Shown here: piece after piece, positions 1 to 64,000 of the stretch
How positions within the stretch are numbered: position 1 is the first letter of the stretch
Layout: every line of letters begins with the position of its first letter
Source: an uncultured Clostridia bacterium
GTDB lineage: Bacteria > CAYTYR01 > UBA6262
Assembly (NCBI GenBank): GCA_964441745.1
Contig: CAYTYR010000011.1
Coordinates: 1-64,000 of the forward strand
DNA length: 64,000 nt
Reading direction: 5' to 3'
Translations under genes and position numbers: made by a program
The notes under the pieces: generated by a model
Database searches by the model: none
Told to the model about the DNA's origin: nothing
What the model saw: the letters and a program-made list of their open reading frames with translations, nothing else

Positions 1-678
1 AGACGAGAAATTGCTGTACAATTGCTGCGCTTGCGTTTTCAGGCCATCTTTCCTTTTATACGCACCCATCAGCAGTTCCACGGCATTAGGGAGGCTTTCA
101 TCCGCCTTGACCCAGTCCCAGATCATGTCAGTCGTCACTTCCACGTGAAACTGCAGGCCATAAGCATTCTTCCCGCAGCGGAAAGCCTGGTTCCTGCATG
201 TCTCAGCGGTAGCCAGCAAGACCCCTCCTTCAGGAATAGTAAAAGTATCCTCATGCCACTGGAATACTGCCAGCGGCCCGGCTATTCCCCGCAGGAGCGG
301 GTCATGAGCCGCTTCCAGAGTCAGGGCTACGTTATACCAGCCAATCTCTTTTTGCGGCGCTTTGATCACTGCCGCGCCACAGGCCTTAGCCAGCAGCTGC
401 GAACCCAGGCAGATACCCAAATACGGGATCTCCTGCTCCACTACTTTTTTGATAAAAGCATTTTCCTCTTTTAGGAAAGAGTATTTATCCTCTTCATACA
501 CATTCATCGGGCCACCCATCACCACCACTGCCGCCACTTCCGACAGGTCCTTTGGCAATGGTTCCCCTTTGAACAATTCTACAGTTTGCAGGTCCCAGAC
601 AGTTGCGCGGAAAAAATCCCCAATACTGCCCGGGCCCTCATTTTCTACATGTTTGATCACAATAATTTTCTTTTTCAT
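1..678 (-). CDS. Class I glutamine amidotransferase (GATase1/GuaA-like), 3' end outside window
   Basis: Not in ORF track. Manual translation from ATG at 678: MKKKIIVIKHVENEGPG...VVMGGPMNVYEE...LGICLGSQLLAKA...EIGW...GLQFHVEV, giving the Cys-His-Glu triad motifs. Confidence 0.9.
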   Translation of the reverse strand, partial: MKKKIIVIKHVENEGPGSIGDFFRATVWDLQTVELFKGEPLPKDLSEVAAVVVMGGPMNVYEEDKYSFLKEENAFIKKVVEQEIPYLGICLGSQLLAKACGAAVIKAPQKEIGWYNVALTLEAAHDPLLRGIAGPLAVFQWHEDTFTIPEGGVLLATAETCRNQAFRCGKNAYGLQFHVEVTTDMIWDWVKADESLPNAVELLMGAYKRKDGLKTQAQQLYSNFSS

Positions 679-807
679 AAACCTGCACTTATTCAAATCC
701 CCGTAATCGGGTTTTTAATCCGCGCAATCCCACTTGATGGCTAACTGTTCAAGGAAACACACATTCACCATATTCACTTAGTTAGTTCGAACACTACAGT
801 GCCAAGA

Positions 808-2994
808 TTACATGACAAACAGCATTTCGCGGTATTTCGGCAGGTCCCAATGCTCATCTGAGATCACAGTCTCCAGGTCATCACAATGCCGGCGTATATG
901 TTCCATCAAGGGCTTTAGCTCGTTAAAATATGTCTCTGCTTTTTCCGGCCCTTCTTCTCCGGCCGCTTTTTCCAGCAGTTTGGCCATGGCCAGGGTATGC
1001 TTCCGGACATAGTAGATCTTGTAAGTAACTTCTGACAAATGCTCTTTCAGGTCAGCATAGGCAGCTTCGTCAATTTTCAAACCGGCGCTAGCCTTGAGCT
1101 GGGTCAATTCAGAAACTACTTTAGCCAGCTGGCTCTGGTAATCCAGCCCCGACGGCACAACATTGGCATTGACCATCTCCTTGAGCGTATTGGCTTCGAT
1201 AGTGAGCATGGTATTATACATTTCGATCCAGATATGGTACCGGGACACTAATTCATCTTTGGTCAAAACTCCCAGTTTTTCAAAAATAGCGATATTGTCT
1301 TTTTTAGTTATCGCTTTCAGGGCTTTATATGTTGCGGCGATATTCGGCAAGCCCCTCTTTTCCGCTTCAGTTACCCATTCCGAAGCATAGTTATTGCCTT
1401 CAAAACGGATTTTTTTGGTCTCTTTCACCAGGGAGGTCACGACAGACATGACCGCGTTTTCCAGGTCCTTGGTCTTGGCTTGTTTTTCGATCTGTTCAGC
1501 CACATAGGTCAGTGAATCAGCGATGATCGTGTTCAGGATCATGATCGGGGTGGAAATATTCTGGGAAGAGCCCAGGGCGCGAAATTCGAACTTAGCCCCG
1601 GTAAAAGCAAAGGGCGAAGTGCGGTTGCGGTCAGTGGCATCTTTATTGATAGTCGGCAATTTGCCCACTCCCAGGCTGATGATATCTTGTTTGCTGACTT
1701 TTTGTTTGGCGCCTTTTTCGATAGTGTCGAGTATCGCATCTAATTGCTCTCCCAAAAATACCGAGACGATCGCCGGCGGTGCTTCATTAGCGCCCAGGCG
1801 GTGTTCATTACCGGCGAAAGCGATGCTCGCCCTTAACAGGTCAGCATGATTATACACCGCGCGCAGGATCGCGGTCAGGACTGCCAGGAATTGCAGGTTC
1901 TCCTGCGGCGAATTACCCGGATTCAGCAGGTTGTTTCCCTGGTCATCAGCCATGGACCAGTTCAAGTGCTTGCCGCTGCCGTTGATCCCGGCAAAAGGTT
2001 TCTCGTGCATCAGGCAGACCAGGTCATGGCGCAGGGCTACCTTCTTCATTATATCCATCAGCATCTGGTTATGGTCAGCCGCCAGGTTTGATTCCTCGAA
2101 GATCGGGGCAAATTCATACTGGTGCGGCGCTACTTCGTTATGGCGGGTACTTACCGGAATACCTACTTTATAGGCTTCGGCGCAGACTTCCTGCATATAG
2201 TTCAGCGCCCGGTCCTTGATCGAACCGAAATACTGGTCTTCCAATTGCTGGCCTTTTGGCGACGGCGCGCCGATCAAAGTGCGTCCAGTCAGCATCAGGT
2301 CCTGCCTCATATTATAATAATGCTTATCGATCAGGAAATATTCCTGTTCCGGCCCGCAGGTGGAAACTACTTTTTTTACATTCTTCTTAAAAACCTTCAA
2401 CAATTTTACCGCGGCTTTGCTGATCGCTTCATCAGACCTCAGCAACGGCAGTTTTTTATCCAAAGCATAGCCATGGTAAGAAACAAAGATACAAGGGATG
2501 CATAAGGTTTTGCCCAAAGCGGTTTCGCTGATAAAAGCCGGGCTGGAAGGATCCCACGCTGTATAACCGCGGGCTTCAAACGTGCTCCTGATACCGCCAG
2601 ACGGGAAACTGGAAGCATCCGGTTCCCCCAGGATCAGCTTGGACCCGGAAAATTTCTCGATCACTTTACCGCCCTTGAAAGTCAGAAAAGTATCATGTTT
2701 TTCCGCCGTCAACCCGGTCATCGGCTGGAACCAATGGGCATAGAAGTCCACTCCTCTTTCCACGGCCCAGTTTTTCATTGCTTCAGCGATTTCATCTGCT
2801 TCTTTCTCGTTGATGCTTTTGCCTTCACTGAGCCACAGCTTAAAAGACGCCATGGTCTTCTGGCTGACCCGTTTCTGCATTTCCGCCTGGTTGAAAGTAT
2901 TTACCCCGAAATAACTGGTGACTTTTTTCGGCTTTTCGTCCTTCACCAACTCCACACTGCCGATATTCTTTAACACGCTATGCCTGACATTCAT
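808..2994 (-). CDS. glnA: Glutamine synthetase type III
   Basis: Motifs HWFQP, EPDASSFPSGGIRSTFEARGY, EQEYF, HNEVAP, HEKPFAGINGSGKH, HRLGANEAPP, DRNRTSPF. Start moved to MNVRHS at 2994 (GGAGG at 3001-3005); the longer ORF reads through a palindromic repeat. Confidence 0.95.
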   Translation of the reverse strand: MNVRHSVLKNIGSVELVKDEKPKKVTSYFGVNTFNQAEMQKRVSQKTMASFKLWLSEGKSINEKEADEIAEAMKNWAVERGVDFYAHWFQPMTGLTAEKHDTFLTFKGGKVIEKFSGSKLILGEPDASSFPSGGIRSTFEARGYTAWDPSSPAFISETALGKTLCIPCIFVSYHGYALDKKLPLLRSDEAISKAAVKLLKVFKKNVKKVVSTCGPEQEYFLIDKHYYNMRQDLMLTGRTLIGAPSPKGQQLEDQYFGSIKDRALNYMQEVCAEAYKVGIPVSTRHNEVAPHQYEFAPIFEESNLAADHNQMLMDIMKKVALRHDLVCLMHEKPFAGINGSGKHLNWSMADDQGNNLLNPGNSPQENLQFLAVLTAILRAVYNHADLLRASIAFAGNEHRLGANEAPPAIVSVFLGEQLDAILDTIEKGAKQKVSKQDIISLGVGKLPTINKDATDRNRTSPFAFTGAKFEFRALGSSQNISTPIMILNTIIADSLTYVAEQIEKQAKTKDLENAVMSVVTSLVKETKKIRFEGNNYASEWVTEAEKRGLPNIAATYKALKAITKKDNIAIFEKLGVLTKDELVSRYHIWIEMYNTMLTIEANTLKEMVNANVVPSGLDYQSQLAKVVSELTQLKASAGLKIDEAAYADLKEHLSEVTYKIYYVRKHTLAMAKLLEKAAGEEGPEKAETYFNELKPLMEHIRRHCDDLETVISDEHWDLPKYREMLFVM

Positions 2995-3003
2995 TTTCTT
3001 CCT

Positions 3004-3176
3004 CCAAATCTGCTTCAGATTTGCCCCCCTGCTTAGATTTGCGTTGGCAAATCTAGGGGGGCTATTTTTTGCAAACCTCAATTCACCTTATCCCCCCTAG
3101 ATTTCCATGAAATCTATACAGGGGGATATTCTACTCATCCCCCCAAATTTGCATTAGCAAATTTAAGCGGGGGGAT
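3004..3176. repeat. Three copies (one forward, two inverted) of a ~40-bp CCCCCC...AGATTTGC-N4-GCAAATCT-AGGGGGG palindrome
   Basis: Copies at 3023-3062, 3090-3128 and 3137-3176; the same element recurs at 9771-9810 and 13927-13966. Confidence 0.85.
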
Positions 3177-3202
3177 ATTTTTTGCGATAACTCGCAAAAA
3201 AT

Positions 3203-3294
3203 AAAAAAACGTCCAATATAGTCAATGTCATTGACCATAATTGAACGTCTGTGTTCGCTCGGTTTTATGCCTATTCAAGCACAGCTTTGTGCCT
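3203..3294 (-). promoter_or_regulatory. Dual-hairpin attenuator (ANTAR-type) in glnA leader
   Basis: AGGCAC-AAAGCT-GTGCTT (3277-3294) and GAAC-ACAGAC-GTTC (3243-3256), both hexaloops with A1/G4. The second overlaps the 5' arm of an intrinsic terminator (3203-3248, U7 tail). TATAAT at 3299-3304. Confidence 0.75.
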
Positions 3295-3315
3295 AAAAAT
3301 TATACCTATCTGAAT

Positions 3316-3355
3316 TACTATCTATACAAGTAAAATTCTGCCGCTCTTGGTAACT
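3316..3355 (-). promoter_or_regulatory. Conserved upstream motif AGTTACCAAGAG..GC......TTTTACTTGTATAGAT
   Basis: Near-identical blocks at 18765-18804 and 27733-27772, upstream of the amt and urea operons. Confidence 0.65.
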
Positions 3356-3692
3356 ATAGCGCCTCCACTCCCTTTTCCGAGGTCCTGATCCTGATCGCGT
3401 CAACGATGGGATAGATAAATATCTTACCATCACCGATCTCCCCGGTCTTGGCAAATTTTATGATCGCGTCCGTGATCTTGTCCACATCCGCGTCCCTGGC
3501 AATGATCTCCAGTTTTACTTTGGGCACAAAATCCACTTTCATGGTCTCGCCCCGCCATTGTTGTTCCTTGCCTTTGTGCGTGCCGTGGCCTTCGATATTA
3601 CTGATCATCAGGCCAGGGTAACCAACTTCGCTCAGGGCTTTGCGCACCTCGCCGACTTTTTCCGGACGGATCACAGCTTCTATTTTTTTCAT
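3354..3692 (-). CDS. P-II nitrogen regulatory protein (112 aa)
   Basis: MKKIEAVIRPEK...[11 protein letters not shown]...IRIRT. Start at MKKIE (3692). Confidence 0.95.
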   Translation of the reverse strand: MKKIEAVIRPEKVGEVRKALSEVGYPGLMISNIEGHGTHKGKEQQWRGETMKVDFVPKVKLEIIARDADVDKITDAIIKFAKTGEIGDGKIFIYPIVDAIRIRTSEKGVEAL

Positions 3693-3693
3693 T

Positions 3694-4161
3694 TTAGCCC
3701 TCCTTCTCAAATTTCTTGAACAGGTTAATGACTTCATCCGCGGTTTTGACGGTATGGATCAAATCATTACGAAAAGACTCAATACGCAGCAGCTTGGATA
3801 GCTGCGAAAGTAATTGCAGGTATAAGCTGAGAGCCTGCGGATTGGTACCCATGGCAAAGATCAAGTTCACTTCATCCCCGTCCATAGCGGCGAAATCCAC
3901 CCCGGCGCTGGAACGGGCGAACCCTATTACAAACCCATCTACGGCTTGGGTCGGGGCATGCGGAATAGCTACTTTGTGGCCGATGCCTGTCGAGCCCAGT
4001 TTTTCCCGCTCCATCAGGTCATGGATGAATAGCTGCTCATCATTAACCAGGCCGATCCGGACCATGTGGGCGGATAATTCCCGTATCGCTTGTTCCTTGG
4101 TCGTCGCCTTCAGGTCCATCAGGCAGGCATCTTTTTGCAAATACTCTGATATTCTTTCCAT
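3694..4161 (-). CDS. PTS EIIA domain protein (fructose/mannitol/Ntr family, PtsN-like)
   Basis: ERE.LGSTGIGHKVAIPHA phospho-His motif, GVDF.AMDG..V.LIF. Confidence 0.88.
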   Translation of the reverse strand: MERISEYLQKDACLMDLKATTKEQAIRELSAHMVRIGLVNDEQLFIHDLMEREKLGSTGIGHKVAIPHAPTQAVDGFVIGFARSSAGVDFAAMDGDEVNLIFAMGTNPQALSLYLQLLSQLSKLLRIESFRNDLIHTVKTADEVINLFKKFEKEG

Positions 4162-4644
4162 CTAGGTTATCTCCTTATATAACTTCTCGACTTCCTCGGG
4201 ATTTTTGACTATCACTACCGGGCACTTCGCTTCCCGGAAGAGCAGTTCCCCTTCATCTGAAAAAACTTCTTTGCGTGAGGTTATTTCCTTAGGATTTCCC
4301 ATCACCAGCAGGCAGGTGCTGGTCTCCTGGGCTTTCTTGATTATTTCTTCATGTACCATGCCGCGCAGAACCATGCTCTCGAATTCAATCTTTTTGGTTT
4401 CAGCCGCTTTCTTGATCCGCTCCAGGAAAAGCTTTCCCTGTTCTTCCAGGTCTTTCTCATAGACTTTCGCCTCGATATCCACTACTACCCGGCTACGCAT
4501 CAAGTCCTTCAACAACTGCTCATTTACCACATATACGGCGGTGAGTTTCGAAGACATGACCCGGGCCAGGTAAATAGCGTACTTGGCAGTGATGATGGAA
4601 GCCGCGCCGCCCGCGACTGCTACCATGATGTTTTTAATGGGCAT
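4162..4644 (-). CDS. Universal stress protein (USP)
   Basis: IKNIMVAV...LTAVYVV...G.VHEEII..A...LLVMG...AKCPVVIV pattern. Confidence 0.85.
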   Translation of the reverse strand: MPIKNIMVAVAGGAASIITAKYAIYLARVMSSKLTAVYVVNEQLLKDLMRSRVVVDIEAKVYEKDLEEQGKLFLERIKKAAETKKIEFESMVLRGMVHEEIIKKAQETSTCLLVMGNPKEITSRKEVFSDEGELLFREAKCPVVIVKNPEEVEKLYKEIT

Positions 4645-4654
4645 CTTTTCACCT

Positions 4655-5272
4655 TTATTTTTTTATTTTTTGTTTGATCAGTTTGAGCATGGAAAAAGCG
4701 TCCCGGGATTCTTCTTCCAGGCGGTCATTGATATTCTTTTCCGCTTCCTGGTAATAAGGTATATACACTTTTTCCAGGGCATTGACCTTCCTGATGGTCT
4801 TTTGCGCTTCCTGAGCCAACCGTAAAGTGGTGATCTTCAGTTCGGCCAGCCTGGCCAACAGGACCAGTATTTTCTTGAACCGGTCAGTCGCATCCTCAGC
4901 CGCCATATTCACTTTGAGGGAGCTGAAATAAGGCGGATGGTCTTTCATCTGGAGATTGATCACCGGTACTGACACGCCCATCACGCGGCGCGAGGTCAGG
5001 CGCAGGTTCGCTTCTGTTTCCACTGCCAGGGACATTTCTGAAAGTTTTTTCCGTCCCATAATGACCGTAGCGCGGTTCACCGCGGCATAGCCGGCAGCCA
5101 GGGCAGCGTCGGTTTCTTCTTCGGTTTTTTGCATTTTATGGATGATGGCGCCGATCTCACCCAGCAGGATCTTCCGTTTTTCATCCAGCAATTCATAACC
5201 TTCCCTGGTGACAGACAGGTTCTTTTTCACTTTCAACAGGTTGGTTTTGGTCGCTGCTATATTGATCCGCAT
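4655..5272 (-). CDS. ntpD: V/A-type ATPase subunit D
   Basis: ATKTNLL...GYELLDEKRKIL, VMGVSVP, KTIRKVNALEKVYIP. Confidence 0.93.
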   Translation of the reverse strand: MRINIAATKTNLLKVKKNLSVTREGYELLDEKRKILLGEIGAIIHKMQKTEEETDAALAAGYAAVNRATVIMGRKKLSEMSLAVETEANLRLTSRRVMGVSVPVINLQMKDHPPYFSSLKVNMAAEDATDRFKKILVLLARLAELKITTLRLAQEAQKTIRKVNALEKVYIPYYQEAEKNINDRLEEESRDAFSMLKLIKQKIKK

Positions 5273-5275
5273 ATA

Positions 5276-6658
5276 CTATTTACCCTTATAATATTTGTTA
5301 AGCGCTTCTTCCTTGACCCGGACCAGCTCGCTCTTAGGCAGGGTACTCAGCACTTCCCAGCCGATCTCCAGGCTTTGTTCCAGGCTCCGGCGCTCATAGT
5401 ATCCCTGGGATACGAATTTCCGTTCAAACGCATCGCCGAATTGCAGGTATTTCTGGTCCAAGGGCGACAGCTCTTCCTCGCCGATGATAGCAGCCAGGGC
5501 CCGGATATCCTTGACCTGGGCATACGCGGCAAACAACTGCGACGCTAAAGCCGGATGGTCATCCCTGGTCTTGCCCTCGCCGATATTGTCTTTCATCAGG
5601 CGGGACAGGGAAGGCAGTCCGGCGATCGACGGATAGATGCCGCGGCTGTGCATTTCCCGCTCTAGCACTATTTGTCCTTCAGTGATATATCCGGTCAGGT
5701 CCGGCACCGGATGCGTAATGTCATCGTTGGCCATGGTCAATATCGGTAATTGGGTGATCGAGCCGCTCACTCCCTTGATCATACCAGCCCGTTCATACAA
5801 ACTGGCCAGGTCGCTGTATAAATATCCCGGGTACCCTTTCCTGGCGGGTATCTCGCCCCGGATCGTGGATAATTCTCTTAACGCTTCGCAATAATTGGAC
5901 ATATCAGTCATGATCACCAGCACGTGCATATTTTTCTTGAACGCCAGATATTCGGCGCAGCTCAGGGCCAGGCGCGGGGTCATCAACCGTTCAATAGAGG
6001 GGCTGTCTGCCAGGCTGAGGAAAACTGTTACTCTTTCCAGTACGCCTGATTCTTCAAAACTCTTGATAAAATACCGGGCAGTATCGTATTTGATGCCCAT
6101 ACCGGCAAAGACCACAGCGAAACTTTCGCCTTTGACCTGGGCCTGGCGGGCGATCTGCGTCGCCAGCAAGTCATGCGGCAGGCCGCTGCCGGAAAATACC
6201 GGCAGTTTTTGTCCGCGCACCAGGGTATTCATCACATCAATAGCCGAGATCCCGGTCTCGATAATATTATTAGGATAATCGCGGGCCGTGGGATTGATCG
6301 CCATGCCATTCACATCCACCAGCTCGTCATACGCCGGCCGGGGCATTTTGTCCAGGGGATTACCAACACCGTCGAAAACGCGTCCCAGGACATCTTCCGA
6401 AACCCCGAACAGGAGTGGTTTTTCCTTGAACCTCACCTTGGATTTGGCAATGGAAAGGCCGCTGGTGCCGCCCAGGACCTGCACCACGGCAAATCCCTTG
6501 CCTACTTCCAGGGTCAGGCCGATGCGCGTCTTGCCGTCATCATCGATTATTTCCACCAGTTCATTATAACCGACATTGTGGATATTCCGGATGATGAAGA
6601 TCGGCCCGACTATTTCCTGCAGTCCCACATATTCAATTAAATTCCCGTAATTTTTCAT
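5276..6658 (-). CDS. ntpB: V/A-type ATPase subunit B
   Basis: [65 protein letters not shown]. Confidence 0.96.
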
Positions 6659-8415
6659 TAGAAGTCTGCCACCTTTAAGGACTCGCTAATCCGCTCCGGC
6701 ATTTTTTCCAGCTCGTCCAACTGTTCTTCCGTATATCTTGTTTTCATGCGCATCAATTCATTGTAGATCGGCATCTCCTTAATTTCATTAGCCGACATCC
6801 CCTGCTTGATGACTTCTTCGCTGATATGATAAAAAGCCAGCATGTTCTTCAGCATCAGGAACTGTTTGCGCGCCGAGGTAAAAGTATCTATCTTATCGAA
6901 AGCCTGCTGCTGCAGGAACCCGTTCTTGAACAGGGTGCAGACCAGCAATACCAATCTCTGGTTTTGCGGCAGGACATCCGGGCCGACCAGCTTGACCACC
7001 TGCTGTAATTTCTGCTCCTTCTGCAGGAGGTCCATGATCTCATAGCGCAGTTTGAGCCAGTCCTGGTCCACGTTCTTGCTCCACCAGCCCTGCACATCAT
7101 CCAGGTATTCGGTATAACTGTCGATCCAGCTGATCGACGGATAATGCCGGGCATTGGCCAGCTCGCGGTCCAGGGCCCAGAAACAACGCACAAACCTTTT
7201 AGTATGCGAGGTTACCGGTTCGGAGAAATCTCCGCCTGGCGGAGAAACCGCCGCGATAATGCTGATCGAGCCGTGCTGTCCGCTCAGGGTAGTGATATTG
7301 CCTGCCCGTTCATAGAATCCAGCCAGGCGTGACGGCAGGTAGGCTGGGAATCCTTCTTCCAGGGGCATTTCTTCCAACCGGCCAGACAATTCGCGCAGTG
7401 CTTCTGCCCACCTGCTGGTAGAATCCGCCATCAGGGCCACATGATAGCCCATGTCGCGGAAATATTCAGCTATGGTAATACCGGTATAGATGCTGGCTTC
7501 ACGCGCCGCGACCGGCATATTAGAAGTATTAGCGATAAAAATAGTGCGTTCCATCAGCGGCCTCTTGGTCCGCTGGTCGATCAGTTTGGGGAAAGTCTGC
7601 AAAATATCCGTCATCTCATTGCCGCGTTCACCGCAGCCGACATAGACCACGATCTGGGCGTCGCTCCACTTGGCCAGTTGGTGCTGGACCACTGTTTTGC
7701 CAGTGCCAAATCCTCCCGGTACAGCTACTGCCCCGCCCTTGCCCACCGGGAACAGCGTGTCGATCACTCTCTGCCCGGTGATCAGCGGTTCGACGATCGG
7801 CAATCTCTCTTTGCTGGGACGCGGGACCCGCACCGGCCAGCGCTGCAGCAGTTTGATCTCCTGCTCGCCAGACTCTGACTGGACCACGGCAATAGTATCT
7901 TCCAGGGAATAATCGCCTTCCCCAACCATCTTTTTTATCGTGCCAGAAATGTCCGGACTGGCCATGATCTTATGGTTGATCAGCACAGTCTCCTGGACTG
8001 AGCCGATGATCTCTCCGCCAATAATATTTTCACCGGCTTTTTTCACCGGGGTAAAATGCCATTTTTTCGCCCGGTCCAGTGTTTGCACATGGACGCCGCG
8101 GCTGATATAGACGCCTTGTTTTTCGCGAATGACTTCCAGGGGGCGTTGGATACCGTCAAAAATATTGCCGATCATACCTGGCCCGAGCTCCACGTATAAA
8201 GGGAAGCCCTGGGTATAGACCAGGTCCCCGGCTTTCACCGAGGTAGTATCTTCGTACACCTGCACAAAAGCCCGGTCATCCTTGAGCCGCATCACTTCCC
8301 CTACCAGATGCTGCTCGCCGACCTCAACCATGTCCAGCATGCGTACGCCGACGACTTCTTCCAGCTCCACCACCGGCCCTGACACCCTGTAAATTTTGCC
8401 CGCTACTCTCTGCAT
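6658..8415 (-). CDS. ntpA: V/A-type ATPase subunit A (catalytic)
   Basis: Walker [46 protein letters not shown]. Confidence 0.96.
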
Positions 8416-8418
8416 GGA

Positions 8419-9039
8419 TTATGCCTCCCGCAACAGGCGCATGTATAATTCATCATATTTCCTTCTGAGCCTGGCGGCAAAACGGTTATCGAACATCTTC
8501 TTACCGTCTGCTGATTGGATGATCACGCCCAGGTCCTTAAAATCGCTTTTTTTCCAGCTAGCTTCAAGATTATTTTTCTTTATTTCCGCTATGATCTTCT
8601 CACTCACCAGCTTGTCATCCAGGGAGGAATAAAAGATCTCCACTTTTTTATCGCCGACGATCTTGATCCCTTCCAGGACCGCGTCCCTGAAAAATCCCGC
8701 GTACCCGGCTGCGCTGCGGAATTCCGCGGCTTTCTTCCCGACCAGGTCAAAGACCTGGTTGATCAGGGTATTCTTGCTTTCCAGCAGGACTCTCTTCTTT
8801 TCCAGGTTGATCGTGGAAAAGATCTTCTCTTTCAATTTTTCCAGCTCCCGCTCCAACTGTCCGCGTTCCAGCCGGACTTTCTCGTCTGCTTCCAGGCGCG
8901 CTTTTTCCCTGATCGCGCCTGCGTCTTTCCGGGCGCGCTCCAGTATTTCCACGGCTTCGGTTTTGGCCGCCTCCAGGATACGTCCTACTATTTCCCCGGC
9001 ATTCTGCTCATTTATTTTAGTATAATCTTCTTTTATCAT
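8419..9039 (-). CDS. ntpE: V/A-type ATPase subunit E
   Basis: N-terminal coiled coil (ILEAAKTEA), C-terminal LGVII...DNRF..RL; position between F and A. Confidence 0.85.
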   Translation of the reverse strand: MIKEDYTKINEQNAGEIVGRILEAAKTEAVEILERARKDAGAIREKARLEADEKVRLERGQLERELEKLKEKIFSTINLEKKRVLLESKNTLINQVFDLVGKKAAEFRSAAGYAGFFRDAVLEGIKIVGDKKVEIFYSSLDDKLVSEKIIAEIKKNNLEASWKKSDFKDLGVIIQSADGKKMFDNRFAARLRRKYDELYMRLLREA

Positions 9040-9342
9040 TTAGATCTTTATGCCCATCGCTTCCTTCAGGATATTACCGGCGCTCTTGCGCGCTTTTACC
9101 TGGCCGCTGGAAGGGATCTCCAGAATCAAGGGGATATCCACATCCTGGATATACTTATCCACCTCGGCCCGTCCCAGCTCTGCCGCTTTTTCCGTGATAA
9201 TGATCACCCCGACACTCTCTGTAGCCAGGGCCACTTTGAAAGCTTCCAGTAATTCATTCTTGGAGCCTGCTTCCAGGGTTTCCACCCCGGCCAATTTAAA
9301 TCCCAGGCTGCTATCTCTATCCGCGATACAAAAAAACTTCAT
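9040..9342 (-). CDS. ntpF: V/A-type ATPase subunit F
   Basis: IADRDSSLGFKLAGV, GVIIITE, PLILEIP, AMGIKI. Confidence 0.9.
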   Translation of the reverse strand: MKFFCIADRDSSLGFKLAGVETLEAGSKNELLEAFKVALATESVGVIIITEKAAELGRAEVDKYIQDVDIPLILEIPSSGQVKARKSAGNILKEAMGIKI

Positions 9343-9392
9343 ATTTTATCCTAAGAGCTTTTATTCTTCTTTTGTCTCTACTACCAACGGTA

Positions 9393-9740
9393 CTAAGACA
9401 CCTTCCCCAGGATCATAATGGCGATGATCAAACCATAAATAGCGATACCTTCAGCCAAACCGACGAAGATCAAGGCCCGGCCAGCCATTTCCGGCTTCTC
9501 GCTGATCGCTCCGATCGCTGAAGACCCTACATAACCAACGGCAATGCCCGCGCCCACAGTGCTCAAACCCGTCACTATGGCTGCGGCCATAAAGCCCCAT
9601 TTCACTACTTCAGGATTGGTCGCGGTAGTCGCTGCCTGTTCTGCCGGACCTTCTGCCCGGGCAAACTGGTATAACGACACTCCGGCTAATACCAGGGTCA
9701 ACAAAACCATGGCTCCCAACAACTTTCTCGCATTCTTCAT
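9393..9740 (-). CDS. ntpK: V/A-type ATPase subunit K/c (single hairpin plus signal-like N-terminus)
   Basis: GAGIAVGYVGSSAIGAISEKPE...GLAEGIAIYG with the conserved Glu. Start moved to MKNARK at 9740. Confidence 0.92.
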   Translation of the reverse strand: MKNARKLLGAMVLLTLVLAGVSLYQFARAEGPAEQAATTATNPEVVKWGFMAAAIVTGLSTVGAGIAVGYVGSSAIGAISEKPEMAGRALIFVGLAEGIAIYGLIIAIMILGKVS

Positions 9741-9750
9741 CTTCTTCCCC

Positions 9751-9811
9751 CCCGAATGGCTTTGCCATTCGCCCCCCTGTTTAGATTTGCTCAAGCAAAT
9801 CTAGGGGGGTT
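9751..9811. repeat. Composite palindromic repeat next to the ntpK RBS
   Basis: cccgaatggctttgccattcg+cccccctgtttagatttgc-tcaa-gcaaatctagggggg; nearly identical to 13907-13967. Confidence 0.85.
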
Positions 9812-9986
9812 TCTTTATTTAAAATACGATTACACAGATTAAACCTTAACTCACCTGTCCCCGCGTCTTTGATCCCGATTTATCGGGATCAGCAGGGGAA
9901 AACTCAAAATTCAAAACTCAAAACTGCTTTTTCTGTCAACAATCTCCGCCAAAGGCGGATCAGCCTCTGGCTGAAACTATCAACTC

Positions 9987-11897
9987 TTACAGCGTTAGCG
10001 GTTTATATTCCTTTTTCCCAGTCACAAAAAACTTGGAAAAGAACTCATAATAATTAAGACGCACTGATTGGATACTGACCACCAGCCCTTCCAGCAAGAT
10101 CACGAATATATTTCCCAGGATAATGATCAGCCAGGACACTGTCCCGCCGCCGATCCCCCTGGTAATACTGGATAATTCGAAGATCGCCAGGAACAAACCC
10201 GCGTGCGCCAGGGCAAAAGCCGCTACCCGGATAAAAGACACGGTATTAGCCAGGTAGCCCATAAAGAACTCCACCATATCGATCAGGTTTTCCACAACGA
10301 ACAGGAAGAAATTCTCTTTTTCCCGGCTGAGGAAATAGCTCACAAATGGCTTGAGGAACAGGGCCGCCACGCCAATGATCATCAGGGTCATATAGACCGG
10401 CGAGATCGGAGTTTTCTGGATAAAGGCCTTGGTCACTATGGCCAACACCAGCCAGTAAACTGCGCCGGCGATCAGCCCGGTCTTGTCAAAAAGAGCTTTC
10501 TGGTAATTCTTGTCGCGAATGGAATTGACCACATTGATCAGTATTCCCGTACTGATGATCGTCACGCCGAAAATAACGCTTATTTTGAACATCTGCATGA
10601 TATTATTGATCGGGTGCGGCCAGACAGACGCGAACTCATAGCCGAAAACACTGCCGTACAGCCAGCCGAAGATTGTCGAGCTGGCGCCGCAATACAGGAT
10701 CAGGGCCCCGGCTTGTTTCACTTTTTCATTGGCGCTCTTAAAAAAGAACAAGCTGGCCAGGACCAGTATCAGGCCGTGCCCGATATCGCCGAACATCGCC
10801 CCGAACATCAGCAAAAAACTGATGGCCACGAAAATAGTCGGGTCTATCGTACCGTAGCGTGGCAGTCCATAGGCTTCCAACAGCAGTCCAAATGGTTTGA
10901 CCATGGCTGTATGTTTCAATTTCACCGGTATATCTTCCAAGGCCATCCCGGTATCTTCGGCTCTTTTTTCTTCCACGTACGCTTGCCCGGCCAATTTTCT
11001 TATCTCCCTGATAGTCTCATCTTTCAGGTCTGCCGGCACCCAGCCGGACAGGACCGCGGTTTTTTCCGTGGTATAGGAAAAACGTTTAGCCTTTAACAGG
11101 GATTTTTTCAAAGCGATAAAATATTTGATCTTTCCCAGGTCACCGCGGAAACGTTCACCGAGAATTTTGATCTGGGCCTTGGCTTCGGTTAATTTAGTTT
11201 TGTAGGCGACGATCTCTTCCCTGATCTTCTTCTCTACTTCTTTAGGTATCTGTGGTTCTTCTTCCGTATATTCCACTTTTTGCCAGTAAAATTCTTTTAA
11301 AACTTTTTCCAGTACTGCCCGGTCCCGGCGCAAGCCGATGATCACGGTTAGCAGGCGGCCGTCCGGATCCTTGCGGAACGGATAGATCACATGCGGGATA
11401 TGTTCCAGGTTCTGCGCCAGCAGGGAAATATTCTTTTCCTCGATCTTGCCGGTCGCCACTTCCAGGAAAGAATACCCAGCGCTCCGCTTTACCGGGAAAG
11501 GCAGGAAATCTTTGACCTGGGACAGCATGGTTTCCTTGGTTTTGAGCTCCGAGGCCAATACATCGCGTTTTTCCGCCAGCGGCGAAGCCTCATTTTGGAT
11601 CGTCTCCACGATCTGCTGGACCTTGGCCTGGTTGAATTCTTCCAGGTTCACTCCCGGATTATAATCATAAGACAATTCCAGCCGCCGGCTCAGGTCCCGC
11701 AGGGACAGGTCGAGGGTTTCCCATTCTGCGAATTCTTTCTCTACCTGGTACGGGGTCAGGGTCTCGATATTGGTTTCGATCTGGCGCAGGTCCACCGGGT
11801 GGAAGATCCCCTTTTTCAGGAGTTTAGAAACAACCTCTTCCGCTTTTTCTTTCAGTACCAGGATGTTGACCAGCTCCATTGCTTCGGTACTTAGCAT
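9987..11897 (-). CDS. ntpI: V/A-type ATPase subunit I (a)
   Basis: YGLPRYGTIDPT, FGAMFGDIGHG, ANTVSFIRVAAFALAH (essential Arg), IQSVRLNYYEFF. Confidence 0.94.
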   Translation of the reverse strand: MLSTEAMELVNILVLKEKAEEVVSKLLKKGIFHPVDLRQIETNIETLTPYQVEKEFAEWETLDLSLRDLSRRLELSYDYNPGVNLEEFNQAKVQQIVETIQNEASPLAEKRDVLASELKTKETMLSQVKDFLPFPVKRSAGYSFLEVATGKIEEKNISLLAQNLEHIPHVIYPFRKDPDGRLLTVIIGLRRDRAVLEKVLKEFYWQKVEYTEEEPQIPKEVEKKIREEIVAYKTKLTEAKAQIKILGERFRGDLGKIKYFIALKKSLLKAKRFSYTTEKTAVLSGWVPADLKDETIREIRKLAGQAYVEEKRAEDTGMALEDIPVKLKHTAMVKPFGLLLEAYGLPRYGTIDPTIFVAISFLLMFGAMFGDIGHGLILVLASLFFFKSANEKVKQAGALILYCGASSTIFGWLYGSVFGYEFASVWPHPINNIMQMFKISVIFGVTIISTGILINVVNSIRDKNYQKALFDKTGLIAGAVYWLVLAIVTKAFIQKTPISPVYMTLMIIGVAALFLKPFVSYFLSREKENFFLFVVENLIDMVEFFMGYLANTVSFIRVAAFALAHAGLFLAIFELSSITRGIGGGTVSWLIIILGNIFVILLEGLVVSIQSVRLNYYEFFSKFFVTGKKEYKPLTL

Positions 11898-11981
11898 ACC
11901 TACCCTATTTTCCAGTTTTTATCTAAACCAAAAACTTCAGACCTACGTCCATACTTACTTCTACAACCTACAACTTCTTAC

Positions 11982-13019
11982 CTAATTTACAATTTGGGCC
12001 AGTTCTTCTTTTTTCCAGCCATATTTCTTGGCATAGATGAGAGAAACCAGGGTTCCTGTCTCTTTGCGCTTGAGCACCAGGTACCCCAAAATAATTCCGA
12101 TGGTGAAAGGGAATCCACCGAGAGCCCGGCGCACTTCCCGGGAAAGTACTTCATATAATATATTTTCCAGCAAAGCCATATTGCCCATAACCAGGTCTTT
12201 CAATCTGGCATACGGCCCTACCGCCAGAGTCTCAAATATCTGGTCCAGGTCTTCGCTCAGGTAGATATTGCGGATATTCTCTTTTTGTATCCTGGCGCCG
12301 CCCGGCAGCATCCAAGGCAGCATTTCACCCATGCCCAGGGCATAATATTTTTTGGAGCGTACCAGCCAATTGATATTCTCGATATCCACTTCCACGCCCA
12401 GGATCGCCTTGGCTACGGTCTTATCAACGGCTGACAATTTTTCTATGGCCGCGCCCATTCTTTCATAGTAATCCAGGTCCAGGGCCACTTCCAGATAGAA
12501 TAAAGAATGGCTTTCTTTGAACTTCTCCCGCGCCTTCAACAACGGCGTCCGGTATGGGGTCTGGTCCAACAGCAGGATTATCTCTTCAATATTCTTGGCG
12601 ATCAGGACCTGCCGCCAGTCCAGCGGGTAGCAAATATTCTCTCCCAGCAGGTAATCCTCGGCTGGCACCGGCGCGTTCTTGTGCCAGAGGCGCAGGACCA
12701 CCTTTAACTGCTCTATTTCATATCTCTGCATTAACAGGAAGAGCAGGTTTTTTTCATCCGTAGAGGTCATGGTGCTGAAAAGCTTGCGGTGGATAGCTAT
12801 ATCATGCCGCATGAATTCCTGTTCGAGGGCTTCCAGCTCCAGGTCCCCGGCCGCGAATTTCTCAGTCATCTGCCGGTACGGGGTCTGGGCCAGGTCAGCC
12901 AGGAGCGCTGATACGTCTTCCGCTTCCCGCAGGTGATCGAACTGCTCCGGCGTCAGCAAGTTAGAGAGCATCGCTCTCACTTTGGCATTAATGAACGAAT
13001 ACTTACCTAATTGTCCCAT
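11982..13019 (-). CDS. ntpC: V/A-type ATPase subunit C (d)
   Basis: YSFINAKVRAM.S.LL, LDLDYY, EVDIENI.W..R.K; operon position. Confidence 0.88.
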   Translation of the reverse strand: MGQLGKYSFINAKVRAMLSNLLTPEQFDHLREAEDVSALLADLAQTPYRQMTEKFAAGDLELEALEQEFMRHDIAIHRKLFSTMTSTDEKNLLFLLMQRYEIEQLKVVLRLWHKNAPVPAEDYLLGENICYPLDWRQVLIAKNIEEIILLLDQTPYRTPLLKAREKFKESHSLFYLEVALDLDYYERMGAAIEKLSAVDKTVAKAILGVEVDIENINWLVRSKKYYALGMGEMLPWMLPGGARIQKENIRNIYLSEDLDQIFETLAVGPYARLKDLVMGNMALLENILYEVLSREVRRALGGFPFTIGIILGYLVLKRKETGTLVSLIYAKKYGWKKEELAQIVN

Positions 13020-13028
13020 TGTTAATCG

Positions 13029-13361
13029 CTATTCTTCTACCTTTATTATCTCCGCGAAAACAGTTTCTGCCTGGCGGGGAATATTCTTTTGTTTATTTTT
13101 CAGCCCTTCAGCGCTGGCCGCGCGCTCCTCTTGGAGGAGCTGGTCCTTCTGCTTCAGCAGGGTGTCCTGGGTTTCAGCGAGCTTACGGCTGTATTCCTCT
13201 TTCATATCTTTAAGCGCGCCGGCAACCTTGGACCCGGCTTCAGTTTTGGCCTCAGCTATCAGGCGGTCGGCTTCTGCCTGGGCATCCTGTACTGCCTGGC
13301 GGGCTTTATTCTCTTCGTCCACTATCCGGTCAATAATTTCCTTCACTACGTGCTCCCTCAA
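13029..13361 (-). CDS. V/A-type ATPase subunit G/H (peripheral stalk); start may be GTG at 13346
   Basis: ~110-aa Ala/Glu/Lys coiled coil (IVDEENKARQAVQDAQAEA), first gene of the operon. Confidence 0.72.
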   Translation of the reverse strand: MREHVVKEIIDRIVDEENKARQAVQDAQAEADRLIAEAKTEAGSKVAGALKDMKEEYSRKLAETQDTLLKQKDQLLQEERAASAEGLKNKQKNIPRQAETVFAEIIKVEE

Positions 13362-13554
13362 ACATGTTTATATATCCTATGCGCTACTCTGGACACCGCT
13401 AATCATTAATATAATCATATCTTGTAGCAAAAACCAGCTATAAATGCAAGATAATACCAAAAAAATCTTAAAACTCCATTTTAGGGGTGCGGGCGTTCTC
13501 CCTTTGGAGGAGAGAACGCCCTGATGTCTAATTCCCTTTATTTTACGCGCTTTC

Positions 13555-13896
13555 TTAACCTATGGCTTCTGATCCTTTTTCCCCGGTCCGGATCCTATAG
13601 CATTCTTCCAGGTCCAGGACAAAGATCTTGCCGTCACCGGTCTGGCCGGTCTTGGCTGCCTTGGAAATAGCCTTGATAGTCGTCTCCACGAACTTGTCAT
13701 TGACCGCTATCTCCAGCTTTACTTTCTTAATAAGGTTACCTGCTTCCTTGACCCCGCGGTAAACCTCAGTGACACCTTTCTGCCTGCCGCAGCCCAGCAC
13801 ATTGGAGACGGTTTTCAAATGGATCTCTGCTTTTTCCAGTTCATCCATCACCTCATCCAGCTTGTGCGGCTGTATTATCGCGATAATCAGTTTCAT
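13555..13896 (-). CDS. glnK: P-II protein, amtB-linked
   Basis: [31 protein letters not shown]; directly downstream of amtB. Confidence 0.93.
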
Positions 13897-13906
13897 ACTT
13901 TAGCCT

Positions 13907-13967
13907 CCCGAATGGCCTTGCCATTCGCCCCCCTGTTTAGATTTGCTAATGCAAATCTAGGGGGGTT
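13907..13967. repeat. Composite palindromic repeat next to the glnK RBS
   Basis: Same sequence as 9751-9811 apart from loop changes. Confidence 0.85.
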
Positions 13968-13980
13968 CCTTTTATTTTCA

Positions 13981-15336
13981 TTAATCTACCAATGTATAAG
14001 CAGTCTCTTTATGCTGGGTGATATCCAGGCCGATCAATTCTTCTTCTTCCTTCACTCTTAAGCCCATAACCTTATCCAGTATCTTGAGCAGGACGAACGT
14101 GACAGCCGCGGCATAAGCCATAGTGGCGATCACGCCGATAGCCTGGGTCCAGAGGAGAGAAGCATTGCCATAGAACAAGCCATTATTACCAGCTGCGTTG
14201 ACCATTTTGGTAGCGAACAAGCCAGTCGCCAAAGCGCCAACCGTACCGCCGACACCATGCACGCCGAAAGCGTCCAGGCTGTCGTCATACCCGAATTTAT
14301 GCTTGAGCACTGAGACAAACAGGTAGCAAACCAAAGCCACCAGGATACCGATACCCAACGCACCCATGGGAGTGACAAATCCAGCAGCCGGGGTCACTGC
14401 CACTAAGCCAGCCACTGCTCCTGAAGCTCCGCCTAAAGCAGTCGGCTTGCCAATAACAAGCCAGTCCAGGAACAGCCAGGTTAAAGCCGCCATAGCTGCC
14501 GCTGAATTGGTAGCAATGAAGGCATTAACCGCCAGTTCATTAGCTCCCAAAGCGCTCCCGGCATTGAAGCCGAACCAGCCGAACCACAGCAAAGCCGCGC
14601 CTAACAGGGTAAAGACCATATTATGCGGCGCGACAGGACGAGCCGGGTAATTTTTGCGCTTGCCGATCATCAAAGCAAAGACCAGGGCGGAAATACCGGA
14701 AGAAATATGCACGACTGTGCCGCCGGCAAAATCCAGGGCGCCCATCGTCTTTAACCAGCCGCCTGTGCCCCAGACCCAATGACAGATCGGGTCATATACT
14801 ATCGTCGCCCACAGCAAGCTGAACACCGCGAAAGTCGAGAATTTGATCCTCTCAGCGAAAGCGCCGGTGATCAGGGCCGGGGTAATGACCGCGAACATCA
14901 TCTGGTAGATCATGAACAGGTTATGCGGAATAGTCCCGGCATAATCAGGATTTGGCGCCGAGCCAACCCCGCTCAAAGCAAACCATTTCAAACTGCCGAT
15001 AAAATGGCCGATATCCGGCCCGAAAGACAGACTATATCCCCACAGTACCCATTGGACACTGATCAAGCCCAGCAGGAAAAACGACTGCATCATGGTTGAA
15101 AGCACATTTTTGCGGCGCACCAATCCGCCGTAAAACATCGCCAGTCCGGGAGCAGTCATCATCATCACCAGTGCTGTTGACATTAATATCCAGGCAGTAT
15201 CACCGCTATCTGTGGCCGGAGCCGGCACAGATTCTACCGGGCAAACAGCCGGGGTGGTAACTGCTCCTTCAGCTAACAAAAGGCCGGCCGTAAAAACAGC
15301 GGTTAAGATCAACAAACAACCTAATACTTTCTTCAT
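13981..15336 (-). CDS. amtB: Ammonium transporter
   Basis: PGLAMFYGGLVRRKN, DFAGGTVVH, WFGWFGFNAGS, DDSLDAFGVHG (twin His intact). Confidence 0.96.
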   Translation of the reverse strand: MKKVLGCLLILTAVFTAGLLLAEGAVTTPAVCPVESVPAPATDSGDTAWILMSTALVMMMTAPGLAMFYGGLVRRKNVLSTMMQSFFLLGLISVQWVLWGYSLSFGPDIGHFIGSLKWFALSGVGSAPNPDYAGTIPHNLFMIYQMMFAVITPALITGAFAERIKFSTFAVFSLLWATIVYDPICHWVWGTGGWLKTMGALDFAGGTVVHISSGISALVFALMIGKRKNYPARPVAPHNMVFTLLGAALLWFGWFGFNAGSALGANELAVNAFIATNSAAAMAALTWLFLDWLVIGKPTALGGASGAVAGLVAVTPAAGFVTPMGALGIGILVALVCYLFVSVLKHKFGYDDSLDAFGVHGVGGTVGALATGLFATKMVNAAGNNGLFYGNASLLWTQAIGVIATMAYAAAVTFVLLKILDKVMGLRVKEEEELIGLDITQHKETAYTLVD

Positions 15337-15423
15337 GTTCTTTCTTCCCCTTTCTAATTATGAAAAATTCGCTATTGGCTAGCCAATTGACTAAAATAAG
15401 GGCAAATTTTTTTGCCGGCTGTT

Positions 15424-15603
15424 TTAATCTATCCCTAATTTATCCCGGACTAATTTTGCATAAACTTTATTGATGCGGTTGGTCTTTAGCCAGCGTTCAA
15501 TAGTGCTAATTTGTAGATCCAGTTTCTTAGAAAGATCATACAATGTATAATCTCTTTCTTCTTTTATTTGTATAATTTTTCTAATTAGTTCCTGATCTAT
15601 CAT
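15424..15603 (-). CDS. Small XRE/Cro-like helix-turn-helix protein (59 aa)
   Basis: Below the ORF-track cutoff. MIDQELIRKIIQIKEERDYTLYDLSKKLDLQISTIERWLKTNRINKVYAKLVRDKLGID; the T-L-x-D-L-S-x-x-L...S-T-I-x-R-W pattern is HTH-like. Confidence 0.7.
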   Translation of the reverse strand: MIDQELIRKIIQIKEERDYTLYDLSKKLDLQISTIERWLKTNRINKVYAKLVRDKLGID

Positions 15604-15683
15604 ATTAACCTTTTAATATTTTTATTTTATCAATAAAGCCTGTGGGGAGGAGCCCCCTGGCTCCTCCCGAGAACCAGCTAACC

Positions 15684-16022
15684 TTAAAGCGCTGTCTCGC
15701 CCTTTTCGCCGGTGCGAATCCTGATGGCATTGTCTACCGGGTAAATAAAGATCTTGCCATCGCCGATCTCGCCGGTTTTTGCAATGCTGGAAATAGTCTT
15801 TACAATTTTATCTACCTCTGTATCTTTAGCCACGATCTCCAGCTTTGTTTTGGTCAAAAAATTAACCTTAAATTCCCGGCCCCGGAATTGCTCAACCAGG
15901 CCTTTTTGCCGGCCATGACCTTCAATATGAGTAACCATTATCCCCGGGGCATCCAATTTTTCCAGGCCTTCGATGACTTCATCCAATTTTTCAACTCGTA
16001 TCACTGCTTCTATTTTTTTCAT
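15684..16022 (-). CDS. P-II protein
   Basis: [34 protein letters not shown]. Start at 16022. Confidence 0.94.
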   Translation of the reverse strand: MKKIEAVIRVEKLDEVIEGLEKLDAPGIMVTHIEGHGRQKGLVEQFRGREFKVNFLTKTKLEIVAKDTEVDKIVKTISSIAKTGEIGDGKIFIYPVDNAIRIRTGEKGETAL

Positions 16023-16089
16023 TTTCCTATCCTTTCTCCCCCTCACTCCCGGCTTCCTTGCCGCCAGGACGAGGAGAGTTATATTTTTC

Positions 16090-17445
16090 TTATCTCATGA
16101 AATCCGGATACGCCGGGGTACCGTGCTCAGAGATATCCAGTCCTTTCAATTCCTCATCAGGAGACACCCTGATGCCGAACAATTTATCCATTGACTTAAA
16201 GATGATATATCCCAAGCCGAAAGCCCAGCTGGCACAGACCACGGCGCCAATTCCCTGCGCGATCAACTGGTCATAGCCACCGCCGTAAAACAGGCCCCTG
16301 ACTAACGTACCCTCGGTAGTCCCCAATCCATAGGTGCCATCGGCAAAGAGACCAACGCTGAGCAAACCCCAGATACCGTTAACAGCATGGACGCTGACCG
16401 CTCCGACCGGATCGTCGACCCCCTTCCGTTCCCAGAAATACACGCTGGTAACAACCAGGATCCCGGCGATCATACCGATGACCACCGCCGACCAGGCCTG
16501 CACCCAGGCGCACGGAGCGGTTATGGCGACCAATCCAGCCAGGCAGCCGTTCAGCATCATACCCACGTCCCATTTCTTAGTCTTCATGAACACTATGAGG
16601 AGAGCCGTGGCCGCGCCGGCAGCCGCCGCCAGATTGGTATTCACCGCGATAACGGCGATCCGCAGCTGGTGCGCTGAGAAAGTCGAACCGGGATTAAACC
16701 CGAACCAGCCGAACCATAATATAAAGGTTCCTAAAGCCGCTAAAGTGATGCTGTGTCCTAATATGGCTTTCGGTTTGCCGTCCTTACCGAATTTGCCGAA
16801 CCGCGGACCCAGTACGATCGCTCCCGCCAGGCCGACAAAGCCGCCGATGGCGTGCACCACTCCCGAGCCGGCAAAATCCACATGCCCGGCACCGAAGGGG
16901 AGCTTGGACAACCAGCCGCCGCCCCAGACCCAGTGCCCGTACAGCGGGTAGATCAGGGCCGTGACAGCTATACTATACATGAAATAGGCCTTGAATTTCA
17001 AGCGCTCAGCCACCGCGCCGGAAACAATAGTGGCCGCCGTCCCGGCAAAGACCAACTGCCAGAAGAAGACCAGGTACCGGCCCACATCATAATTTTCCCC
17101 GGTCAGGAACCAGCCGCCCGTACCGAATAATCCATGGACATCCGTACCCATCATCAGGGAAAATCCGAAAGCCATGAACACCAGTGAAGCCGCCACAAAA
17201 TCTATGGTATTCTTCGCCATGAGATTCGTGGCATTTTTGGCCCGGCAGAAACCCGCCTCAACCATAGCAAACCCCGCCTGCATGAAAAACACCAGGAATC
17301 CGCACACCAGGATCCACACATAATCCACCGGAGCCTGGGGATTCGCGGCTAAAGTAGCGGCCCCCGACGGATCCTGGGCAAAAGCCAGTCCGAACATTAA
17401 CAAACCCAGTAACACTAATAGCACTGTATACATTATTTTTTTCAT
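16090..17445 (-). CDS. amt: Ammonium transporter (second, different subfamily)
   Basis: FFMQAGFAMVEAG, TIVSGAVAER, DFAGSGVVH, WFGWFGFNPGS, DDPVGAVSVH. Confidence 0.95.
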   Translation of the reverse strand: MKKIMYTVLLVLLGLLMFGLAFAQDPSGAATLAANPQAPVDYVWILVCGFLVFFMQAGFAMVEAGFCRAKNATNLMAKNTIDFVAASLVFMAFGFSLMMGTDVHGLFGTGGWFLTGENYDVGRYLVFFWQLVFAGTAATIVSGAVAERLKFKAYFMYSIAVTALIYPLYGHWVWGGGWLSKLPFGAGHVDFAGSGVVHAIGGFVGLAGAIVLGPRFGKFGKDGKPKAILGHSITLAALGTFILWFGWFGFNPGSTFSAHQLRIAVIAVNTNLAAAAGAATALLIVFMKTKKWDVGMMLNGCLAGLVAITAPCAWVQAWSAVVIGMIAGILVVTSVYFWERKGVDDPVGAVSVHAVNGIWGLLSVGLFADGTYGLGTTEGTLVRGLFYGGGYDQLIAQGIGAVVCASWAFGLGYIIFKSMDKLFGIRVSPDEELKGLDISEHGTPAYPDFMR

Positions 17446-17487
17446 TGTGTCCTCCTCTCTTTTTCTTCTAATCCGCGTAATGGTATT

Positions 17488-18204
17488 TTAAAAGTTAATA
17501 TCTAATTGCGTCGTCGCCTGGTCATTGGGATTTATCTGGTCATTATTGTAAATGACATAGCCCAGGATCACGCTGACATTGGGCGCGAAACTGTAAGAAG
17601 CGCCAAAACTCAATGATCCGTAAAAACTATCCCCGGATGCATAATCAACAGACGCCCATATTTTATCCGTGATGGCTTTGTCCCAGGTCAGGATCACACC
17701 GGTGTTGGCTTTTTCACCATTTTCATCCAGCAATAGCTGGTCATTTCCGGAATATCCGCCGACCGTCAACCGTCCGACCGGACCAAAGGTCTTCGCGACC
17801 ACTCCATATATGATATTGTAATTGGTGACATCACTCTTGGTCCCGAGGCTTAGTATACCCACTGCAGCTGAGGGTATCATATCCTTTTCCGGTAATCCGG
17901 CCTTGAAATTGAAATACGCTGGATACTGGGATGGGTAAGCCAGGTCTATGCCGGCTTCAAAATAATTCAGGAACCCATAGGTCAATCCCACATATGTCGG
18001 TGAGGCATACGGATGATCCAGATTATCCTTCACTGAATAGTAGTTATCAATACCCAGGTGGAACTTTCCAGTGGGTTGGATATCCGTAGATGGATTCCAG
18101 ATCTGCGTACTCGGCGTAGCCATAGCCCCGTTCACCTGATACAGCCCGAAAACTGCCACAAATACCGCTATAAACATTAGCTTGCTTAATGTTATTTTAT
18201 TCAT
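17488..18204 (-). CDS. Putative outer-membrane beta-barrel protein
   Basis: Signal peptide (…NGAMA|TP), alternating amphipathic strands, C-terminal QLDINF. Confidence 0.6.
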   Translation of the reverse strand: MNKITLSKLMFIAVFVAVFGLYQVNGAMATPSTQIWNPSTDIQPTGKFHLGIDNYYSVKDNLDHPYASPTYVGLTYGFLNYFEAGIDLAYPSQYPAYFNFKAGLPEKDMIPSAAVGILSLGTKSDVTNYNIIYGVVAKTFGPVGRLTVGGYSGNDQLLLDENGEKANTGVILTWDKAITDKIWASVDYASGDSFYGSLSFGASYSFAPNVSVILGYVIYNNDQINPNDQATTQLDINF

Positions 18205-18273
18205 TATCTTCTCCTTTGTTTTAATACGATTACACCGATTCAAGCAAGAGCATTTAATCTGTGTAATCGTTTT

Positions 18274-18594
18274 TCAAACTATCGCCTTTTCTCCGCGTTC
18301 CCCGGTCCTGATCCTCATCGCGTCTTCCATTGCCAGAACCACAGCCTTACCGTCACCCAGTTTTCCGGTCTTACACACTTTAGTGATAGTAGCCAGCACT
18401 TCTTCCACTTTAGCATCATCCAGATATATCTCAATTTTGGTCTTAGGCAAGAAGAGGTAGTTTTCCGGCCGGGTAGTCTGCTGACCAAACCCTTTAACCT
18501 CAGTCACAGTCAAGCCGCTTATCCCTGTCTCCCTTAAAGCTTCAGCTAATTCCTTCAATTTCTCCGGTCTGATGATACATTCAATTTTCTTCAC
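18274..18594 (-). CDS. P-II protein with shortened T-loop
   Basis: IIRPEKL...VKGFGQQTTRPENYLFLPK...TGKLGDGK...RIRTGE; GTG start after GGAGG. Confidence 0.92.
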   Translation of the reverse strand: MKKIECIIRPEKLKELAEALRETGISGLTVTEVKGFGQQTTRPENYLFLPKTKIEIYLDDAKVEEVLATITKVCKTGKLGDGKAVVLAMEDAMRIRTGERGEKAIV

Positions 18595-18614
18595 GGCTTC
18601 CTCCTCTCTGGCGT

Positions 18615-18804
18615 CAAATAAAAAAAGACGCCTTATTGTAATCCTTCACGGATCCTAATAAGACGCCTGCGTCTTTGTTTCCTACCGTAAACAATAATAG
18701 CGTTCTGACACCTACTCAGAACGCCTTTGTTTTTGCCCCTTCATCGGAGCCATATTCTATTGCCTTACATCTATACAAGTAAAAAACAGGCACTCTTGGT
18801 AACT
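18615..18804. repeat. 190-bp direct repeat copy 1 (promoter plus attenuator leader)
   Basis: Identical by eye to 27583-27772. Confidence 0.95.
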
Positions 18805-18821
18805 CATTCTCGTATTTAAAC

Positions 18822-20540
18822 CTAAAAAAGAAAATATCGCTGCGCCAAAGAAAGTTCTTTTGCCGGTAGACAATTTAGTAACCTGCCATCAGCCCGGACT
18901 TCATAATTCTGATAGTTAACCTCGATCTTTGGTACCCAGTTATTATAAAACATGTCTTTCTTCATTATGCCGCGGCAACGGCTCACTGGAAAAGTCTGTT
19001 TAGCTAAATTTAATTTTTTCGCGATCCCATTCTTATAAGCGTTCTGTGAAACAAAGGTAATACTATTTTCCTGAATAGCCCGCCCGAAACCGCCAAACAT
19101 GTATTTACCCATTATTGGCTGTACCGTGGGAATAGAAGCATTCGCTTCACCCATCGCCGCATAAGTTATAAATCCGCCTTTGATCACCATCTCTGATTTT
19201 ACTCCGAAAAAAGACGGTTTCCAAAGAACCAGATCGGCAAACTTACCTTCTTCTATAGAACCAAGATACTCAGAAATACCATGAGTGATCGCCGGATTAA
19301 TAGTATACTTTGACAGATAACGTTTCAAGCGATAATTATCATTCCCTGAAACATCTTCTTTTAATTTACCGCGTTGCTTTTTCATCTTATCCGCTAATTG
19401 CCAGGTACGGGTGATCACCTCCGCGGTTCGCCCCATAGCTTGCGCGTCTGAGTTAATAATAGAGATCGCTCCCAGATCATGCAAAATATCTTCCGCGGCT
19501 ATGGTATTTGCCCGGATCCTGGAAGTGGCAAAAGAAAGATCTTCCTTGATCTTATGATCAAGATGATGACAAACCATTAACATATGCAGATGTTCATCAA
19601 CTGTATTTATGGTATAAGGCAGCGTCGGAGTTGTCGAAGAACATATAATATTTTTCTCGCCGCAAAGTTTTATTGTATCCGGCGCATGTCCGCCGCCAGC
19701 TCCTTCTACATGATAAGCATGGATACTGCGGCCGTCAATGGCCGCGATAGTATCCTCGACAAAACCAGCCTCGTTCGGGGTATCGGTATGCAGACATGCT
19801 TGGATATCATATTCAGCAATGACTTTTAAGCATGAATTTATAGCTTCAGGAGTTGAACCCCAGTCTTCATGCAGTTTCATCCCAATTACACCCGCCTCTA
19901 TTTGCTCTTTTAAAGGATCACGAAAAGAAGAATTTCCTTTCCCGCAAAGTCCAAAGTTCATCGGAAAAGCTTCCACAGATTTAAGCATTTGCTCAATATT
20001 CCATTTACCTGGCGTAGCCGTAGTGGCAAAGGTTCCGGTAGCCGGGCCAGCGCCCCCGCCGATCATCGTCGTGATCCCGGAAAACAAAGCTTCTTCTACG
20101 ATCTGCGGCGAGATAAAATGCACATGAGAATCAATCCCTCCGGCAGTTACTATCAATCCTTCTCCGGCAATCACTTCAGTAGAAGTTCCCACGATCATTT
20201 TCCTATCCACTCCATCCATGATATCAGGGTTGCCGGCTTTACCAATGCCAGCTATTTTTCCGTCCTTTATACCGATATCAGCCTTAACTATTCCCCAATA
20301 GTCCAGGATCAATGCGTTAGTTATCACCAAATCGAGGACGCCTTCTGTGCGGGTAAAACGCGCGCTTTGTCCCATACCATCGCGAATAACCTTACCCGCG
20401 CCAAATTTATTCTCATCACCATAAACAGTATAATCCTTTTCCACTTCAGCAAAAAGGGCTGTATCGCCCAATCTCACTTTGTCTCCCACAGTGGGACCAT
20501 AAATGGCTCCATATTCTTTCCGTTTTATATTATAGGACAT
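18822..20540 (-). CDS. ureC: Urease alpha subunit
   Basis: [47 protein letters not shown]: all Ni ligands present. Confidence 0.97.
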
Positions 20541-20912
20541 TTATCTCACCTCCTGATAACCTTTTATCTTGGCTCTGCCGAGAGCTCTCTTAATAACTTT
20601 CTTTAAAACAACATTGCCATTGGTCAAACCATTTAACCCATACACTTTTTTCTGGCCACCGATAAGAACCAGATTTACATCCTTCTCTTCTCCAGGCTCA
20701 AATCGTACGGCCGCTCCCGCAGGTATATCCAATCTCATACCAAATGCTTTTTTACGGTCAAAACATAACGCCTTATTCACCTCAAAAAAATGAAAATGTG
20801 AACCAACCTGCACCGGCCGCTCGGCAGTATTTTTCACTATTACCTTAGCCGTTTTTCTGTTGGCATTAAGAACAATTTTTCCTTCTAAATACAAACATTC
20901 CCCAGGATTCAT
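20541..20912 (-). CDS. ureB: Urease beta subunit
   Basis: [30 protein letters not shown]. Confidence 0.97.
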
Positions 20913-20921
20913 TATTTTCTC

Positions 20922-21224
20922 CTATTTTATGGGATTTAAAACAGTGACCAATTTAGTTCCATCCGGAAAAGAAGCTTCTACCTGAACCATCTCGATCATT
21001 TCTGGCACACCTTCTAAAACCTCGTCTCTTTTAATTATTTTTGATACGACTTCCTGGATCTCGGATAGAGACTTTCCGTCCCGCGCTTTTTCCACGATTT
21101 CGGCCGAGATTATCGCTACTGCCTCGGGATAATTCAGTTTTAACCCCCTGGCTTTACGCGCCCAGGCCAGCTGACTGGCTAAATAGACAAGTAACTTATC
21201 TTTTTCTCTCTGAGTAAGATGCAT
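20922..21224 (-). CDS. ureA: Urease gamma subunit
   Basis: [36 protein letters not shown]. Confidence 0.97.
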
Positions 21225-21235
21225 GACAACCCCTT

Positions 21236-21562
21236 TTATAAAGATTCTTCGCCGCGTTTACCGGTGCGAATGGTAATAGCTTCTTCCACGTTTAAAATAA
21301 AGATCTTCCCGTCGCCAATATTCCCTGTTCGTCCCTCTTTAATAATAATATCCACTACTTTTTGCGCCTCCGCGTCTTTACAGGTCACCACCAAAAGTTC
21401 TTTAGGCAATTTATCATAGCTCATCCCGCCGATAACTATGCCTTTCTGCTTCCCCCGGCCGCGTACGCTTATTTCCGTCAAGGAATAAAATCCTTCTCTT
21501 TTTAGCCCCTCTTCAACATCCTTAAGTTTCTCCGGCCTGACCACCGCTTGGATCATTTTCAT
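21236..21562 (-). CDS. P-II protein, NifI1-like
   Basis: [18 protein letters not shown] short T-loop typical of the NifI1 subgroup; [10 protein letters not shown]. Confidence 0.88.
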
Positions 21563-21595
21563 TTTTGGCTCCCTCCTTTTGCTAAAGCTTCTTTT

Positions 21596-22291
21596 TTATA
21601 CCGCCAGATGATTATTGATCAGCTCCCGGTTAATATTCCTGGTTTCGCCGCTAGCCACAATACCGCCTTTTTCCATAACATAATAATGATCGGCCAGACG
21701 CAAAGCAAAATCGAGGTATTGTTCCACTAATAAAATAGAAATGGTCTTTTGTTCCTTAAGCATTCTGATCGTGTTTTCAATTTCAAAAACAATGGAGGGC
21801 TGGATACCTTCCGTCGGCTCATCCAAAAGCAATAATTTAGGTTCGGATATTAAAGCGCGGGCAATGGCCAACTGCTGCTGCTGCCCGCCGCTTAGATCGC
21901 CGCCGCTTCGGGAAGATATTATTCGTAATTCCGGAAATAACTCATAGATCCCTTCCGGGATAGTACGATCTCTTTTCTTTTTTGTCTCTAATCCCAATAA
22001 TAGATTTTCTTTGACCGTCAGATAAGGAAATATTTCCCGGCCTTGTGGAACATAGCTGATACCGCGGCTCACGCGTTTATCCGTAGCCAGCCTGGTTATA
22101 TCCTGCCGGTCGAAAACGATCTTTCCTTGAGCCGCCGGCAGCAATCCCATGATCGTTTTTAGCAAAGTAGTTTTCCCCACGCCATTTCTGCCCATCAGAG
22201 CCACTACTTTTCCTGGGGGAATTTGCAAGTTAACCTGCCGCAAGATCTGGGTTTCTTCATAATAGGCGGACAGTTGTTCAATACTGAGCAT
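21596..22291 (-). CDS. urtE: Urea ABC transporter ATP-binding subunit
   Basis: GRNGVGKTT, YVPQGREIF, DLSGGQQQQLAIARAL, DEPTEGIQPSIV. Confidence 0.93.
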   Translation of the reverse strand: MLSIEQLSAYYEETQILRQVNLQIPPGKVVALMGRNGVGKTTLLKTIMGLLPAAQGKIVFDRQDITRLATDKRVSRGISYVPQGREIFPYLTVKENLLLGLETKKKRDRTIPEGIYELFPELRIISSRSGGDLSGGQQQQLAIARALISEPKLLLLDEPTEGIQPSIVFEIENTIRMLKEQKTISILLVEQYLDFALRLADHYYVMEKGGIVASGETRNINRELINNHLAV

Positions 22292-22308
22292 ACTCTCTCT
22301 CCTCTAAT

Positions 22309-23058
22309 TTATCCTTCTTCTGCCCGGCCCAAATAAACTTTAAGCACCACCGGATTAGCTTGTATCTCAGCCATAGTCCCCTCGCATAATATCGCGCCTT
22401 CATGCAGCACCGTCACCTTTTTGGCGATTTTGCGCACAAACTCCATATCATGCTCCACTACCACCACCGATCGGTCCCGTGAAATTAATTGCAAAAGTTC
22501 TCCGGTTTTATCCCGTTCTTTTCCGGTCATTCCAGCCACCGGCTCATCCACCAGCAACAATACCGGCTCCTGCACAATGTTCATACCCAACTCCAACCAT
22601 TGTTTCTCGCCATGAGCGAGAATGCCGGCTCTTTGTCCGGCTTTGCCTTCCAAGCCAATAGTTTGCAGAACAGAGATTATTTTATCAAGATCACTTTTTA
22701 ATTTTCCAAATTTAAAATTGGAAAATACTCCTTTAGCTTTATTCAAAGATATTTCCATATTTTCCAAAACGCTGAGGTTATTAAATACTGTCGGTGTTTG
22801 GAATTTTCTGCTAATGCCTAATTGCGCTATCCGATACTCCGGGAATCCGTAAATATTCTCTCCTTTAAAATAGATCTTTCCTGCTTGCGGCTTGATCCTC
22901 CCGGAGATCACGTCAATTAATGTCGTTTTGCCGGCGCCATTAGGGCCGATCAACATTCTCAGCTCACCCTTACCCACGGCAAAATCAACCTTATTTAAAG
23001 CTTTGAATCCGTTGAAATTAACGGTTATATTCTTCAGATCTATAATAAACTCAGGCAT
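22309..23058 (-). CDS. urtD: Urea ABC transporter ATP-binding subunit
   Basis: GPNGAGKTT, RKFQTPTVF, LAHGEKQWLELGM, VEHDMEFV. Confidence 0.93.
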   Translation of the reverse strand: MPEFIIDLKNITVNFNGFKALNKVDFAVGKGELRMLIGPNGAGKTTLIDVISGRIKPQAGKIYFKGENIYGFPEYRIAQLGISRKFQTPTVFNNLSVLENMEISLNKAKGVFSNFKFGKLKSDLDKIISVLQTIGLEGKAGQRAGILAHGEKQWLELGMNIVQEPVLLLVDEPVAGMTGKERDKTGELLQLISRDRSVVVVEHDMEFVRKIAKKVTVLHEGAILCEGTMAEIQANPVVLKVYLGRAEEG

Positions 23059-24097
23059 CTTTAAGTCTCCGGAGGCCTTTTATTTTATTTTTTAGTTTTT
23101 CCATAAAGCCAATAATACCGTCAGGAAATAATAAAACAATAGCCACAAATAATCCCCCTAATATATAAAGCCATATTTCCGGAAAAGACTCGCTAAAATA
23201 GCTCTTCGCGGCATTTACCGCCAAAGCGCCTATAATGGCGCCTAACAATGTTCCCCGACCGCCAACCGCAACCCAAATAGCCATTTCTACGGAAGGGGCA
23301 ATGCCCATCATGGAAGGAGAAATGATCCCTACCTGGGGGACAAAAACCGCTCCGGCCAAACCAGCCAAGCCTGCGGAGACCGCGAAGATAAACAATTTAT
23401 ACTTAGTCGTATTATAGCCTAAAAATTTAAGGCGATTTTCTCCATCGCGGACAGCGATCAGAATATTGCCAAATCTACTAACCGTTAACCAACGACAAAA
23501 TAAATAGGCCAAGCCTAAGACAATTACCGTAATCACATAGAGCCAAAACATTGTTTTTGGTTCGGCCAAAGAATAGCCAAAAATATTCTGCAGATTAGTA
23601 ATGCCATTCGTTCCGCCGGTAAAAGGTTGTTGGCCAATAAATAAGATCATAAAGACCAGCGCTAAAGCCTGAGTAATAATGGAAAAATATACCCCTTTTA
23701 TTCCTACGCGAAAAGTGGGCAAACCAATGATCAAGGCAACCAGCATCGGCAAGATCACGGCCATTGGTAAAGCAAACCATATATGTTGAAACGGCTTCCA
23801 AAACCAGGGCAATGCGGTCAGGCCGCACCACATCATAAAATCAGGCAAAGGCTCGGCCTGTAGTTTTAGATAGGCCCCCATACAATAAGCGCCCAAACCA
23901 AAATAAACCGCCTGCCCTAAACTTAATATTCCGGTATAACCCCAGATAAGATCGATCCCTAAAGCCACGATAGCCAAGGATAAATATTTACCTAACAGAT
24001 TTAATCGAAAATCCGAAAAGCCAAACGGCGCTAATAGCAATAAGGCAAAAATTAAAATTGCATATTTTTCTTTATTAAAAATATTAGACCTCTTCAA
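23051..24097 (-). CDS. urtC: Urea ABC transporter permease (start probably TTG at 24097, overlapping urtB stop)
   Basis: LLGKYL..AIVALGIDLIWGYTGILSLG, LPDFM.W, GVYFSIITQAL, TGGTNG, WVAVGGRGTL. Confidence 0.92.
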   Translation of the reverse strand: MKRSNIFNKEKYAILIFALLLLAPFGFSDFRLNLLGKYLSLAIVALGIDLIWGYTGILSLGQAVYFGLGAYCMGAYLKLQAEPLPDFMMWCGLTALPWFWKPFQHIWFALPMAVILPMLVALIIGLPTFRVGIKGVYFSIITQALALVFMILFIGQQPFTGGTNGITNLQNIFGYSLAEPKTMFWLYVITVIVLGLAYLFCRWLTVSRFGNILIAVRDGENRLKFLGYNTTKYKLFIFAVSAGLAGLAGAVFVPQVGIISPSMMGIAPSVEMAIWVAVGGRGTLLGAIIGALAVNAAKSYFSESFPEIWLYILGGLFVAIVLLFPDGIIGFMEKLKNKIKGLRRLKDA

Positions 24098-25005
24098 TCC
24101 AGTCTCCTGCTCTTCAAGAAAAATAAACCCTGGGGTTTCCACTGCAGAAAAATGATCACTAACGCAAAAACAATTACCTTACCCATACTGGAAGTAGTAA
24201 TAAACTCAAAGATAGAGCTAAAAGTTCCGATCAAGACAGCGCCCGCGATAGTACCGGCCAAACGGCCTACGCCGCCTAAAACCACTACCATAAAAGAATC
24301 AATGATATAATTTTGTCCGGTGCTCGGCCCAATAGAACCCAGGAGACTTACTGCGTAGCCAGCCACACCAGCCAATCCTGATCCCAGGGCAAAAGTAAAA
24401 GCGTCTATTTTACCGGTGGGTATTCCTAAACAAGCGCTCATGGATCTATTTTGCATCACTGCGCGGATACGCCGGCCGGGAGCGGAACGATATAGATACA
24501 GATACATACCCACAATACAGAAACTGCTCAAAAATATGATAAATAGCCGATTATACGGTAACTGCAAACCGGCAGTAACTTTCCAGGCGCCTCTCAGCCA
24601 GGAAGGGCTGACTACTTCCACATTATTGGCGCCAAATATACTTCGCGCCAGTTGTTGGAGGATCAGGCTAACTCCCCAGGTAGCCAGCATCGTCTCAAAG
24701 GGCCGGCCATATAAAAAACGAATTAAAGTTTTTTCCAGTAAAAATCCTATTAAAGCCGCGCCCAAAAAAGATACCGGCAAGGCAGCCGCAAAATATAATC
24801 CCATTAACTCCGGCCGTACATAATGGGAAAAGACAATCTGCGTCAGATACGTCATATAAGCGCCGATCATCAAGAATTCGCCATGGGCAAAATTAATTAC
24901 TCCCATAATACCAAAAGTAATGCCTAAACCTAAACCAACCAGTAATAGGATCGAGCCTAAACTTAGCCCATTAAAAACTTGCATCAGCAGAACTTCTACG
25001 GTCAT
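24094..25005 (-). CDS. urtB: Urea ABC transporter permease
   Basis: FNGLSLGSILLL, MGVINFAHGEF.M.GAY, LYGRP.ET.LATWG.SL.LQQ. Confidence 0.92.
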   Translation of the reverse strand: MTVEVLLMQVFNGLSLGSILLLVGLGLGITFGIMGVINFAHGEFLMIGAYMTYLTQIVFSHYVRPELMGLYFAAALPVSFLGAALIGFLLEKTLIRFLYGRPFETMLATWGVSLILQQLARSIFGANNVEVVSPSWLRGAWKVTAGLQLPYNRLFIIFLSSFCIVGMYLYLYRSAPGRRIRAVMQNRSMSACLGIPTGKIDAFTFALGSGLAGVAGYAVSLLGSIGPSTGQNYIIDSFMVVVLGGVGRLAGTIAGAVLIGTFSSIFEFITTSSMGKVIVFALVIIFLQWKPQGLFFLKSRRLD

Positions 25006-25099
25006 TAATATTAACCCCTTAATAAGCTGAAAGATACGGTTGAGGAGCAGACCCGGGGTGTAGACTAAGCCTACTCCCCAACCCTCTTTCTACACACTA

Positions 25100-26320
25100 T
25101 TATTTTTCTTTTACCACACCTGGCTCTATGACTACTTTATTGGAAACTATCGGCGGGAACGGGTCCGGCTTTACCGGTTTGCCTGAGCTCCACAGTATAT
25201 CAAATTGACCATCAGCCCTGACTCTACCGACTTGCACTATTTTAGAAGTATGATTATTAGTCGGATCGATCGTCACTGTTCCTTCCGGCGCTTCATAGGA
25301 CAATCCACGAATGGCCAGTCGCACCTTAGCCACATCCGCGGTTCCGGCCTTCTCTACAGCTTTTGCCCAGAGATAAACCCCGTAATAATTAGCTTCTATC
25401 GGATCATCGGTTACCCGGTCCTGTCCATAGCGCGCTTTGTAATTTTTAACAAATTCCTTGTTCTTCGGTGTATCCATGCTCATAAAATAATTCCAGACAG
25501 CAAAATGGCCGATGAGATTCTCCGCGCCAATACCCCTGATCTCGTCCTCCGCAATACTCACCGACATGGTCGGGATATCCGCGGCTGAAATTCCCGCAGA
25601 CCGCAATTGCTTAAAGAAAGCGACATTGCTATCTCCGTTCAGGGAACTAAAAACAATATCCGGCTTAGCAGTTTTGATCTTATTGATAATCGTGCTATAT
25701 TCGGTATGGCCGAGCTGTGTATACTCTTCTCCTGCCAAGATACCGCCTTTGGCTTTCAGCACTGCTTTAACGATCAGATTGGCAGTTCTGGGAAAGACAT
25801 AATCAGAACCTAAGAGATAAAACTTTTTGTATCCTTTTTCCAAAAGCCATTCCACTCCCGGAATGATCTGCTGATTAGCGGTGGCGCCGGTATAAATAAT
25901 ATTCTTTGACGCCTCCAAACCTTCATATTGCACCGGGTAGATCAATAGATGATTGTACTTTTCAAATACCGGCAGAACTGCCTTGCGGCTGGCCGAGGTC
26001 CAACAGCCGAATACTACCGCTACTTTATCTTTTAATATTAATTTTTTTGCCTTCTCCGCGAATGTCGGCCAGTCAGAAGCGCCGTCTTCAATGATCGGCA
26101 CGATCTTTCTCCCTAATAAACCGCCCTTTGCATTGATCTCCTCGATCGCCATCAATTCACCATCTTTGACCGCTACCTCGCTGATAGACATGGTTCCGCT
26201 CAATGAATGCAGGATTCCCACTTTAATCGGTTCCTTTTCATCTGCCGCGAAACAATTATTTGTTATTCCCAACAAGATCACTAACCAAGTTGCAAAACAT
26301 AAACGCAATCTATTAATCAT
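25100..26320 (-). CDS. urtA: Urea ABC transporter substrate-binding protein
   Basis: [62 protein letters not shown]. Confidence 0.95.
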
Positions 26321-26344
26321 TGATTTTCTCCTTTTTTGTAATAA

Positions 26345-27481
26345 TTAGAAATCATAAAAAAACGATACCATGGTTTGATTACCGAAAAATTTATCCTTAT
26401 TCGACCATTCCGTAACGACATAAGTATATTCCGCTCCTACACCCAACCCGCCTGGTAAGGTATAAGTCACATTAACAAATGAACGTTGGTTATTAAGATA
26501 ATGAGCCGTATCGGACAAACCATCCAGATCCGCATCCTTGGGATTGTCAAAACCAAAACCCGCATGGAAACCCCACGGTTTGGGAGCATAGCCAAGATCG
26601 ATCCAGCCCACGTAGGTATTTATTTCCTGTATCCCGTTAAAATCCTGGCCAAAACGGAAAAATTCCGCTCCTAAAGCCTTGCCTTGCGCCAATTCTCCAG
26701 ACAAAACTACCGGGCCCACAGGAACAGAGGCTTCCATTCCGGCCATTTGAGATACTACTGTTTCATTACTGCCACTAAGTTTTCCGGTCCGATAAACGCC
26801 GGAAAGCGCCACGATCAAGTTATTCGGTCCGGCAAAACCGATACGACCTCCCACAAAGGGCATGCGCATGGTATCTTCAAACGGCCCTAAAGCGGCAGAA
26901 CGTTCAAAACGCATCGAGGTGGCAGTTACATTTACGCCGGAACCAAATGAATGTTTAACCGTAATTTGGGGGATCCGCTGCCAGAGATTCCCGCCATAAC
27001 CCATAATGGAAAAATCCAGCGCATTGGGATTTAAAGTCATTACCGGGCTCCAATCTTGCCCCACAATAAATCTCGTTTGCGCAGTGCCATAATTGATACT
27101 GGCCAATCTCAAACGAGGCGCGGTCAACCCTGCTTTATCCGAACCCCAAAAATCAAATTCGCCTTTAGTAATGAGACTTAGAACGCCTTCTTGCCATTCT
27201 GACTTTATTCCCAATAAAAGAAACCGGGAATTAAAAGAACTTGAGTCATTTTCTCCTGGGCCAACCGCGGTAACATATCCGTTAAACTGTGCGGGATCCA
27301 ATGGGTTTGTGTCTCTACTGCTGTAAATAGTATCTAATTCCACGTGACCATACGGTATAACTTTTATTTCACCGCCAGCAAAAGCGATTTGAATACCAAA
27401 AATAGTAAATATTACCAAACAAGATAAACTTAAAAACCCTGCTTTCAAAAACCGATTAACTGTTCTCTGATAATTTGGCAT
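26345..27481 (-). CDS. Putative porin (first gene of the urea operon)
   Basis: Signal peptide, YG.V.LD, EFDF...PRLRLA, GQDWS..WQRIPQ, terminal YDF. Confidence 0.65.
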   Translation of the reverse strand: MPNYQRTVNRFLKAGFLSLSCLVIFTIFGIQIAFAGGEIKVIPYGHVELDTIYSSRDTNPLDPAQFNGYVTAVGPGENDSSSFNSRFLLLGIKSEWQEGVLSLITKGEFDFWGSDKAGLTAPRLRLASINYGTAQTRFIVGQDWSPVMTLNPNALDFSIMGYGGNLWQRIPQITVKHSFGSGVNVTATSMRFERSAALGPFEDTMRMPFVGGRIGFAGPNNLIVALSGVYRTGKLSGSNETVVSQMAGMEASVPVGPVVLSGELAQGKALGAEFFRFGQDFNGIQEINTYVGWIDLGYAPKPWGFHAGFGFDNPKDADLDGLSDTAHYLNNQRSFVNVTYTLPGGLGVGAEYTYVVTEWSNKDKFFGNQTMVSFFYDF

Positions 27482-27582
27482 TTATACCTCCTCTCATTTT
27501 TTCAGTCTAGTCAAACCAAAAACATAAACACAATAACTACCTCTATACTATCTTCTATCACCTCCTGTCAAAACTATTACTA

Positions 27583-27772
27583 CAAATAAAAAAAGACGCC
27601 TTATTGTAATCCTTCACGGATCCTAATAAGACGCCTGCGTCTTTGTTTCCTACCGTAAACAATAATAGCGTTCTGACACCTACTCAGAACGCCTTTGTTT
27701 TTGCCCCTTCATCGGAGCCATATTCTATTGCCTTACATCTATACAAGTAAAAAACAGGCACTCTTGGTAACT
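27583..27772. repeat. 190-bp direct repeat copy 2
   Basis: Identical by eye to 18615-18804. Confidence 0.95.
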
Positions 27773-27773
27773 A

Positions 27774-29472
27774 TTAAAAACTATATTTAACCTTAACGAA
27801 TCCTTCATCAGTATCTTTTATTTTCCCAAAAGTGGTCGTAGTTTTGCCATTTATTAAACGCAGGCCTAAAATGATCTCAGCATTGTCCACGGGATAATAA
27901 GCAATTTCAGGCGCGAAGATCAGCGCGTAGTTATTTTTAAGGTCCTCAAAATCTTTTATCTCTATGCCCCCGCCAATAGGAGTTACTTTCAGTTTGTCAG
28001 CAAAGAACTTCTGCTCCAAGCCAAACATGAAGTAATCTTCCAGGCTGTCTTTGCCTCTCTCATAAATAAAGCCGTGCAAGTATTGCCCGTTAATGTATAG
28101 GCCATTTTTAAAAGTATAATCTCCGCCAATCACATATTTCGTGTATGGGTTATCATCCATGGCAGTAGATGATCTAGTACCCATTCCCAAGGCGGATAGA
28201 TCTGTTTCCAGGTAGATCTTTTCCGGGAAGAATGCCGCTGCCTCCGCCCAAATGCCGACATCACCGATCGCTCCCGCCAGGTCTAGCCCGGCTATATGCA
28301 GGCGCGGATAAATAAGTTCGGTGTCTAGGTCCACTGTACCGGGTATTGCCGTGGGAGTAAAGATCACTTTTCTGGCCGGAGTTCCGTTAGTCTGGGGTAG
28401 TCTTGTTTTTATCCGGTAACAGCGACAACCCAGCCGGCACAAAAGTAAGGGTGCCAGCAAAGCAAAAAAGATCCCCAGGGCGGCAAATATCCCAAATTCC
28501 CGGATCATCCTTAAATAAGACCAGAAAATGAAGGAAAGGAATCCGGCTACTGTCGTAACACCCGCGAGCATTACCGGGATTCCAACCTCACTGAGCGCGT
28601 CTCTTGAACGCGTAAGTTTATCTGGCGTCTCTGGCGCTGGTTCACTGAATTTATAGACAACATGTATCCCATAGGCGCTGCCTACGGCAATGAGAATGAC
28701 GGGAATGATATTGGAGATCACGGTTATATTGACCTTAAGGAGACTCATTATCCCTAAAGTCCAGATAATACTGATAAAAACAGAAACCAGGGAAAGCGCT
28801 ACACCCCTGATATTACGCAATCCAAAATATAAGGAAATGATGATCAAAATAGTGACCAGTGGCAAGAGCGTTTTTAAATCATCTGCGATGATATTAGTGA
28901 GATCGTGCATCTGGAACGGTAATCCGCCATAATATACTTTTTCTTTCACCTGGGCGTTATTAACGATCTCTTTTAATTTTCGCGCGGTTTTTATCCGGTC
29001 AGCATCTGCCCGGATCCGGCATGATCAAGGCCGCTTTCGCGTCTGCGGGGACCAGCTTGCCGCAATAGAGGTCTTTGGAGAGAGTATATTTTTTCAGTTC
29101 TTGGAGCTTAGCGTCTGATTTAGGGAGAACATATTCATCTTTTTTAATATCGATCACGTTCGTCAAACTGGTCACATCTGAGACCCCGTCGACAAGTTTG
29201 AACTTTCGGGTCAAATAATTTATTTGTTCAATGGTATCTTTATTAAAGACATCCCGTGTCTCGATCGCTACCATGGCTATGGAATTGCCGCCGTATTTTT
29301 CACCAATGTAATTGAATGTCTTAGCTGCCGGGTCATTTTTGGGCAGGTAACTTAGGATATCAGGATTGATCTTTAGGCCTTTTACAAAATATCCTAATAT
29401 TAAAGTAATCAGAATAGTTATGGCGATAATCGCTACCCGGCGCTTAATTACAAAATTACTAAACAACTTCAT
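27774..29472 (-). pseudogene. Broken MMPL/RND exporter fused by deletion to the 3' end of an outer-membrane protein gene
   Basis: N-terminal MMPL part (28999-29472) frameshifts near 29020 into CRIRADADRIKTARKLKEIV...YYGGLP. TM segment AVGSAYGIH follows, then an abrupt switch near 28430 to a beta-strand region ending VKVKYSF. Confidence 0.75.
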
Positions 29473-30566
29473 TTGGATCTTCCTCTTTTACTGCTGCCAA
29501 CCAGGACAGATAATTTATTTTTAATCCCCGTGGCAAACCAATTAACTATTCCTCTTGTTTCTTCCCTAAAGTATTTCATGGCATTGTATTGCGAGGGATA
29601 ACCGACTAATTCCATAAAACCAACCCCCTTTACTTTTTTAGTGCCGAAATAACCGCACACTGTAAGCGGACCTTCCCAATAATTAATTGAACCGAATAGC
29701 ATTTCCTGGTTTTCAATTCTGGCAGTTATGTTCAGGTCTATGCTTTTTGCGGGTAGCCTGATGCCCCACGCCAAGGGATAAACTGCTTTGCTTTTTAGGC
29801 TTTTCCACTGGATTTTCGCCGGAATGATCTCCACACTCTGATAGTGTTCCTGCCGGCCATCTGGATAAGAAATATCGGCAAAATATGTTTTTTTCTTCCC
29901 GTCATCATAAGCGCAACACACTATTTCAGTATTATCGTCCAATTGTATGGAAAACCAATCCCATTTATCCCTGGAATAACCGGTATTGGCCCATTGGTGA
30001 TCCATCCATGACTTACCGGTAACGTTTATCCATCTATTTTTGATTTTTATTTGGCCTTCTGTTTTTAGGTTGGTTAAGGAATAGTAGTAGGTTGTCTTGG
30101 AATTAAGATCAAGAAAGCCTTTTCCCCCTTCTAATAAAGGTTTTTTAGTTGAAACAAGCTTTAGATCTGCGTTCTCATTTTTCACATGATACTCATCTTC
30201 ACCTATTTTTTCTATTACACAATTAGTATAGCTTTTTCTGATCTCCGGATTAATATAGTTTATATATAGCTGGGGCCTGGAAAAACTATCATCAGAAATT
30301 ATGGAAAGAGGAGATATCTTATGATAGAAAGCTTTATTCTTTATGTCTGAAATAAGAGAATGGGAGAAGTAAATTGTTTTAAGCGGTATTTTTGAGAAAA
30401 AAGGTATTTTCACTTTTTTTACATCTGCCCTAAAAAGACAATTCATAAACGCGTATTCATTGCCTCGTTCATCTTTTAAGTGCCCATTGAAATACCACCA
30501 TTCAATTATATGGTTATGAACCGATTCGTCATCCGGGAATCTTATTGGCCTGTATTCTTTATGCAT
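29469..30566 (-). CDS. AttH/CrtC-like lipocalin-domain protein
   Basis: FPDDE.VH..IIEWWYFNGHL, TYYYS, G.SWMDHQW, WDWFSIQL, YP..W, YWEGP, GFMELVGY. Confidence 0.85.
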   Translation of the reverse strand: MHKEYRPIRFPDDESVHNHIIEWWYFNGHLKDERGNEYAFMNCLFRADVKKVKIPFFSKIPLKTIYFSHSLISDIKNKAFYHKISPLSIISDDSFSRPQLYINYINPEIRKSYTNCVIEKIGEDEYHVKNENADLKLVSTKKPLLEGGKGFLDLNSKTTYYYSLTNLKTEGQIKIKNRWINVTGKSWMDHQWANTGYSRDKWDWFSIQLDDNTEIVCCAYDDGKKKTYFADISYPDGRQEHYQSVEIIPAKIQWKSLKSKAVYPLAWGIRLPAKSIDLNITARIENQEMLFGSINYWEGPLTVCGYFGTKKVKGVGFMELVGYPSQYNAMKYFREETRGIVNWFATGIKNKLSVLVGSSKRGRSK

Positions 30567-30570
30567 ACAT

Positions 30571-31575
30571 TCACCACCTTATTATAGACGCGCCCCAGGT
30601 TAATCCCGCCCCAAAACTAACCAAAACAACAATATCATTTTCTTTTATTCTCTTTTGCTGTATGGCTTCAGTTAAAGCTATGGGGATGGAGGCCGCCGAA
30701 GTATTGCCATATCTGTCTACATTGACAAATACTTTCTCCATTGGCAAGTTTAATTTTTTGGCCACGCACTCCAGGATACGAATATTGGCCTGGTGAGGAA
30801 TAAGTAAATCTATATCTTTTGTAGTTAAGCCGACTATTGACAATCCATTTATTATTGTTTCCACCATCGATTTGGTGGCAAACTTATATATTTCTTTGCC
30901 ATTCATTTTTAGGTAATGTAATCGTTGATCGACTGTGTCATGACTGGCCGGGAGACGGGAACCGCCGGCCGGTTGTTTTAATAACTCCGCTCCAGAACCA
31001 TCTGTCCCAAGTTGGGTATAAATAATTTCCTTCCCGTTTTCTGCCGCTTTCAAGACCATAGCGCCAGCGCCATCGCCAAACAATACACAGGTGTTTCTGT
31101 CCTGCCAATCAAGGATCCGTGAGAAAATTTCAGCTCCTATAACTAAAGCCGTCTTATAAGTTCCATTTTTTAAATATTGTTGAGCTACAGATAAAGCGTA
31201 AATAAAGCCTGAACAAGCTGCTCCGATATCAAAAGCAACCGCCCTGATAGCGCCAATGTTTTTTTGCACCAAGCAAGCGGTAGAGGGGAATAACCTATCA
31301 GGGGAAAGAGTGGCCACAATGATCAAATCTATTTCGACTGGATCAAGTCCGGCATTTTCCACTGCTTTACGCGCGGCCTTGACGGCCAGGTCTGAAGTGG
31401 CCTCCTCATCTGCAGCTATTCTCCTCTCCCTGATGCCGGTCCGGGTACGGATCCATTCGTCCGTAGTATCAACCATCTTTTCCAGGTCAAAATTAGTTAA
31501 TATTTTATCTGGTACATAAAAACCAGTTCCCGCTATTCCCACAGCTTTTAATTTTGTTTTCATTAGATCATCCAT
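30571..31575 (-). CDS. fabH: 3-oxoacyl-ACP synthase III
   Basis: AACSGF, LFGDGAGA, IPHQAN.RI, YGNTSAAS, FGAGLTWG. Confidence 0.95.
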   Translation of the reverse strand: MDDLMKTKLKAVGIAGTGFYVPDKILTNFDLEKMVDTTDEWIRTRTGIRERRIAADEEATSDLAVKAARKAVENAGLDPVEIDLIIVATLSPDRLFPSTACLVQKNIGAIRAVAFDIGAACSGFIYALSVAQQYLKNGTYKTALVIGAEIFSRILDWQDRNTCVLFGDGAGAMVLKAAENGKEIIYTQLGTDGSGAELLKQPAGGSRLPASHDTVDQRLHYLKMNGKEIYKFATKSMVETIINGLSIVGLTTKDIDLLIPHQANIRILECVAKKLNLPMEKVFVNVDRYGNTSAASIPIALTEAIQQKRIKENDIVVLVSFGAGLTWGASIIRW

Positions 31576-31807
31576 TTTCTTTTATTTGTTTTTCTATAGC
31601 TGCTATTATATTTTCTATGGTCCTGATTTTAACAGCTTCTTTACAGGGAATGTCAATATTGAACTTTTCCTCAATAGCTATTACGATTTCAGCTCTATCT
31701 AAGGAATCTGCGCCTAAATCCTCAGCTAAAGAAGCTCCCGGCCTGATCTTGCTTTCATCTACATCAATAACATCCAATATAGTTCTTTTTACTTCGTTAA
31801 ACAGCAT
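31568..31807 (-). CDS. acpP: Acyl carrier protein
   Basis: DLGADSLD phosphopantetheine Ser, IEEKFNIDIP. Confidence 0.92.
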   Translation of the reverse strand: MLFNEVKRTILDVIDVDESKIRPGASLAEDLGADSLDRAEIVIAIEEKFNIDIPCKEAVKIRTIENIIAAIEKQIKENG

Positions 31808-31869
31808 CTTAGTCCCTCTTATAAAAATAGACCAAAACAGTTATTTGGTCGGTCGCTAGGCAAAAAAAA

Positions 31870-32460
31870 TTACCTCTTGACTATGCCGTACAAGAGATAA
31901 TTGACCAGGTTGTTGGTCGTCTTTTCTATTTCGGAAAAATCTTTAGCTTTTACCCACTCATGTTCCAAACCCTTTAGAGCGACAACAAAGACCTTAGCCA
32001 GTGAATCTATGTTCTCAATCTCCGCAAACACTCCTTTCTCAACACCATCCTGCAGTATTGATTTTATCATCAATACTTCGCCTATATCATGATTCGCGCG
32101 GATCTTTTCTATAAAAGCATAATGCTCGAGATACTCATCCTTAATCGCGCTGTAGTAGTTTATTAACCTGTTAATCTCCTTCATTCTTACTAAAACATAA
32201 ACCCGCATTTTTTCCCGTGGATCATCGACCTTCTCAACAGCCCTGACGATCTCACTATTAAGAAATTTGGCTTCTCTTTCAACTATGATATTAAATATTT
32301 CTTCTTTGCTCTTGAAATAATGATATACGGAACTCTTAGCTTTGCGCGCAGCTTCGGCAATTTCATCCATTGTGGTCTTTTTAAAACCAAAACGGGAAAA
32401 AACATTCTGCGCTACCTTTATTATGGTTTCCTTGACATCGCCTTTTTGCAAATCTGACAT
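31870..32460 (-). CDS. TetR/AcrR family regulator
   Basis: F...GFKKTTMDEIA.AA..AKSSVYHYFKSKEEI. Confidence 0.93.
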   Translation of the reverse strand: MSDLQKGDVKETIIKVAQNVFSRFGFKKTTMDEIAEAARKAKSSVYHYFKSKEEIFNIIVEREAKFLNSEIVRAVEKVDDPREKMRVYVLVRMKEINRLINYYSAIKDEYLEHYAFIEKIRANHDIGEVLMIKSILQDGVEKGVFAEIENIDSLAKVFVVALKGLEHEWVKAKDFSEIEKTTNNLVNYLLYGIVKR

Positions 32461-32490
32461 AAAAGCCTCTTAAAAACCTCTTTGTACTTA

Positions 32491-32544
32491 CCGACCATAT
32501 TGGTCGGCTAATACAACAATAACATCCACCTAATATTTTGTCAA
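32491..32544 (-). promoter_or_regulatory. Sigma70 promoter with palindromic operator for the tetR-acp-fabH operon
   Basis: TTGACA (32539-44)-17-TATTGT (32516-21); palindrome CCGACCA-N3-TGGTCGG at 32491-32507; related half sites at 31830-31855. Confidence 0.65.
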
Positions 32545-32574
32545 GGCTTTTCTTTCCAAAAAATACTTTGCCAA

Positions 32575-33072
32575 CTAAAGATTCGCTCCCACTTTCTTTT
32601 TCACCGAATTCAGCATCTTTAAGATCGTCACATGCGATACACCGATCTGCTCCCCGACCTCCCGCACTGTAAGACCATCGGCATACAATTGTAATACCTG
32701 TTGTTCTTTTTCAGTCAAACCGCAGCGCTCCAGTAATTCACTGGTCTCAGCAGCTTCATACCCGCCATCATCCTCAGCCGGGATCAATTCTCCAAGAGTA
32801 TCCCCGTCTTCGCTCACCTGCTCGTCCAACCGGGCAAAAAAGGTATTATCATCCAATCCGCGCAAGTGGTTCTTGAGGTGGTAATATGCCCCCTGCAGAA
32901 CATAGCTGTCAGTCTTGCCTTCCAGCTTGCCGGCGCAGAACTCTTCCCACATATGCGCTAAAGCTTCCTGGTACAGGTCATCATGGTCCAGTACAGTATA
33001 TTTGCCATTCAATCTATATGCTATTCCCCTTAATTTAGGGGTCAACTTTTTAACTATCTTCTCGAATTTCAT
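32575..33072 (-). CDS. Sigma-70 family (ECF-like) RNA polymerase sigma factor
   Basis: Region 2 DDLYQEAL..MWE, region 4 LTEKEQQVLQL..DGLTVREVGEQIGVS. Confidence 0.75.
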   Translation of the reverse strand: MKFEKIVKKLTPKLRGIAYRLNGKYTVLDHDDLYQEALAHMWEEFCAGKLEGKTDSYVLQGAYYHLKNHLRGLDDNTFFARLDEQVSEDGDTLGELIPAEDDGGYEAAETSELLERCGLTEKEQQVLQLYADGLTVREVGEQIGVSHVTILKMLNSVKKKVGANL

Positions 33073-33082
33073 CTGCCCCTCC

Positions 33083-34762
33083 TTATCCTTTATACTTACT
33101 CGTTATCGGCATTCTCCTGTCCTTACCAAAGGACTTCGGCGTGATCCGTACTCCCGGCGCTGACTGCCGCCGTTTATACTCGCTCTTGTCCACCATCCCT
33201 ACTATTTTATCCACTAACTTCTGCTTGAACCCTTTCTTCACTATCTGGTTCACGCTCTTGTCTTCCTCAATGTATTCCTTCAGGATCGGGTCCAGCACCT
33301 TGTACTCAGGTAGAGTATCAGTGTCTTTCTGGTGCGGCCTTAGTTCCGCGGTAGGCGCTTTTTTCAGCACATTCACCGGTATCACAAAGCCCTTACGGTT
33401 CCGGTACTTGGCTAATTTATAGACCAGGGTTTTCGGGACGTCTTTGATCACCGCGAAACCTCCGGCCATATCCCCATACAGGGTGGCATAACCGGTACTC
33501 ATCTCTGATTTATTACCAGTCGCTAACACCAACCAGCCAAATTTGTTAGAAAGAGCCATCAGGATCGTGCCCCTGATGCGCGCTTGCAAATTCTCTTCCG
33601 CGATATTCTTGGCCTCAGCCGCGAACACCGGGTCCAAAATCACTAAATATATGTTATATAACTGCTCGATCGATATCGTCATTAGCTTAATGCCCAGCTT
33701 GTAGGCCAACTGCTTAGCATCTATTTCACTCGCTTTGGATGAATACCGTGATGGCATGAACACTCCTACCACGTTATCCTTGCCCAGGGCATCAGTCGCC
33801 AGGGTCGCTACCAGCGCCGAATCCACGCCGCCGCTCAATCCCAACACTACTTTCTTGAACCCATTCTTATTCACATAATCTTTCAATCCTAATAGCAGCG
33901 CCTGGTACACTTCTTCTACCGGCTCCAGCATTTTCACATGGCTCTTAGGCAAAGGCAGTCTTTCTTTGACTGATATTTCCTTATCGATCAGGACTGCATT
34001 CACTTTCTTGCCCCTGACTTCGGGGATTTCCAGATCAGTGACCAGCAGTTCCTCTTTAAAAGCTTTTGCCAGGGTCACCAGCCGGCCTTTCGGATCCACT
34101 ACAATGCTCTGGCCATCAAAAACCAGCTCATCCTGCCCGCCTACCAGGTTAGCATAGACTACATGCACATTATTCTCTTTCGCCTGGCTCTTCACTATCT
34201 TCTCTCTCACCTTGATCTTGCCTGTATAATATGGTGAAGCATTAATATTCAGTATCAGCTTAGCTCCGGCCTTGGCCTGCTTATGGGTCGGCCCAGTGGC
34301 ATGCCATATATCCTCACAGATGTTCAAGCCAAACAGTATCTTGCCAAATTGGTACACAGCTGATTGTTCACCTGAAGTAAAGTATCTCTTTTCATCAAAT
34401 GGCCCGAAATTGGGCAAGATCATCTTATGCGCTACGCCTTTGACTACCCCATTATAGATAATAGCCGCGGCATTATAGAGATTACGGCCTTTTTGGTCCA
34501 CAAAGCCCACGATAGCCAGGATATTGTCCACACCCTTGGCCAATTCCTTCAAAGCAGCCAGGTTATCCTGGACAAATTGCGGCTTGAGCAGCAAATCCTC
34601 AGGGGGATACCCAGTCAGCACCAGTTCAGGGAATACCACCATATCCGCGCCAAATTCCTTGGCCTTCAGTATGGTTTGGCTAATCTTCTTGGCATTGCCC
34701 TGAAGATCCCCAACAGTACTATTAACTTGTGCTATTGCGATTCTAAGCTTGCCGTCTTCCAC
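33083..34762 (-). CDS. nadE: Glutamine-dependent NAD+ synthetase
   Basis: Nitrilase domain FPEL..TGYPPEDL, EKRYF, ICEDIW; synthetase domain GLSGGVDS, ENLQARIRG, TGNKSE..GYATLYGD, SEYKRRQ. Confidence 0.96.
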   Translation of the reverse strand: MEDGKLRIAIAQVNSTVGDLQGNAKKISQTILKAKEFGADMVVFPELVLTGYPPEDLLLKPQFVQDNLAALKELAKGVDNILAIVGFVDQKGRNLYNAAAIIYNGVVKGVAHKMILPNFGPFDEKRYFTSGEQSAVYQFGKILFGLNICEDIWHATGPTHKQAKAGAKLILNINASPYYTGKIKVREKIVKSQAKENNVHVVYANLVGGQDELVFDGQSIVVDPKGRLVTLAKAFKEELLVTDLEIPEVRGKKVNAVLIDKEISVKERLPLPKSHVKMLEPVEEVYQALLLGLKDYVNKNGFKKVVLGLSGGVDSALVATLATDALGKDNVVGVFMPSRYSSKASEIDAKQLAYKLGIKLMTISIEQLYNIYLVILDPVFAAEAKNIAEENLQARIRGTILMALSNKFGWLVLATGNKSEMSTGYATLYGDMAGGFAVIKDVPKTLVYKLAKYRNRKGFVIPVNVLKKAPTAELRPHQKDTDTLPEYKVLDPILKEYIEEDKSVNQIVKKGFKQKLVDKIVGMVDKSEYKRRQSAPGVRITPKSFGKDRRMPITSKYKG

Positions 34763-34833
34763 TTTACACCTCTACACCTTTAGACCTTTACACCTGTTTC
34801 AACTATTATACCACATTTTTGTCCCGTAAAATC

Positions 34834-34953
34834 AAAAAACGTCCCTTACCCACCAATTGGGTTGAGGACGTTTCTTTGTCCATAAATGAAAATCTTCCAG
34901 CAACTTTGCCGGAAGACATCTTTGTCTTACCAACTTCTATGTAATTATCTTAC
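34834..34953 (-). ncRNA. Putative ~120-nt leader/sRNA with three AAAG-loop hairpins and a terminator
   Basis: Promoter TTGACA (34983-88)-17-TATACT (34960-65); hairpins at 34913-28, 34893-34916 and 34866-81; terminator 34834-34873. Confidence 0.5.
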
Positions 34954-35027
34954 AAAATAAGTATACAACAAGGGAGGCGGATTGTCAAGGGGAAAATAGT
35001 ATGTGCTATCTTATGTTTTTATACTAG

Positions 35028-35672
35028 CTAAATTAATCTGTTGAGCATATCTACTGTTAAAGAACTCCAAAGATAGGGCTTTGGGAATAAATCTGGCTTT
35101 TTGCTAGCAATTAGAGATAATCGCTTATCATTAGTAACTAAATGGACCTCTCTCCCATGTGTTCTTTTTAGCTCAATTCCCATAGCAATAATTAAAATGT
35201 CAAAAGAACTTAAATAATACTTCCCAACCCTATCTCTTGGATTACGCTTAAACAGTTTCTCCTCCACTGTCTCATAGTCACTACCAGGAGGTAAACCTGT
35301 TATAGTATATTCAGTTTGCTCAGTATGCTCTATTTCTACTATATCATCACAATTTATATTATGATATCTATTTAAATCATAACTATAAAAGATTTTCCTA
35401 TTTGAGATTTGATTACAAAATGTGCGAACACAAGTTGCAAATTGACCCGAACAGCTAAATTTATTTTCACGATAATGCCATTTTGCATATGTATTTTTTA
35501 CTTCTGCTATACAAAAAGATGGCACATATAGTATAGCTTTATTCTTAAACTTTTGAGCTAATAAAGTAGCACAAATTTCCTTGGAATGATTGCTTTCATA
35601 TTCAGAATCGTATGTTATTGAAGGACGGTTAAACTCTACTAGGACAGAAGTATCAAGCAGATAAGTAATCAT
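35028..35672 (-). CDS. PIN-domain protein (putative toxin/RNase)
   Basis: YLLDTSVL, AEV, SFDILIIA, LVTNDKRL acidic PIN motifs. Confidence 0.8.
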   Translation of the reverse strand: MITYLLDTSVLVEFNRPSITYDSEYESNHSKEICATLLAQKFKNKAILYVPSFCIAEVKNTYAKWHYRENKFSCSGQFATCVRTFCNQISNRKIFYSYDLNRYHNINCDDIVEIEHTEQTEYTITGLPPGSDYETVEEKLFKRNPRDRVGKYYLSSFDILIIAMGIELKRTHGREVHLVTNDKRLSLIASKKPDLFPKPYLWSSLTVDMLNRLI

Positions 35673-35675
35673 AAG

Positions 35676-35861
35676 CTATAGAACCTTTTTACTTTTTTGA
35701 TCGATTATTTCCTCCCACATTTCTTTACATTTGCTCATCTCTTTTAATGTATCCCGATCCTCTGAAGAAAGCTTATAATATGCCCCATTCATTTTTCGTA
35801 TGACTAATTTCTCAAGAGTTATAACTTTTTTAGTTCTTTTTGCTTTAAAACATTTCTTCAT
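35676..35861 (-). CDS. Small hypothetical protein, possible antitoxin of the PIN gene
   Basis: 61 aa, 3 bp upstream of the PIN gene, RBS GGGAG. Confidence 0.5.
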   Translation of the reverse strand: MKKCFKAKRTKKVITLEKLVIRKMNGAYYKLSSEDRDTLKEMSKCKEMWEEIIDQKSKKVL

Positions 35862-36108
35862 ATATCCTTCTCCCTATTAAAATTAAATTATTAATAAATA
35901 TCTTAACTACATCTGCTTCTCAATTACCCATACTAAGTAAATAGTACTAAAGATTCATTTGGGCAATCGTTTTTATGATATGTATGTTTTAATAGTAGAA
36001 GCTAAAAGGCCAAAAATATCCAATACAATTGCTTTTTTTTTACATTAACATATCAAACTAATTGTGTCAAGAGACAATATTAAAATAGCCTAAAAATGAA
36101 GATCAATA

Positions 36109-36771
36109 TTATATTTTTAATAAAATCAATCGTTTATAAATATTGAATGTTTGTTTTAAATTATTGTTCACGCTATCTAATATTACAGTCTTTTCTTCTT
36201 TGTATTTAGAATAGTTCTTATTTAAGAAACGTTGGTGCTTTATTACAAGTTTTTCATAATATATTCTAACTTTCGGATGAGTGGATAATTTAAATTCTCT
36301 AAAGAAAGAATGTCTTGAATCAAAAATATCATTTGATATTAATTTATTTTTGAACAAAAAACTTTCGATAGCTTCAAGAACAGCTATAGTATTAAATAAA
36401 AACTTTACAAGCATCCGAGCTAGTTTTTTATCCCCAGTCTTATATAGACTTGGTAAAACTGCATACATTTGGGTTGTTAATTCAAGCATTGGCTGAGTTA
36501 AGTCCGGTAAGGATTTTAAAGATATATTAATAGATGCCGCTGAATGGGTCTCAACAACAGTGTCAACGAGTTTTTCAATTTCCTCTAAATATTTAATATT
36601 GCAATCCTTCTTCCTCTTATATCTTTCCAGCCTTAAAGTTACAAAGACTCCTATATATGCACCTATTAATCCTGTTATAATAGGAGCAAGGTACATAGAA
36701 TAAACAAGAAAAAAGTCTTTTATATTATATTGTTGTACAGAAGTTATTGTATTTGTTGATACATTAATCAT
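36109..36771 (-). CDS. Hypothetical protein with N-terminal TM helix
   Basis: 220-aa ORF, AGGAG RBS, AT-rich. Confidence 0.6.
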   Translation of the reverse strand: MINVSTNTITSVQQYNIKDFFLVYSMYLAPIITGLIGAYIGVFVTLRLERYKRKKDCNIKYLEEIEKLVDTVVETHSAASINISLKSLPDLTQPMLELTTQMYAVLPSLYKTGDKKLARMLVKFLFNTIAVLEAIESFLFKNKLISNDIFDSRHSFFREFKLSTHPKVRIYYEKLVIKHQRFLNKNYSKYKEEKTVILDSVNNNLKQTFNIYKRLILLKI

Positions 36772-36848
36772 ACTTATCTCCTTTTAAATTAATAGAAAGT
36801 ACCCTTGGGACACAATTACTCATTTCCAATTGAATTACTCATCCCTAT

Positions 36849-37421
36849 TTATTTTAAATAATCATTAAGTTCTTGCATAAGCACAATCAGATCGCCCGGA
36901 TTGATGCCAACCTCAAGTAAAGTCTTACCATTGTCGGCGCTCTTGAGCTTAAGATTCTTCCACTGTATATCTCCACGATCATCGAGTTTTTTAAATACAC
37001 CTCCGTGAGCGGATGCATTCCTAATTGACTTACTGAAGCGCACCAATGAATCGTTATGCCTCGCTTCGGCCAAATCTTCTACACTGTCATAGAATTGGAC
37101 AAATAAAGCCTGAGCGGACAATTTATGCACTCGCCCAGTTTGATGAATTACCTTTTCAGGTAAAATCTTCGGAATGGGGATTATTTCATACGCAACTTTG
37201 TCTACCCATTCTCCCTTAGACACGGCGTTCATAATGGCTTCTGTTTCGAATACTATAGTGTAGCCAGCTGTTTGTGCCATGAATCCAACACGGTCACCAG
37301 CCCCAAAGCGCACAACAGATCCCTTTTGTTGTGCTTCAAGTGCCATCGTCACACCTGTATAATTGCACAAGAATGCAACAAGAGCGTCAAAGAATCTATG
37401 TTTGCTCTTAACGAATTCCAC
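36849..37421 (-). CDS. Hypothetical protein (RNASAH, RxxxxH HEPN-like motif)
   Basis: GTG start after AAGGAG; IRNASAHG. Confidence 0.55.
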   Translation of the reverse strand: MEFVKSKHRFFDALVAFLCNYTGVTMALEAQQKGSVVRFGAGDRVGFMAQTAGYTIVFETEAIMNAVSKGEWVDKVAYEIIPIPKILPEKVIHQTGRVHKLSAQALFVQFYDSVEDLAEARHNDSLVRFSKSIRNASAHGGVFKKLDDRGDIQWKNLKLKSADNGKTLLEVGINPGDLIVLMQELNDYLK

Positions 37422-37526
37422 AGTTGCAGCTTCTCCTTATTAATTGATATTCTTTATATTAAGAAAACACAAAAAGCAATCCGGTCTTCCAGGATTGTTT
37501 TGATTATTATTCCCCCATGAGACGCC

Positions 37527-40253
37527 TTACCATTTTTTGCCCTTTTTCCCCAATAACGGCTCTGTGTATTGCTTATATAGGCTAAATAAGTACTCAATCC
37601 TGACTAAATCACTGCCAAAGGGAGTCTTCCGGTAGCATGAATCCACTGCTTTATCTAGTTCTTGATGGGCTTTCAGCAGTTTTGGCGGCATAGTAATCGG
37701 ACTATACAGATCAGCTAGTGATGAATCCATAAATTCTTTCCGAATTTCTATAATGGATTTAGTTTTGTCTTCAACTCGTTTTATCTGTTCTTTTGTTGGT
37801 TTTTCTGGCCAAGGGAAATTGTTATAAACAATATCATTTGAATATCTGTAATCCCCTTTTAACCTACCACAAACGAATCTAACCCAAGTCATATGCATAA
37901 TTGAGCTTAATACACCCAGGTGGTTTAGTGTCGCATTTTCTACCACTACACAACTGTCACTGGCTATAAAGCTTTTATCATAAATACTAAATGGGATATA
38001 TCGCCTATTTTCCGATGAAACCCTTGGAATAACTATATAACTTGATTTTGGCTGTCTAATTTCACCAAATAATGTCGGGAAATTAGCTAATTCCTTTGTT
38101 GTCTCCCGTGTACTTTCACTACGATATTGCTTAACTCGTTCCACTCTACTTAAAATCTCTGGTAGCTGTTTCAATTCACCTGGCTCTATATCGACCAGCC
38201 AAATACACCATCTTTTTTCATTATTAAGATACTCCCTGGCGCTAATTAATGGCCTAATATACTTTTTTGACTTTGGTTCCGTTTTTACTAATTTATCTTT
38301 TTCTTCATTGGTTAATAGGAAGTTACCATCATCATTAGGCATACTACCAAAGCTTATTTCTGGCACATCACATATAGGCTTTGACCTTTTTAAAATGACA
38401 AAATCATCCCCTGGGGCAAGATATGGATTAATGCTCGTTTCTCTTACTTCATGCGCCTCGGATTTTGGTGTTTCATAATCATATAGGATTTTCTCTTTGG
38501 TATCATAATTAGCAAATCCTATTATTGTCACAAATACATGCGCTTTCCCCTTAGCTTCACTTCCCCATTGAAAGGTACGATGCGCAAAATGGATTTTTAT
38601 GCCATATTTATTATAGAGCTCATTCCATAATATGCCTACTTGCTCACCCTGGGTTATTGAGTTGGTCGAAACAAAAGCAACTTTTATTCTTGTTCCTTGT
38701 ATAAATTGCGCGGCTTTAATATACCAAGAAGTGACATAGTCTAATACGCCATATCCTTTTATACCGTTAAAGATCATATCCATATCATCACTTTGATCCT
38801 GGCTTCTAAACTGCTTCCCTACAAATGGCGGATTCCCAAGTATATAACTTAAATCTTTCTTTTTTACGATATCTTCCCAATTTATTCTCAAAGCATTTCC
38901 GATTACTATCTTTGCAGTATTTCTTAATGGCAACCTTACAAAGGACTGGCCAAACTCCTCAGACAATTTTTGATTCATTATATGATCCATAAGCCAAAGT
39001 CCAACCTGGGCAATCTTTGCAGGAAATTCCTCTATTTCTATGCCATACATAGAATCTACATCAATTTTAGAGAGAATGCTTACATCTAATTCTCTGTTTT
39101 TATATAGTATTTTAAGCACTTCAATCTCTAATTGCCGCAATTCCCTGTATGTTATGATCAGAAAGTTACCGCAGCCGCAAGCGGGGTCAAAGAACCTCAA
39201 AGACGCAATTTTACTGTGAAATTCCTGCAATTTCTTCTTATCTTTCTTGGTTTTCTCAAATTCTGCGTATAAATCATCTAAAAACAAAGGTCTTATCAAC
39301 TTCTGTATATTCTTTTCAGAAGTGTAATGCGCACCAATATTCCTTCTCTTCTCCGGATCCATCACAGACTGGAATAATGATCCGAAAATGGCCGGAGAGA
39401 TATTATTCCAATCAAAATAGCAGCTACTTAATAGAGTTTTTCTCATTTCACTGTTAAAAAAAGCTACAGGCAGGCTTCTTTCAAATAGACTGCCGTCAAT
39501 ATAGCGAAATTGGGCCAAATCCTCATCAAGAGTTGCAGGTCTTTTTTCTTCTGGAGTATTCAATACTTGAAAAAGTGTCGCAATTTGAGAACCCAGATCG
39601 CTGCCATCTACATTAGTTTTGCGTTCTATATAGTCGCAAAAGGTATTCTTTTCAAATATCCCAGAATCATCAGCAAAGAGGCAAAATAATAGCCGAACAA
39701 GCAATAATTCCAGATCATGGCCTGTATATCCACTGGCCGCTAATTGGTCATGCAGCTTACCCATCAGCTCAGCCGCTTTTATATTAACCGGATCTTGATC
39801 TTTAAATTCTTTTTTCCTATATCCAGCTATAAAACCGAAAAGGCGTATATTCTTATATAAGTCTTTTATCAGAAATTCATGCTGTGTCTTTTCGTCCAGA
39901 TCGTATAGCCTGAATTTGCTGAAATCTGAGACAATTACGTATTTTGGCAGTTCATATTCTTCTAAATTCGCAAAGTAATCTAGTGCTTGGGAATAGGCTG
40001 TATCCAAATCCTTCCCTTTTGACTTATGCTCTACAAGCAGTGTCCCCTTCCAGAATAAGTCAATACTGCCTCTTTTATCACCTAGTTTTTGTACCGGTTC
40101 TTCAAAAACAGCTACCCTTCTCCTGGAAATCCCAAAAATATCAAAAAATTGATTCCAGAATGTCTGTTTTTCGGCATTTTCTCTGCTTTCATCAGACCAT
40201 TCCTGTGAAAATGCCAATGCTCTTTTCTTTATCTCATTCCAACTCAGCGCCAT
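37527..40253 (-). CDS. MmeI-like type IIL restriction-modification enzyme (nuclease-m6A MTase-TRD)
   Basis: MALSWNEIK.RA..F..EW, IDLFWKGTLLVEHKS, GAHYTSE.NI, DPACGCGNF, GNPPF, RYS...VYNNFPWP. Confidence 0.92.
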   Translation of the reverse strand: MALSWNEIKKRALAFSQEWSDESRENAEKQTFWNQFFDIFGISRRRVAVFEEPVQKLGDKRGSIDLFWKGTLLVEHKSKGKDLDTAYSQALDYFANLEEYELPKYVIVSDFSKFRLYDLDEKTQHEFLIKDLYKNIRLFGFIAGYRKKEFKDQDPVNIKAAELMGKLHDQLAASGYTGHDLELLLVRLLFCLFADDSGIFEKNTFCDYIERKTNVDGSDLGSQIATLFQVLNTPEEKRPATLDEDLAQFRYIDGSLFERSLPVAFFNSEMRKTLLSSCYFDWNNISPAIFGSLFQSVMDPEKRRNIGAHYTSEKNIQKLIRPLFLDDLYAEFEKTKKDKKKLQEFHSKIASLRFFDPACGCGNFLIITYRELRQLEIEVLKILYKNRELDVSILSKIDVDSMYGIEIEEFPAKIAQVGLWLMDHIMNQKLSEEFGQSFVRLPLRNTAKIVIGNALRINWEDIVKKKDLSYILGNPPFVGKQFRSQDQSDDMDMIFNGIKGYGVLDYVTSWYIKAAQFIQGTRIKVAFVSTNSITQGEQVGILWNELYNKYGIKIHFAHRTFQWGSEAKGKAHVFVTIIGFANYDTKEKILYDYETPKSEAHEVRETSINPYLAPGDDFVILKRSKPICDVPEISFGSMPNDDGNFLLTNEEKDKLVKTEPKSKKYIRPLISAREYLNNEKRWCIWLVDIEPGELKQLPEILSRVERVKQYRSESTRETTKELANFPTLFGEIRQPKSSYIVIPRVSSENRRYIPFSIYDKSFIASDSCVVVENATLNHLGVLSSIMHMTWVRFVCGRLKGDYRYSNDIVYNNFPWPEKPTKEQIKRVEDKTKSIIEIRKEFMDSSLADLYSPITMPPKLLKAHQELDKAVDSCYRKTPFGSDLVRIEYLFSLYKQYTEPLLGKKGKKW

Positions 40254-40363
40254 TTAAACTCCTAGTAATAATTCACAAGCTATTTATTCTAGTAAGCATG
40301 TATTTAACCGATTTTCCACCGCGTAGGTGGAATATGTCAAACTAATTTGAAACTTCCCCTTTT

Positions 40364-40485
40364 TTATTCGGAACTGGTCTCGATGCTTCCCTTATCTTCG
40401 TCATCTTTCATTTCCGGAAGTCTCAATAAATTCCTTATTTCTAAAGCCAAACCATTATTTTTTACTATTGCATCTTGAAAAACAA
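40364..40485 (-). pseudogene. Probable 3' gene fragment cut at a repeat module
   Basis: Coding-like tail (VFQDAIVKNNGLALEIRNLLRLPEMKDD...) begins right after TGACCCCG; the upstream part of the ORF is repeat sequence. Confidence 0.45.
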
Positions 40486-40571
40486 CGGGGTCAGCCCTTG
40501 AAATGTGAAATGATTCAACCCCTTCGGCAACCGTTACTGTCAACCGCGTAGGTTGAGGTTGTAGCAAGAAG

Positions 40572-41606
40572 TTATTGTCCTCCAGCTTGTTTTAAAAGCA
40601 GCTTAATCTCAGCATTTGCATAGGCTATTGCTGTTTTTCCTTTTTTGTCTTTCAGAAGAGGATTTGCTTTGTGTTCCAACAACATTATAACAATATCCTT
40701 ATAACCTTTTTTTGTCGCTGCAATTAATGCTGTCATACCTTCATCGTCGTTAGGTACAATATTCGGGTCAGCGCCGCGGGTTAATAATATCCTTGAGATG
40801 TCTTTGTTCCCGTACCAAGCTGCAAACATAAGGGCTGTACGGCCTAAATGATTAATGGCATTTACTTCTGATCCAGCTTCTACCAGTATAGATGCAGTTT
40901 TTGAGTGCCCCTCCGCAACAGCTATCATTAACGGAGTCCATCCATTGTGTTTGGACTTAGCATTGATATCCGCACCTTTATTTAGCAACAATTTTACTAT
41001 TGAATCATGTCCCTGCTGGGCTGCTTCATACAGTGCGGTAGTTTCTTCATCCCAAGTTTCTTCTATGTTGGCTCCCGCCTCAAGCAGAGCCTGGACAATT
41101 TCAATATTCCCTCTTACTACTGCAGGAATCAATGCTGTCATGCCTTTCTTATTCTTCTCATTTATTCTTGCTCCGTTTTTTATCAAAGCCCTTACACTAG
41201 CGAGGTCATTGCTTCCGGCAGCAAGCATTAGGGGAGTTGAGCCATAAAATTCATTCTTCACATTCACATCTGCACCGTTCTCTAATAGGAATTCAGTTAC
41301 ACTTGGATGACAATAAAAAGCAGCGGCTGTAAGAGCTGTATCGCCATATTTGCTCCTTGCATTTATGTCAGCGCCGGCTTTTAGAAGAGCCTTAACAATA
41401 CCTAAATTCCCATGTCTTGCAGCTGTTATGAGGGCGGTTTCACCCATACTGCCACCGCGTTGGTCGACTGCTACACCTTCGTGTAGCAGTGCTTGAACTT
41501 GTGCACTATTGCCCTGCTCTGTTGCCTTGATGAGTGGATTCATGGCACATGAGCAAACAAGTGGCAATAGTAACAGGATAACTAACGATTGAAAATGGCG
41601 TTTCAT
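40572..41606 (-). CDS. Ankyrin-repeat lipoprotein
   Basis: Lipobox LVCSC; about nine G.TALxxAA...GADxN repeats. Confidence 0.92.
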   Translation of the reverse strand: MKRHFQSLVILLLLPLVCSCAMNPLIKATEQGNSAQVQALLHEGVAVDQRGGSMGETALITAARHGNLGIVKALLKAGADINARSKYGDTALTAAAFYCHPSVTEFLLENGADVNVKNEFYGSTPLMLAAGSNDLASVRALIKNGARINEKNKKGMTALIPAVVRGNIEIVQALLEAGANIEETWDEETTALYEAAQQGHDSIVKLLLNKGADINAKSKHNGWTPLMIAVAEGHSKTASILVEAGSEVNAINHLGRTALMFAAWYGNKDISRILLTRGADPNIVPNDDEGMTALIAATKKGYKDIVIMLLEHKANPLLKDKKGKTAIAYANAEIKLLLKQAGGQ

Positions 41607-41736
41607 ATTATACTCCATCCCTAAACGACAAAAAGCAACCCGGACTTCCTGGATTTAACCGCTACTGTCTCCGCCAACAAACTCTGGCGGACTCCTTACA
41701 GTCGAACATTAAAAGCGATCGTAGGTTGACACTTAG

Positions 41737-42096
41737 TTACTTCTCTACCTCTTGGCTATCAATATCCAGGTGAAAATGGTGCAGTAACCGGTGCAGAATA
41801 GGCGCGACCAGAATCACGATAACCCCAAAAAAGGCTAAGCTGCTAAAGATAGCATAAATAGAAGTAAAGATCTTGCCCGCTGCAGTGTTTATAATTGATA
41901 CTGTCCCTAACCCAGTCATGATCAGGACTGAATTCAAGAAAGCATCAATCCAAGCCAGATCCTCCAGAAAGTGAAAGGCCAATGTCCCGGTGGTAATGGT
42001 TCCTGAAAGAACTAGCAGTGAGGTCCCTGCGCTTCGCAGCATGCGCAGCATAAATTCCTGGTTTGAAAGCAATGGTTGTTTATAATGCTCAAACAT
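41737..42096 (-). CDS. Small 2-TM/pore-helix ion-channel-domain protein
   Basis: WIDAFLNSVLIMTGLG, AGKIFTSIYA; no GYG filter. Confidence 0.7.
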   Translation of the reverse strand: MFEHYKQPLLSNQEFMLRMLRSAGTSLLVLSGTITTGTLAFHFLEDLAWIDAFLNSVLIMTGLGTVSIINTAAGKIFTSIYAIFSSLAFFGVIVILVAPILHRLLHHFHLDIDSQEVEK

Positions 42097-42353
42097 TTAA
42101 CCTCCATAAAAAAAAGCGGGGATAGCCCTTGAAATGTGAAATGAATCCTCTCATAATGACAAAAAGCAACCCGGACTTCCTGGATTGCTTTGATTTTAGT
42201 CCTTTCTTTCTCCTTGGACCCTTCTTTGTGGGATCGGGCCATTCAAATAATTGACTTATTTCCTTATACTCCACTATCCCCTTTATTGTCAAACAAAATC
42301 ACCTTTTCAACCAACTCCGTTCCACCTACGCGGTGGAAAGCGGTTCTTTTTTT

Positions 42354-42618
42354 TTACTTTCTCATCATATCCTGGGCCAATCGATGTAATTCGCTATTCG
42401 CCAGTGCTGCTACTTTCTTTTTCACAACTCTGTAAAAATATTCCCGCTCTGTCTTGGTCATTTTCTCCCCTTTAAGCCGTTTCAAAAACAGATCCCTCTG
42501 CTTGGGGGATAATACCTGCGCCAAAGCAAACTCCAGATCAAATTCGCTTTTTAATTCCAGGTATTTTGATTCGAGCAGTCCTTTAAAGTCTTTATTTTCA
42601 GCTCCCAGCTTATTATAG
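42354..42618 (-). pseudogene. 3' fragment paralogous to the gene at 44692-45387
   Basis: Shares QVLSPKQR.LFLKRLKGEKMTKTEREYFYRVVKKKVAALAN.ELHRLA; homology stops ~10 bp from CGGGGTCAG at 42629. Confidence 0.8.
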
Positions 42619-42836
42619 CCAAGATCATCGGGGTCAGGCACTGAATCGTGAAAGTAGCCCCTCTCTCCGCCACCATACTCGGCGGGTGGCCTTCGGCCAA
42701 ACATAAAAGCAACCGGGACTTCCTGCCTTTCCCCTACTTTCCCGTCAAAAGACGCTGGCGCTGTGTCCGCCGATCTTTTTGGCGGAGACTCCTTTCAGTC
42801 AAACCGCTACTGTCAATTTCGCAAATTGACACCTGG

Positions 42837-43130
42837 TTACATTTTATTTAAGCGGGATAGCATCTCCTGATAAACTTCTTTATCTCTGCGCAAACCGACT
42901 TTCAGGACAAGAACCTGCACTGTTCCCTTGTCAATCCTATAGATAACCCGGTAATAAGATATCTTGAGCTTCCAAAATCCTTTTAGGCCATGTTTTAGGC
43001 CTTCGCCGTAACCTTCCGAGTCGACACTAAGTTTTTTGTTAATTGTCTTTAAAATAATAAACTGATCATGTTTGTTGATCTTCTGAAAATCTTCTTCAAT
43101 GACCAGTTTATGTATACTAACCCGCCACAT
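42837..43130 (-). CDS. relE: RelE/ParE family toxin
   Basis: GEGLKHGLKGFWKLKISYYRVIY.I......VLKVGLR..VY. Confidence 0.88.
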   Translation of the reverse strand: MWRVSIHKLVIEEDFQKINKHDQFIILKTINKKLSVDSEGYGEGLKHGLKGFWKLKISYYRVIYRIDKGTVQVLVLKVGLRRDKEVYQEMLSRLNKM

Positions 43131-43132
43131 TA

Positions 43133-43414
43133 TCAGCGTCCAACTTTCTTCAAAGCTTCCTCAATGCTGATAAAATCCTTGCCCGTGCTTTTCTCAAATC
43201 TCTCCCTGGCAATATGACCCATAACTATATCCTCGGCCAGGTCCAGGAAGGATTCGTTTTTTTCATATTCTTCATTGGACATAATGACCGCTACCGGCTT
43301 ATTACGTTTTTCTATCACCACCCGGGTATGCCGCGTTTTCTTAAGCAGTTCGTCAAGCTTGGTGCGCAATTCAGAAACGCCGATCAAAGTGGTATCTTGT
43401 TTAACTGTAAGCAT
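43133..43414 (-). CDS. Phd/YefM family antitoxin
   Basis: IGVSELRTKLDELL...VVIEKRNKPVAVIMS.EEYE; promoter TTGACA-17-TATATT upstream. Confidence 0.88.
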   Translation of the reverse strand: MLTVKQDTTLIGVSELRTKLDELLKKTRHTRVVIEKRNKPVAVIMSNEEYEKNESFLDLAEDIVMGHIARERFEKSTGKDFISIEEALKKVGR

Positions 43415-43854
43415 CTTATCCTCCTATCTATCCTATTACAAATATATCACCTATCATTTTATTTGTCAATTAAAATGTCTTTTTAATTGTCAATTCATAA
43501 TTGTTTCAATTTTATTTAATTACCCCTGAAAACACAAAAAGGAAGGCAACGGGGTCAGCCTGCTGAATCGTGAAAGTAGCCCCCTAACCGCCACCATACT
43601 CGGCAAGTAGCCTTCAGCTAAACAACAAAAAGCAATCCGGACTTCCTGCCTTTCCCCTACTTTCCCGTCAAAAAGCTCTGGCGGGCGACTTTCAGTCGAA
43701 CCACTACTGTCCACCTCGGAGGTTGACACCTGGGTACTTCAACCTCTTTTCCACCGCGTAGGTGGAAAGACGGTTCTCCTTACAGCCAACCGCTTATCTC
43801 AACTACGCCGCGCCCGCCAACTCTTTAGTGGCGGGTAGGTTGAGATATGGTTAT

Positions 43855-44298
43855 TTACTTGCTTTCGAGGTATTTTGCGTCCAGTTTATCTTTTTCCCTA
43901 TTGGTAGATTTCTTGTTTTTAATGAGGTTGGCTTTGGAAATGAAGGGGATTTTAAGCTGTTCAATCTCTATTACTTCCTTATCCTGGTAGGCCTGATCAA
44001 AATCCACTCCATCGATCATAGTGATCAAGTCAATCCTTCGGGGGGCTACACCTATCTGGAAGATAATTCCCTTCTCGGTGAAGGTCTCAGGTGTGATTTG
44101 CGAAAGCGGGGCTCCGAACTCTGTCAGGGATTTATGAAGTTTTGTTGAGTTTGCAGGATTGGCCGCGACCCATATGTCAAAATCACCGGTTGCCCTGGGA
44201 TAGCCATAGGCAGCCATAGCATACGCGCCAACGACAAGAAATTGCACATTATTTTTTAATAAGATTTGTAATATTTCTTTGTAGTCTTCGTTCAGCAT
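43855..44298 (-). CDS. Nucleotidyltransferase-like protein (DUF6036-like)
   Basis: LVVGAYAM..YG.PRATGDFDIWV, RIDLI, LI.NK....R.KD..D. Confidence 0.8.
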   Translation of the reverse strand: MLNEDYKEILQILLKNNVQFLVVGAYAMAAYGYPRATGDFDIWVAANPANSTKLHKSLTEFGAPLSQITPETFTEKGIIFQIGVAPRRIDLITMIDGVDFDQAYQDKEVIEIEQLKIPFISKANLIKNKKSTNREKDKLDAKYLESK

Positions 44299-44437
44299 GA
44301 GTTTCTTTCTGTAAGGACCATATCTCCGCGGTTAATTCCCACATAAAAGATATGCGTCCTTCTGGTGAAAGATTGACATATTCTTCATCATGGCTTGCCG
44401 ACTTTGTAAGCTTTACTATATTCTTCTGTATTCTCAT
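44249..44437 (-). CDS. Small partner protein of the nucleotidyltransferase, likely leaderless
   Basis: LSPEGRI...WELT...RLQRNI; TTGAAT-17-TATAAT ends 6 nt before ATG 44437. Confidence 0.65.
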   Translation of the reverse strand: MRIQKNIVKLTKSASHDEEYVNLSPEGRISFMWELTAEIWSLQKETHAERRLQRNITNLIKK

Positions 44438-44557
44438 AATTGTATTATACCACAAAATAATACTCTATTCAATGAGGAAAAGAACCAATTTTCCACTTCG
44501 TAGTTTTAGGGAACTTCCTGCCTTCCCCCTACTTTTCATCTACTCCCAGCTTTATTC

Positions 44558-44695
44558 CTACTTATTCTTAAATAGGGTATTACTGGCATATCGTTGATAG
44601 CGGCTTGTCTCATTTGCGGCGCCTTTAATTGACCTTAGATTGCCTTTTTTGAAATTCTTTAATATCTCTTTCTCTTCTTTTGTAGGATTATTCAT
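44558..44695 (-). pseudogene. Truncated antitoxin paralogous to 53366-53629
   Basis: MNNPTKEEKEILKNFKKGNL...RYQRYASNTLFKNK* versus EKEMLKDFEQGKL...RYQRYASNTLLKNKRINIR; runs into a repeat module. Confidence 0.75.
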
Positions 44696-45387
44696 TTTTT
44701 CAACATCCCCAGAGCCAATCGATGTAATTCATTATTCGCCAGGGCTGCTACTTTCTTTTTCACGACTCTGTAAAAATATTCCCGCTCTGTCTTGGTCATT
44801 TTCTCCCCTTTGAGTCTTTTAAGAAATAGTTCTCTCTGTTTAGGAGATAATACCTGCGACATAGCAAATCCCAATTCAAACTCATTTTCTAATTCCATGT
44901 GTTTTGATTCAAGTAGATCTCTAAATTCTTGTGTTTCAGATCCTAGCTTATTATAGTAATTCCGAAACGTATTCATCACACGTTGGCTTGACATCAGAAA
45001 GTCACCGACCTTAAATTCAGCTTCCTCGGCAAAGCTTTTCTCCAACATCTTATATACTTCATCGCTGACCGCTAATTTTTTCTTTAATCCCTCAGCCGCC
45101 AGAAATTCTACTCCCGCAACCTTATAAACCACCAGAGATACTGCTACAAGCTCATCAAACCATTTTGTTTCCAGCGATTCCCCAAGATATTTCTTTGCTT
45201 CTTCGTAAGGGACCGCGCCAAGAACTTCGGCCTTTAATAGCATGACCGGGAATCCCTCCCAAAGTCGCAAATCCCTGCTTCTGACGACATCAGCCAGAGT
45301 TTTGCCGGCATTTTCATCTCTCTCGGTCTCAAATAAGTTAAAACCTAATTTTGCCACTCTTTTCAATAGGTCATTATTTTCCATCAT
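44692..45387 (-). CDS. Hypothetical protein, partner of upstream nucleotidyltransferase
   Basis: ~230 aa, overlaps the NTase stop; basic C-terminal helical segment. Confidence 0.7.
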   Translation of the reverse strand: MMENNDLLKRVAKLGFNLFETERDENAGKTLADVVRSRDLRLWEGFPVMLLKAEVLGAVPYEEAKKYLGESLETKWFDELVAVSLVVYKVAGVEFLAAEGLKKKLAVSDEVYKMLEKSFAEEAEFKVGDFLMSSQRVMNTFRNYYNKLGSETQEFRDLLESKHMELENEFELGFAMSQVLSPKQRELFLKRLKGEKMTKTEREYFYRVVKKKVAALANNELHRLALGMLKK

Positions 45388-45979
45388 GAACACCTTCTTC
45401 TTTTAATCGCTCCAGGAAACTCTCTAAATTCTTATTCATTCTATCCGGATTAACATCATAAGATGCCGTTTCCCGAAATCTCTGCTCTAATCGATCACGA
45501 TCCAATGCTTCCCCTCTGGCTCTTGCCAGGGTTAGACAATCTGCAAAATCAATCTCACTGCCTCTGAATAACTTGCTTAAGATCAAGTCATAATCATTTA
45601 ATACCCCGAGATAAAGATAAGTGAATTCCTTGATCAGAGTATTATTCCCCACTGCCAGTGGCGATTCAAGTAATTCAGTTGTATGTACTTTTTTGCCGCG
45701 GAACAGGTCAAATACAAATTTATCATCTCTGGCCCAACCTACACCGCTAGTTGGACTATAGCCTAATTGAACCAGGACCTTTAATAAATAGTCATATTCC
45801 TGTTCAACTGGCACTACCAGATCAATATCCTTAGTTGATGGTTTCAAGCCTAATAGAGTTAGTGCTGTGCCACCACAGGCAATTAAGTGAACTTTCTTAT
45901 TCAAGAATCCATTCCACATACTTAGAGCTTCTAATAATCCTTCTTTATCTATTCTATAATCTTGCACAATACACTCCAT
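45374..45979 (-). CDS. Nucleotidyltransferase-like protein (DUF6036/AbiEii-like)
   Basis: IACGGTAL.L..LK.STKDIDL, DLILSKL.RG...D..D. Start may be GTG at 45967. Confidence 0.8.
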   Translation of the reverse strand: MECIVQDYRIDKEGLLEALSMWNGFLNKKVHLIACGGTALTLLGLKPSTKDIDLVVPVEQEYDYLLKVLVQLGYSPTSGVGWARDDKFVFDLFRGKKVHTTELLESPLAVGNNTLIKEFTYLYLGVLNDYDLILSKLFRGSEIDFADCLTLARARGEALDRDRLEQRFRETASYDVNPDRMNKNLESFLERLKEEGVHDGK

Positions 45980-46049
45980 ACATATATATGTATTTTATAA
46001 TACATCTATCTGTATTAATATATACACTATAATTAGTAATTTGTCAAGC

Positions 46050-46082
46050 AAAAAAGCAGCCTCAAATTAATGAGGCTGCTTT
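46050..46082 (-). terminator. Intrinsic terminator
   Basis: aaagcagcctca-N-tgaggctgcttt with U-tract on the minus strand. Confidence 0.75.
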
Positions 46083-46109
46083 AGTGTATTAAAGTTTTAT
46101 GTGGTAATT

Positions 46110-47276
46110 CTACTGCTTGAATTCGTATCCTTTTGGCGCGGCCTGGGTGTGGATAGACTTAATGATTACTGTGTCCAAGGTTTGTGCTGTCCCGGCCTTA
46201 GCTGTTTCTTTCTCTTTTTTTGCCACATACTGCCGCCGCTCATTGCTTAGCGTGTTGATTCTTGTCTGAATATCCTTGCGTTTCTGGATATTATCATTAA
46301 TGTATTTATCCCTTTCCTTGGGCGTCATACTCTGCATTTCCTTGGGCAGGTCTTCTTTTTTTAGTTCTTCCGCCTTGACACTGCCACTAGCTACCGCGCT
46401 CACCACGTCCCAGGAGGAGGCGGTACTGCTATATTGTTTACTGGCTTTGAAAGAGGCGCGGTCGGAAAGATTGGCCTTGCTATAGGATACCTGGTTACTG
46501 TCCTGCTGTTCCTGGGCGACTTTGGCTATTTTCCCCTTCTCGCCATAAGCTATATAGGTCTGGTTGAGCTCGTTGTTCAGGCGCAGTATCTCATCATCCT
46601 GGGGCGCGGCTATGGAAACAACTCTTACTCCATGGTCTATGTTAAAATAGTCGCCGTGTCCAGATTGGGCGCCAGCCAACCATTGGGTATTAATGCCTTC
46701 CTGGTACGGCCCGCAAAAAATAGTATTGACGTTAATGCCTTTACCGGCGGCAGTCGCTACTGATTCCCGGAAAGGCACGCTGCCCTGGGTGAAAGGCTCA
46801 TTGCCGGCAATGAAAATGACCTTATAGACTTCGGGATTACGGGACCAATCCAGGCCGGCGATCGCGTCGCGGATAACTGTCCCGCAATATTCACTGCCGC
46901 CGCAGGTGGTCAAGGCGAACAGGTTTTCTGAAACAGTATCCAGGTTATTGGTAAAAGATAATACTCTGCGGATGTAGCCAGTCTTACTATCCAGCCGGTC
47001 ATTACCATACTCATAGAGAGAGACATATACTTCTGGAGTTTGGCCTTTCCTGGTGGCTAATGATAATTCATTGACAATTCTCCAAAGCTGGCTCTTGGCC
47101 TGGTCGATCAGGCCATCCATGCTATTACTGGTATCCAGGAGCAGGGCAACTTGCACGATTGGCTTGGCAGAATGATTAGTTTGGCTGGGAGTGGAGGTAA
47201 TTCTGGCGGGAGCGGCATTGGCCATGGCGGCAAAACAGGTGAGAATCAGCAGCGGGACTACTAACAAACGTCTCAT
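46110..47276 (-). CDS. Secreted von Willebrand factor A domain protein
   Basis: Signal peptide; MIDAS LLDTSNSM; GG.EYCG; IFIAGNEPF. Confidence 0.85.
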   Translation of the reverse strand: MRRLLVVPLLILTCFAAMANAAPARITSTPSQTNHSAKPIVQVALLLDTSNSMDGLIDQAKSQLWRIVNELSLATRKGQTPEVYVSLYEYGNDRLDSKTGYIRRVLSFTNNLDTVSENLFALTTCGGSEYCGTVIRDAIAGLDWSRNPEVYKVIFIAGNEPFTQGSVPFRESVATAAGKGINVNTIFCGPYQEGINTQWLAGAQSGHGDYFNIDHGVRVVSIAAPQDDEILRLNNELNQTYIAYGEKGKIAKVAQEQQDSNQVSYSKANLSDRASFKASKQYSSTASSWDVVSAVASGSVKAEELKKEDLPKEMQSMTPKERDKYINDNIQKRKDIQTRINTLSNERRQYVAKKEKETAKAGTAQTLDTVIIKSIHTQAAPKGYEFKQ

Positions 47277-47399
47277 AAATCCTCCTAACAAGAATATTGA
47301 CTTCCTAGGCTATGAGACCCTTGTCTTAAATAAAAGTTCCGTTCTTTAATACACCTCCATTCCACTAATGCTGTGGAATGGAGGTGATTATCCTGAATA

Positions 47400-48179
47400 T
47401 TATTTACCCAATTTATTTAATGCCACTTCTGCCGCCTTCCGGCCAGAATAGAGCATAGCGCTAAAGGTAGGCCCCATCCTGGGGACTCCATATGCCGTAG
47501 AGACGCTCATTCCGCAGATGATCAGCCCGGGAAATATTTCCCCGGATTTCTCTACCACCTGTTCCTCGGAAGACTCCACATCCATCGGCCCAAAATCAGC
47601 GATCTGGAGCAATCCCCTTTTAGCCAGGCTTTTGCAGACACAGGCATCATGCCCGGTAGCGTCAATGACTACCTTTGCCTCCACTGTGACCGGATCCAGG
47701 CAGGAGATCGCCCGTGGCATATAGGCCACCGGTGTCCAGTTGATCACCGCACCTTTCACTTTCTTGTCCTTATACAGCACATCATCAAACCGGGTCAGGT
47801 TAAGTATCCTAACCCCGGCATCTGCTGTCGCGGCGATCAACTTGGCGCATATTTGCGGCGCGCTGCCGATAAAAAGCCCTTTAGAAGCCTCTCGGCACGG
47901 AATGCCGAATTCTTTGAGCAATTGTTCACCGGGAGAGCGAAAGGTCAGGGTATTCATCAGATACCCGCCGGTCCAAAAGCCGCCTCCTAGATAGTTATTG
48001 CTTTCTATCAAAAGCACTTTTTTGCCGGCTTTGGCCAGGTCATGGGCAGCCACCAGCCCGCTTGGGCCGCCGCCGATCACAATCACGTCGTTTTTCAAAT
48101 ACTGGCTGAACCAGGAATAGAAATCCTGCGCCATAGCCCCGGTTATTTCTGCTTCACTTACCTTACTGAATTTCATCAC
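47400..48179 (-). CDS. thi4: Thiazole synthase Thi4 (Cys-type)
   Basis: GGGPSGL, LGGGFW.GG, GAVINW, SCLDP, DATGHD, PRMGPTF..M..SG; TPP riboswitch upstream. Confidence 0.92.
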   Translation of the reverse strand: MMKFSKVSEAEITGAMAQDFYSWFSQYLKNDVIVIGGGPSGLVAAHDLAKAGKKVLLIESNNYLGGGFWTGGYLMNTLTFRSPGEQLLKEFGIPCREASKGLFIGSAPQICAKLIAATADAGVRILNLTRFDDVLYKDKKVKGAVINWTPVAYMPRAISCLDPVTVEAKVVIDATGHDACVCKSLAKRGLLQIADFGPMDVESSEEQVVEKSGEIFPGLIICGMSVSTAYGVPRMGPTFSAMLYSGRKAAEVALNKLGK

Positions 48180-48195
48180 TACCTCCTTTTAAAAT

Positions 48196-48225
48196 AAAAA
48201 TCCCATACTGCGAAGTATGGGAAAA
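48196..48225 (-). terminator. Expression-platform terminator of the TPP riboswitch
   Basis: TCCCATAC-TTCGCA-GTATGGGA followed by TTTTTATTTT. Confidence 0.75.
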
Positions 48226-48240
48226 GCAAAAACCTTAACA

Positions 48241-48350
48241 CCTCCCTCCGCTGGCATTACCCAGATCAGGTTACGCTCTGATATGATCAGAGCCAAGGTC
48301 TCCCGCTCATTACACGGGACTCTCAGGTCGCTTCACGACCTCCCTTGGGT
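48241..48350 (-). ncRNA. TPP riboswitch
   Basis: Minus strand CCAAGGG...CTGAGA...GACCTTGG...AACCTGATCTGGGTAATGCCAGCGGAGGGA. Confidence 0.92.
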
Positions 48351-48399
48351 TCAATCTATATTCAATTGTTTTATACTATATTCAAAACCGCTAACTTAG

Positions 48400-48942
48400 T
48401 CAAGATATTTTATAGAACATGTTCAAAGAGGTAGAGCCTATTGCCTGGTCAAAATCTTTCAGCCATTTTACGATATAACTCTTATCAAATTTGGGGTTCT
48501 TTAAAATGATCGTTTTAACATCCTCAATATCTCTCTCCCTGCCGGCAATCATCTTATGAATGATCAAGTCTTCCAGGGACGCGAATCTTACGTTTTGCCT
48601 GCCCAGTTTTATCTTTTTAGCTCGTTTAATAGCCTGCTGTTCATAAGGTGTATATGAGAAAATAAAATCCACTCTAATCCCAGTTTTTTGATCAACAGCC
48701 GGAAAAACCATAGTTTGCTTGACAAAATCGTCGATGTTATCGGTCAAAATTGTAAGGCCCAGTTTCTTGGCCACTGTCTTTATTTTATTCACATCTTCTG
48801 CGCCTATTCCCAGGGTGATATCTATATCTTTGGTTAATCTTGGCTCGCCATAAATCAATACGGCCTGCCCGCCGATTACCATATAGGGAATATCGTTTTT
48901 ACTAAGTTCTATGGCTAGCTTTGCGAGTAGCTGCTGGAACAC
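48400..48942 (-). CDS. Nucleotidyltransferase-like protein (DUF6036-like)
   Basis: YMVIGGQAV..YGEPRLTKDIDI, RVDFIF, EDLIIHK..AGR.RDIED. Confidence 0.82.
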   Translation of the reverse strand: MFQQLLAKLAIELSKNDIPYMVIGGQAVLIYGEPRLTKDIDITLGIGAEDVNKIKTVAKKLGLTILTDNIDDFVKQTMVFPAVDQKTGIRVDFIFSYTPYEQQAIKRAKKIKLGRQNVRFASLEDLIIHKMIAGRERDIEDVKTIILKNPKFDKSYIVKWLKDFDQAIGSTSLNMFYKIS

Positions 48943-49132
48943 TATTAACCACCTTGGCGATCTTTGTTATTATATCCAATTCTGCGAGAGGATCTTTCAA
49001 TGGCAGTACTTTCAGGACCAAAGCTTCCTTGTACATAGCTTCCATAAGAGCAAAATTCTCCTTAATATTCACTTTTTGGCTTTGTTTCAGCTTAGTCTCA
49101 AATTTCAGCCATTTTAAATAATTACGTATCAT
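48902..49132 (-). CDS. Small partner protein (putative antitoxin)
   Basis: 76 aa overlapping the NTase start; AGGAG RBS. Confidence 0.65.
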   Translation of the reverse strand: MIRNYLKWLKFETKLKQSQKVNIKENFALMEAMYKEALVLKVLPLKDPLAELDIITKIAKVVNSVPAATRKASHRT

Positions 49133-49187
49133 TTAGAACTCCTTTATATATAAGTATTATACCATAAAAAGGCCTATAAATATACCC

Positions 49188-49799
49188 TTATTCCACAGCG
49201 GAGGTGGAACGGCGGTAAACCGTATAAAACAGGATGGCGGCAACGACCGCGCCCAGGGTGTCGGACAACATATCCTTCTGCGCGTCCCAAATATCTCCCT
49301 GGCTTCCTAATATCGCTATCCCCGCGTTCGGGTTGGCAGTAACGGCATATATCCATTCAAACAGTTCGTAAAGCAATGCCACGGTACAGATGGTGAATAC
49401 GCTAAAAAGACAGGTCAATACCAGTGAATTTGAAAGTTTCCTGCGCTGGATGAATTCCCCGATCGGGAAAGCGTAGAATCCAACCGTAAAATGGGCTATC
49501 CGGTCATAATGATTGCGTTCGAAACCGAAAAGATCGGTAATAAAGCCAAAAGGCACCAGGGCGAAAGAATAATGGCCGCCAAAAGTGTGCATGAAAATAA
49601 GAAAACTCATCATGATGTAGGAAAGATTGGAGAACTGGAATTTCCGGTAAGTAAATACCAGTACGAGAACGATCGGCAGGATGGTCATGTTCTCCACGAA
49701 CCAGACTGAACGGTCATAAGGACTGACAGCCAAAACGCAGAAAAAAATGAGGTACGCTAATAAAAGCATTCCCGGCAATTTCGCCGTTTTTTCATTCAT
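49188..49799 (-). CDS. DUF2238/YjdF-like membrane protein
   Basis: DR..W..EN, H..GGHY....VP, RNHYDR..HF, YE..EW, LG.QGD.WDAQKDM. Confidence 0.88.
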   Translation of the reverse strand: MNEKTAKLPGMLLLAYLIFFCVLAVSPYDRSVWFVENMTILPIVLVLVFTYRKFQFSNLSYIMMSFLIFMHTFGGHYSFALVPFGFITDLFGFERNHYDRIAHFTVGFYAFPIGEFIQRRKLSNSLVLTCLFSVFTICTVALLYELFEWIYAVTANPNAGIAILGSQGDIWDAQKDMLSDTLGAVVAAILFYTVYRRSTSAVE

Positions 49800-49829
49800 G
49801 GGTATATTCTCCCGCCTTTCCTTCCTCGC

Positions 49830-50897
49830 TTATTTATACTTCTTGATCCCTTTTAAGGCGTTTTTTACATGCTTCCCGAAAGTTTTGTCCTTTTTCCTTT
49901 TTTCTACATAGGACATCTCATTATAGCGCGCTTCTTTTTGGAGTTTCTGGTAGCTAGTCAATCGCCCGGCCAATATTTGGCCTTTATGCAAAGCTTCAAT
50001 AATCGCACAGCCAGGTTCATTAGTATGGGTACAATCCTTAAACCGGCATTTTAAGGCCAGAGAAGTTATTTCGCTAAAAGTCTCTGTTAATCCCGTAACG
50101 ACAGAAATGTTCCCAAACTCCCTCATGCCGGGAGTGTCTATGAGCAATCCTCCTGAATCCAGGATTATGAGATGCCTTCTATTGGTGGTATGCCTCCCAT
50201 GGGAATCACTGACTCTTACTGCCGCGGTTTTATAAATATCTGCCCCTATTAGTTTGTTCAGCAGGGTGGTTTTCCCGACTCCCGAAGAACCAATAAGGGT
50301 ATAGGTCCTGCCAGGTTCAATGCTGCGCTGGATATCTTCCAGCCCCAGGCCGGTTTTATTGCTAAAAGCCATGACCTTAATATCTATATCTAGATCGCGA
50401 ACAGTGGCGATCTTTTCTTGTATCTCCTGTTCCGTCATCAGATCTGTTTTACTTAAAAGAACAACGGAATTGATATTGTCTTCCTTGACCGCAGCCAAGT
50501 AGCGCTCCAGCCTTCTGAGGTTAAAATTAGCATCCAGCGATTGCATAATAAAAGCAGTGTCAATATTAGCTGATAATAGCTGGTATTCTATTTTTTTACC
50601 CGCAGTCTTTCTGCTCAGTAGTGATTTTCTGGGTAATATTTCATGGATGATCGCCAGGGTATCATTATTATGGTACTTTACATAGACCCAATCTCCTACG
50701 GTAGGCAGGTCCATGCTTGAACTCGCCTGGAACCTGAGCTTACCTTCTATTTCCGCGAAGGTCTCATTTTTCTCCCCGATGACGATATAACCATCCCGGT
50801 CAACTGCCGCCACCCTGGCCAACTGATACGCTACCCCTGAGGACTTTTTGACCTTTTCCGCAAACCAGTCATCAAATCCTATTTTTTTTAATTCCAT
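49830..50897 (-). CDS. rsgA: Ribosome small subunit-dependent GTPase A, copy 1
   Basis: VGDWV, RRLERY, SKTD, GSSGVGKT, GRHTT, DTPG, C.F.DC.H..EPGC. Confidence 0.93.
   Translation of the reverse strand: MELKKIGFDDWFAEKVKKSSGVAYQLARVAAVDRDGYIVIGEKNETFAEIEGKLRFQASSSMDLPTVGDWVYVKYHNNDTLAIIHEILPRKSLLSRKTAGKKIEYQLLSANIDTAFIMQSLDANFNLRRLERYLAAVKEDNINSVVLLSKTDLMTEQEIQEKIATVRDLDIDIKVMAFSNKTGLGLEDIQRSIEPGRTYTLIGSSGVGKTTLLNKLIGADIYKTAAVRVSDSHGRHTTNRRHLIILDSGGLLIDTPGMREFGNISVVTGLTETFSEITSLALKCRFKDCTHTNEPGCAIIEALHKGQILAGRLTSYQKLQKEARYNEMSYVEKRKKDKTFGKHVKNALKGIKKYK
49861..50832. repeat. ~972-bp identical direct repeat, copy 1 (copy 2 at 57147-58118)
   Basis: Internal rsgA nucleotide sequence matches copy 2 by eye; both gene ends diverge. 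Confidence 0.9.
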
Positions 50898-50907
50898 TAT
50901 TTATCAC

Positions 50908-52986
50908 CTATTTCACAATGGCGATTTTGCCGACTTGCTGTTCCCCTTCAGCATCTACCACATAAGCGTATATGCCGCTCGCTACATACTCGCCATCTTC
51001 ATTTTTCCCATCCCAGGTGGCTATTTTTGACCCAGCGCCAGCGAGAATCTCTTTCCCATCATCTAAAGTCCGTACTAATTCACCAGCGATGTTGTAGATT
51101 TTTATAGTAATGGTCTTGTCAAATGGCAATTTGGTAATTCTGATGGCCTGTCCATTCTTAGGGCTGCCGGGATTAGGCCAGCTATATACATCCTTTAAGG
51201 GAAATTCCAAAACGACAGTTTGTCCATCTGAATTGGTAACGCCAGATAATAAGCCTGCCCCATTCTCCGCCTTAACAGTAAAATAATATTTTGTTTTGTT
51301 AGTTAGGGTCAAACCAGTCTTAACCACATAGGTACTTACCCCAACATCGGTCCAGGTAACTACATTGGTACCTCCGGCAGTAGTGCCTATCCCATACCAA
51401 TATCTGGCAATACCGCTTTCTGAGTCACTTGACGAGGCCCAATTGGCGGACAAAGTAGTACTCGAATTTACTGAATCAATATCCGCGGCAGTACCGTCGT
51501 ATATATAAGATATAGTTGACGGGACAGAAGTATCGTTGGACTTGGCATAAGCTTTTAGGCAGACATTAGCCTCAGCGTAATCACTATTAATAGTAGTAAT
51601 ATCAGACCAGGAGGTGCCGTTGGAACTTATATAGCTTTCCCCGGCATTGCTGGTAGCATCACTGCTATACCATTCGCCTAGGGTACTATTATAATAAGGA
51701 ACTTCATACGCAATAGGATAATTATATCCCGGAGTGGTAAGCTTTACTACTATTGAAAACTTCTGTCCGGAGGTAATTGATATTGCTGAATCTAAAACAA
51801 CAGTATGGTATCCAGTAATTGCAATGGTACCGGTTTTAGTTACGGCTAATGTCCCGCCGACAGGATTGGAGCCGGTATCTTTATAAACACGGACCTCATA
51901 AGTTGAATTTAAAGCCCCGGTATAAAAACCAACCGCTTTAAGCGATTCAGCGGCAGTAGCGGTAAAGATATTGGCAAACCAGCCAGTAGCGCTGCTATAT
52001 CCGGTACTGCGTACCCAGCCGAGCGGGTCATATTGATAAATTTTATAATAGTTGGTGATGGATTCGGCATTTTCAAAAACAGCCAGATCTGTGCCAATAA
52101 CCGAGTCATAATAAGAAACATAAAAATAGCCTTCTTCTCCCCAAGTCGTGCCCCAGCTATTTTTAACGATAAAGGCGCCATTACCAGCAGGAGTGGTGGT
52201 AAAATTAGTACGGCTATAGTTGTCATCCCAGCCAACGATGGCGACACAATGATCACTGCCGGCGATGCCATTATAATAATAAGAATGATTGGTAGAATCA
52301 TAATAACTATCAATACTGCCACCGTTAGTATAGATGCAGGTATAGATGGCGCCGTAAGTCATAATCGATTGCTTAATGTTGTCATTATCCGTAGCCGAAC
52401 TTCTGGCCGGCAGGAAGAGCACTTCCTGAACACGTTTTTTCAAGGTTAATCCTGAAGGAGAAACATCAGGGTTGGGATAAGGATCGTCGGCCTCATTTAC
52501 CGGCCCGCCCCACCTGGCTAAATAAGCTGTAGACATAAAGTGATTCCCGCCATCATCATAACCATAATCAAAACCATCTTTATTAACCAGATTATTTTCA
52601 GAAAAATCCCAGGTTTCATTAGGCATAAGATAAGATTCTAATGAAGCATAGGTGGCATATGCCCAGCATGTACCGTATGCTCCCTGGTTTTTTACAGAGG
52701 TAAGCTTATTTTCATCCCGCAGATCATAGCTGGAAGAGTAAGCTGAGGCAGAAAACGGCCAGGAGACCTGCTGCCCTTTTAAATGGGACAGATCAATAGT
52801 TGGCGGAAAATATCCCGCCAGATGCCCTCCTGCAGTTTGTGTCTTAATTTTCCCTTGGCTTAGATCGTCCAGGTACTTAAGAAACTTGGGATTAAGAGGC
52901 GCTTCAACAGGATCTTCGGCAAAAACAAATTGGGCAAAACTAAGCATTAAAATCAGGCTAGCCAAAACAAAAAATAATTTCTTCAT
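50908..52986 (-). CDS. Secreted papain-like (C1A) cysteine protease with lectin-like, FN3-like and FlgD-Ig-like C-terminal domains
   Basis: NQG.YGTCWA, DHCVAIVGWDD, VKNSWG; C-terminal IKIYNIAGELVRTL...WDGKNEDG..VASGIY. Confidence 0.88.
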   Translation of the reverse strand: MKKLFFVLASLILMLSFAQFVFAEDPVEAPLNPKFLKYLDDLSQGKIKTQTAGGHLAGYFPPTIDLSHLKGQQVSWPFSASAYSSSYDLRDENKLTSVKNQGAYGTCWAYATYASLESYLMPNETWDFSENNLVNKDGFDYGYDDGGNHFMSTAYLARWGGPVNEADDPYPNPDVSPSGLTLKKRVQEVLFLPARSSATDNDNIKQSIMTYGAIYTCIYTNGGSIDSYYDSTNHSYYYNGIAGSDHCVAIVGWDDNYSRTNFTTTPAGNGAFIVKNSWGTTWGEEGYFYVSYYDSVIGTDLAVFENAESITNYYKIYQYDPLGWVRSTGYSSATGWFANIFTATAAESLKAVGFYTGALNSTYEVRVYKDTGSNPVGGTLAVTKTGTIAITGYHTVVLDSAISITSGQKFSIVVKLTTPGYNYPIAYEVPYYNSTLGEWYSSDATSNAGESYISSNGTSWSDITTINSDYAEANVCLKAYAKSNDTSVPSTISYIYDGTAADIDSVNSSTTLSANWASSSDSESGIARYWYGIGTTAGGTNVVTWTDVGVSTYVVKTGLTLTNKTKYYFTVKAENGAGLLSGVTNSDGQTVVLEFPLKDVYSWPNPGSPKNGQAIRITKLPFDKTITIKIYNIAGELVRTLDDGKEILAGAGSKIATWDGKNEDGEYVASGIYAYVVDAEGEQQVGKIAIVK

Positions 52987-53128
52987 ATCTGCCTCCACAA
53001 ATTTGTTAATCCCTTTTTTCTCATTCTCTTTCTGCATCCATTTCTACTAATAGCTTTTGTTTTACTTATACCCTTGTCTCTGCTTCCTGTCAACTCCTAA
53101 ATCATCCATTGTCATCTAAGAATTAAAA

Positions 53129-53314
53129 GTGCGCTTATCTTCTTACAACTACAGCTATATCCAGTCCCGTTTACAGGAGAAATACCAACAAATCGTCTCT
53201 TTGCCTACCATCATTGACCGCGCTAAAAAAAACAACTTCTATCTGCCCAGAAAACCAGCCAAAAAAACTCACAATAGAGAAGTTTTAACTAATCACATCG
53301 GCGTATATAGTTAA
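53129..53314 (+). mobile_element. Probable transposase remnant
   Basis: NYSYIQ..L..KY...VSLPTIIDRAK...FY.......H.REVLTN.IG resembles the segment preceding an rve-type DDE core (recalled, not searched); stops abruptly. Confidence 0.5.
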
Positions 53315-53365
53315 GTATATGGGTCATGTGACCCAGCCGGCGCAGGTGGAATAGAATGTTTCCAG

Positions 53366-53629
53366 CTATTTTGATATGTACCTGTGAATAATACTAGCGA
53401 TAAGGGTTTGATAAGGCATCCCTTGCTCAACAGCTTTCCTTTGGATATGTATCAAATCCCTTTCAGATAAACGGATATTTATCCTTTTATTCTTTAATAG
53501 GGTGTTACTGGCATAGCGCTGATAGCGGCGTTTTTCGGCTTTTACCTTCTTTACCGGAATTAGCTTGCCTTGCTCAAAATCCTTTAACATTTCCTTCTCT
53601 GCTATTGCTAAGTTTTTCATATCTTTCAC
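53366..53629 (-). CDS. BrnA/CopG-like antitoxin
   Basis: KRINIRLS..DL..IQ.KA...GMPYQTLI.S..H.Y. Confidence 0.82.
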   Translation of the reverse strand: MKDMKNLAIAEKEMLKDFEQGKLIPVKKVKAEKRRYQRYASNTLLKNKRINIRLSERDLIHIQRKAVEQGMPYQTLIASIIHRYISK

Positions 53630-53898
53630 CTCTCTAAATATTCCTTAGTTGCCTTTCGGCTGGGGATGATCGGTTTCAAGAATATTACTTCTTTGTTTTC
53701 CACAAATGGCACCAAATATATGTAACCATCAATATCTATGATAAAAATCTTCTGGCCTGGATATCTTTTTCGGTTAGGATGCGCTGCAATATCAATAACG
53801 CTTCCCCTTTCTATATAAAACACAACTTCTTCAAATGATATACCGCGTTCCTGCTTGAGCTTCTTATTCTTCGTCTCATTCCACTCGATTATCTTCAT
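53626..53898 (-). CDS. BrnT family toxin
   Basis: EWN..KN..L..ERGISFEEV, YIYLVPFV, FLK.IIPSRKATK.Y; promoter TTGACA-17-TATATT. Confidence 0.82.
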   Translation of the reverse strand: MKIIEWNETKNKKLKQERGISFEEVVFYIERGSVIDIAAHPNRKRYPGQKIFIIDIDGYIYLVPFVENKEVIFLKPIIPSRKATKEYLER

Positions 53899-54023
53899 CT
53901 TGTAATCAATATATCCTATTGTGTGCCTTTTGTCAACAGATATATTCTACCCCCCCCCTAAAAAATCAAAGCAACCCGGACTTCCCAGGTTGCTTTGATT
54001 TGTTTTTATATACTTCTTTCAGC

Positions 54024-55421
54024 TCACTTCGGTGTTGAAGCCGGGACCGTATCCAGGTTAAGTACATTCGGCGCGAATACCGGGTCAATGCCGTCCGGCT
54101 TGGTGCCTGACTGGATCACGCCGTCTTTTTCGCCCAGGTCCAACTGGTCGACTTTTTGATTCATTTCGCTATACATCGAATCAACTACATTTTCCGGCGT
54201 AAAATAGTTACTATTGATCTCTTCCGCCGCTTCTTTCAGTTTTTTGAGGTCTTCTGCTCCTGGATTATTGTTGATCAATTTCAGCAGGCGGTTATAAAGT
54301 GACCGGAAATCGCCGGCCAGGCCCTTGAATTGTTCCTGTAATCTGCTGGCCTGCACCAGGGAATAGGAAGCAGACTGGGAAAGAGTCCGTCCCGACAGCG
54401 GCGGCGGGCAAGTACAGCCTGGTCCTCCATCATATTCTCCGCCCCGGCGCGAAATGGTGATAGCCTGGCCGGAATCCACCAGCTTCATGAAATAGTTGTA
54501 ATATTTCGAGAACTCGTTAAATGTATTAATGATATTATCATTGAGTGCCGGCATTTCCGTGACCATCGATTGTTTTTCCAATAGCTCAGCCACTTTGCTC
54601 AGGATCCATTGTTTAGTCGAGTTCGCCGCCAGGAACTTGAGATTGTTCTTGAACGCGTCCAGCGCAGCCCGCAGAGCCTGGCGCTGCGTTTCCAGTTCTT
54701 TCTTCTTTTGTTCGATTTCCTGCTGTTTGATCATGTCCCGGCGCAGGGTATTTACTACTACCCGGACTTGTTTATAGGCCTGACCACTGGCCGTACCCGC
54801 CCAGTTACTCGGCAGTTCGTTCCCTACTTCCTTGGCATATTCATAAAAGAAGGCCCGAACCTTCAGCTTGCCAGCTCCGGGAGCGTACAAATAATCCATA
54901 AATTTATCTATACCAGCGGTAGTAAAATAGGTTGGATCAGCTTTGTAAATATCAGTATATATCTTATTAAAGTTCGCGTTGAAAATATCTTTATTCAGGG
55001 ATTGGATCTCCGCATCCAAAGCTTTTCCCGCCAACAGCACCCAGCCGATAATCGGCACGTAGGCTTCGGCGATGGCCAGCTCGCCTACACCAGCTGCCGC
55101 TTTGTAATCCCCGGCATAAATATTCTCCCCTATTTCTAAGGCAGTAGTGACCTTGCCCATATCTACTATCTTTTTAAACAGGTCTTCATTGCCACCGATG
55201 ACATTACCGGTGCGCTCGGTCCAATATTCGTTAAGCTGGTCTAAAAAGATATCGTAGGAATCATTATTAAGTTTGTTCATGACATTCTCGCGGATGAATT
55301 GCCCTATCGCGCCATCCCCTGTTGATCCAGGAACCACTACTCTTTCTTCCGCCGCGAAAGCCGGCAGGAGTAGTCCGCTCAGGGCCATGGTCGTTAATAA
55401 GAATATCTTTAGAATTTTCAT
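54024..55421 (-). CDS. Secreted hypothetical protein with coiled coil
   Basis: Signal peptide (PAFA|AE), GGAGG RBS. Confidence 0.7.
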   Translation of the reverse strand: MKILKIFLLTTMALSGLLLPAFAAEERVVVPGSTGDGAIGQFIRENVMNKLNNDSYDIFLDQLNEYWTERTGNVIGGNEDLFKKIVDMGKVTTALEIGENIYAGDYKAAAGVGELAIAEAYVPIIGWVLLAGKALDAEIQSLNKDIFNANFNKIYTDIYKADPTYFTTAGIDKFMDYLYAPGAGKLKVRAFFYEYAKEVGNELPSNWAGTASGQAYKQVRVVVNTLRRDMIKQQEIEQKKKELETQRQALRAALDAFKNNLKFLAANSTKQWILSKVAELLEKQSMVTEMPALNDNIINTFNEFSKYYNYFMKLVDSGQAITISRRGGEYDGGPGCTCPPPLSGRTLSQSASYSLVQASRLQEQFKGLAGDFRSLYNRLLKLINNNPGAEDLKKLKEAAEEINSNYFTPENVVDSMYSEMNQKVDQLDLGEKDGVIQSGTKPDGIDPVFAPNVLNLDTVPASTPK

Positions 55422-55432
55422 AATCGCCTCCC

Positions 55433-56962
55433 TTAATTAAAGATCCGGTTGAATTTATAAACCAGTTGCACTTGAGCGAACATTTGGCTCACGCCGATAG
55501 AAGCCAGGCCATTGTCATTGACATTGTCGGCATAGGAAATATCGCAGGACAGGTCCAGGAAATTGGTGACCTCCTGGCGGTATTGGAGCCGCACATCGGA
55601 TAATTCGGTAGTGAACTTTTCCGGTTGCGCTTTATAATACAAGAACATGCGGTAATTATAGGCGATATTAATCCGCACTTCGCGGGTCACGACCAAGCCG
55701 CTCGATATCCTGATGCCGTAGAGCAGGAAGTTAGCCGGGTTTTTAAACATGGAATCATCAGTATCCACGGCATTAGAATCAGCGTTGGGATCACGATATA
55801 AACGGTGGCCGAGTTGCGGTCCCACAGAGAAAGAACCATACGAGTATGAACTCCACTCCCATCCTCCGTGGACAATATCTTCCAGGAAATCCTGGCCCTT
55901 GGAGACGACCTCATCGCTGTTTGACCAGCGTTTCAGTTTTAAACTGTTTTCCAGGTACATGCTCCTGGTGCCGACCATGGCAGTGTGCCGGTCCAGGCCC
56001 CAAAACCATTCCAGGTATCCATTGGCTGTATCTTCTTTGGGATTAAAAATATTGATCTTGTGATAATTACCGGCAGTTCTCCATTTTTTTGGGCTCAGGA
56101 CGAAATTACGGTAACCAAATTCATAAAGGCTAAAGTTATTGGTATCGGTATTGGGATAGCTCTCATTATAGATAGAGCCGTTCCAACGGGCGGTCCCGCT
56201 GGCTGAGACTGTGTTATAGGCTGCTCCTATTTCCATTTCTTTCCGGTCATTACCTTGGGCGATCGCGTCATATTTGACATTGCGCCAATGCAGGGATCCT
56301 TCCAGATTGTCACTGCCTCCCAGATCGTAAGTATACAATCCCTTAAGGGTATTCCACTTGAAACTGGAGGTCTTGGTCTCGGCCTCCTGGCTGAAATAGT
56401 CATAGTCTATATTAAGGGTATCGCGCATATTACGTAATTTGAAGTCTGTGCCAAGCCGGAGGTTATTATCCTTGTAACTCCGGGGATCATCGTCTGCTTT
56501 TTTATTGTAAAAATTATAGTTAAATCTCAGGTTGAAGGTATCGGTCAGGTTAAGATTAGAGATCAATGCCAGGTTATGGCTGTTAAAATCTGTTTCGGTA
56601 TTGATCTTGTCATTATAGTTACGGAAATTGTATCCCAGTTTTAACTGCCCCTGCTTACCAAATATAGGCATGAGCCCCTGGGTAAATCCAATTCCGCCCT
56701 GATTCTCGCGTACCGGTGTCACTAACTGGGTTTCTTCAGTCATCAGGTTGAAATTAAGCAACCGCTCCTGGGCGAACGGCATATAAGCGTTCAGGCCAAG
56801 ATTGAGCGGAGTAATGGAGTTTGCCACTCCATAGGCGTCTGTGTAAGAATAGCGGGTGAGAGCGCCACTGGCTGTCCCATTTAAATGCAGCTCGGCATAA
56901 ACAGGCCTTGATAAGGTCGCAATAAAAATGAGACTAGCTAAAACAATGAAAAATTTTCTCAT
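55433..56962 (-). CDS. Putative outer-membrane beta-barrel protein
   Basis: Signal peptide (VYA|E), many Y/N-rich alternating strands, C-terminal QVQLVYKF. Confidence 0.65.
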   Translation of the reverse strand: MRKFFIVLASLIFIATLSRPVYAELHLNGTASGALTRYSYTDAYGVANSITPLNLGLNAYMPFAQERLLNFNLMTEETQLVTPVRENQGGIGFTQGLMPIFGKQGQLKLGYNFRNYNDKINTETDFNSHNLALISNLNLTDTFNLRFNYNFYNKKADDDPRSYKDNNLRLGTDFKLRNMRDTLNIDYDYFSQEAETKTSSFKWNTLKGLYTYDLGGSDNLEGSLHWRNVKYDAIAQGNDRKEMEIGAAYNTVSASGTARWNGSIYNESYPNTDTNNFSLYEFGYRNFVLSPKKWRTAGNYHKINIFNPKEDTANGYLEWFWGLDRHTAMVGTRSMYLENSLKLKRWSNSDEVVSKGQDFLEDIVHGGWEWSSYSYGSFSVGPQLGHRLYRDPNADSNAVDTDDSMFKNPANFLLYGIRISSGLVVTREVRINIAYNYRMFLYYKAQPEKFTTELSDVRLQYRQEVTNFLDLSCDISYADNVNDNGLASIGVSQMFAQVQLVYKFNRIFN

Positions 56963-57115
56963 GCAGACACCTCCGAGAAAGATGGGGAAACAGAATAAAA
57001 AAATGGTTTTATTGATTAATTTTATATTGTTTTATACACTTTAAAGTTGATATTGTCAATAAATATATACAATAAAATAAGACCTGAATTTTGACTTTTT
57101 TGGTTTAAAGTTAGT

Positions 57116-58183
57116 TTATTTATATTTTTTGATGTCTTTGAGGACCTTTTTTACATGCTTCCCGAAAGTTTTGTCCTTTTTCCTTTTTTCTACATAGGAC
57201 ATCTCATTATAGCGCGCTTCTTTTTGGAGTTTCTGGTAGCTAGTCAATCGCCCGGCCAATATTTGGCCTTTATGCAAAGCTTCAATAATCGCACAGCCAG
57301 GTTCATTAGTATGGGTACAATCCTTAAACCGGCATTTTAAGGCCAGAGAAGTTATTTCGCTAAAAGTCTCTGTTAATCCCGTAACGACAGAAATGTTCCC
57401 AAACTCCCTCATGCCGGGAGTGTCTATGAGCAATCCTCCTGAATCCAGGATTATGAGATGCCTTCTATTGGTGGTATGCCTCCCATGGGAATCACTGACT
57501 CTTACTGCCGCGGTTTTATAAATATCTGCCCCTATTAGTTTGTTCAGCAGGGTGGTTTTCCCGACTCCCGAAGAACCAATAAGGGTATAGGTCCTGCCAG
57601 GTTCAATGCTGCGCTGGATATCTTCCAGCCCCAGGCCGGTTTTATTGCTAAAAGCCATGACCTTAATATCTATATCTAGATCGCGAACAGTGGCGATCTT
57701 TTCTTGTATCTCCTGTTCCGTCATCAGATCTGTTTTACTTAAAAGAACAACGGAATTGATATTGTCTTCCTTGACCGCAGCCAAGTAGCGCTCCAGCCTT
57801 CTGAGGTTAAAATTAGCATCCAGCGATTGCATAATAAAAGCAGTGTCAATATTAGCTGATAATAGCTGGTATTCTATTTTTTTACCCGCAGTCTTTCTGC
57901 TCAGTAGTGATTTTCTGGGTAATATTTCATGGATGATCGCCAGGGTATCATTATTATGGTACTTTACATAGACCCAATCTCCTACGGTAGGCAGGTCCAT
58001 GCTTGAACTCGCCTGGAACCTGAGCTTACCTTCTATTTCCGCGAAGGTCTCATTTTTCTCCCCGATGACGATATAACCATCCCGGTCAACTGCCGCCACC
58101 CTGGCCAACTGATACGCTTTTCGCGCGGAATCCCCGGCTTTTTCGGCAAACCAATCGTCAAATCCTAATTGTTTTAGTTCCAT
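57116..58183 (-). CDS. rsgA: Ribosome small subunit-dependent GTPase A, copy 2
   Basis: Same motifs as copy 1. Confidence 0.93.
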   Translation of the reverse strand: MELKQLGFDDWFAEKAGDSARKAYQLARVAAVDRDGYIVIGEKNETFAEIEGKLRFQASSSMDLPTVGDWVYVKYHNNDTLAIIHEILPRKSLLSRKTAGKKIEYQLLSANIDTAFIMQSLDANFNLRRLERYLAAVKEDNINSVVLLSKTDLMTEQEIQEKIATVRDLDIDIKVMAFSNKTGLGLEDIQRSIEPGRTYTLIGSSGVGKTTLLNKLIGADIYKTAAVRVSDSHGRHTTNRRHLIILDSGGLLIDTPGMREFGNISVVTGLTETFSEITSLALKCRFKDCTHTNEPGCAIIEALHKGQILAGRLTSYQKLQKEARYNEMSYVEKRKKDKTFGKHVKKVLKDIKKYK

Positions 58184-58316
58184 TTAATTTCCTTTCCCAG
58201 CTTAAAAGTGCCCCGGATTACCAGATTGTTTTATTTATATCCCCTGCCGCCGCTGCCTGTCAACCCATATTACCATTTCCCCTTTTGCTTTACAATTAGG
58301 TAATTTGCTATTATAA

Positions 58317-58997
58317 ATGGATGTTTTCCTGGGCCGTAATTTTATTATCACCGTGCATGGATATCCGGTCAAGATTATCAATGAACTCCTGACCAGCGAA
58401 AACGGCAAAAACCAGAATACTATTCTCCCTAAGGGAATTGATTATGCGGCTTATACTTTACTGGATAAATTCATTGACAGCTATTTCCCGGTCATTGATA
58501 ATTACAATACGCTTTTTGATATTCTTGATGATAAGATCTTCAAAGACTCCAATCCGCTACTAATGAGCAAGATACTGAAAGCCAAAAAAAGCCTGCTCCT
58601 GGTCAGGAAGTACCTCGGGCCGCTGCGCGCCGTAATGTCACAATTGGTCCGTACTAATACTGTTTTCGTCCGGGCCAAATCCCTGGTCTATTACCGTGAT
58701 GTTTATGACCATGTTATGCTGTTATATGATCTGGCGGAGAACTTCCGTGATATGTTCAACTCGATCATGGAAGCGCACCTGGCCAATACTTCCAATCGGC
58801 TCAATGAAATAATGAAGACTCTTACCGTGGTCGCAACTATCATGATGCCCTTAACCCTGATCACTAGTTTTTACGGGATGAACGTGAAGGCTCCGGAATT
58901 TGAATGGGGATTAGCCGGTTATATTTTTGTCTGGTTAATTCTAATTCTGACCTTGATCTTTATGCTTATTTTCTTCAAACGCCGTAAATTATTGTAA
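58317..58997 (+). CDS. corA: CorA-family Mg/Co transporter, N-terminally short
   Basis: YYRDVYDH, LNEIMKTLT, FYGMN and two C-terminal TMs; only 226 aa. Confidence 0.8.
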   Translation: MDVFLGRNFIITVHGYPVKIINELLTSENGKNQNTILPKGIDYAAYTLLDKFIDSYFPVIDNYNTLFDILDDKIFKDSNPLLMSKILKAKKSLLLVRKYLGPLRAVMSQLVRTNTVFVRAKSLVYYRDVYDHVMLLYDLAENFRDMFNSIMEAHLANTSNRLNEIMKTLTVVATIMMPLTLITSFYGMNVKAPEFEWGLAGYIFVWLILILTLIFMLIFFKRRKLL

Positions 58998-59012
58998 AGA
59001 AAACAAATTTAT

Positions 59013-59549
59013 TTATAAATTGGGAGTATAAAGCAGAATACCAGCCAGGCCGGCTCCAGCCAGGATGTAAAGAATATTCAGCTTGGTCGCTGTCGCCAGG
59101 GTAAAAGCAGCCAAGGCAATAAAAATGGACCGGAAATCACTGATCCCTTCCCTGGCGATAGAGAGCGCGGCAGTCAGGACCAGGGAGAGAACCACCGGAG
59201 ACATCGCCGAGAAAAAGATTTTAACTGATTCTTCGCCTTTGGCCAGGTATTTTTTGAAAATATAATATAATAAAGACACGATAATTATAGATGGTAATAT
59301 TACCGCGATTGTCGCTACTGTACTGCCGAGCACTCCTCCCACCCGGTAACCGACAAAGGTGGCGCAATTGATCCCTACTGGGCCAGGGGTCATCCCAGCC
59401 ACTGCCACTACCTGGTAAAATTGGGGCAAGGTCAGCCAATGATGGATGGTAATGATCTCTTTTTCGATCAAGGGGATAGTGGCATAACCACCGCCAAAAC
59501 TAAAGATCCCGATCTTGAAAAAAGAAATAAATAACTGCCAGAAGATCAT
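59013..59549 (-). CDS. chrA: Short-chain chromate transporter subunit
   Basis: FFKIG.FSFGGGYA, TPGP...N.ATFVGY. Confidence 0.9.
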   Translation of the reverse strand: MIFWQLFISFFKIGIFSFGGGYATIPLIEKEIITIHHWLTLPQFYQVVAVAGMTPGPVGINCATFVGYRVGGVLGSTVATIAVILPSIIIVSLLYYIFKKYLAKGEESVKIFFSAMSPVVLSLVLTAALSIAREGISDFRSIFIALAAFTLATATKLNILYILAGAGLAGILLYTPNL

Positions 59550-60082
59550 GCTTTTCTCCGGTAGGTAATGAATAAGGCCACGGCCAGGCCCAGAATTATG
59601 ATCAGTATTGGATTTATTTGCCAGAATACCAGTAAAGCCGTGGCTACTAGCAAAGCTGCATATTGATAAAAACCTTTAAGGTTTTTCCGCGCCAGGACAA
59701 ATACCACCGCCGCGATCACCCCGCTGGTGGCTGGTACTGCTCCTTGGAAGAAAGCTTTCAGCCAGGTGGTTTCAAAATACCTCAGGAACAGCATAGCGAT
59801 CAGCAGGATAGAAATAAAAGATGGCAGGACCGCTCCCAATAGCCCGCTTAATGCCCCGCTAAAACCATTCAGTTCCCAGCCGAGAACCAAAGAGAGATTA
59901 ACCGCCATCACTCCGGGTGAAGACTGGGCAATGGTCAGAAAATGCATGAAATGTTCTTCGCTGATCCATTTTCTCCGGTCGACGACCTCCTGCCTGATCA
60001 GAGGCAGCATGACAAATCCGCCGCCGATGGTGAAAGCGCCGATTTTAAAGAAACTCAGGAATATTTGAAGATTTTTATTCAT
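59546..60082 (-). CDS. chrA: Short-chain chromate transporter subunit
   Basis: FFKIGAFTIGGG.VM, AQSSPG.MAVN. Confidence 0.9.
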   Translation of the reverse strand: MNKNLQIFLSFFKIGAFTIGGGFVMLPLIRQEVVDRRKWISEEHFMHFLTIAQSSPGVMAVNLSLVLGWELNGFSGALSGLLGAVLPSFISILLIAMLFLRYFETTWLKAFFQGAVPATSGVIAAVVFVLARKNLKGFYQYAALLVATALLVFWQINPILIIILGLAVALFITYRRKA

Positions 60083-60120
60083 GCTTTATAAATACACTTT
60101 AATTTAATTTTTGTAAAGTA

Positions 60121-60148
60121 AAAACCCCCGGAGTTTCCTCCGGGGGTT
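60121..60148 (-). terminator. Intrinsic terminator
   Basis: aacccccggag-ttt-cctccgggggtt with U-tract. Confidence 0.7.
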
Positions 60149-60176
60149 GGTTAATTATCTTTACTTGTTCTATTCC

Positions 60177-60617
60177 CTATTTCTTTTCCATCATCGGCAT
60201 TTCTTCCTTCAGCGACTGACACTCTCCATTCTTGTGCCTTTCTCTCATCCTCATCCGGCCCATCCCTCTGCCTTCGCCCATTTTCTTCTGCATTTCTGCT
60301 TTCATTTCATCAAATTTCTTGGCCTGATCCGGGGTTAATACCGCCTTAACCTTTTTTTCGCGGGCATCACGAACGGCTTTCATCTCCTCCTGCGTTTTAT
60401 CCATGATCGCACTCACCTTATTTTTCTGCTCCGCAGTCAGATTAAGCTCCTTGGCCATCCGGTCGAGCCGCTTGGCTTGCCAATCTCCCTGTTTCTGCTC
60501 CATTTTCCCATCCGGCGCGCATGGGCGCTGGCATTGGCGCTGCATCTCCCTGGCCAAAGCCAATCCAGCTCCAAGCATAAAAACACTTACTAATACTACC
60601 CCTAACAATTTCTTCAT
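60177..60617 (-). CDS. Spy/CpxP-like periplasmic protein
   Basis: Signal peptide; LNLTAEQK and VLTPDQ (LTxxQ) motifs. Confidence 0.8.
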   Translation of the reverse strand: MKKLLGVVLVSVFMLGAGLALAREMQRQCQRPCAPDGKMEQKQGDWQAKRLDRMAKELNLTAEQKNKVSAIMDKTQEEMKAVRDAREKKVKAVLTPDQAKKFDEMKAEMQKKMGEGRGMGRMRMRERHKNGECQSLKEEMPMMEKK

Positions 60618-60690
60618 AGCTTTTTCCCCTTCTTTTTAGTTTGCCTTTCTCATAACTTAGACTACGGCCAACCGAAAAAAGTTTCAAGAT

Positions 60691-60726
60691 AAAAAAAAGC
60701 CATCCCGGATCATCAGGGATGGCTTT
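60691..60726 (-). terminator. Intrinsic terminator after the RND gene
   Basis: aaagccatcc...ggatggcttt with U8 tail. Confidence 0.75.
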
Positions 60727-60747
60727 AATTATATCAGTTCATATATC

Positions 60748-63700
60748 TTACTTATTAAGCGGTAGTTTGGCCTTACTAAACTTACCGGTAAACCAAACTT
60801 TAAGCCTCTCTATATACAATAAACAAATCGGCACAAAGACAAAAGTGAACAAGATCGAGGCGAGGATGCCTCCAACCATTACCGCGCCCATGGACCTTTC
60901 CATTGACTCACTTGACCATAACTGCGGCAACACTCCCAGGATAATAGCCAGCGAGGTCATTAATATGGCCCTGAACTTGTCAGACGCGCCCAGCCAGAGC
61001 GCTTCCTTAACCTCAATTCCTTCTTTCATCTTTTGTAAGGCATGATCCAGCATCAGGATGGCGTTATTGACCACGATACCCACGACCATAACCATCGTCA
61101 ACATCGAGGCCATATTTATGGACATCTCCATAAAGAATAACGCATACATAACACCAATATATGAAGTGGCCACAGTGGTCATGATCACCAGGGGATAGAT
61201 CATTGAATCCAGGACCGCGCATAAGAGCATGAAGGTCAGGATCACTGCCAGGATGAAAGCCGTGCTTATCTCCTGGACAGATTCTTTTTGCATCTCAGCC
61301 ATGCCGACATAATCATAGCCATACCCTTCCGTGAACGGCAGTTTTTTAAACCGCGCGTCCAATACCTGTCTCACGTAGCCAAGGGACGACTTGGACAAAT
61401 ATCCTTCCAGGCGTATGACCCGTCTCTTGTCCGCGTGCTTGATCGACGGCAGGGATTTGTCATTCTTAAGCGTCCCCAGGGCAGTGATCGGGATCAAACC
61501 CCTGGTAGATACTAAGGAGATCTCCCGCAGGTCATTGAAATCCACGGTATAGCCTTTATCTAATCCGACATGGATATCGTATTCTTCACCCACTTCTTTA
61601 TACTTATTTTCATCATTACCGTAGATAGAAGAGCGGATCGCCGGACCGATCTTATCGGCAGTCAAACCATATTGGACGAGCTTCTTCTGGTCAGGTATGA
61701 ATTGCAGTTCCGCTTTGGGCGTTTTATAAGAACAACTCACTGAACGGAAATATCCGGTTTTTTCCATCTCTGTTTTCATGAGCTGGGAAAGTCCGATCAT
61801 CTTATCGTAATCAACGCCATAGAGATCAATAGAAACATCGCCAGCCGATCCGGCCATATGCTGGCCGCGGCTGACGTCGATCTCGGCATCAGGGATCTGC
61901 GCCATGAATGGAATAAGCTCATTAATGATATCCAGATCGCTGCGCTTACGTTCGGCGGCAGGCTTAAGATCAAGCGTTATACTGGCATTTTCCACTCCGT
62001 TCTTGCCGATATTCGTCAGTATTGATTCTTTTTCCGGAATACTGTTCAGCCTTTTTTCAATAGTGAGCACTGTCTCCAATGTGCGTTCAATTGTTGATCC
62101 TTGCGGCATGGCAATACTGATCATGACCTTGTCCGCGTCTGATGAAGCCATAAAATCAGAGTCTATATAGGGCAGGATGAATAACAGCGACGCTAAAAGA
62201 ATGACCACGAACAATATAGTGGCTTTCGGGAATTTAAACTGCAGGTCGAATAAATACTTAGTTTCCTGTCTCAGGAAATCAACCATTTTAGTGGTCCAAT
62301 TCACCACCAGCCGGAGAGGATTATTGTTTTTCTTTTGTTCCGGCTTTATATCTTCTTTTTTCAATAACAATCCGCAAAGCATGGGCGTTAAGCTATACGA
62401 TGCCAGCAAGGAAAACGTAGTGGCATAGATAATGGTTAGTCCAAACTGGTGCATGAATAAACCTATTATTCCGCCCATCATAGCCAAGGGCGCGAATACC
62501 ACCAGGTTAGTGCCGGTGGAGGCAAAGACTGCCACCGCCACTTCCTTGGTGCCGGCAATCGCCGCCTGTCGCGGATCTTCATGATGCTCCAGATGCACCA
62601 GGACGCTTTCCACGATCACAATGGCATTCGCGATCAAAGTACCCAGGGAGGTGGCGATCGCCATCAGGGTGATCATATTAATGGAGAATCCCGATCCGCT
62701 GATCGCGGCCAGGGTAGAAACCAGTGAAGTGGGAATAACTATGCCGGCAATGAAAGTCAGCTTGGCTTCCCCGGTAAAAAAGTATAAAATGAGCACTGTT
62801 AAGAGGATACCGATAAAAATGCTCCAGTATGTATTATTGGTCCTGTTGATAATGACCGGCGTAGTGTCTGAGGCAATATCCAGATCCATTCCTTTGGGCA
62901 GGCCGGCGCGGAATTCATCCAGCCGTTCGTTCATAGCCCGGGAAATATTGACCGCGTTACCGTCACTGACCATATTTACTGACAGCCCCACCACATTCTT
63001 CCCGTTAAAGCGGGCCATAGTCTCCACTTTCTTGTAACTATCCTCAACCTTGCCGATATCCTTCAAGGGGAAGGATGTCCCATCCTTGGAAGTGATCACC
63101 ATATCCGCTATCTTGGACACATCTTGGAATTCCCCGATAAAACGGACATTCAGGGAAGAACGGTCCTTTTCCAGCAGGCCGCCGGGGATATTCTGGTTCT
63201 GGGCTTTGATCGCGTTGATCACTTCAGAAATAGTGATATAATGCTGTTTCATCAGCACCGGGTCCAGTTTTACTTCTATCTGGCGCTCTTTTCCGCCATA
63301 AACATCCACCTTGGCCACACCGGACACGGAAGATACTTTATTTTTCAGGGTTTTATCCGCGTACTCATAGAGCTTCAGGCCGTCCATATTGTCGCTGTAG
63401 AGTACCAGGTCCATGACCGGGGTCATCAGCGGGTCAAACTTTTCAATGACCGGTTTTTCGCATCCGTCCGGCAAGTCATTCTGGATCGCCTCAACCTTAT
63501 CCTTGACTTCAATCGATTTAACATTAACACTTGTTCCCAGTTGGAACTCAATAAAGATCATCCCGTAATTATCATATGACTGGCTGCTGATATTCTTGAT
63601 CTCTGATAACTGTGAAACCACGTCTTCGATCTTTTTGACCACCAGCGTCTCCACTTCCACCGGCGTGGCGCCGGGGTAAGTGACGGCTATGGTGACGATC

Positions 63701-63822
63701 GGGAAATCGATCTTTGGTGAGCTTTCAATCGGTATCTTAGCTAAAGCAAATACACCCAAGACCACGAAAACCAATACGAACATTATGGTAGTAACAGGAC
63801 GTTTTACAAAAAATTCAATCAT
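60748..63822 (-). CDS. AcrB/AcrD/AcrF family RND permease
   Basis: FFVKRPV, YPGATP.EVE, GIVVNNAIL, FRAILMTS; 1024 aa. Confidence 0.93.
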   Translation of the reverse strand: MIEFFVKRPVTTIMFVLVFVVLGVFALAKIPIESSPKIDFPIVTIAVTYPGATPVEVETLVVKKIEDVVSQLSEIKNISSQSYDNYGMIFIEFQLGTSVNVKSIEVKDKVEAIQNDLPDGCEKPVIEKFDPLMTPVMDLVLYSDNMDGLKLYEYADKTLKNKVSSVSGVAKVDVYGGKERQIEVKLDPVLMKQHYITISEVINAIKAQNQNIPGGLLEKDRSSLNVRFIGEFQDVSKIADMVITSKDGTSFPLKDIGKVEDSYKKVETMARFNGKNVVGLSVNMVSDGNAVNISRAMNERLDEFRAGLPKGMDLDIASDTTPVIINRTNNTYWSIFIGILLTVLILYFFTGEAKLTFIAGIVIPTSLVSTLAAISGSGFSINMITLMAIATSLGTLIANAIVIVESVLVHLEHHEDPRQAAIAGTKEVAVAVFASTGTNLVVFAPLAMMGGIIGLFMHQFGLTIIYATTFSLLASYSLTPMLCGLLLKKEDIKPEQKKNNNPLRLVVNWTTKMVDFLRQETKYLFDLQFKFPKATILFVVILLASLLFILPYIDSDFMASSDADKVMISIAMPQGSTIERTLETVLTIEKRLNSIPEKESILTNIGKNGVENASITLDLKPAAERKRSDLDIINELIPFMAQIPDAEIDVSRGQHMAGSAGDVSIDLYGVDYDKMIGLSQLMKTEMEKTGYFRSVSCSYKTPKAELQFIPDQKKLVQYGLTADKIGPAIRSSIYGNDENKYKEVGEEYDIHVGLDKGYTVDFNDLREISLVSTRGLIPITALGTLKNDKSLPSIKHADKRRVIRLEGYLSKSSLGYVRQVLDARFKKLPFTEGYGYDYVGMAEMQKESVQEISTAFILAVILTFMLLCAVLDSMIYPLVIMTTVATSYIGVMYALFFMEMSINMASMLTMVMVVGIVVNNAILMLDHALQKMKEGIEVKEALWLGASDKFRAILMTSLAIILGVLPQLWSSESMERSMGAVMVGGILASILFTFVFVPICLLYIERLKVWFTGKFSKAKLPLNK

Positions 63823-64000
63823 TATTTGTCTCCCCCATCCATGATCCTCACCCGGTCCCCTGGCTTGATTAAAGCTTGGCCCTGGGATATCACTATATCC
63901 CCCGGCTTAAGCCCAGAGCTGACGATAGATCCATAGCCATTCCTGGCCTTGACAGATATCTGTGTTTTTACCGCCATACCATCTTTAATTTCCCAGACGT
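63822..64000 (-). CDS. RND periplasmic adaptor (MFP), 3' end only
   Basis: VWEIKDGMAVK...SSGLKPGDIVISQGQ..IKPGDRVRI*; TAATG overlap with the RND start. Confidence 0.8.
   Translation of the reverse strand, partial: VWEIKDGMAVKTQISVKARNGYGSIVSSGLKPGDIVISQGQALIKPGDRVRIMDGGDK

Follow-up and report, generated by a model that had tools for sequence, protein, structure and literature searches.

A V/A-type rotary ATPase operon with conserved USP and PtsN-like EIIA genes and a genus-specific P-II gene in an uncultured Clostridia bacterium

What are genes for a USP-domain protein, a PTS EIIA protein and a P-II protein doing at the end of a rotary ATPase operon, and does this ATPase belong with the nitrogen genes around it? 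The question is raised by a stretch of 64,000 nucleotides of contig CAYTYR010000011.1 from an uncultured Clostridia bacterium, hereafter the window. The first-pass annotation proposed that this may be a dedicated, nitrogen-regulated ATPase that energises ammonium or urea uptake or handles NH4+/K+, with its own three-protein sensory module, and knew of no such operon in the literature; our literature search likewise found no paper on one.

The operon occupies positions 13361–3354 of the minus strand in the order G/H-C-I-K-F-E-A-B-D, followed by USP, PTS-EIIA and P-II, as established by Pfam matches and the sequence itself. The first gene, encoding the peripheral-stalk subunit G/H (13029–13361, 110 aa), was assigned from its position and a profile built in this analysis; a Pfam search gave no match, NCBIfam gave only a weak AhaH match (E 2.9e-4), and G/H also stands first in nearly all related operons. 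It is followed by subunit C (d, AC39 family; 11982–13019; Pfam vATP-synt_AC39, 8.4e-56), the membrane subunit I (a; 9987–11897; V_ATPase_I, 1.8e-30), subunit K (c; ATP-synt_C), subunit F (9040–9342; ATP-synt_F, 4.9e-20), subunit E (8419–9039; vATP-synt_E, 1.1e-13), the catalytic subunit A (6658–8415; ATP-synt_ab and ATP-synt_ab_Xtn; NCBIfam NF003220, 875.9 bits vs a cut-off of 470), subunit B (5276–6658; ATP-synt_ab, 9.7e-77) and the central-stalk subunit D (4655–5272; ATP-synt_D, 6.8e-43). The open reading frame listed for K spans 9393–9794, and since the TTG at 9794 sits within a REP-like palindrome, the likely start is the ATG at 9740 (9393–9740).

The A/B pair carries the V/A-type domains ATP-synt_ab, ATP-synt_ab_Xtn and ATP-synt_VA_C, and the V/A-type stalk is represented by D, F, AC39 and E in Pfam and by G/H through the AhaH match and its position. 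In subunit I, R613 within VRLNYYEF is invariant in a three-sequence alignment, and we take it to be the conserved arginine expected of this subunit. The window thus holds every gene of a V/A-type rotary ATPase, in an operon whose clade is widespread among bacteria.

The same genome also carries a separate ATPase, a second V-type operon on contig C1 with the order H-I-K-E-C-F-A-B-D. Subunit I of the window is 46–47% identical to that of G006, a genome of the sister genus, 32–33% to that of G036, from a different phylum-level group, and 21.5% to that of the C1 operon. The two K subunits differ in type. The K of the C1 operon matches the Na+-binding NtpK of Enterococcus hirae (2bl2, E 2.4e-31), retains PGTQG, QGKV and VETYA, and shows the NtpK-type Na+-site feature. 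The K of the window operon consists of one hairpin preceded by a signal-like N-terminal extension, and in the clade alignment it bears the carboxylate motif GLAEGIAIYG; its PDB matches include the Thermus subunit K (e.g., 5gar, 6qum) and eukaryotic proteolipids, and it has neither Q nor T/S at the places corresponding to the Na+ site, which we take to consist of T64, Q65, Q110 and E139 in the four-helix NtpK. The c-subunit site of the window-type clade looks H+-type. In G006 (95% completeness), the window-type enzyme is the only rotary ATPase detected (by A/B pair), and hence it does not serve as a dedicated pump for ammonium or urea, contrary to the initial proposal. The best reading is that of a general bioenergetic ATPase or synthase of the H+-type V/A class.

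The three tail genes are packed tightly: 10 bp separate the D stop from the USP ATG, 0 bp the USP TAG from the EIIA ATG, and 1 bp the EIIA TAA from the P-II ATG. These gaps, the nine-subunit order and the membership of the tail genes in the operon all agree with the first-pass annotation.

The USP-domain protein (4162–4644, 160 aa; Pfam Usp, 2.3e-14) belongs to a family whose profile, A2, matches solved USPs (best TTHA0350, 5.2e-21; TeaD, 3hgm, E 1.8e-13), and Pfam Usp is found in 19 of the 20 aligned operon-linked USPs. At the site of the phosphate-binding motif, presumably G-2x-G-9x-G-S/T as in the UspFG/MJ0577 class, the window protein has MGNPKEITSRKEVFSDEGE; the nucleotide-binding motif is missing in most of the aligned members and retained in L081 only. 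When the window USP or the A2 profile was used as query, G042–G045, G004 and G006 each gave a single match, located at the operon, and no match was obtained in G001, G003 and G005, genomes without this ATPase.

The EIIA protein (3694–4161, 155 aa; Pfam PTS_EIIA_2, 1.4e-32) is PtsN-like. Its presumptive phosphorylation site, His68 in an AIPH motif, is invariant in 15/15 operon-linked homologues, all of which match PTS_EIIA_2, and its nearest solved structures are PtsN proteins (4gqx, 2a0j, 3urr), to which the AIPH histidine aligns. With the PtsN equivalog model TIGR01419 it reaches 76.8 bits, short of the cut-off of 138.7, and with the fruA-type IIA domain model TIGR00848 it gives 104.6 vs 103.5. 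Phosphoryl donors are present in the genome: contig C14 encodes EI, HPr, HprK and, next to HprK, a second EIIA with 31% identity to that of the window.

The last gene encodes a divergent P-II (Pfam P-II, 5.3e-30) with the T-loop GHGTHKGKEQQWRGETM; the stop and start positions read from the sequence place it at 3354–3692 and give 112 aa. It retains K58 and the C-terminal RIRT segment and has T38, H39 and M51 in place of the canonical R38, Q39 and Y51, at positions that we take to be the Mg-ATP/2-oxoglutarate site (38, 39) and the modification site (51). A search of 5.8 billion proteins found one close relative (83%), P0002, with T, T and L at these positions; the other eight relatives compared have K/R38 and Q39, with Y51 in seven and F51 in P0012. 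Its orthologues were found only in the ATPase-bearing congeners G002 and G004; P-II is absent from the G006 tail, and none of 80 metagenome P-II loci has P-II in an ATPase tail. The tail P-II, with its atypical T-loop, thus represents a local addition, found in this genus only.

Upstream of the operon on the same strand are glnK (13555–13896; Pfam P-II, 2.5e-28) and amt (13981–15336; Ammonium_transp, 6.9e-133), and downstream of the tail is glutamine synthetase type III (GS III; listed as 808–3081, likely 808–2994; GSIII_N, Gln-synt_C and Gln-synt_C-ter); Pfam thus bears out the flanks as originally annotated. The likely GS III start is 2994, and the alignment with G006 begins at residue 30 of the listed frame. 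Co-directional with its surroundings, the operon is embedded in an island to which all five P-II genes of the genome belong, together with GS III, urease, two amt genes and a urea-type ABC transporter.

The spacer between glnK and G contains one stable element, a GC-rich hairpin at 13491–13521 (minus strand), which was supported by sequence and fold and is followed by GCACCCC, not by a U-tract. The hairpin is therefore real as first described, and read-through from glnK is plausible, since the GS III and P-II-4 leader hairpins, unlike this one, are followed by U-tracts. Its stem motif, GCGTTCT-N-AGAACGC, occurs three times in the 2.07 Mb genome, the other two copies being in duplicated nitrogen leaders. 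Directly past the P-II stop lie a composite promoter-like motif of GS III (3320–3353, minus strand), found three times in the genome and always within the nitrogen island, and a structured GS III leader with a U-tract terminator (3196–3249 within the region 3196–3353, minus strand; fold z-score −7.35); the region 3196–3353 is conserved in G006. The promoter motif shared by the island was absent upstream of G, and G006 has a U-tract hairpin and a sigma-70-like promoter between glnK and G. We assign P-II to the ATPase transcription unit, as predicted from the 1-bp gap after EIIA, from the GS III promoter-like motif just past its stop and from the restriction of its orthologues to ATPase-bearing congeners.

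The arrangement is not unique to this genome. The D-USP-EIIA-P-II tail is present in G002 and G004, and G006 has D-USP-EIIA-GS III with the full amt-glnK...GS III synteny at 34–81% protein identity. G036 has the Pfam-confirmed order EIIA-G-C-I-K-F-E-A-B-D-USP, with no nitrogen genes in the operon flanks.

For a wider view, the I-subunit alignment was used to collect the 80 best-scoring loci of at least 580 relatives, a sample that is therefore biased and in which gene calls and most family labels derive from open reading frame lists and profiles made in this analysis. D was visible in 52 loci and at least 500 nt after D in 48. USP is the next gene after D in 17 of these 48 loci; in 16 of them the gap lies between −8 and +98 nt, frequently at −4 or −1, and in the 17th (L082) an open reading frame is listed between D and USP. 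The adjacency is retained even in the permuted operons L124 and L040 (K-F-E-A-B-D-USP-G-C-I). Within the I-subunit subclade of the window, USP is found in 13 of 14 loci and EIIA in 11 of 14, the exceptions being L059, without either, and L054 and L105, without EIIA; outside it the values are 4/34 and 1/34. EIIA stands either after USP or before G, and the groups of the I-subunit tree, among them the pair of Victivallales and Anaerovoracaceae, reappear in the EIIA tree. USP and EIIA occur with this ATPase clade in Spirochaetota, Planctomycetota, Lentisphaerota, Bacillota and others. The tail arrangement, found in G002, G004 and G006, with USP and EIIA also in distant phyla, is beyond chance.

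Nitrogen genes were observed next to the operon only in the window, in G006 and in L047, where amt-P-II lies upstream. In nine other USP-positive loci, the ten flanking genes examined are GlgC-like, TGT, PEBP, three DnaJ-domain, Hsp70-like, photolyase and two Pfam-negative genes, with no nitrogen gene among them; the gene maps of the Omnitrophota-labelled loci L048, L050 and L053 contain no Amt, P-II or GS III, and in L048 and L050 the tail is followed by genes unrelated to nitrogen. Across phyla, USP and EIIA are thus inherited together with the operon, and this does not depend on nitrogen genes. They are nevertheless dispensable for the enzyme type, because the Chloroflexota loci (24 tree rows) and the Bacillota clades, where the surroundings of D are visible, and L059 have neither. 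The neighbourhood first described is therefore widespread as far as USP and EIIA are concerned, while the P-II tail is found only in this genus.

Congeners that lack the ATPase show an exchange at the same site. In G001 and G003, the slot holds a CBS protein and a CitMHS permease, EIIA and GS III: USP and P-II are gone along with the ATPase, and the orthologous EIIA stays. Hence this EIIA either has a partner other than the ATPase or is able to acquire one.

These data bear on three other explanations. The locus as first interpreted would be a dedicated nitrogen-regulated rotary ATPase for NH4+, urea or K+, with USP, EIIA and P-II as its sensory module. Its co-directional position inside the nitrogen island fits such a role, as do the amt-glnK/GS III placement kept in G006, the amt-P-II pair of L047, the hairpin without a U-tract whose stem motif recurs only in two nitrogen leaders, and a P-II that, judged by its gap, would be co-transcribed and that is present only alongside the ATPase. 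However, USP and EIIA follow the ATPase clade through many phyla, with nitrogen neighbours at three loci and none in L048, L050 and L053; G006 relies on the enzyme as its sole detected rotary ATPase, parts glnK from G by a hairpin and a promoter, and has no P-II in the tail; and the island motif is missing ahead of G. We consider this explanation unlikely and the three-protein nitrogen module does not hold as proposed. Alternatively, the tail could serve nitrogen assimilation, with EIIA, and here P-II, regulating GS III or other transporters in the manner of glnB-glnA pairs and the ATPase adjacent by accident. GS III does come immediately after EIIA in the genus of the window and in G006, and also in G001 and G003, where the ATPase is missing; 13 of the 80 metagenome P-II loci have a glutamine synthetase as the next gene in the same orientation; and L062 encodes a fusion of an EIIA domain with an amino-acid permease. 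Yet outside this family EIIA stands at ATPase operons that have no glutamine synthetase, which is the case for 9 of the 11 EIIA-positive loci of the subclade; the EIIA and I-subunit trees share their groups; in the genomes searched, USP was found nowhere but at the operon; a promoter-like motif and an attenuator belonging to GS III itself lie past the tail; and G001 and G003 lost P-II with the ATPase rather than keeping it with GS III. We consider this alternative unlikely as well.

USP might also be a structural or assembly factor, for example a chaperone of the D/F rotor, that does not respond to signals, with EIIA as an independent add-on. The loss of the nucleotide motif in most members argues against ligand sensing, and the fixed place behind D, where start and stop codons overlap and which is kept in permuted operons too, together with the presence of USP without EIIA in L054, L064, L081, L105 and L124, would suit such a factor. 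On the other hand, 31 of the 48 informative loci of the same gene order have no USP, and the structures matched by the USP profile include, as a listed match only, TeaD, which binds ATP and regulates its transporter. We regard an assembly role as quite improbable.

Overall, the data favour, with some confidence, a general H+-type V/A ATPase with conserved, previously undescribed accessory genes for USP and EIIA that are probably regulatory; we infer that the two proteins are putative accessory regulators of the ATPase. EIIA would signal how far the EI-HPr-HprK relay of the cell is phosphorylated, USP may act as an adaptor or brake on the enzyme, and ATP hydrolysis or synthesis would be tuned to the energy and nutrient state. 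In this genus, a divergent P-II has joined the transcription unit, where it may supply ATP/ADP or nitrogen status as a further input to this control. A stronger version, which we put forward tentatively, is that USP and the PtsN-like EIIA would be the first proteins known to be dedicated to regulating a V/A-type rotary ATPase in prokaryotes: USP would dock on the enzyme, EIIA would switch it by PTS phosphorylation according to carbon, energy and nitrogen, and the T-loop-divergent P-II would have been recruited in this lineage as a third input, so that three signalling proteins would gate the rotary ATPase.

Comparison with known systems shows where the operon departs from them. The V/A-ATP synthase of Thermus thermophilus has the same nine subunits (A, B, D, E, F, G/H, C(d), I(a) and K(c)) and a single-hairpin c whose gene product has an N-terminal extension; the window operon differs in placing C before I and F before E, and it is the C1 operon that has the archaeal/Thermus-like order H-I-K-E-C-F-A-B-D. 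We know of no USP, EIIA or P-II genes described in the Thermus operon. The ntp operon of the E. hirae Na+ V-ATPase is likewise a bacterial V-type operon with extra non-subunit genes at its end, namely ntpH and ntpJ, the latter for K+ uptake, but its four-helix NtpK with a Na+ site (ring 2bl2) resembles the K of the C1 operon and not that of the window.

The regulators of membrane transport offer closer parallels to the tail. PtsN (EIIA-Ntr) of Escherichia coli controls K+ transport through TrkA and KdpD; the window EIIA shares the PTS_EIIA_2 fold, is encoded beside a membrane ion-transport machine in a genome with EI, HPr and HprK, and differs in being a second paralogue below the equivalog cut-off. 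Its presumed target, a rotary ATPase, is to our knowledge not among the known targets of PtsN. Transporter-regulating functions are also known for the USP domain of KdpD with UspC, and, like these and TeaD of the TRAP transporter TeaABC, the window USP is a small USP encoded at or near the end of an operon for membrane transport; unlike TeaD, it is without G-2x-G-9x-G-S/T and its presumed partner is a rotary ATPase. The tail P-II resembles GlnK/GlnB in fold, length, K58, RIRT and nitrogen-island setting, but it follows EIIA instead of amt and has T, H and M where these have R/K, Q and Y.

F-type ATPases (epsilon, zeta, IF1) and eukaryotic V-ATPases have protein regulators, and we know of none for bacterial V/A-ATPases. 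A USP fixed behind D and a phosphorylatable EIIA, co-inherited across phyla, point to such regulators, which would tie the control of a rotary ATPase to the regulatory PTS. The exchange within the genus, in which CBS-permease replaces ATPase-USP-P-II and EIIA stays, offers a natural experiment on the target of EIIA. The idea can also be tested directly, since this operon is present in a cultured spirochaete whose genome is complete (L121).

All genes of the locus lie on the minus strand and, apart from the first gene of the ATPase operon, were identified with Pfam. In order of transcription, they are Amt (13981-15336), GlnK (13555-13896), the 110-aa first gene of the ATPase operon (G/H, 13029-13361; no Pfam match and a weak AhaH match), the subunits C(d) (11982-13019), I (9987-11897), K (9393-9794 as the listed ORF), F (9040-9342), E (8419-9039), A (6658-8415), B (5276-6658) and D (4655-5272), and then the tail of USP (4162-4644), PTS_EIIA_2 (3694-4161) and P-II (Pfam match within 3354-3737; 3354-3692 from the sequence), followed by GS III (808-3081 as the listed ORF). 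The V/A operon is complete in the window, and the tight spacing of its tail claimed by the first-pass annotation is borne out by the sequence, with gaps of 10 bp for D-USP, 0 for USP-EIIA and 1 for EIIA-P-II. The true start of GS III is probably 2994, and that of K probably 9740 rather than 9794, because the TTG at 9794 sits inside a REP-like palindrome.

Since the phylum-level group of the window holds merely 9 genomes, the broad survey was based on a search for related loci, using the I-subunit alignment as the query against contigs of one genome per species and keeping the 80 top-scoring loci out of at least 580 relatives. ORFs were called in the same analysis and labeled by phmmer and profiles built for it; Pfam supported these family labels for USP in 19 of 20 cases and for EIIA in 15 of 15. 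In nearly all of these 80 top-scoring loci, drawn from at least 580, the gene order is G-C-I-K-F-E-A-B-D and the G/H slot is filled by the 110-aa type of first gene. D is visible in 52 of the 80, and 48 extend at least 500 nt past it and are informative for the tail. USP is the next gene after D in 17 of these 48 loci; the D-USP gap is −8 to +98 nt in 16 of the 17, frequently −4 or −1, and at the remaining locus, L082, an ORF is listed between the two.

The distribution of the tail genes follows the I-subunit tree (FastTree), in which the window falls inside a clade of 28 rows that includes rows labeled as Ca. Omnitrophota, Spirochaetota, Phycisphaerae, Victivallales and Anaerovoracaceae. Among the best 80 of at least 580 relatives, USP is found at 13 of the 14 informative loci within the clade (the exception is L059) and EIIA at 11 of 14; outside it, the counts are 4/34 and 1/34, respectively, and neither gene was found in the Chloroflexota and most Bacillota loci of this set. 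EIIA lies downstream of USP in the Omnitrophota-labeled loci, L056 and L082, and ahead of G in L062, L069, L075, L094, L099, L104, L121 and L123. Even in the permuted operons L124 and L040 (K-F-E-A-B-D-USP-G-C-I), USP still stands behind D. The groups in the EIIA tree are those of the I-subunit tree, and the AIPH histidine, aligned with PtsN structures, is invariant in the operon-linked EIIAs (15/15). The operon-type USP is present as a single copy per genome, located at the operon, in the congener G004, the sister genus G006 and the further genomes G042-G045; it was not found in G001, G003, G005 or G041, the operon of the last being cut at a contig end. No nitrogen genes occur among the ten flanking genes scanned at nine USP-positive loci. 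USP and EIIA are clade-level members of the ATPase operon across phyla, and the P-II gene and the nitrogen context are lineage-specific. Two side observations concern the same loci: a few kb upstream of the EIIA-ATPase-USP operon of the Phycisphaerae-labeled L062 lies an amino-acid permease with a C-terminal fused EIIA domain (2669-4561), and three spirochaete loci, L104 (12213-13019), L105 (17723-18472) and L121 (18112-18888), each have a gene for a DnaJ-domain protein after the USP gene that ends the ATPase operon.

Within the group of the window, this ATPase type was found in its own genome (G000), G002, G004 and G006. The neighborhood survey suggested by the first-pass annotation shows that the D-USP-EIIA-P-II tail is also present in G002 and G004, both of the same genus, and that USP and EIIA occur in G006 and G036. 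The former retains amt-glnK-G-C-I-K-F-E-A-B-D-USP-EIIA-GS III at a protein identity of 34-81%; the tail P-II is absent from its operon, and the A/B pair of this operon is the only one detected in that genome (95% completeness). In G036, unrelated at the phylum level, the Pfam-confirmed order is EIIA-G-C-I-K-F-E-A-B-D-USP, flanked by DUF1015, SH3 and SPOR proteins.

The congeners G003 and G001 are without the tail-type ATPase, and the same slot holds a CBS-pair protein, a CitMHS/ArsB-type permease and an orthologous EIIA (L214 5538-7858 in G003; L215 2189-4514 in G001), followed by GS III, with amt and P-II immediately upstream in G003. Their EIIAs share 52-55% identity with the tail EIIA and are placed inside the clade of ATPase-linked EIIAs, and for GS III the identities are 96% and 79-80%; no orthologue of the CBS-permease pair was found in G000. 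Where the ATPase is missing, USP and the tail P-II are missing too, whereas EIIA is retained; USP is thus tightly linked to the enzyme, and the exchange shows that EIIA can work with something other than the ATPase, be it the permease or GS III.

The T-loop of the tail P-II, GHGTHKGKEQQWRGETM, carries T, H and M at positions 38, 39 and 51, where K/R, Q and usually Y are found in relatives. Only one close relative was found among 5.8 billion proteins (83% identical, with T, T and L at these positions). A metagenome scan with the tail P-II gave 80 loci with a top identity of 60%; USP or D stood beside P-II in none of the 80, Amt was present in 29, and GS followed P-II directly in 13. In the window, the promoter-like motif of GS III begins directly behind the P-II stop, which places the P-II gene, as predicted from the sequence, in the ATPase transcription unit. 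Separately, locus L037 of G006 has a 626-aa ORF (4072-5952) that ends, at the C-terminus, in a P-II domain.

The window is part of contig C11 in an assembly of 2.07 Mb (39 contigs, 98% complete), all five P-II genes of which fall in the window, alongside two amt genes, ureB/ureC, a urea-type ABC system and GS III. Contig C14 carries EI, HPr and HprK together with another EIIA, which shares 31% identity with that of the tail. Two A/B pairs of the V/A type are present in the genome, and the PF00006 search returned no F-type alpha/beta (fifth match 91 bits, 428 aa). The separate rotary ATPase that the first-pass annotation proposed to look for is present: a V-type operon on contig C1 (239009-247820, L216) with the order H-I-K-E-C-F-A-B-D, which shares with the tail-bearing operon 52% identity in A, 55% in B, 29% in D and 21.5% in I. 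The C1 K is a four-helix proteolipid like the Na+ NtpK of E. hirae (2bl2, E 2.4e-31), with PGTQG, QGKV and VETYA conserved. The K of the tail-bearing operon consists of one hairpin, has a signal-like extension at its N-terminus and carries the motif GLAEGIAIYG. It is similar to the K subunits of V/A enzymes that are single hairpins and to H+ proteolipids; these motifs suggest that the tail-operon ATPase would be H+-coupled.

The first-pass annotation had proposed a nitrogen-regulated enzyme. A composite promoter-like motif, GTTACCAAGAG-N8/9-TTTTACTTGTATAGAT, occurs in exactly 3 copies in the 2.07-Mb genome, all in the nitrogen island: upstream of GS III (3320-3353), of the P-II-4/amt unit (18769-18802) and of the unit formed by a 378-aa gene, urt and ure (27737-27770). 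It is kept upstream of GS III in G006 and probably marks a nitrogen regulon; the genome-wide search found no copy upstream of the ATPase operon. Candidate sigma-54 promoters upstream of G and GS III were rejected by eye, the GG-to-GC spacing being off by one in both. A 190-nt leader is duplicated exactly before two nitrogen operons (18615-18804 and 27583-27772). This leader and that of GS III (3150-3300) are much more stably folded than shuffled sequences (z values of −4.4 and −7.4) and contain hairpins with U-tracts behind them, which suggests control by attenuation. An Rfam scan of positions 1-30000 with E values up to 1 detected neither a riboswitch nor a leader family; its sole match, 5_ureB_sRNA (20093-20387, plus strand, 82.8 bits), is antisense inside the ureC/ureB coding region and probably reflects conservation of the urease genes.

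The hairpin at 13491-13521 lacks a U-tract, as the first-pass annotation claimed and both sequence and fold confirm. Its stem is one of only 3 genomic copies of the palindrome GCGTTCT-N11-13-AGAACGC (half-sites number 76 and 54): 13493-13519 between glnK and G, just upstream of the ATPase operon, and 18700-18724 and 27668-27692 in the duplicated leaders. Because the stem motif is common to these leaders, read-through or regulated termination at the glnK-G junction is possible. G006 differs: there, glnK and G are separated by a hairpin that does have a U-tract, with a sigma-70-like promoter embedded in it. The REP-like palindrome CCCCCC-TAGATTTGC-N4-GCAAATCTA-GGGGGG was rejected as a nitrogen operator, being dispersed genome-wide (59 loose-pattern matches on 27 contigs); it occurs in three copies between P-II and GS III (3023-3063, 3090-3127 and 3157-3176), between amt and glnK (13938-13959) and in the I-K spacer, which it enlarges (9782-9803). 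Also on the minus strand are a 59-aa ORF between a P-II gene and amt (15424-15603), with a similar frame at the corresponding place in G006, and, between P-II and amt, a 251-aa protein (17488-18243) with a signal-like N-terminus, no match in Pfam or NCBIfam, and a 64% identical G006 counterpart in the same place.

The claim that no rotary ATPase with co-encoded P-II, EIIA and USP had been described agrees with the literature searched, in which no paper on such an operon was found; passages of PMC10066038 mention a V-type ATPase once and have nothing on USP, EIIA or P-II. We propose that USP, whose ATP motif is degenerate, may be an adaptor or brake on the ATPase, that EIIA would be a phosphorylation-dependent switch, and that P-II may be an added input to this control in an enzyme that would itself be a general H+ ATPase or synthase.

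Follow-up and report, generated by a model that had tools for sequence, protein, structure and literature searches.

The window analysed here, a 64,000-nucleotide stretch from an uncultured Clostridia bacterium (contig CAYTYR010000011.1), contains eight AAC...GTT hairpins between positions 40304 and 43853, each lying 3' of a co-oriented accessory gene. This layout raises the question of what the hairpins are and which enzyme, if any, uses them. A first-pass annotation had proposed either an atypical CALIN, with attC-like sites and no integrase, or a different gene-capture system based on single-stranded DNA hairpins.

To search for the hairpins we built a covariance model, R1, from 12 copies in the source genome. 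The window sites at 42803 and 43738 are among these seeds, so both fit R1 by construction. All features described next lie on the minus strand unless stated and are given in the direction of transcription. The 147-aa gene at 43855..44298, taken from the open reading frame list and first annotated as an NTase, matched no Pfam family. One nucleotide past its stop codon begins the first of three stacked hairpins, a 65-nt long form with a CTCAACC stem (43789..43853; R1 23.3 bits, fold z −3.5 / −4.8) whose loop carries a second small hairpin, CCGCCA..TGGCGG. The second has a TTCCACC stem and TACGC loop (43738..43776; 44.6 bits, fold z −3.2) and the third a GTCAACC / GGTGGAC stem (43700..43736; 24.2 bits); as first described, the stack at 43700-43853 is real and no gene intervenes. 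Beside it lies a mosaic of about 150 nt (43540..43690) made of other short intergenic repeats (families D7, D8, D12 and D13), including terminator-like GCAA.CCGG..TTGCTTTTT and ..TTTCA...GGCTGACCCCG. The mosaic recurs at 42621-42790 and in part at 44510-44535, and has no Rfam match at E ≤ 1.

A Phd/YefM antitoxin gene (43133-43414; PF02604, 7.7e-12) and a ParE/RelE-like toxin gene (42837-43130; PF05016, 1.7e-5) form a pair at 42837..43414. The toxin gene takes its stop codon from the TAACC foot of the next hairpin (overlap −3), which has a GTCAATTT stem and GCG loop (42803..42839; 40.4 bits, with a fold). The small ORF at 42354..42704 (repeat family D1) has no family in a Pfam search, and its 3'-terminal 269 nt repeat, at 83% identity, the 3' end of a 233-aa gene (44688-44956). 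The TTCCACC-stem hairpin 3' of this ORF, at 42311..42347, is on the plus strand, its loop flipped relative to its neighbours (R1 29.5 bits on plus, 15.3 on minus). A gene for a small ion-channel-like membrane protein (41737..42096; Pfam Ion_trans_2 at 0.003, below cut-off) is followed by an interrupted or degenerate hairpin at 41660..41745, in which a GGAGTCCGCCA..TGGCGGAG insert splits the 5' half, TAAC-GTCAACC, from the 3' half, GAC-AGTAGCG-GTT. This site, noted in the first-pass annotation, is visible by eye, but R1 gave no match there and its fold (z −0.83) was not better than shuffles. Past the ankyrin-repeat gene (40572..41618; Ank_2, 1e-92), a TCAACC-stem hairpin (40530..40562; 22.7 bits) begins 9 nt beyond the stop codon. 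The last of the eight, with a TTCCACC stem, a TACGC loop and a degenerate 5' AACC foot (40304..40339; 29.1 bits), lies 50 nt 5' of an MmeI-type restriction-modification gene (37527..40253; MmeI_Mtase, 3e-94, and four more MmeI domains). R1 thus recovered hairpins where they had first been seen, and added a degenerate TTCCAC-type copy outside that region (49181..49218; 24.1 bits). The earlier description of the cargo holds for the restriction-modification, ankyrin, channel-like and toxin-antitoxin genes; the NTase assignment lacks a Pfam family.

The hairpin motif is far above chance: its 19-nt core, at up to one mismatch, occurs eight times in the 2.07-Mb genome and the reversed control not once. 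Scanning the genome, as the first-pass annotation had advised, gave about 22 distinct R1 sites at E < 0.05, 12 of them seeds, and 34 genomes outside the family gave no match. Nine of the 22 sites are grouped in one island amid single-gene modules, which looks more like a cassette array than a scattered REP population. Folded as single strands, the sites show a stem of 7-9 bp and a small internal loop on an AACC/GGTT foot (z −2.6 to −4.8). The short forms measure 35-39 nt and show no extrahelical base in these folds, in line with the first description; two long forms reach 65-72 nt. Among 82 aligned R1 matches the inner helix is 98.2% paired, and six of its seven pairs have changed on both sides. 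Doubly changed cells number 134 against a shuffle mean of 51, a value reached in 0 of 500 shuffles, and the signal collapses in slid controls. As to placement, 23 of 66 sites begin within 10 nt of, or overlapping, the stop codon of a co-oriented ORF (3 of 66 with the strand flipped) and 37 of 66 lie no more than 60 nt downstream of one. CAGTAG is present 3' of the stem on GTCAA-type copies only. Copies are single or tandem and direct; inverted REPIN doublets are not the layout.

Integron attC sites are about 57-141 nt long, with an unpaired central spacer and extrahelical bases. If the hairpins were attC sites of very small size on which an integron integrase acts, several features would fit: the AAC...GTT foot with a stop codon within or beside TAAC, the two long forms, and small co-oriented toxin-antitoxin, NTase and restriction-modification cargo of the kind typical of chromosomal integrons. 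The absence of an integrase holds for the window; the genome does encode IntI, on contig C1 (405 bits against a cut-off of 265). However, this intI has an in-frame TAA stop, and the four classical attC sites of its array (64-80 nt, each combining an R stem of 6-7 bp and a bulged L stem with a spacer and a variable loop) are unlike the hairpins and have no R1 match. A crude attC finder that recovered two of the C1 sites returned nothing in the window at 40-44 kb. No integron integrase exceeded the cut-off in any of the five congeners examined, yet hairpins are present in four. Two or three hairpins can be stacked behind one gene, and one gene can be followed by differing hairpins. Integron attC identity is argued against by the missing IntI link, the length, the lack of extrahelical bases and the bracketing of transposase genes described below. 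The hairpins, which are not tied to one gene, are not integron attC sites and the window array is not a CALIN; we give that reading almost no weight.

The first-pass annotation had also advised looking for HUH/Y1 (RAYT-like) genes beside other copies, and such genes were found in the source genome, its congeners and other phyla. Both short RAYT-like genes of the source genome, encoding Y1 HUH proteins of about 217 aa, are bracketed by hairpins. On contig C6 the gene (4808 to about 5480) lies between hairpins at 4772-4810 (minus) and 5487-5522 (plus), and on C8 (48198-48851) between hairpins at 48109-48180 and 48851-48889; each gene has its stop codon within a hairpin foot. The two copies are only 56% identical and are therefore not products of recent transposition. 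Five congener genes have the same layout (G001:C37, G004:C44, and C49, C125 and C142 of G005). The stem type pairs with the RAYT lineage, each having its own: TTCCAC stems flank C8-like genes, GT[CG]AATTT stems the C6/C125 genes, a CTCAACC stem the C49 gene and a GGACACC stem the C44 gene. The window contains the TTCCAC, GT[CG]AATTT and CTCAACC types. All seven short sequences keep the HUH motif P-T-H-[IL]-H and the tyrosine motif R-Y-[VI]-H-L-N-P. The protein matches Pfam Y1_Tnp; it scores best against the family NF047646 REP_Tyr_transpos, with 57 and 65 bits where the cut-off is 80, and among solved structures E. coli TnpA-REP (4ER8, E 6.8e-5) comes out best. Within the genus, comprising here the source genome (G000) and congeners G001-G005, hairpins and a full-length short RAYT occur in the same five genomes and neither is found in G002. 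The G003 short RAYT is flanked by another hairpin type, with a ACCCGCAT loop, which leaves the R1-type hairpins of that 94%-complete assembly without a cognate gene. G006 has two hairpins, and no short RAYT was found there.

The association extends well beyond the genus. From 587 candidate stretches, 541 of which encode relatives, we kept 80 loci from Omnitrophota, Elusimicrobia, Planctomycetes, CPR and other phyla. At E ≤ 0.1 there were 106 R1 matches, of which 13 were dropped (12 opposite-strand duplicates and one overlapping match). Of the remaining 93, 77 fall in two small flank windows, which together account for 7.4% of the sequence searched. A flanking hairpin is present at 42 loci, 36 downstream and 36 upstream, with 30 on both sides, and inspected flanks show a TAACC-stem-loop-stem-GGTTA structure beginning at the stop codon in many phyla. 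The other 38 loci have no R1 flank match; R1 is narrow, and many of them show diverged hairpins by eye. Because the same repeat family flanks a RAYT gene both here and in many phyla, the hairpins are better viewed as a REP/RAYT variant than as integron sites. We consider it probable, at roughly 0.78, that these are REP-like DNA hairpins cognate to the ~217-aa clade, and we favour a REPtron-type system that lacks the GTAG tag, a variant of known REP/RAYT systems.

Placement behind stop codons would also be expected of 3'-UTR hairpins that stabilise or terminate transcripts and multiply by ordinary duplication, the transposase playing no part. Stem covariation and the 37 sites close behind stop codons fit such an RNA-level account, and E. 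coli REPs are reported to be active at mRNA 3' ends. It leaves unexplained, however, the RAYT bracketing on both sides, upstream included, and the pairing of stem type with RAYT lineage. Two copies, 42311 and C6:5487, run opposite to the gene next to them. The hairpins match no Rfam family and lack a U-tract, and nearby there are distinct terminator-like hairpins that do carry T runs. As the sole explanation it is very improbable; as a secondary role, acting from the transcribed hairpin, it would be compatible with the REP-like reading.

Among known systems, REP-RAYT is the nearest comparator (E. coli TnpA-REP YafM with REP/BIME; Pseudomonas REPIN-RAYT). Shared features are a Y1 HUH transposase with a class-2 tyrosine motif (Y...NP), short palindromic hairpins on its flanks that are also dispersed in intergenic DNA, lineage-specific hairpin types with several divergent pairs per genome, and hairpins set among other short repeat modules in BIME-like mosaics. 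Unlike REP-RAYT, the foot here reads TAACC/GGTTA, conservation lies in the apex, many hairpins begin in or at a stop codon, RAYT loci vary between congeners, and hosts include Elusimicrobia-like, Omnitrophota and CPR lineages among others. The HUH motif, T-H-[IL]-H, also differs; T-H-x-H is absent from the HuH motifs in Table 1 of Quentin et al. 2018 (PMC6006769). The tyrosine motif Y[IV]HLNP matches that of TnpA-Y1 subclass 2.1 (TIRYT), for which the authors of that paper found no REP-like hairpins. Longer Y1 genes of the source genome (315-331 aa, with a Bac_DnaA_C-like HTH tail) fit that subclass, whereas the short clade lacks the tail and is hairpin-bracketed. With IS200/IS605 elements and their gene-less derivatives (PATEs) the system shares a Y1 HUH enzyme, hairpins flanking its gene, solitary hairpin derivatives and, presumably, strand-specific single-strand chemistry. 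It differs in its Y...NP rather than Y...Q motif, a ~217-aa protein with extra domains, two like hairpins in place of distinct LE and RE ends, and the low identity of its gene copies. The resemblance to attC/CALIN lies in imperfect hairpins at the 3' ends of small co-oriented genes, their presumed use as single-stranded DNA and arrays with no integrase nearby; unlike attC, the hairpin is not inherited with the gene.

Several observations count against the REP-like reading. The canonical 5' GT[AG]G tag of REPs is missing, and the copy number of about 22 is low against the hundreds of classical REPs. Single or tandem direct copies replace inverted doublets, and the NCBIfam equivalog cut-off lies above the scores of the short RAYTs, whose T-H-x-H motif is also at odds with the published set. 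The clustering of nine sites in one island, the unpaired hairpins of G003 and G006 and the 38 unmatched cross-phylum loci weigh on the same side.

By analogy with E. coli TnpA-REP and IS200/IS605 TnpA, the RAYT would bind the folded hairpin on single-stranded DNA, recognising it by the foot, TAACC/GGTTA, and by the conserved apex, which reads ..ACC-TACGMG-GGT.. or varies with the subtype. The enzyme may then nick at the foot and rejoin the strand, so that hairpins would be copied or moved one at a time. Insertion would favour sites directly behind stop codons, in sense with the upstream gene and often beside an existing hairpin; such landing could account for the co-oriented tandem stacks. The hairpins accumulate in swap-prone accessory islands, here NadE..VWA.

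The window hairpins do belong to that island, and in such islands hairpin positions coincide with junctions where gene modules differ among relatives. The first-pass annotation had tied gene capture to content that varies between hairpins and to hairpins staying out of core-gene spacers: content differs among relatives, and a few copies do adjoin core genes. One could imagine that the RAYT excises the module between two co-oriented hairpins, acting like IS200/IS605-type ends, as single-stranded DNA and reinserts it beside another. One or two co-oriented accessory genes occupy each hairpin interval in the window, G004:C13, G003:C46/C31 and G000:C8, and modules and hairpins differ by congener at NadE..VWA, queE..NUDIX, downstream of trmJ and at pspC-leuD. 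The C8-type RAYT occupies different loci in G000, G001 and G004. Related genomes and metagenomes hold the same modules in other orders, joined at or near hairpins, with metagenome contigs at 90-99% identity joining window modules at hairpin edges. One joint (42306 to 43854; depth 84, side 52) places the 43855-44298 gene on the far side of the 42311 hairpin, and another (42839 to 43546; depth 84, side 31) lacks the Phd-RelE module exactly to the TAACC foot. Most metagenome joints, however, have short sides of 20-50 nt and belong to other organisms, and ordinary recombination at short repeats could have produced them. A 197+155-aa gene pair (87% nucleotide identity) has different hairpin subtypes in G000 and G003, and its downstream spacer in G004 has no R1-detected short hairpin, only a long form visible by eye; as a module end, then, the hairpin is not stable. 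In G002 the corresponding position holds a variable island that lacks hairpins. The pspC-leuD indel carries a single hairpin, the trmJ site is different in every genome, and no clean filled/empty pair with hairpins at both ends was found among the compared loci. The earlier suggestion of a single-strand hairpin system thus stands as far as its link to a RAYT-like Y1 enzyme. We regard module shuffling as unlikely beside the REP-like reading; if true, it would make these arrays a functional analogue of integron cassette arrays that works without a tyrosine recombinase.

On the minus strand between 40.3 and 43.9 kb, a short hairpin with an AAC(C)...(G)GTT foot stands 3' of each gene, as the first-pass annotation had described from the sequence. 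To place these hairpins we used R1, a covariance model of AAC...GTT hairpins built from 12 copies in the genome of the window (G000). R1 matched at 40304-40339, 40530-40562, 42311-42347 and 42803-42839, recovered all three of the sites described as stacked (43700-43736, 43738-43776 and 43789-43853, the last a 65-nt long form), and matched once more at 49181-49218, beyond the array as first delimited. At 42311-42347 the model scores best on the plus strand, so the loop is flipped there. Of the 8 window sites, 6 were 33-39 nt long with a loop of 3-5 nt and no bulged base, and several copies were paired throughout. A site 3' of the channel gene (about 41660-41745) was seen by eye only; an inserted module splits this hairpin, and its fold was not better than those of shuffled sequences.

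Across the 2.07-Mb genome, a 19-nt core of the hairpin occurred 8 times with at most one mismatch, compared with 0 occurrences of the reversed control. R1 found about 22 distinct sites on 11 contigs at E<0.05, of which 12 are the model seeds and match by construction. A loose AAC-stem-GTT regular expression gave 287 loci, mostly by chance, and was given up in favour of the covariance model. We obtained no R1 match in 34 genomes outside the family, and no Rfam family was found at the hairpins or at a mosaic of about 150 nt (whole window at the gathering threshold; 40000-45500 at E<=1).

The proposal to look for HUH/Y1 genes beside other copies proved productive, as both short RAYT genes of G000 (encoding a RAYT-like Y1 HUH transposase of about 217 aa) are bracketed by hairpins. 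These were the two genes of that length among nine matches in a Pfam Y1_Tnp search of G000. The gene on contig C6 (4808 to about 5480, minus strand) lies between hairpins at 4772-4810 (-) and 5487-5522 (+), and the gene on contig C8 (48198-48851, plus strand) lies between a 72-nt long form at 48109-48180 and a hairpin at 48851-48889 (+). The stop codon is inside the hairpin foot in both. The same layout was present in the same-genus genomes (congeners, G001-G005), where all five mapped loci (G001:C37; G004:C44; G005:C49, C125 and C142) have a hairpin at the RAYT stop codon and three of these loci carry a second hairpin just upstream. The short RAYT protein matches PF01797, and the HUH motif P-T-H-[IL]-H and the Tyr motif R-Y-[VI]-H-L-N-P were invariant in 7 of 7 sequences from the genus. 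The best NCBIfam family was NF047646 (REP-associated tyrosine transposase), with scores of 57 and 65 bits that fall below the equivalog cut-off of 80, and the closest solved structure was E. coli TnpA-REP (4ER8, E 6.8e-5).

The C6 and C8 proteins are 56% identical, and their genes carry different hairpins. The stem TTCCAC flanks C8-like RAYT genes, GT[CG]AATTT flanks the orthologues at C6 and G005:C125, CTCAACC flanks the gene at G005:C49 and GGACACC flanks that at G004:C44. Three stem types occur in G000, two of which match its own two RAYT genes, and the third goes with a RAYT of G005. Two hairpin types had been distinguished in the window by the first reading; both are present, but because stem type follows the RAYT gene lineage, the CTCAACC/GTCAACC copies bring the number of families to three.

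Two further arrangements were seen around these elements. At G004:C44 (locus L056, 2383-3426), the order is a full-length short RAYT, a hairpin, an 83-aa C-terminal RAYT fragment and a further hairpin, which represents partial tandem duplication at the hairpin. In G000, the TTCCACC hairpins at C8:6430-6520 and C9:83240-83330 share about 25 nt of flank per side, including a TTGACAG promoter-like box, and the larger unit around them lies once 3' of a 315-aa RAYT/HTH gene (C8) and once 3' of serA (C9).

Among the congeners, R1 had 11 matches in G001, 17 each in G003 and G004, 26 in G005 and none in G002, counts that include some duplicates called on both strands. A full-length short RAYT was present in G000, G001, G003, G004 and G005; in the hairpin-free G002 we found none, the best match being partial (85 bits). 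The G003 RAYT is flanked by another hairpin type, with a ACCCGCAT loop, and the R1-type hairpins of G003 are therefore without a cognate gene in that assembly. In G006, from another genus, we found 2 hairpins and no short RAYT.

This distribution weighs heavily against the atypical CALIN put forward in the first-pass annotation. The window hairpins are very unlikely to be integron attC sites, because they are present in 4 of 5 congeners while an integron integrase scoring over the cut-off was found in 0 of 5. The same-genus assemblies are 91-98% complete, so these absences hold for the assemblies searched.

G000 does contain a complete-looking chromosomal integron, which lies beyond the window on contig C1 (52400-58110). 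Its intI scores 405 bits against TIGR02249 (cut-off 265) and is interrupted by a single in-frame TAA, located where ..HYS-x-RTE.. is conserved. Next to intI lies a divergent array with about five cassettes (HNH-like, a 200-aa ORF, MNT/HepT, a membrane protein and BrnT/BrnA), between which are four classical attC sites of 64-80 nt (TCTAAC...GTTAGA and similar) that fold with an R stem of 6-7 bp, a spacer, a bulged L stem and a variable loop. A Y1 transposase gene fragment also lies inside this array. R1 had no match in the C1 array, and its attC sites and the window hairpins are unrelated in sequence. A crude attC script picked up two of the four C1 sites along with 36 other matches that resemble noise, and at this sensitivity it found nothing at 40-44 kb of the window.

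The inverse core sites of attC, R'' (RYYYAAC) and R' (GTTRRRY), form the R stem. The hairpins have the AAC and GTT, but their paired foot is just TAACC/GGTTA (4-5 bp), and RRRY beyond the GTT fits some copies only. Integron attC sites also have an unpaired central spacer, extrahelical bases, a variable terminal structure and a length of about 57-141 nt, features that the short-form hairpins lack. Furthermore, an integron cassette has one attC that is inherited with its gene, whereas here two or three hairpins are stacked per gene.

The association between hairpin and RAYT extends well beyond the genus. A search of species genomes with the RAYT alignment gave 587 candidate stretches, of which 541 held relatives. 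These belong to Omnitrophota, Elusimicrobia, Planctomycetes, WOR-3, Berkelbacteria, Saccharibacteria, Nitrospirae and others; we kept 80 loci. Although seeded from G000 alone, R1 gave 106 matches in these loci, or 93 after removal of 13 (12 opposite-strand duplicates and 1 overlap). Just upstream or downstream of the RAYT, in two windows making up 7.4% of the searched bases, lay 77 of the 93. With this narrow model, a flank match was present at 42 of the 80 loci (36 downstream, 36 upstream and 30 both). In many phyla the flanks read TAACC (or TGAACC / TGACC), stem, a ..CC-TACGAG-GG.. or related loop, stem, GGTTA, with the element beginning at the stop codon.

The stem also covaries across these loci. 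In an alignment of 82 matches, which was fitted to R1 and is thus biased towards pairing, the inner helix was 98.2% paired, with changes on both sides in 6 of 7 pairs. We counted 134 doubly changed cells compared with a shuffle mean of 51; none of 500 shuffles reached the observed value, and the signal collapsed in slid controls. The outer foot was 63% paired and is poorly aligned because the spacers vary.

Placement at stop codons was measured for 66 sites (at least 19 bits) from G000 and the fetched loci of G001-G006, as the distance from the stop codon of a co-oriented open frame (crude, at least 60 codons) to the hairpin start. In the model orientation, 23 sites overlapped the stop codon or lay 10 nt or less from it, compared with 3 when the strand was flipped. 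The corresponding numbers were 14 and 9 at 11-60 nt, 18 and 22 at 61-200 nt, and 11 and 32 for sites with no co-oriented ORF. Another hairpin stood within 60 nt upstream at 9 sites, and at G004:C13 four successive genes each have two or three hairpins behind them, in direct tandem and of different subtypes.

The cargo of the window was as first described, comprising an MmeI-type RM gene, an ankyrin protein, a weak ion-channel match, a ParE/RelE-Phd pair and a 147-aa ORF; for the last, which had been called an NTase, we found no protein family. Core genes stand on either side, NadE (33083-34762) and Thi4/RsgA. Elsewhere in G000 the hairpins are mostly in accessory contexts (C8:48-51 kb, an RM island on C3 and TA pairs, besides the window island), and a few adjoin core genes: 3' of serA (C9), 3' of pspC beside leuD (C26) and in the queE/NUDIX gap (C31). 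The interval from NadE to the VWA gene spans 11.3 kb in G000, holds other genes and hairpins in G003 and G004, and holds different genes without hairpins in G002. The queE-NUDIX and pspC-leuD spots and a spot downstream of trmJ are variable as well.

Within the window island, the 3' 269 nt of a 233-aa gene (44688-44956) recur 2.3 kb downstream as a second copy with 83% identity (42350-42618), and because of this duplication the small ORF at 42354-42704 is probably a gene fragment. The copy at 42350-42618 stands in front of the 42311 hairpin, the source 233-aa gene adjoins a DUF6036 gene, and one metagenome contig directly joins the contexts of the two copies.

On the plain reading, the intergenic spots in such islands are prone to swapping, and REP-like hairpins colonise and mark them. 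A more novel alternative, close to the ssDNA-hairpin gene capture raised in the first-pass annotation, would have the RAYT-like Y1 enzyme cut and paste single-stranded gene modules between co-oriented hairpins into hairpin sites behind stop codons. Compared with G004, G000 has an extra unit of a hairpin and a 68-aa ORF straight after the TAA of pspC in the pspC-leuD spot. The last codons of trmJ are replaced by a hairpin-RAYT-hairpin unit that changes the protein end from ..DGKG to ..DGKNHQL; we found no clean empty site for this locus, and G002, G003 and G004 each have different DNA there. Modules of the window also occur in other orders on contigs of three other metagenomes (90-99% identity) with joints at hairpin edges, such as 42306 to 43854, and 42839 to 43546, where the Phd-RelE module is absent exactly up to the TAACC foot.

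However, the hairpins do not stay with the genes that they would carry. Downstream of a 197+155-aa gene pair shared by G000, G003 and G004 (87% identity), the hairpin is of the TTCCACC type in G000 and GTCAATTT in G003; the G004 copy has no downstream R1 match, with a long-form hairpin seen by eye only, and the upstream hairpins likewise differ among the three genomes. None of the congener loci compared gave a clean filled/empty pair in which both ends carry a hairpin. The metagenome joints belong to other organisms, and the sides of most are short; these data come from contigs only, with other organisms in 3 of 4 runs, and comprise the covered parts and joints with sides of at least 30 nt. 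In run X2, from the same study as the likely source of the window, the arrangement was unchanged, in pieces, with no joint, and the Phd antitoxin had only 3 relatives among the metagenome contigs (51-52% identity), too divergent for a test of cassette mobility. Because module hairpins differ, no clean filled/empty pair is at hand and the joints are short-sided and foreign, we consider gene shuffling by the hairpins unlikely, and we prefer the reading of REP-like hairpins at swap-prone spots.

Several other repeats occur in these genomes. The window spacers at 42621-42790, 43540-43690, 44510-44535, 37469-37505, 41628-41664 and 42159-42195 are mosaics of further short modules, namely a terminator-like GCAA.CC.GGAAGTCCGG.TTGCTTTTT, a module ..TTTCA(A/C)..GGCTGACCCCG.. 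and a GGAGTCCGCCA..TGGCGGAG hairpin that is present too in the loops of long-form hairpins; these modules also occur in congeners and have no Rfam match. A 19-nt perfect palindrome, ATGTGCAA-TTT-TTGCACAT, recurs just 3' of genes or hairpins in islands (G000 C8:48898 and C8:50856; locus L048:7516 of G003; locus L056 of G004). Identical 42-nt hairpins with a 9-bp stem and AAAC...GTTT ends lie 9 kb apart at 18690-18731 and 27658-27699 of the window, and the crude attC scan showed a dispersed palindromic repeat with TCTAAAC...GTTTAGA ends at C10:12539-12598, C14:4270-4357 and C25:15457-15551 of G000. An Rfam match to 5_ureB_sRNA at 20093-20387 (+) of the window (82.8 bits, gathering score 40) is probably conserved ureB coding sequence, because that family represents an RNA antisense to ureB in Helicobacter.

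Two known systems pair a Y1 enzyme with hairpins. In IS200/IS605 elements, TnpA is about 150 aa long with a Y...Q motif, copies are multiple and near-identical, and the LE and RE hairpins are distinct. The short RAYTs differ in their length (about 217 aa), their Tyr motif (Y-[VI]-H-L-N-P), the divergence of the two G000 copies (56% identical) and flanking hairpins that are alike, and NF033573 (transpos_IS200) did not match the short RAYT class. In a REPtron, a tnpA-REP gene has REPs of its own family at its flanks, and these usually carry a 5' GT[AG]G tag (PMC6006769). The main text of Quentin et al. 2018 (PMC6006769) describes 12 TnpA-Y1 subclasses, with a Y...NP motif in class 2, a Y[IV]HLNP motif and no REPs in subclass 2.1, and atypical tag-less structures in subclasses 2.6 and 3. 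T-H-x-H is absent from the HuH motifs in Table 1 of that paper, whose supplementary tables may list members of the clade, and its text, supplementary tables apart, does not mention Elusimicrobia or Omnitrophica. In a literature search for REP with Elusimicrobia, Omnitrophica/Omnitrophota or CPR, REP was in none of the matches listed, which leaves an undescribed status unproven.

The hairpins share with REPtrons the Y1 enzyme, the flanking hairpins, the dispersed intergenic copies and the lineage-specific hairpin types. In contrast to REPtrons, no copy has the 5' GT[AG]G tag (in GTCAA-type copies, CAGTAG lies on the 3' side of the stem), the copies number only about 22, and the stacks are direct rather than the inverted doublets of REPINs and BIMEs. 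From these sequence features, we file the hairpins and short RAYT genes as a putative variant of the REPtron system without the tag, the high copy number or the inverted doublets.

This assignment removes a false lead, since AAC...GTT hairpins 3' of small accessory genes can mimic a CALIN and could be miscounted in integron surveys of uncultured phyla. It also connects a large RAYT-like clade, whose 541 relatives come mostly from phyla with unstudied REP biology, with a family of hairpins that lack the tag and have a conserved apex. Stop-codon placement, direct tandem stacking and hairpins at module junctions lead to testable predictions on Y1 target choice, and the junction hairpins in variable islands permit a test of whether hairpins promote gene shuffling. 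If they did, cassette arrays would be built and reshuffled without an integron integrase, and a Y1/HUH analogue of the integron would be widespread in Elusimicrobia-like bacteria, Omnitrophota and CPR bacteria.
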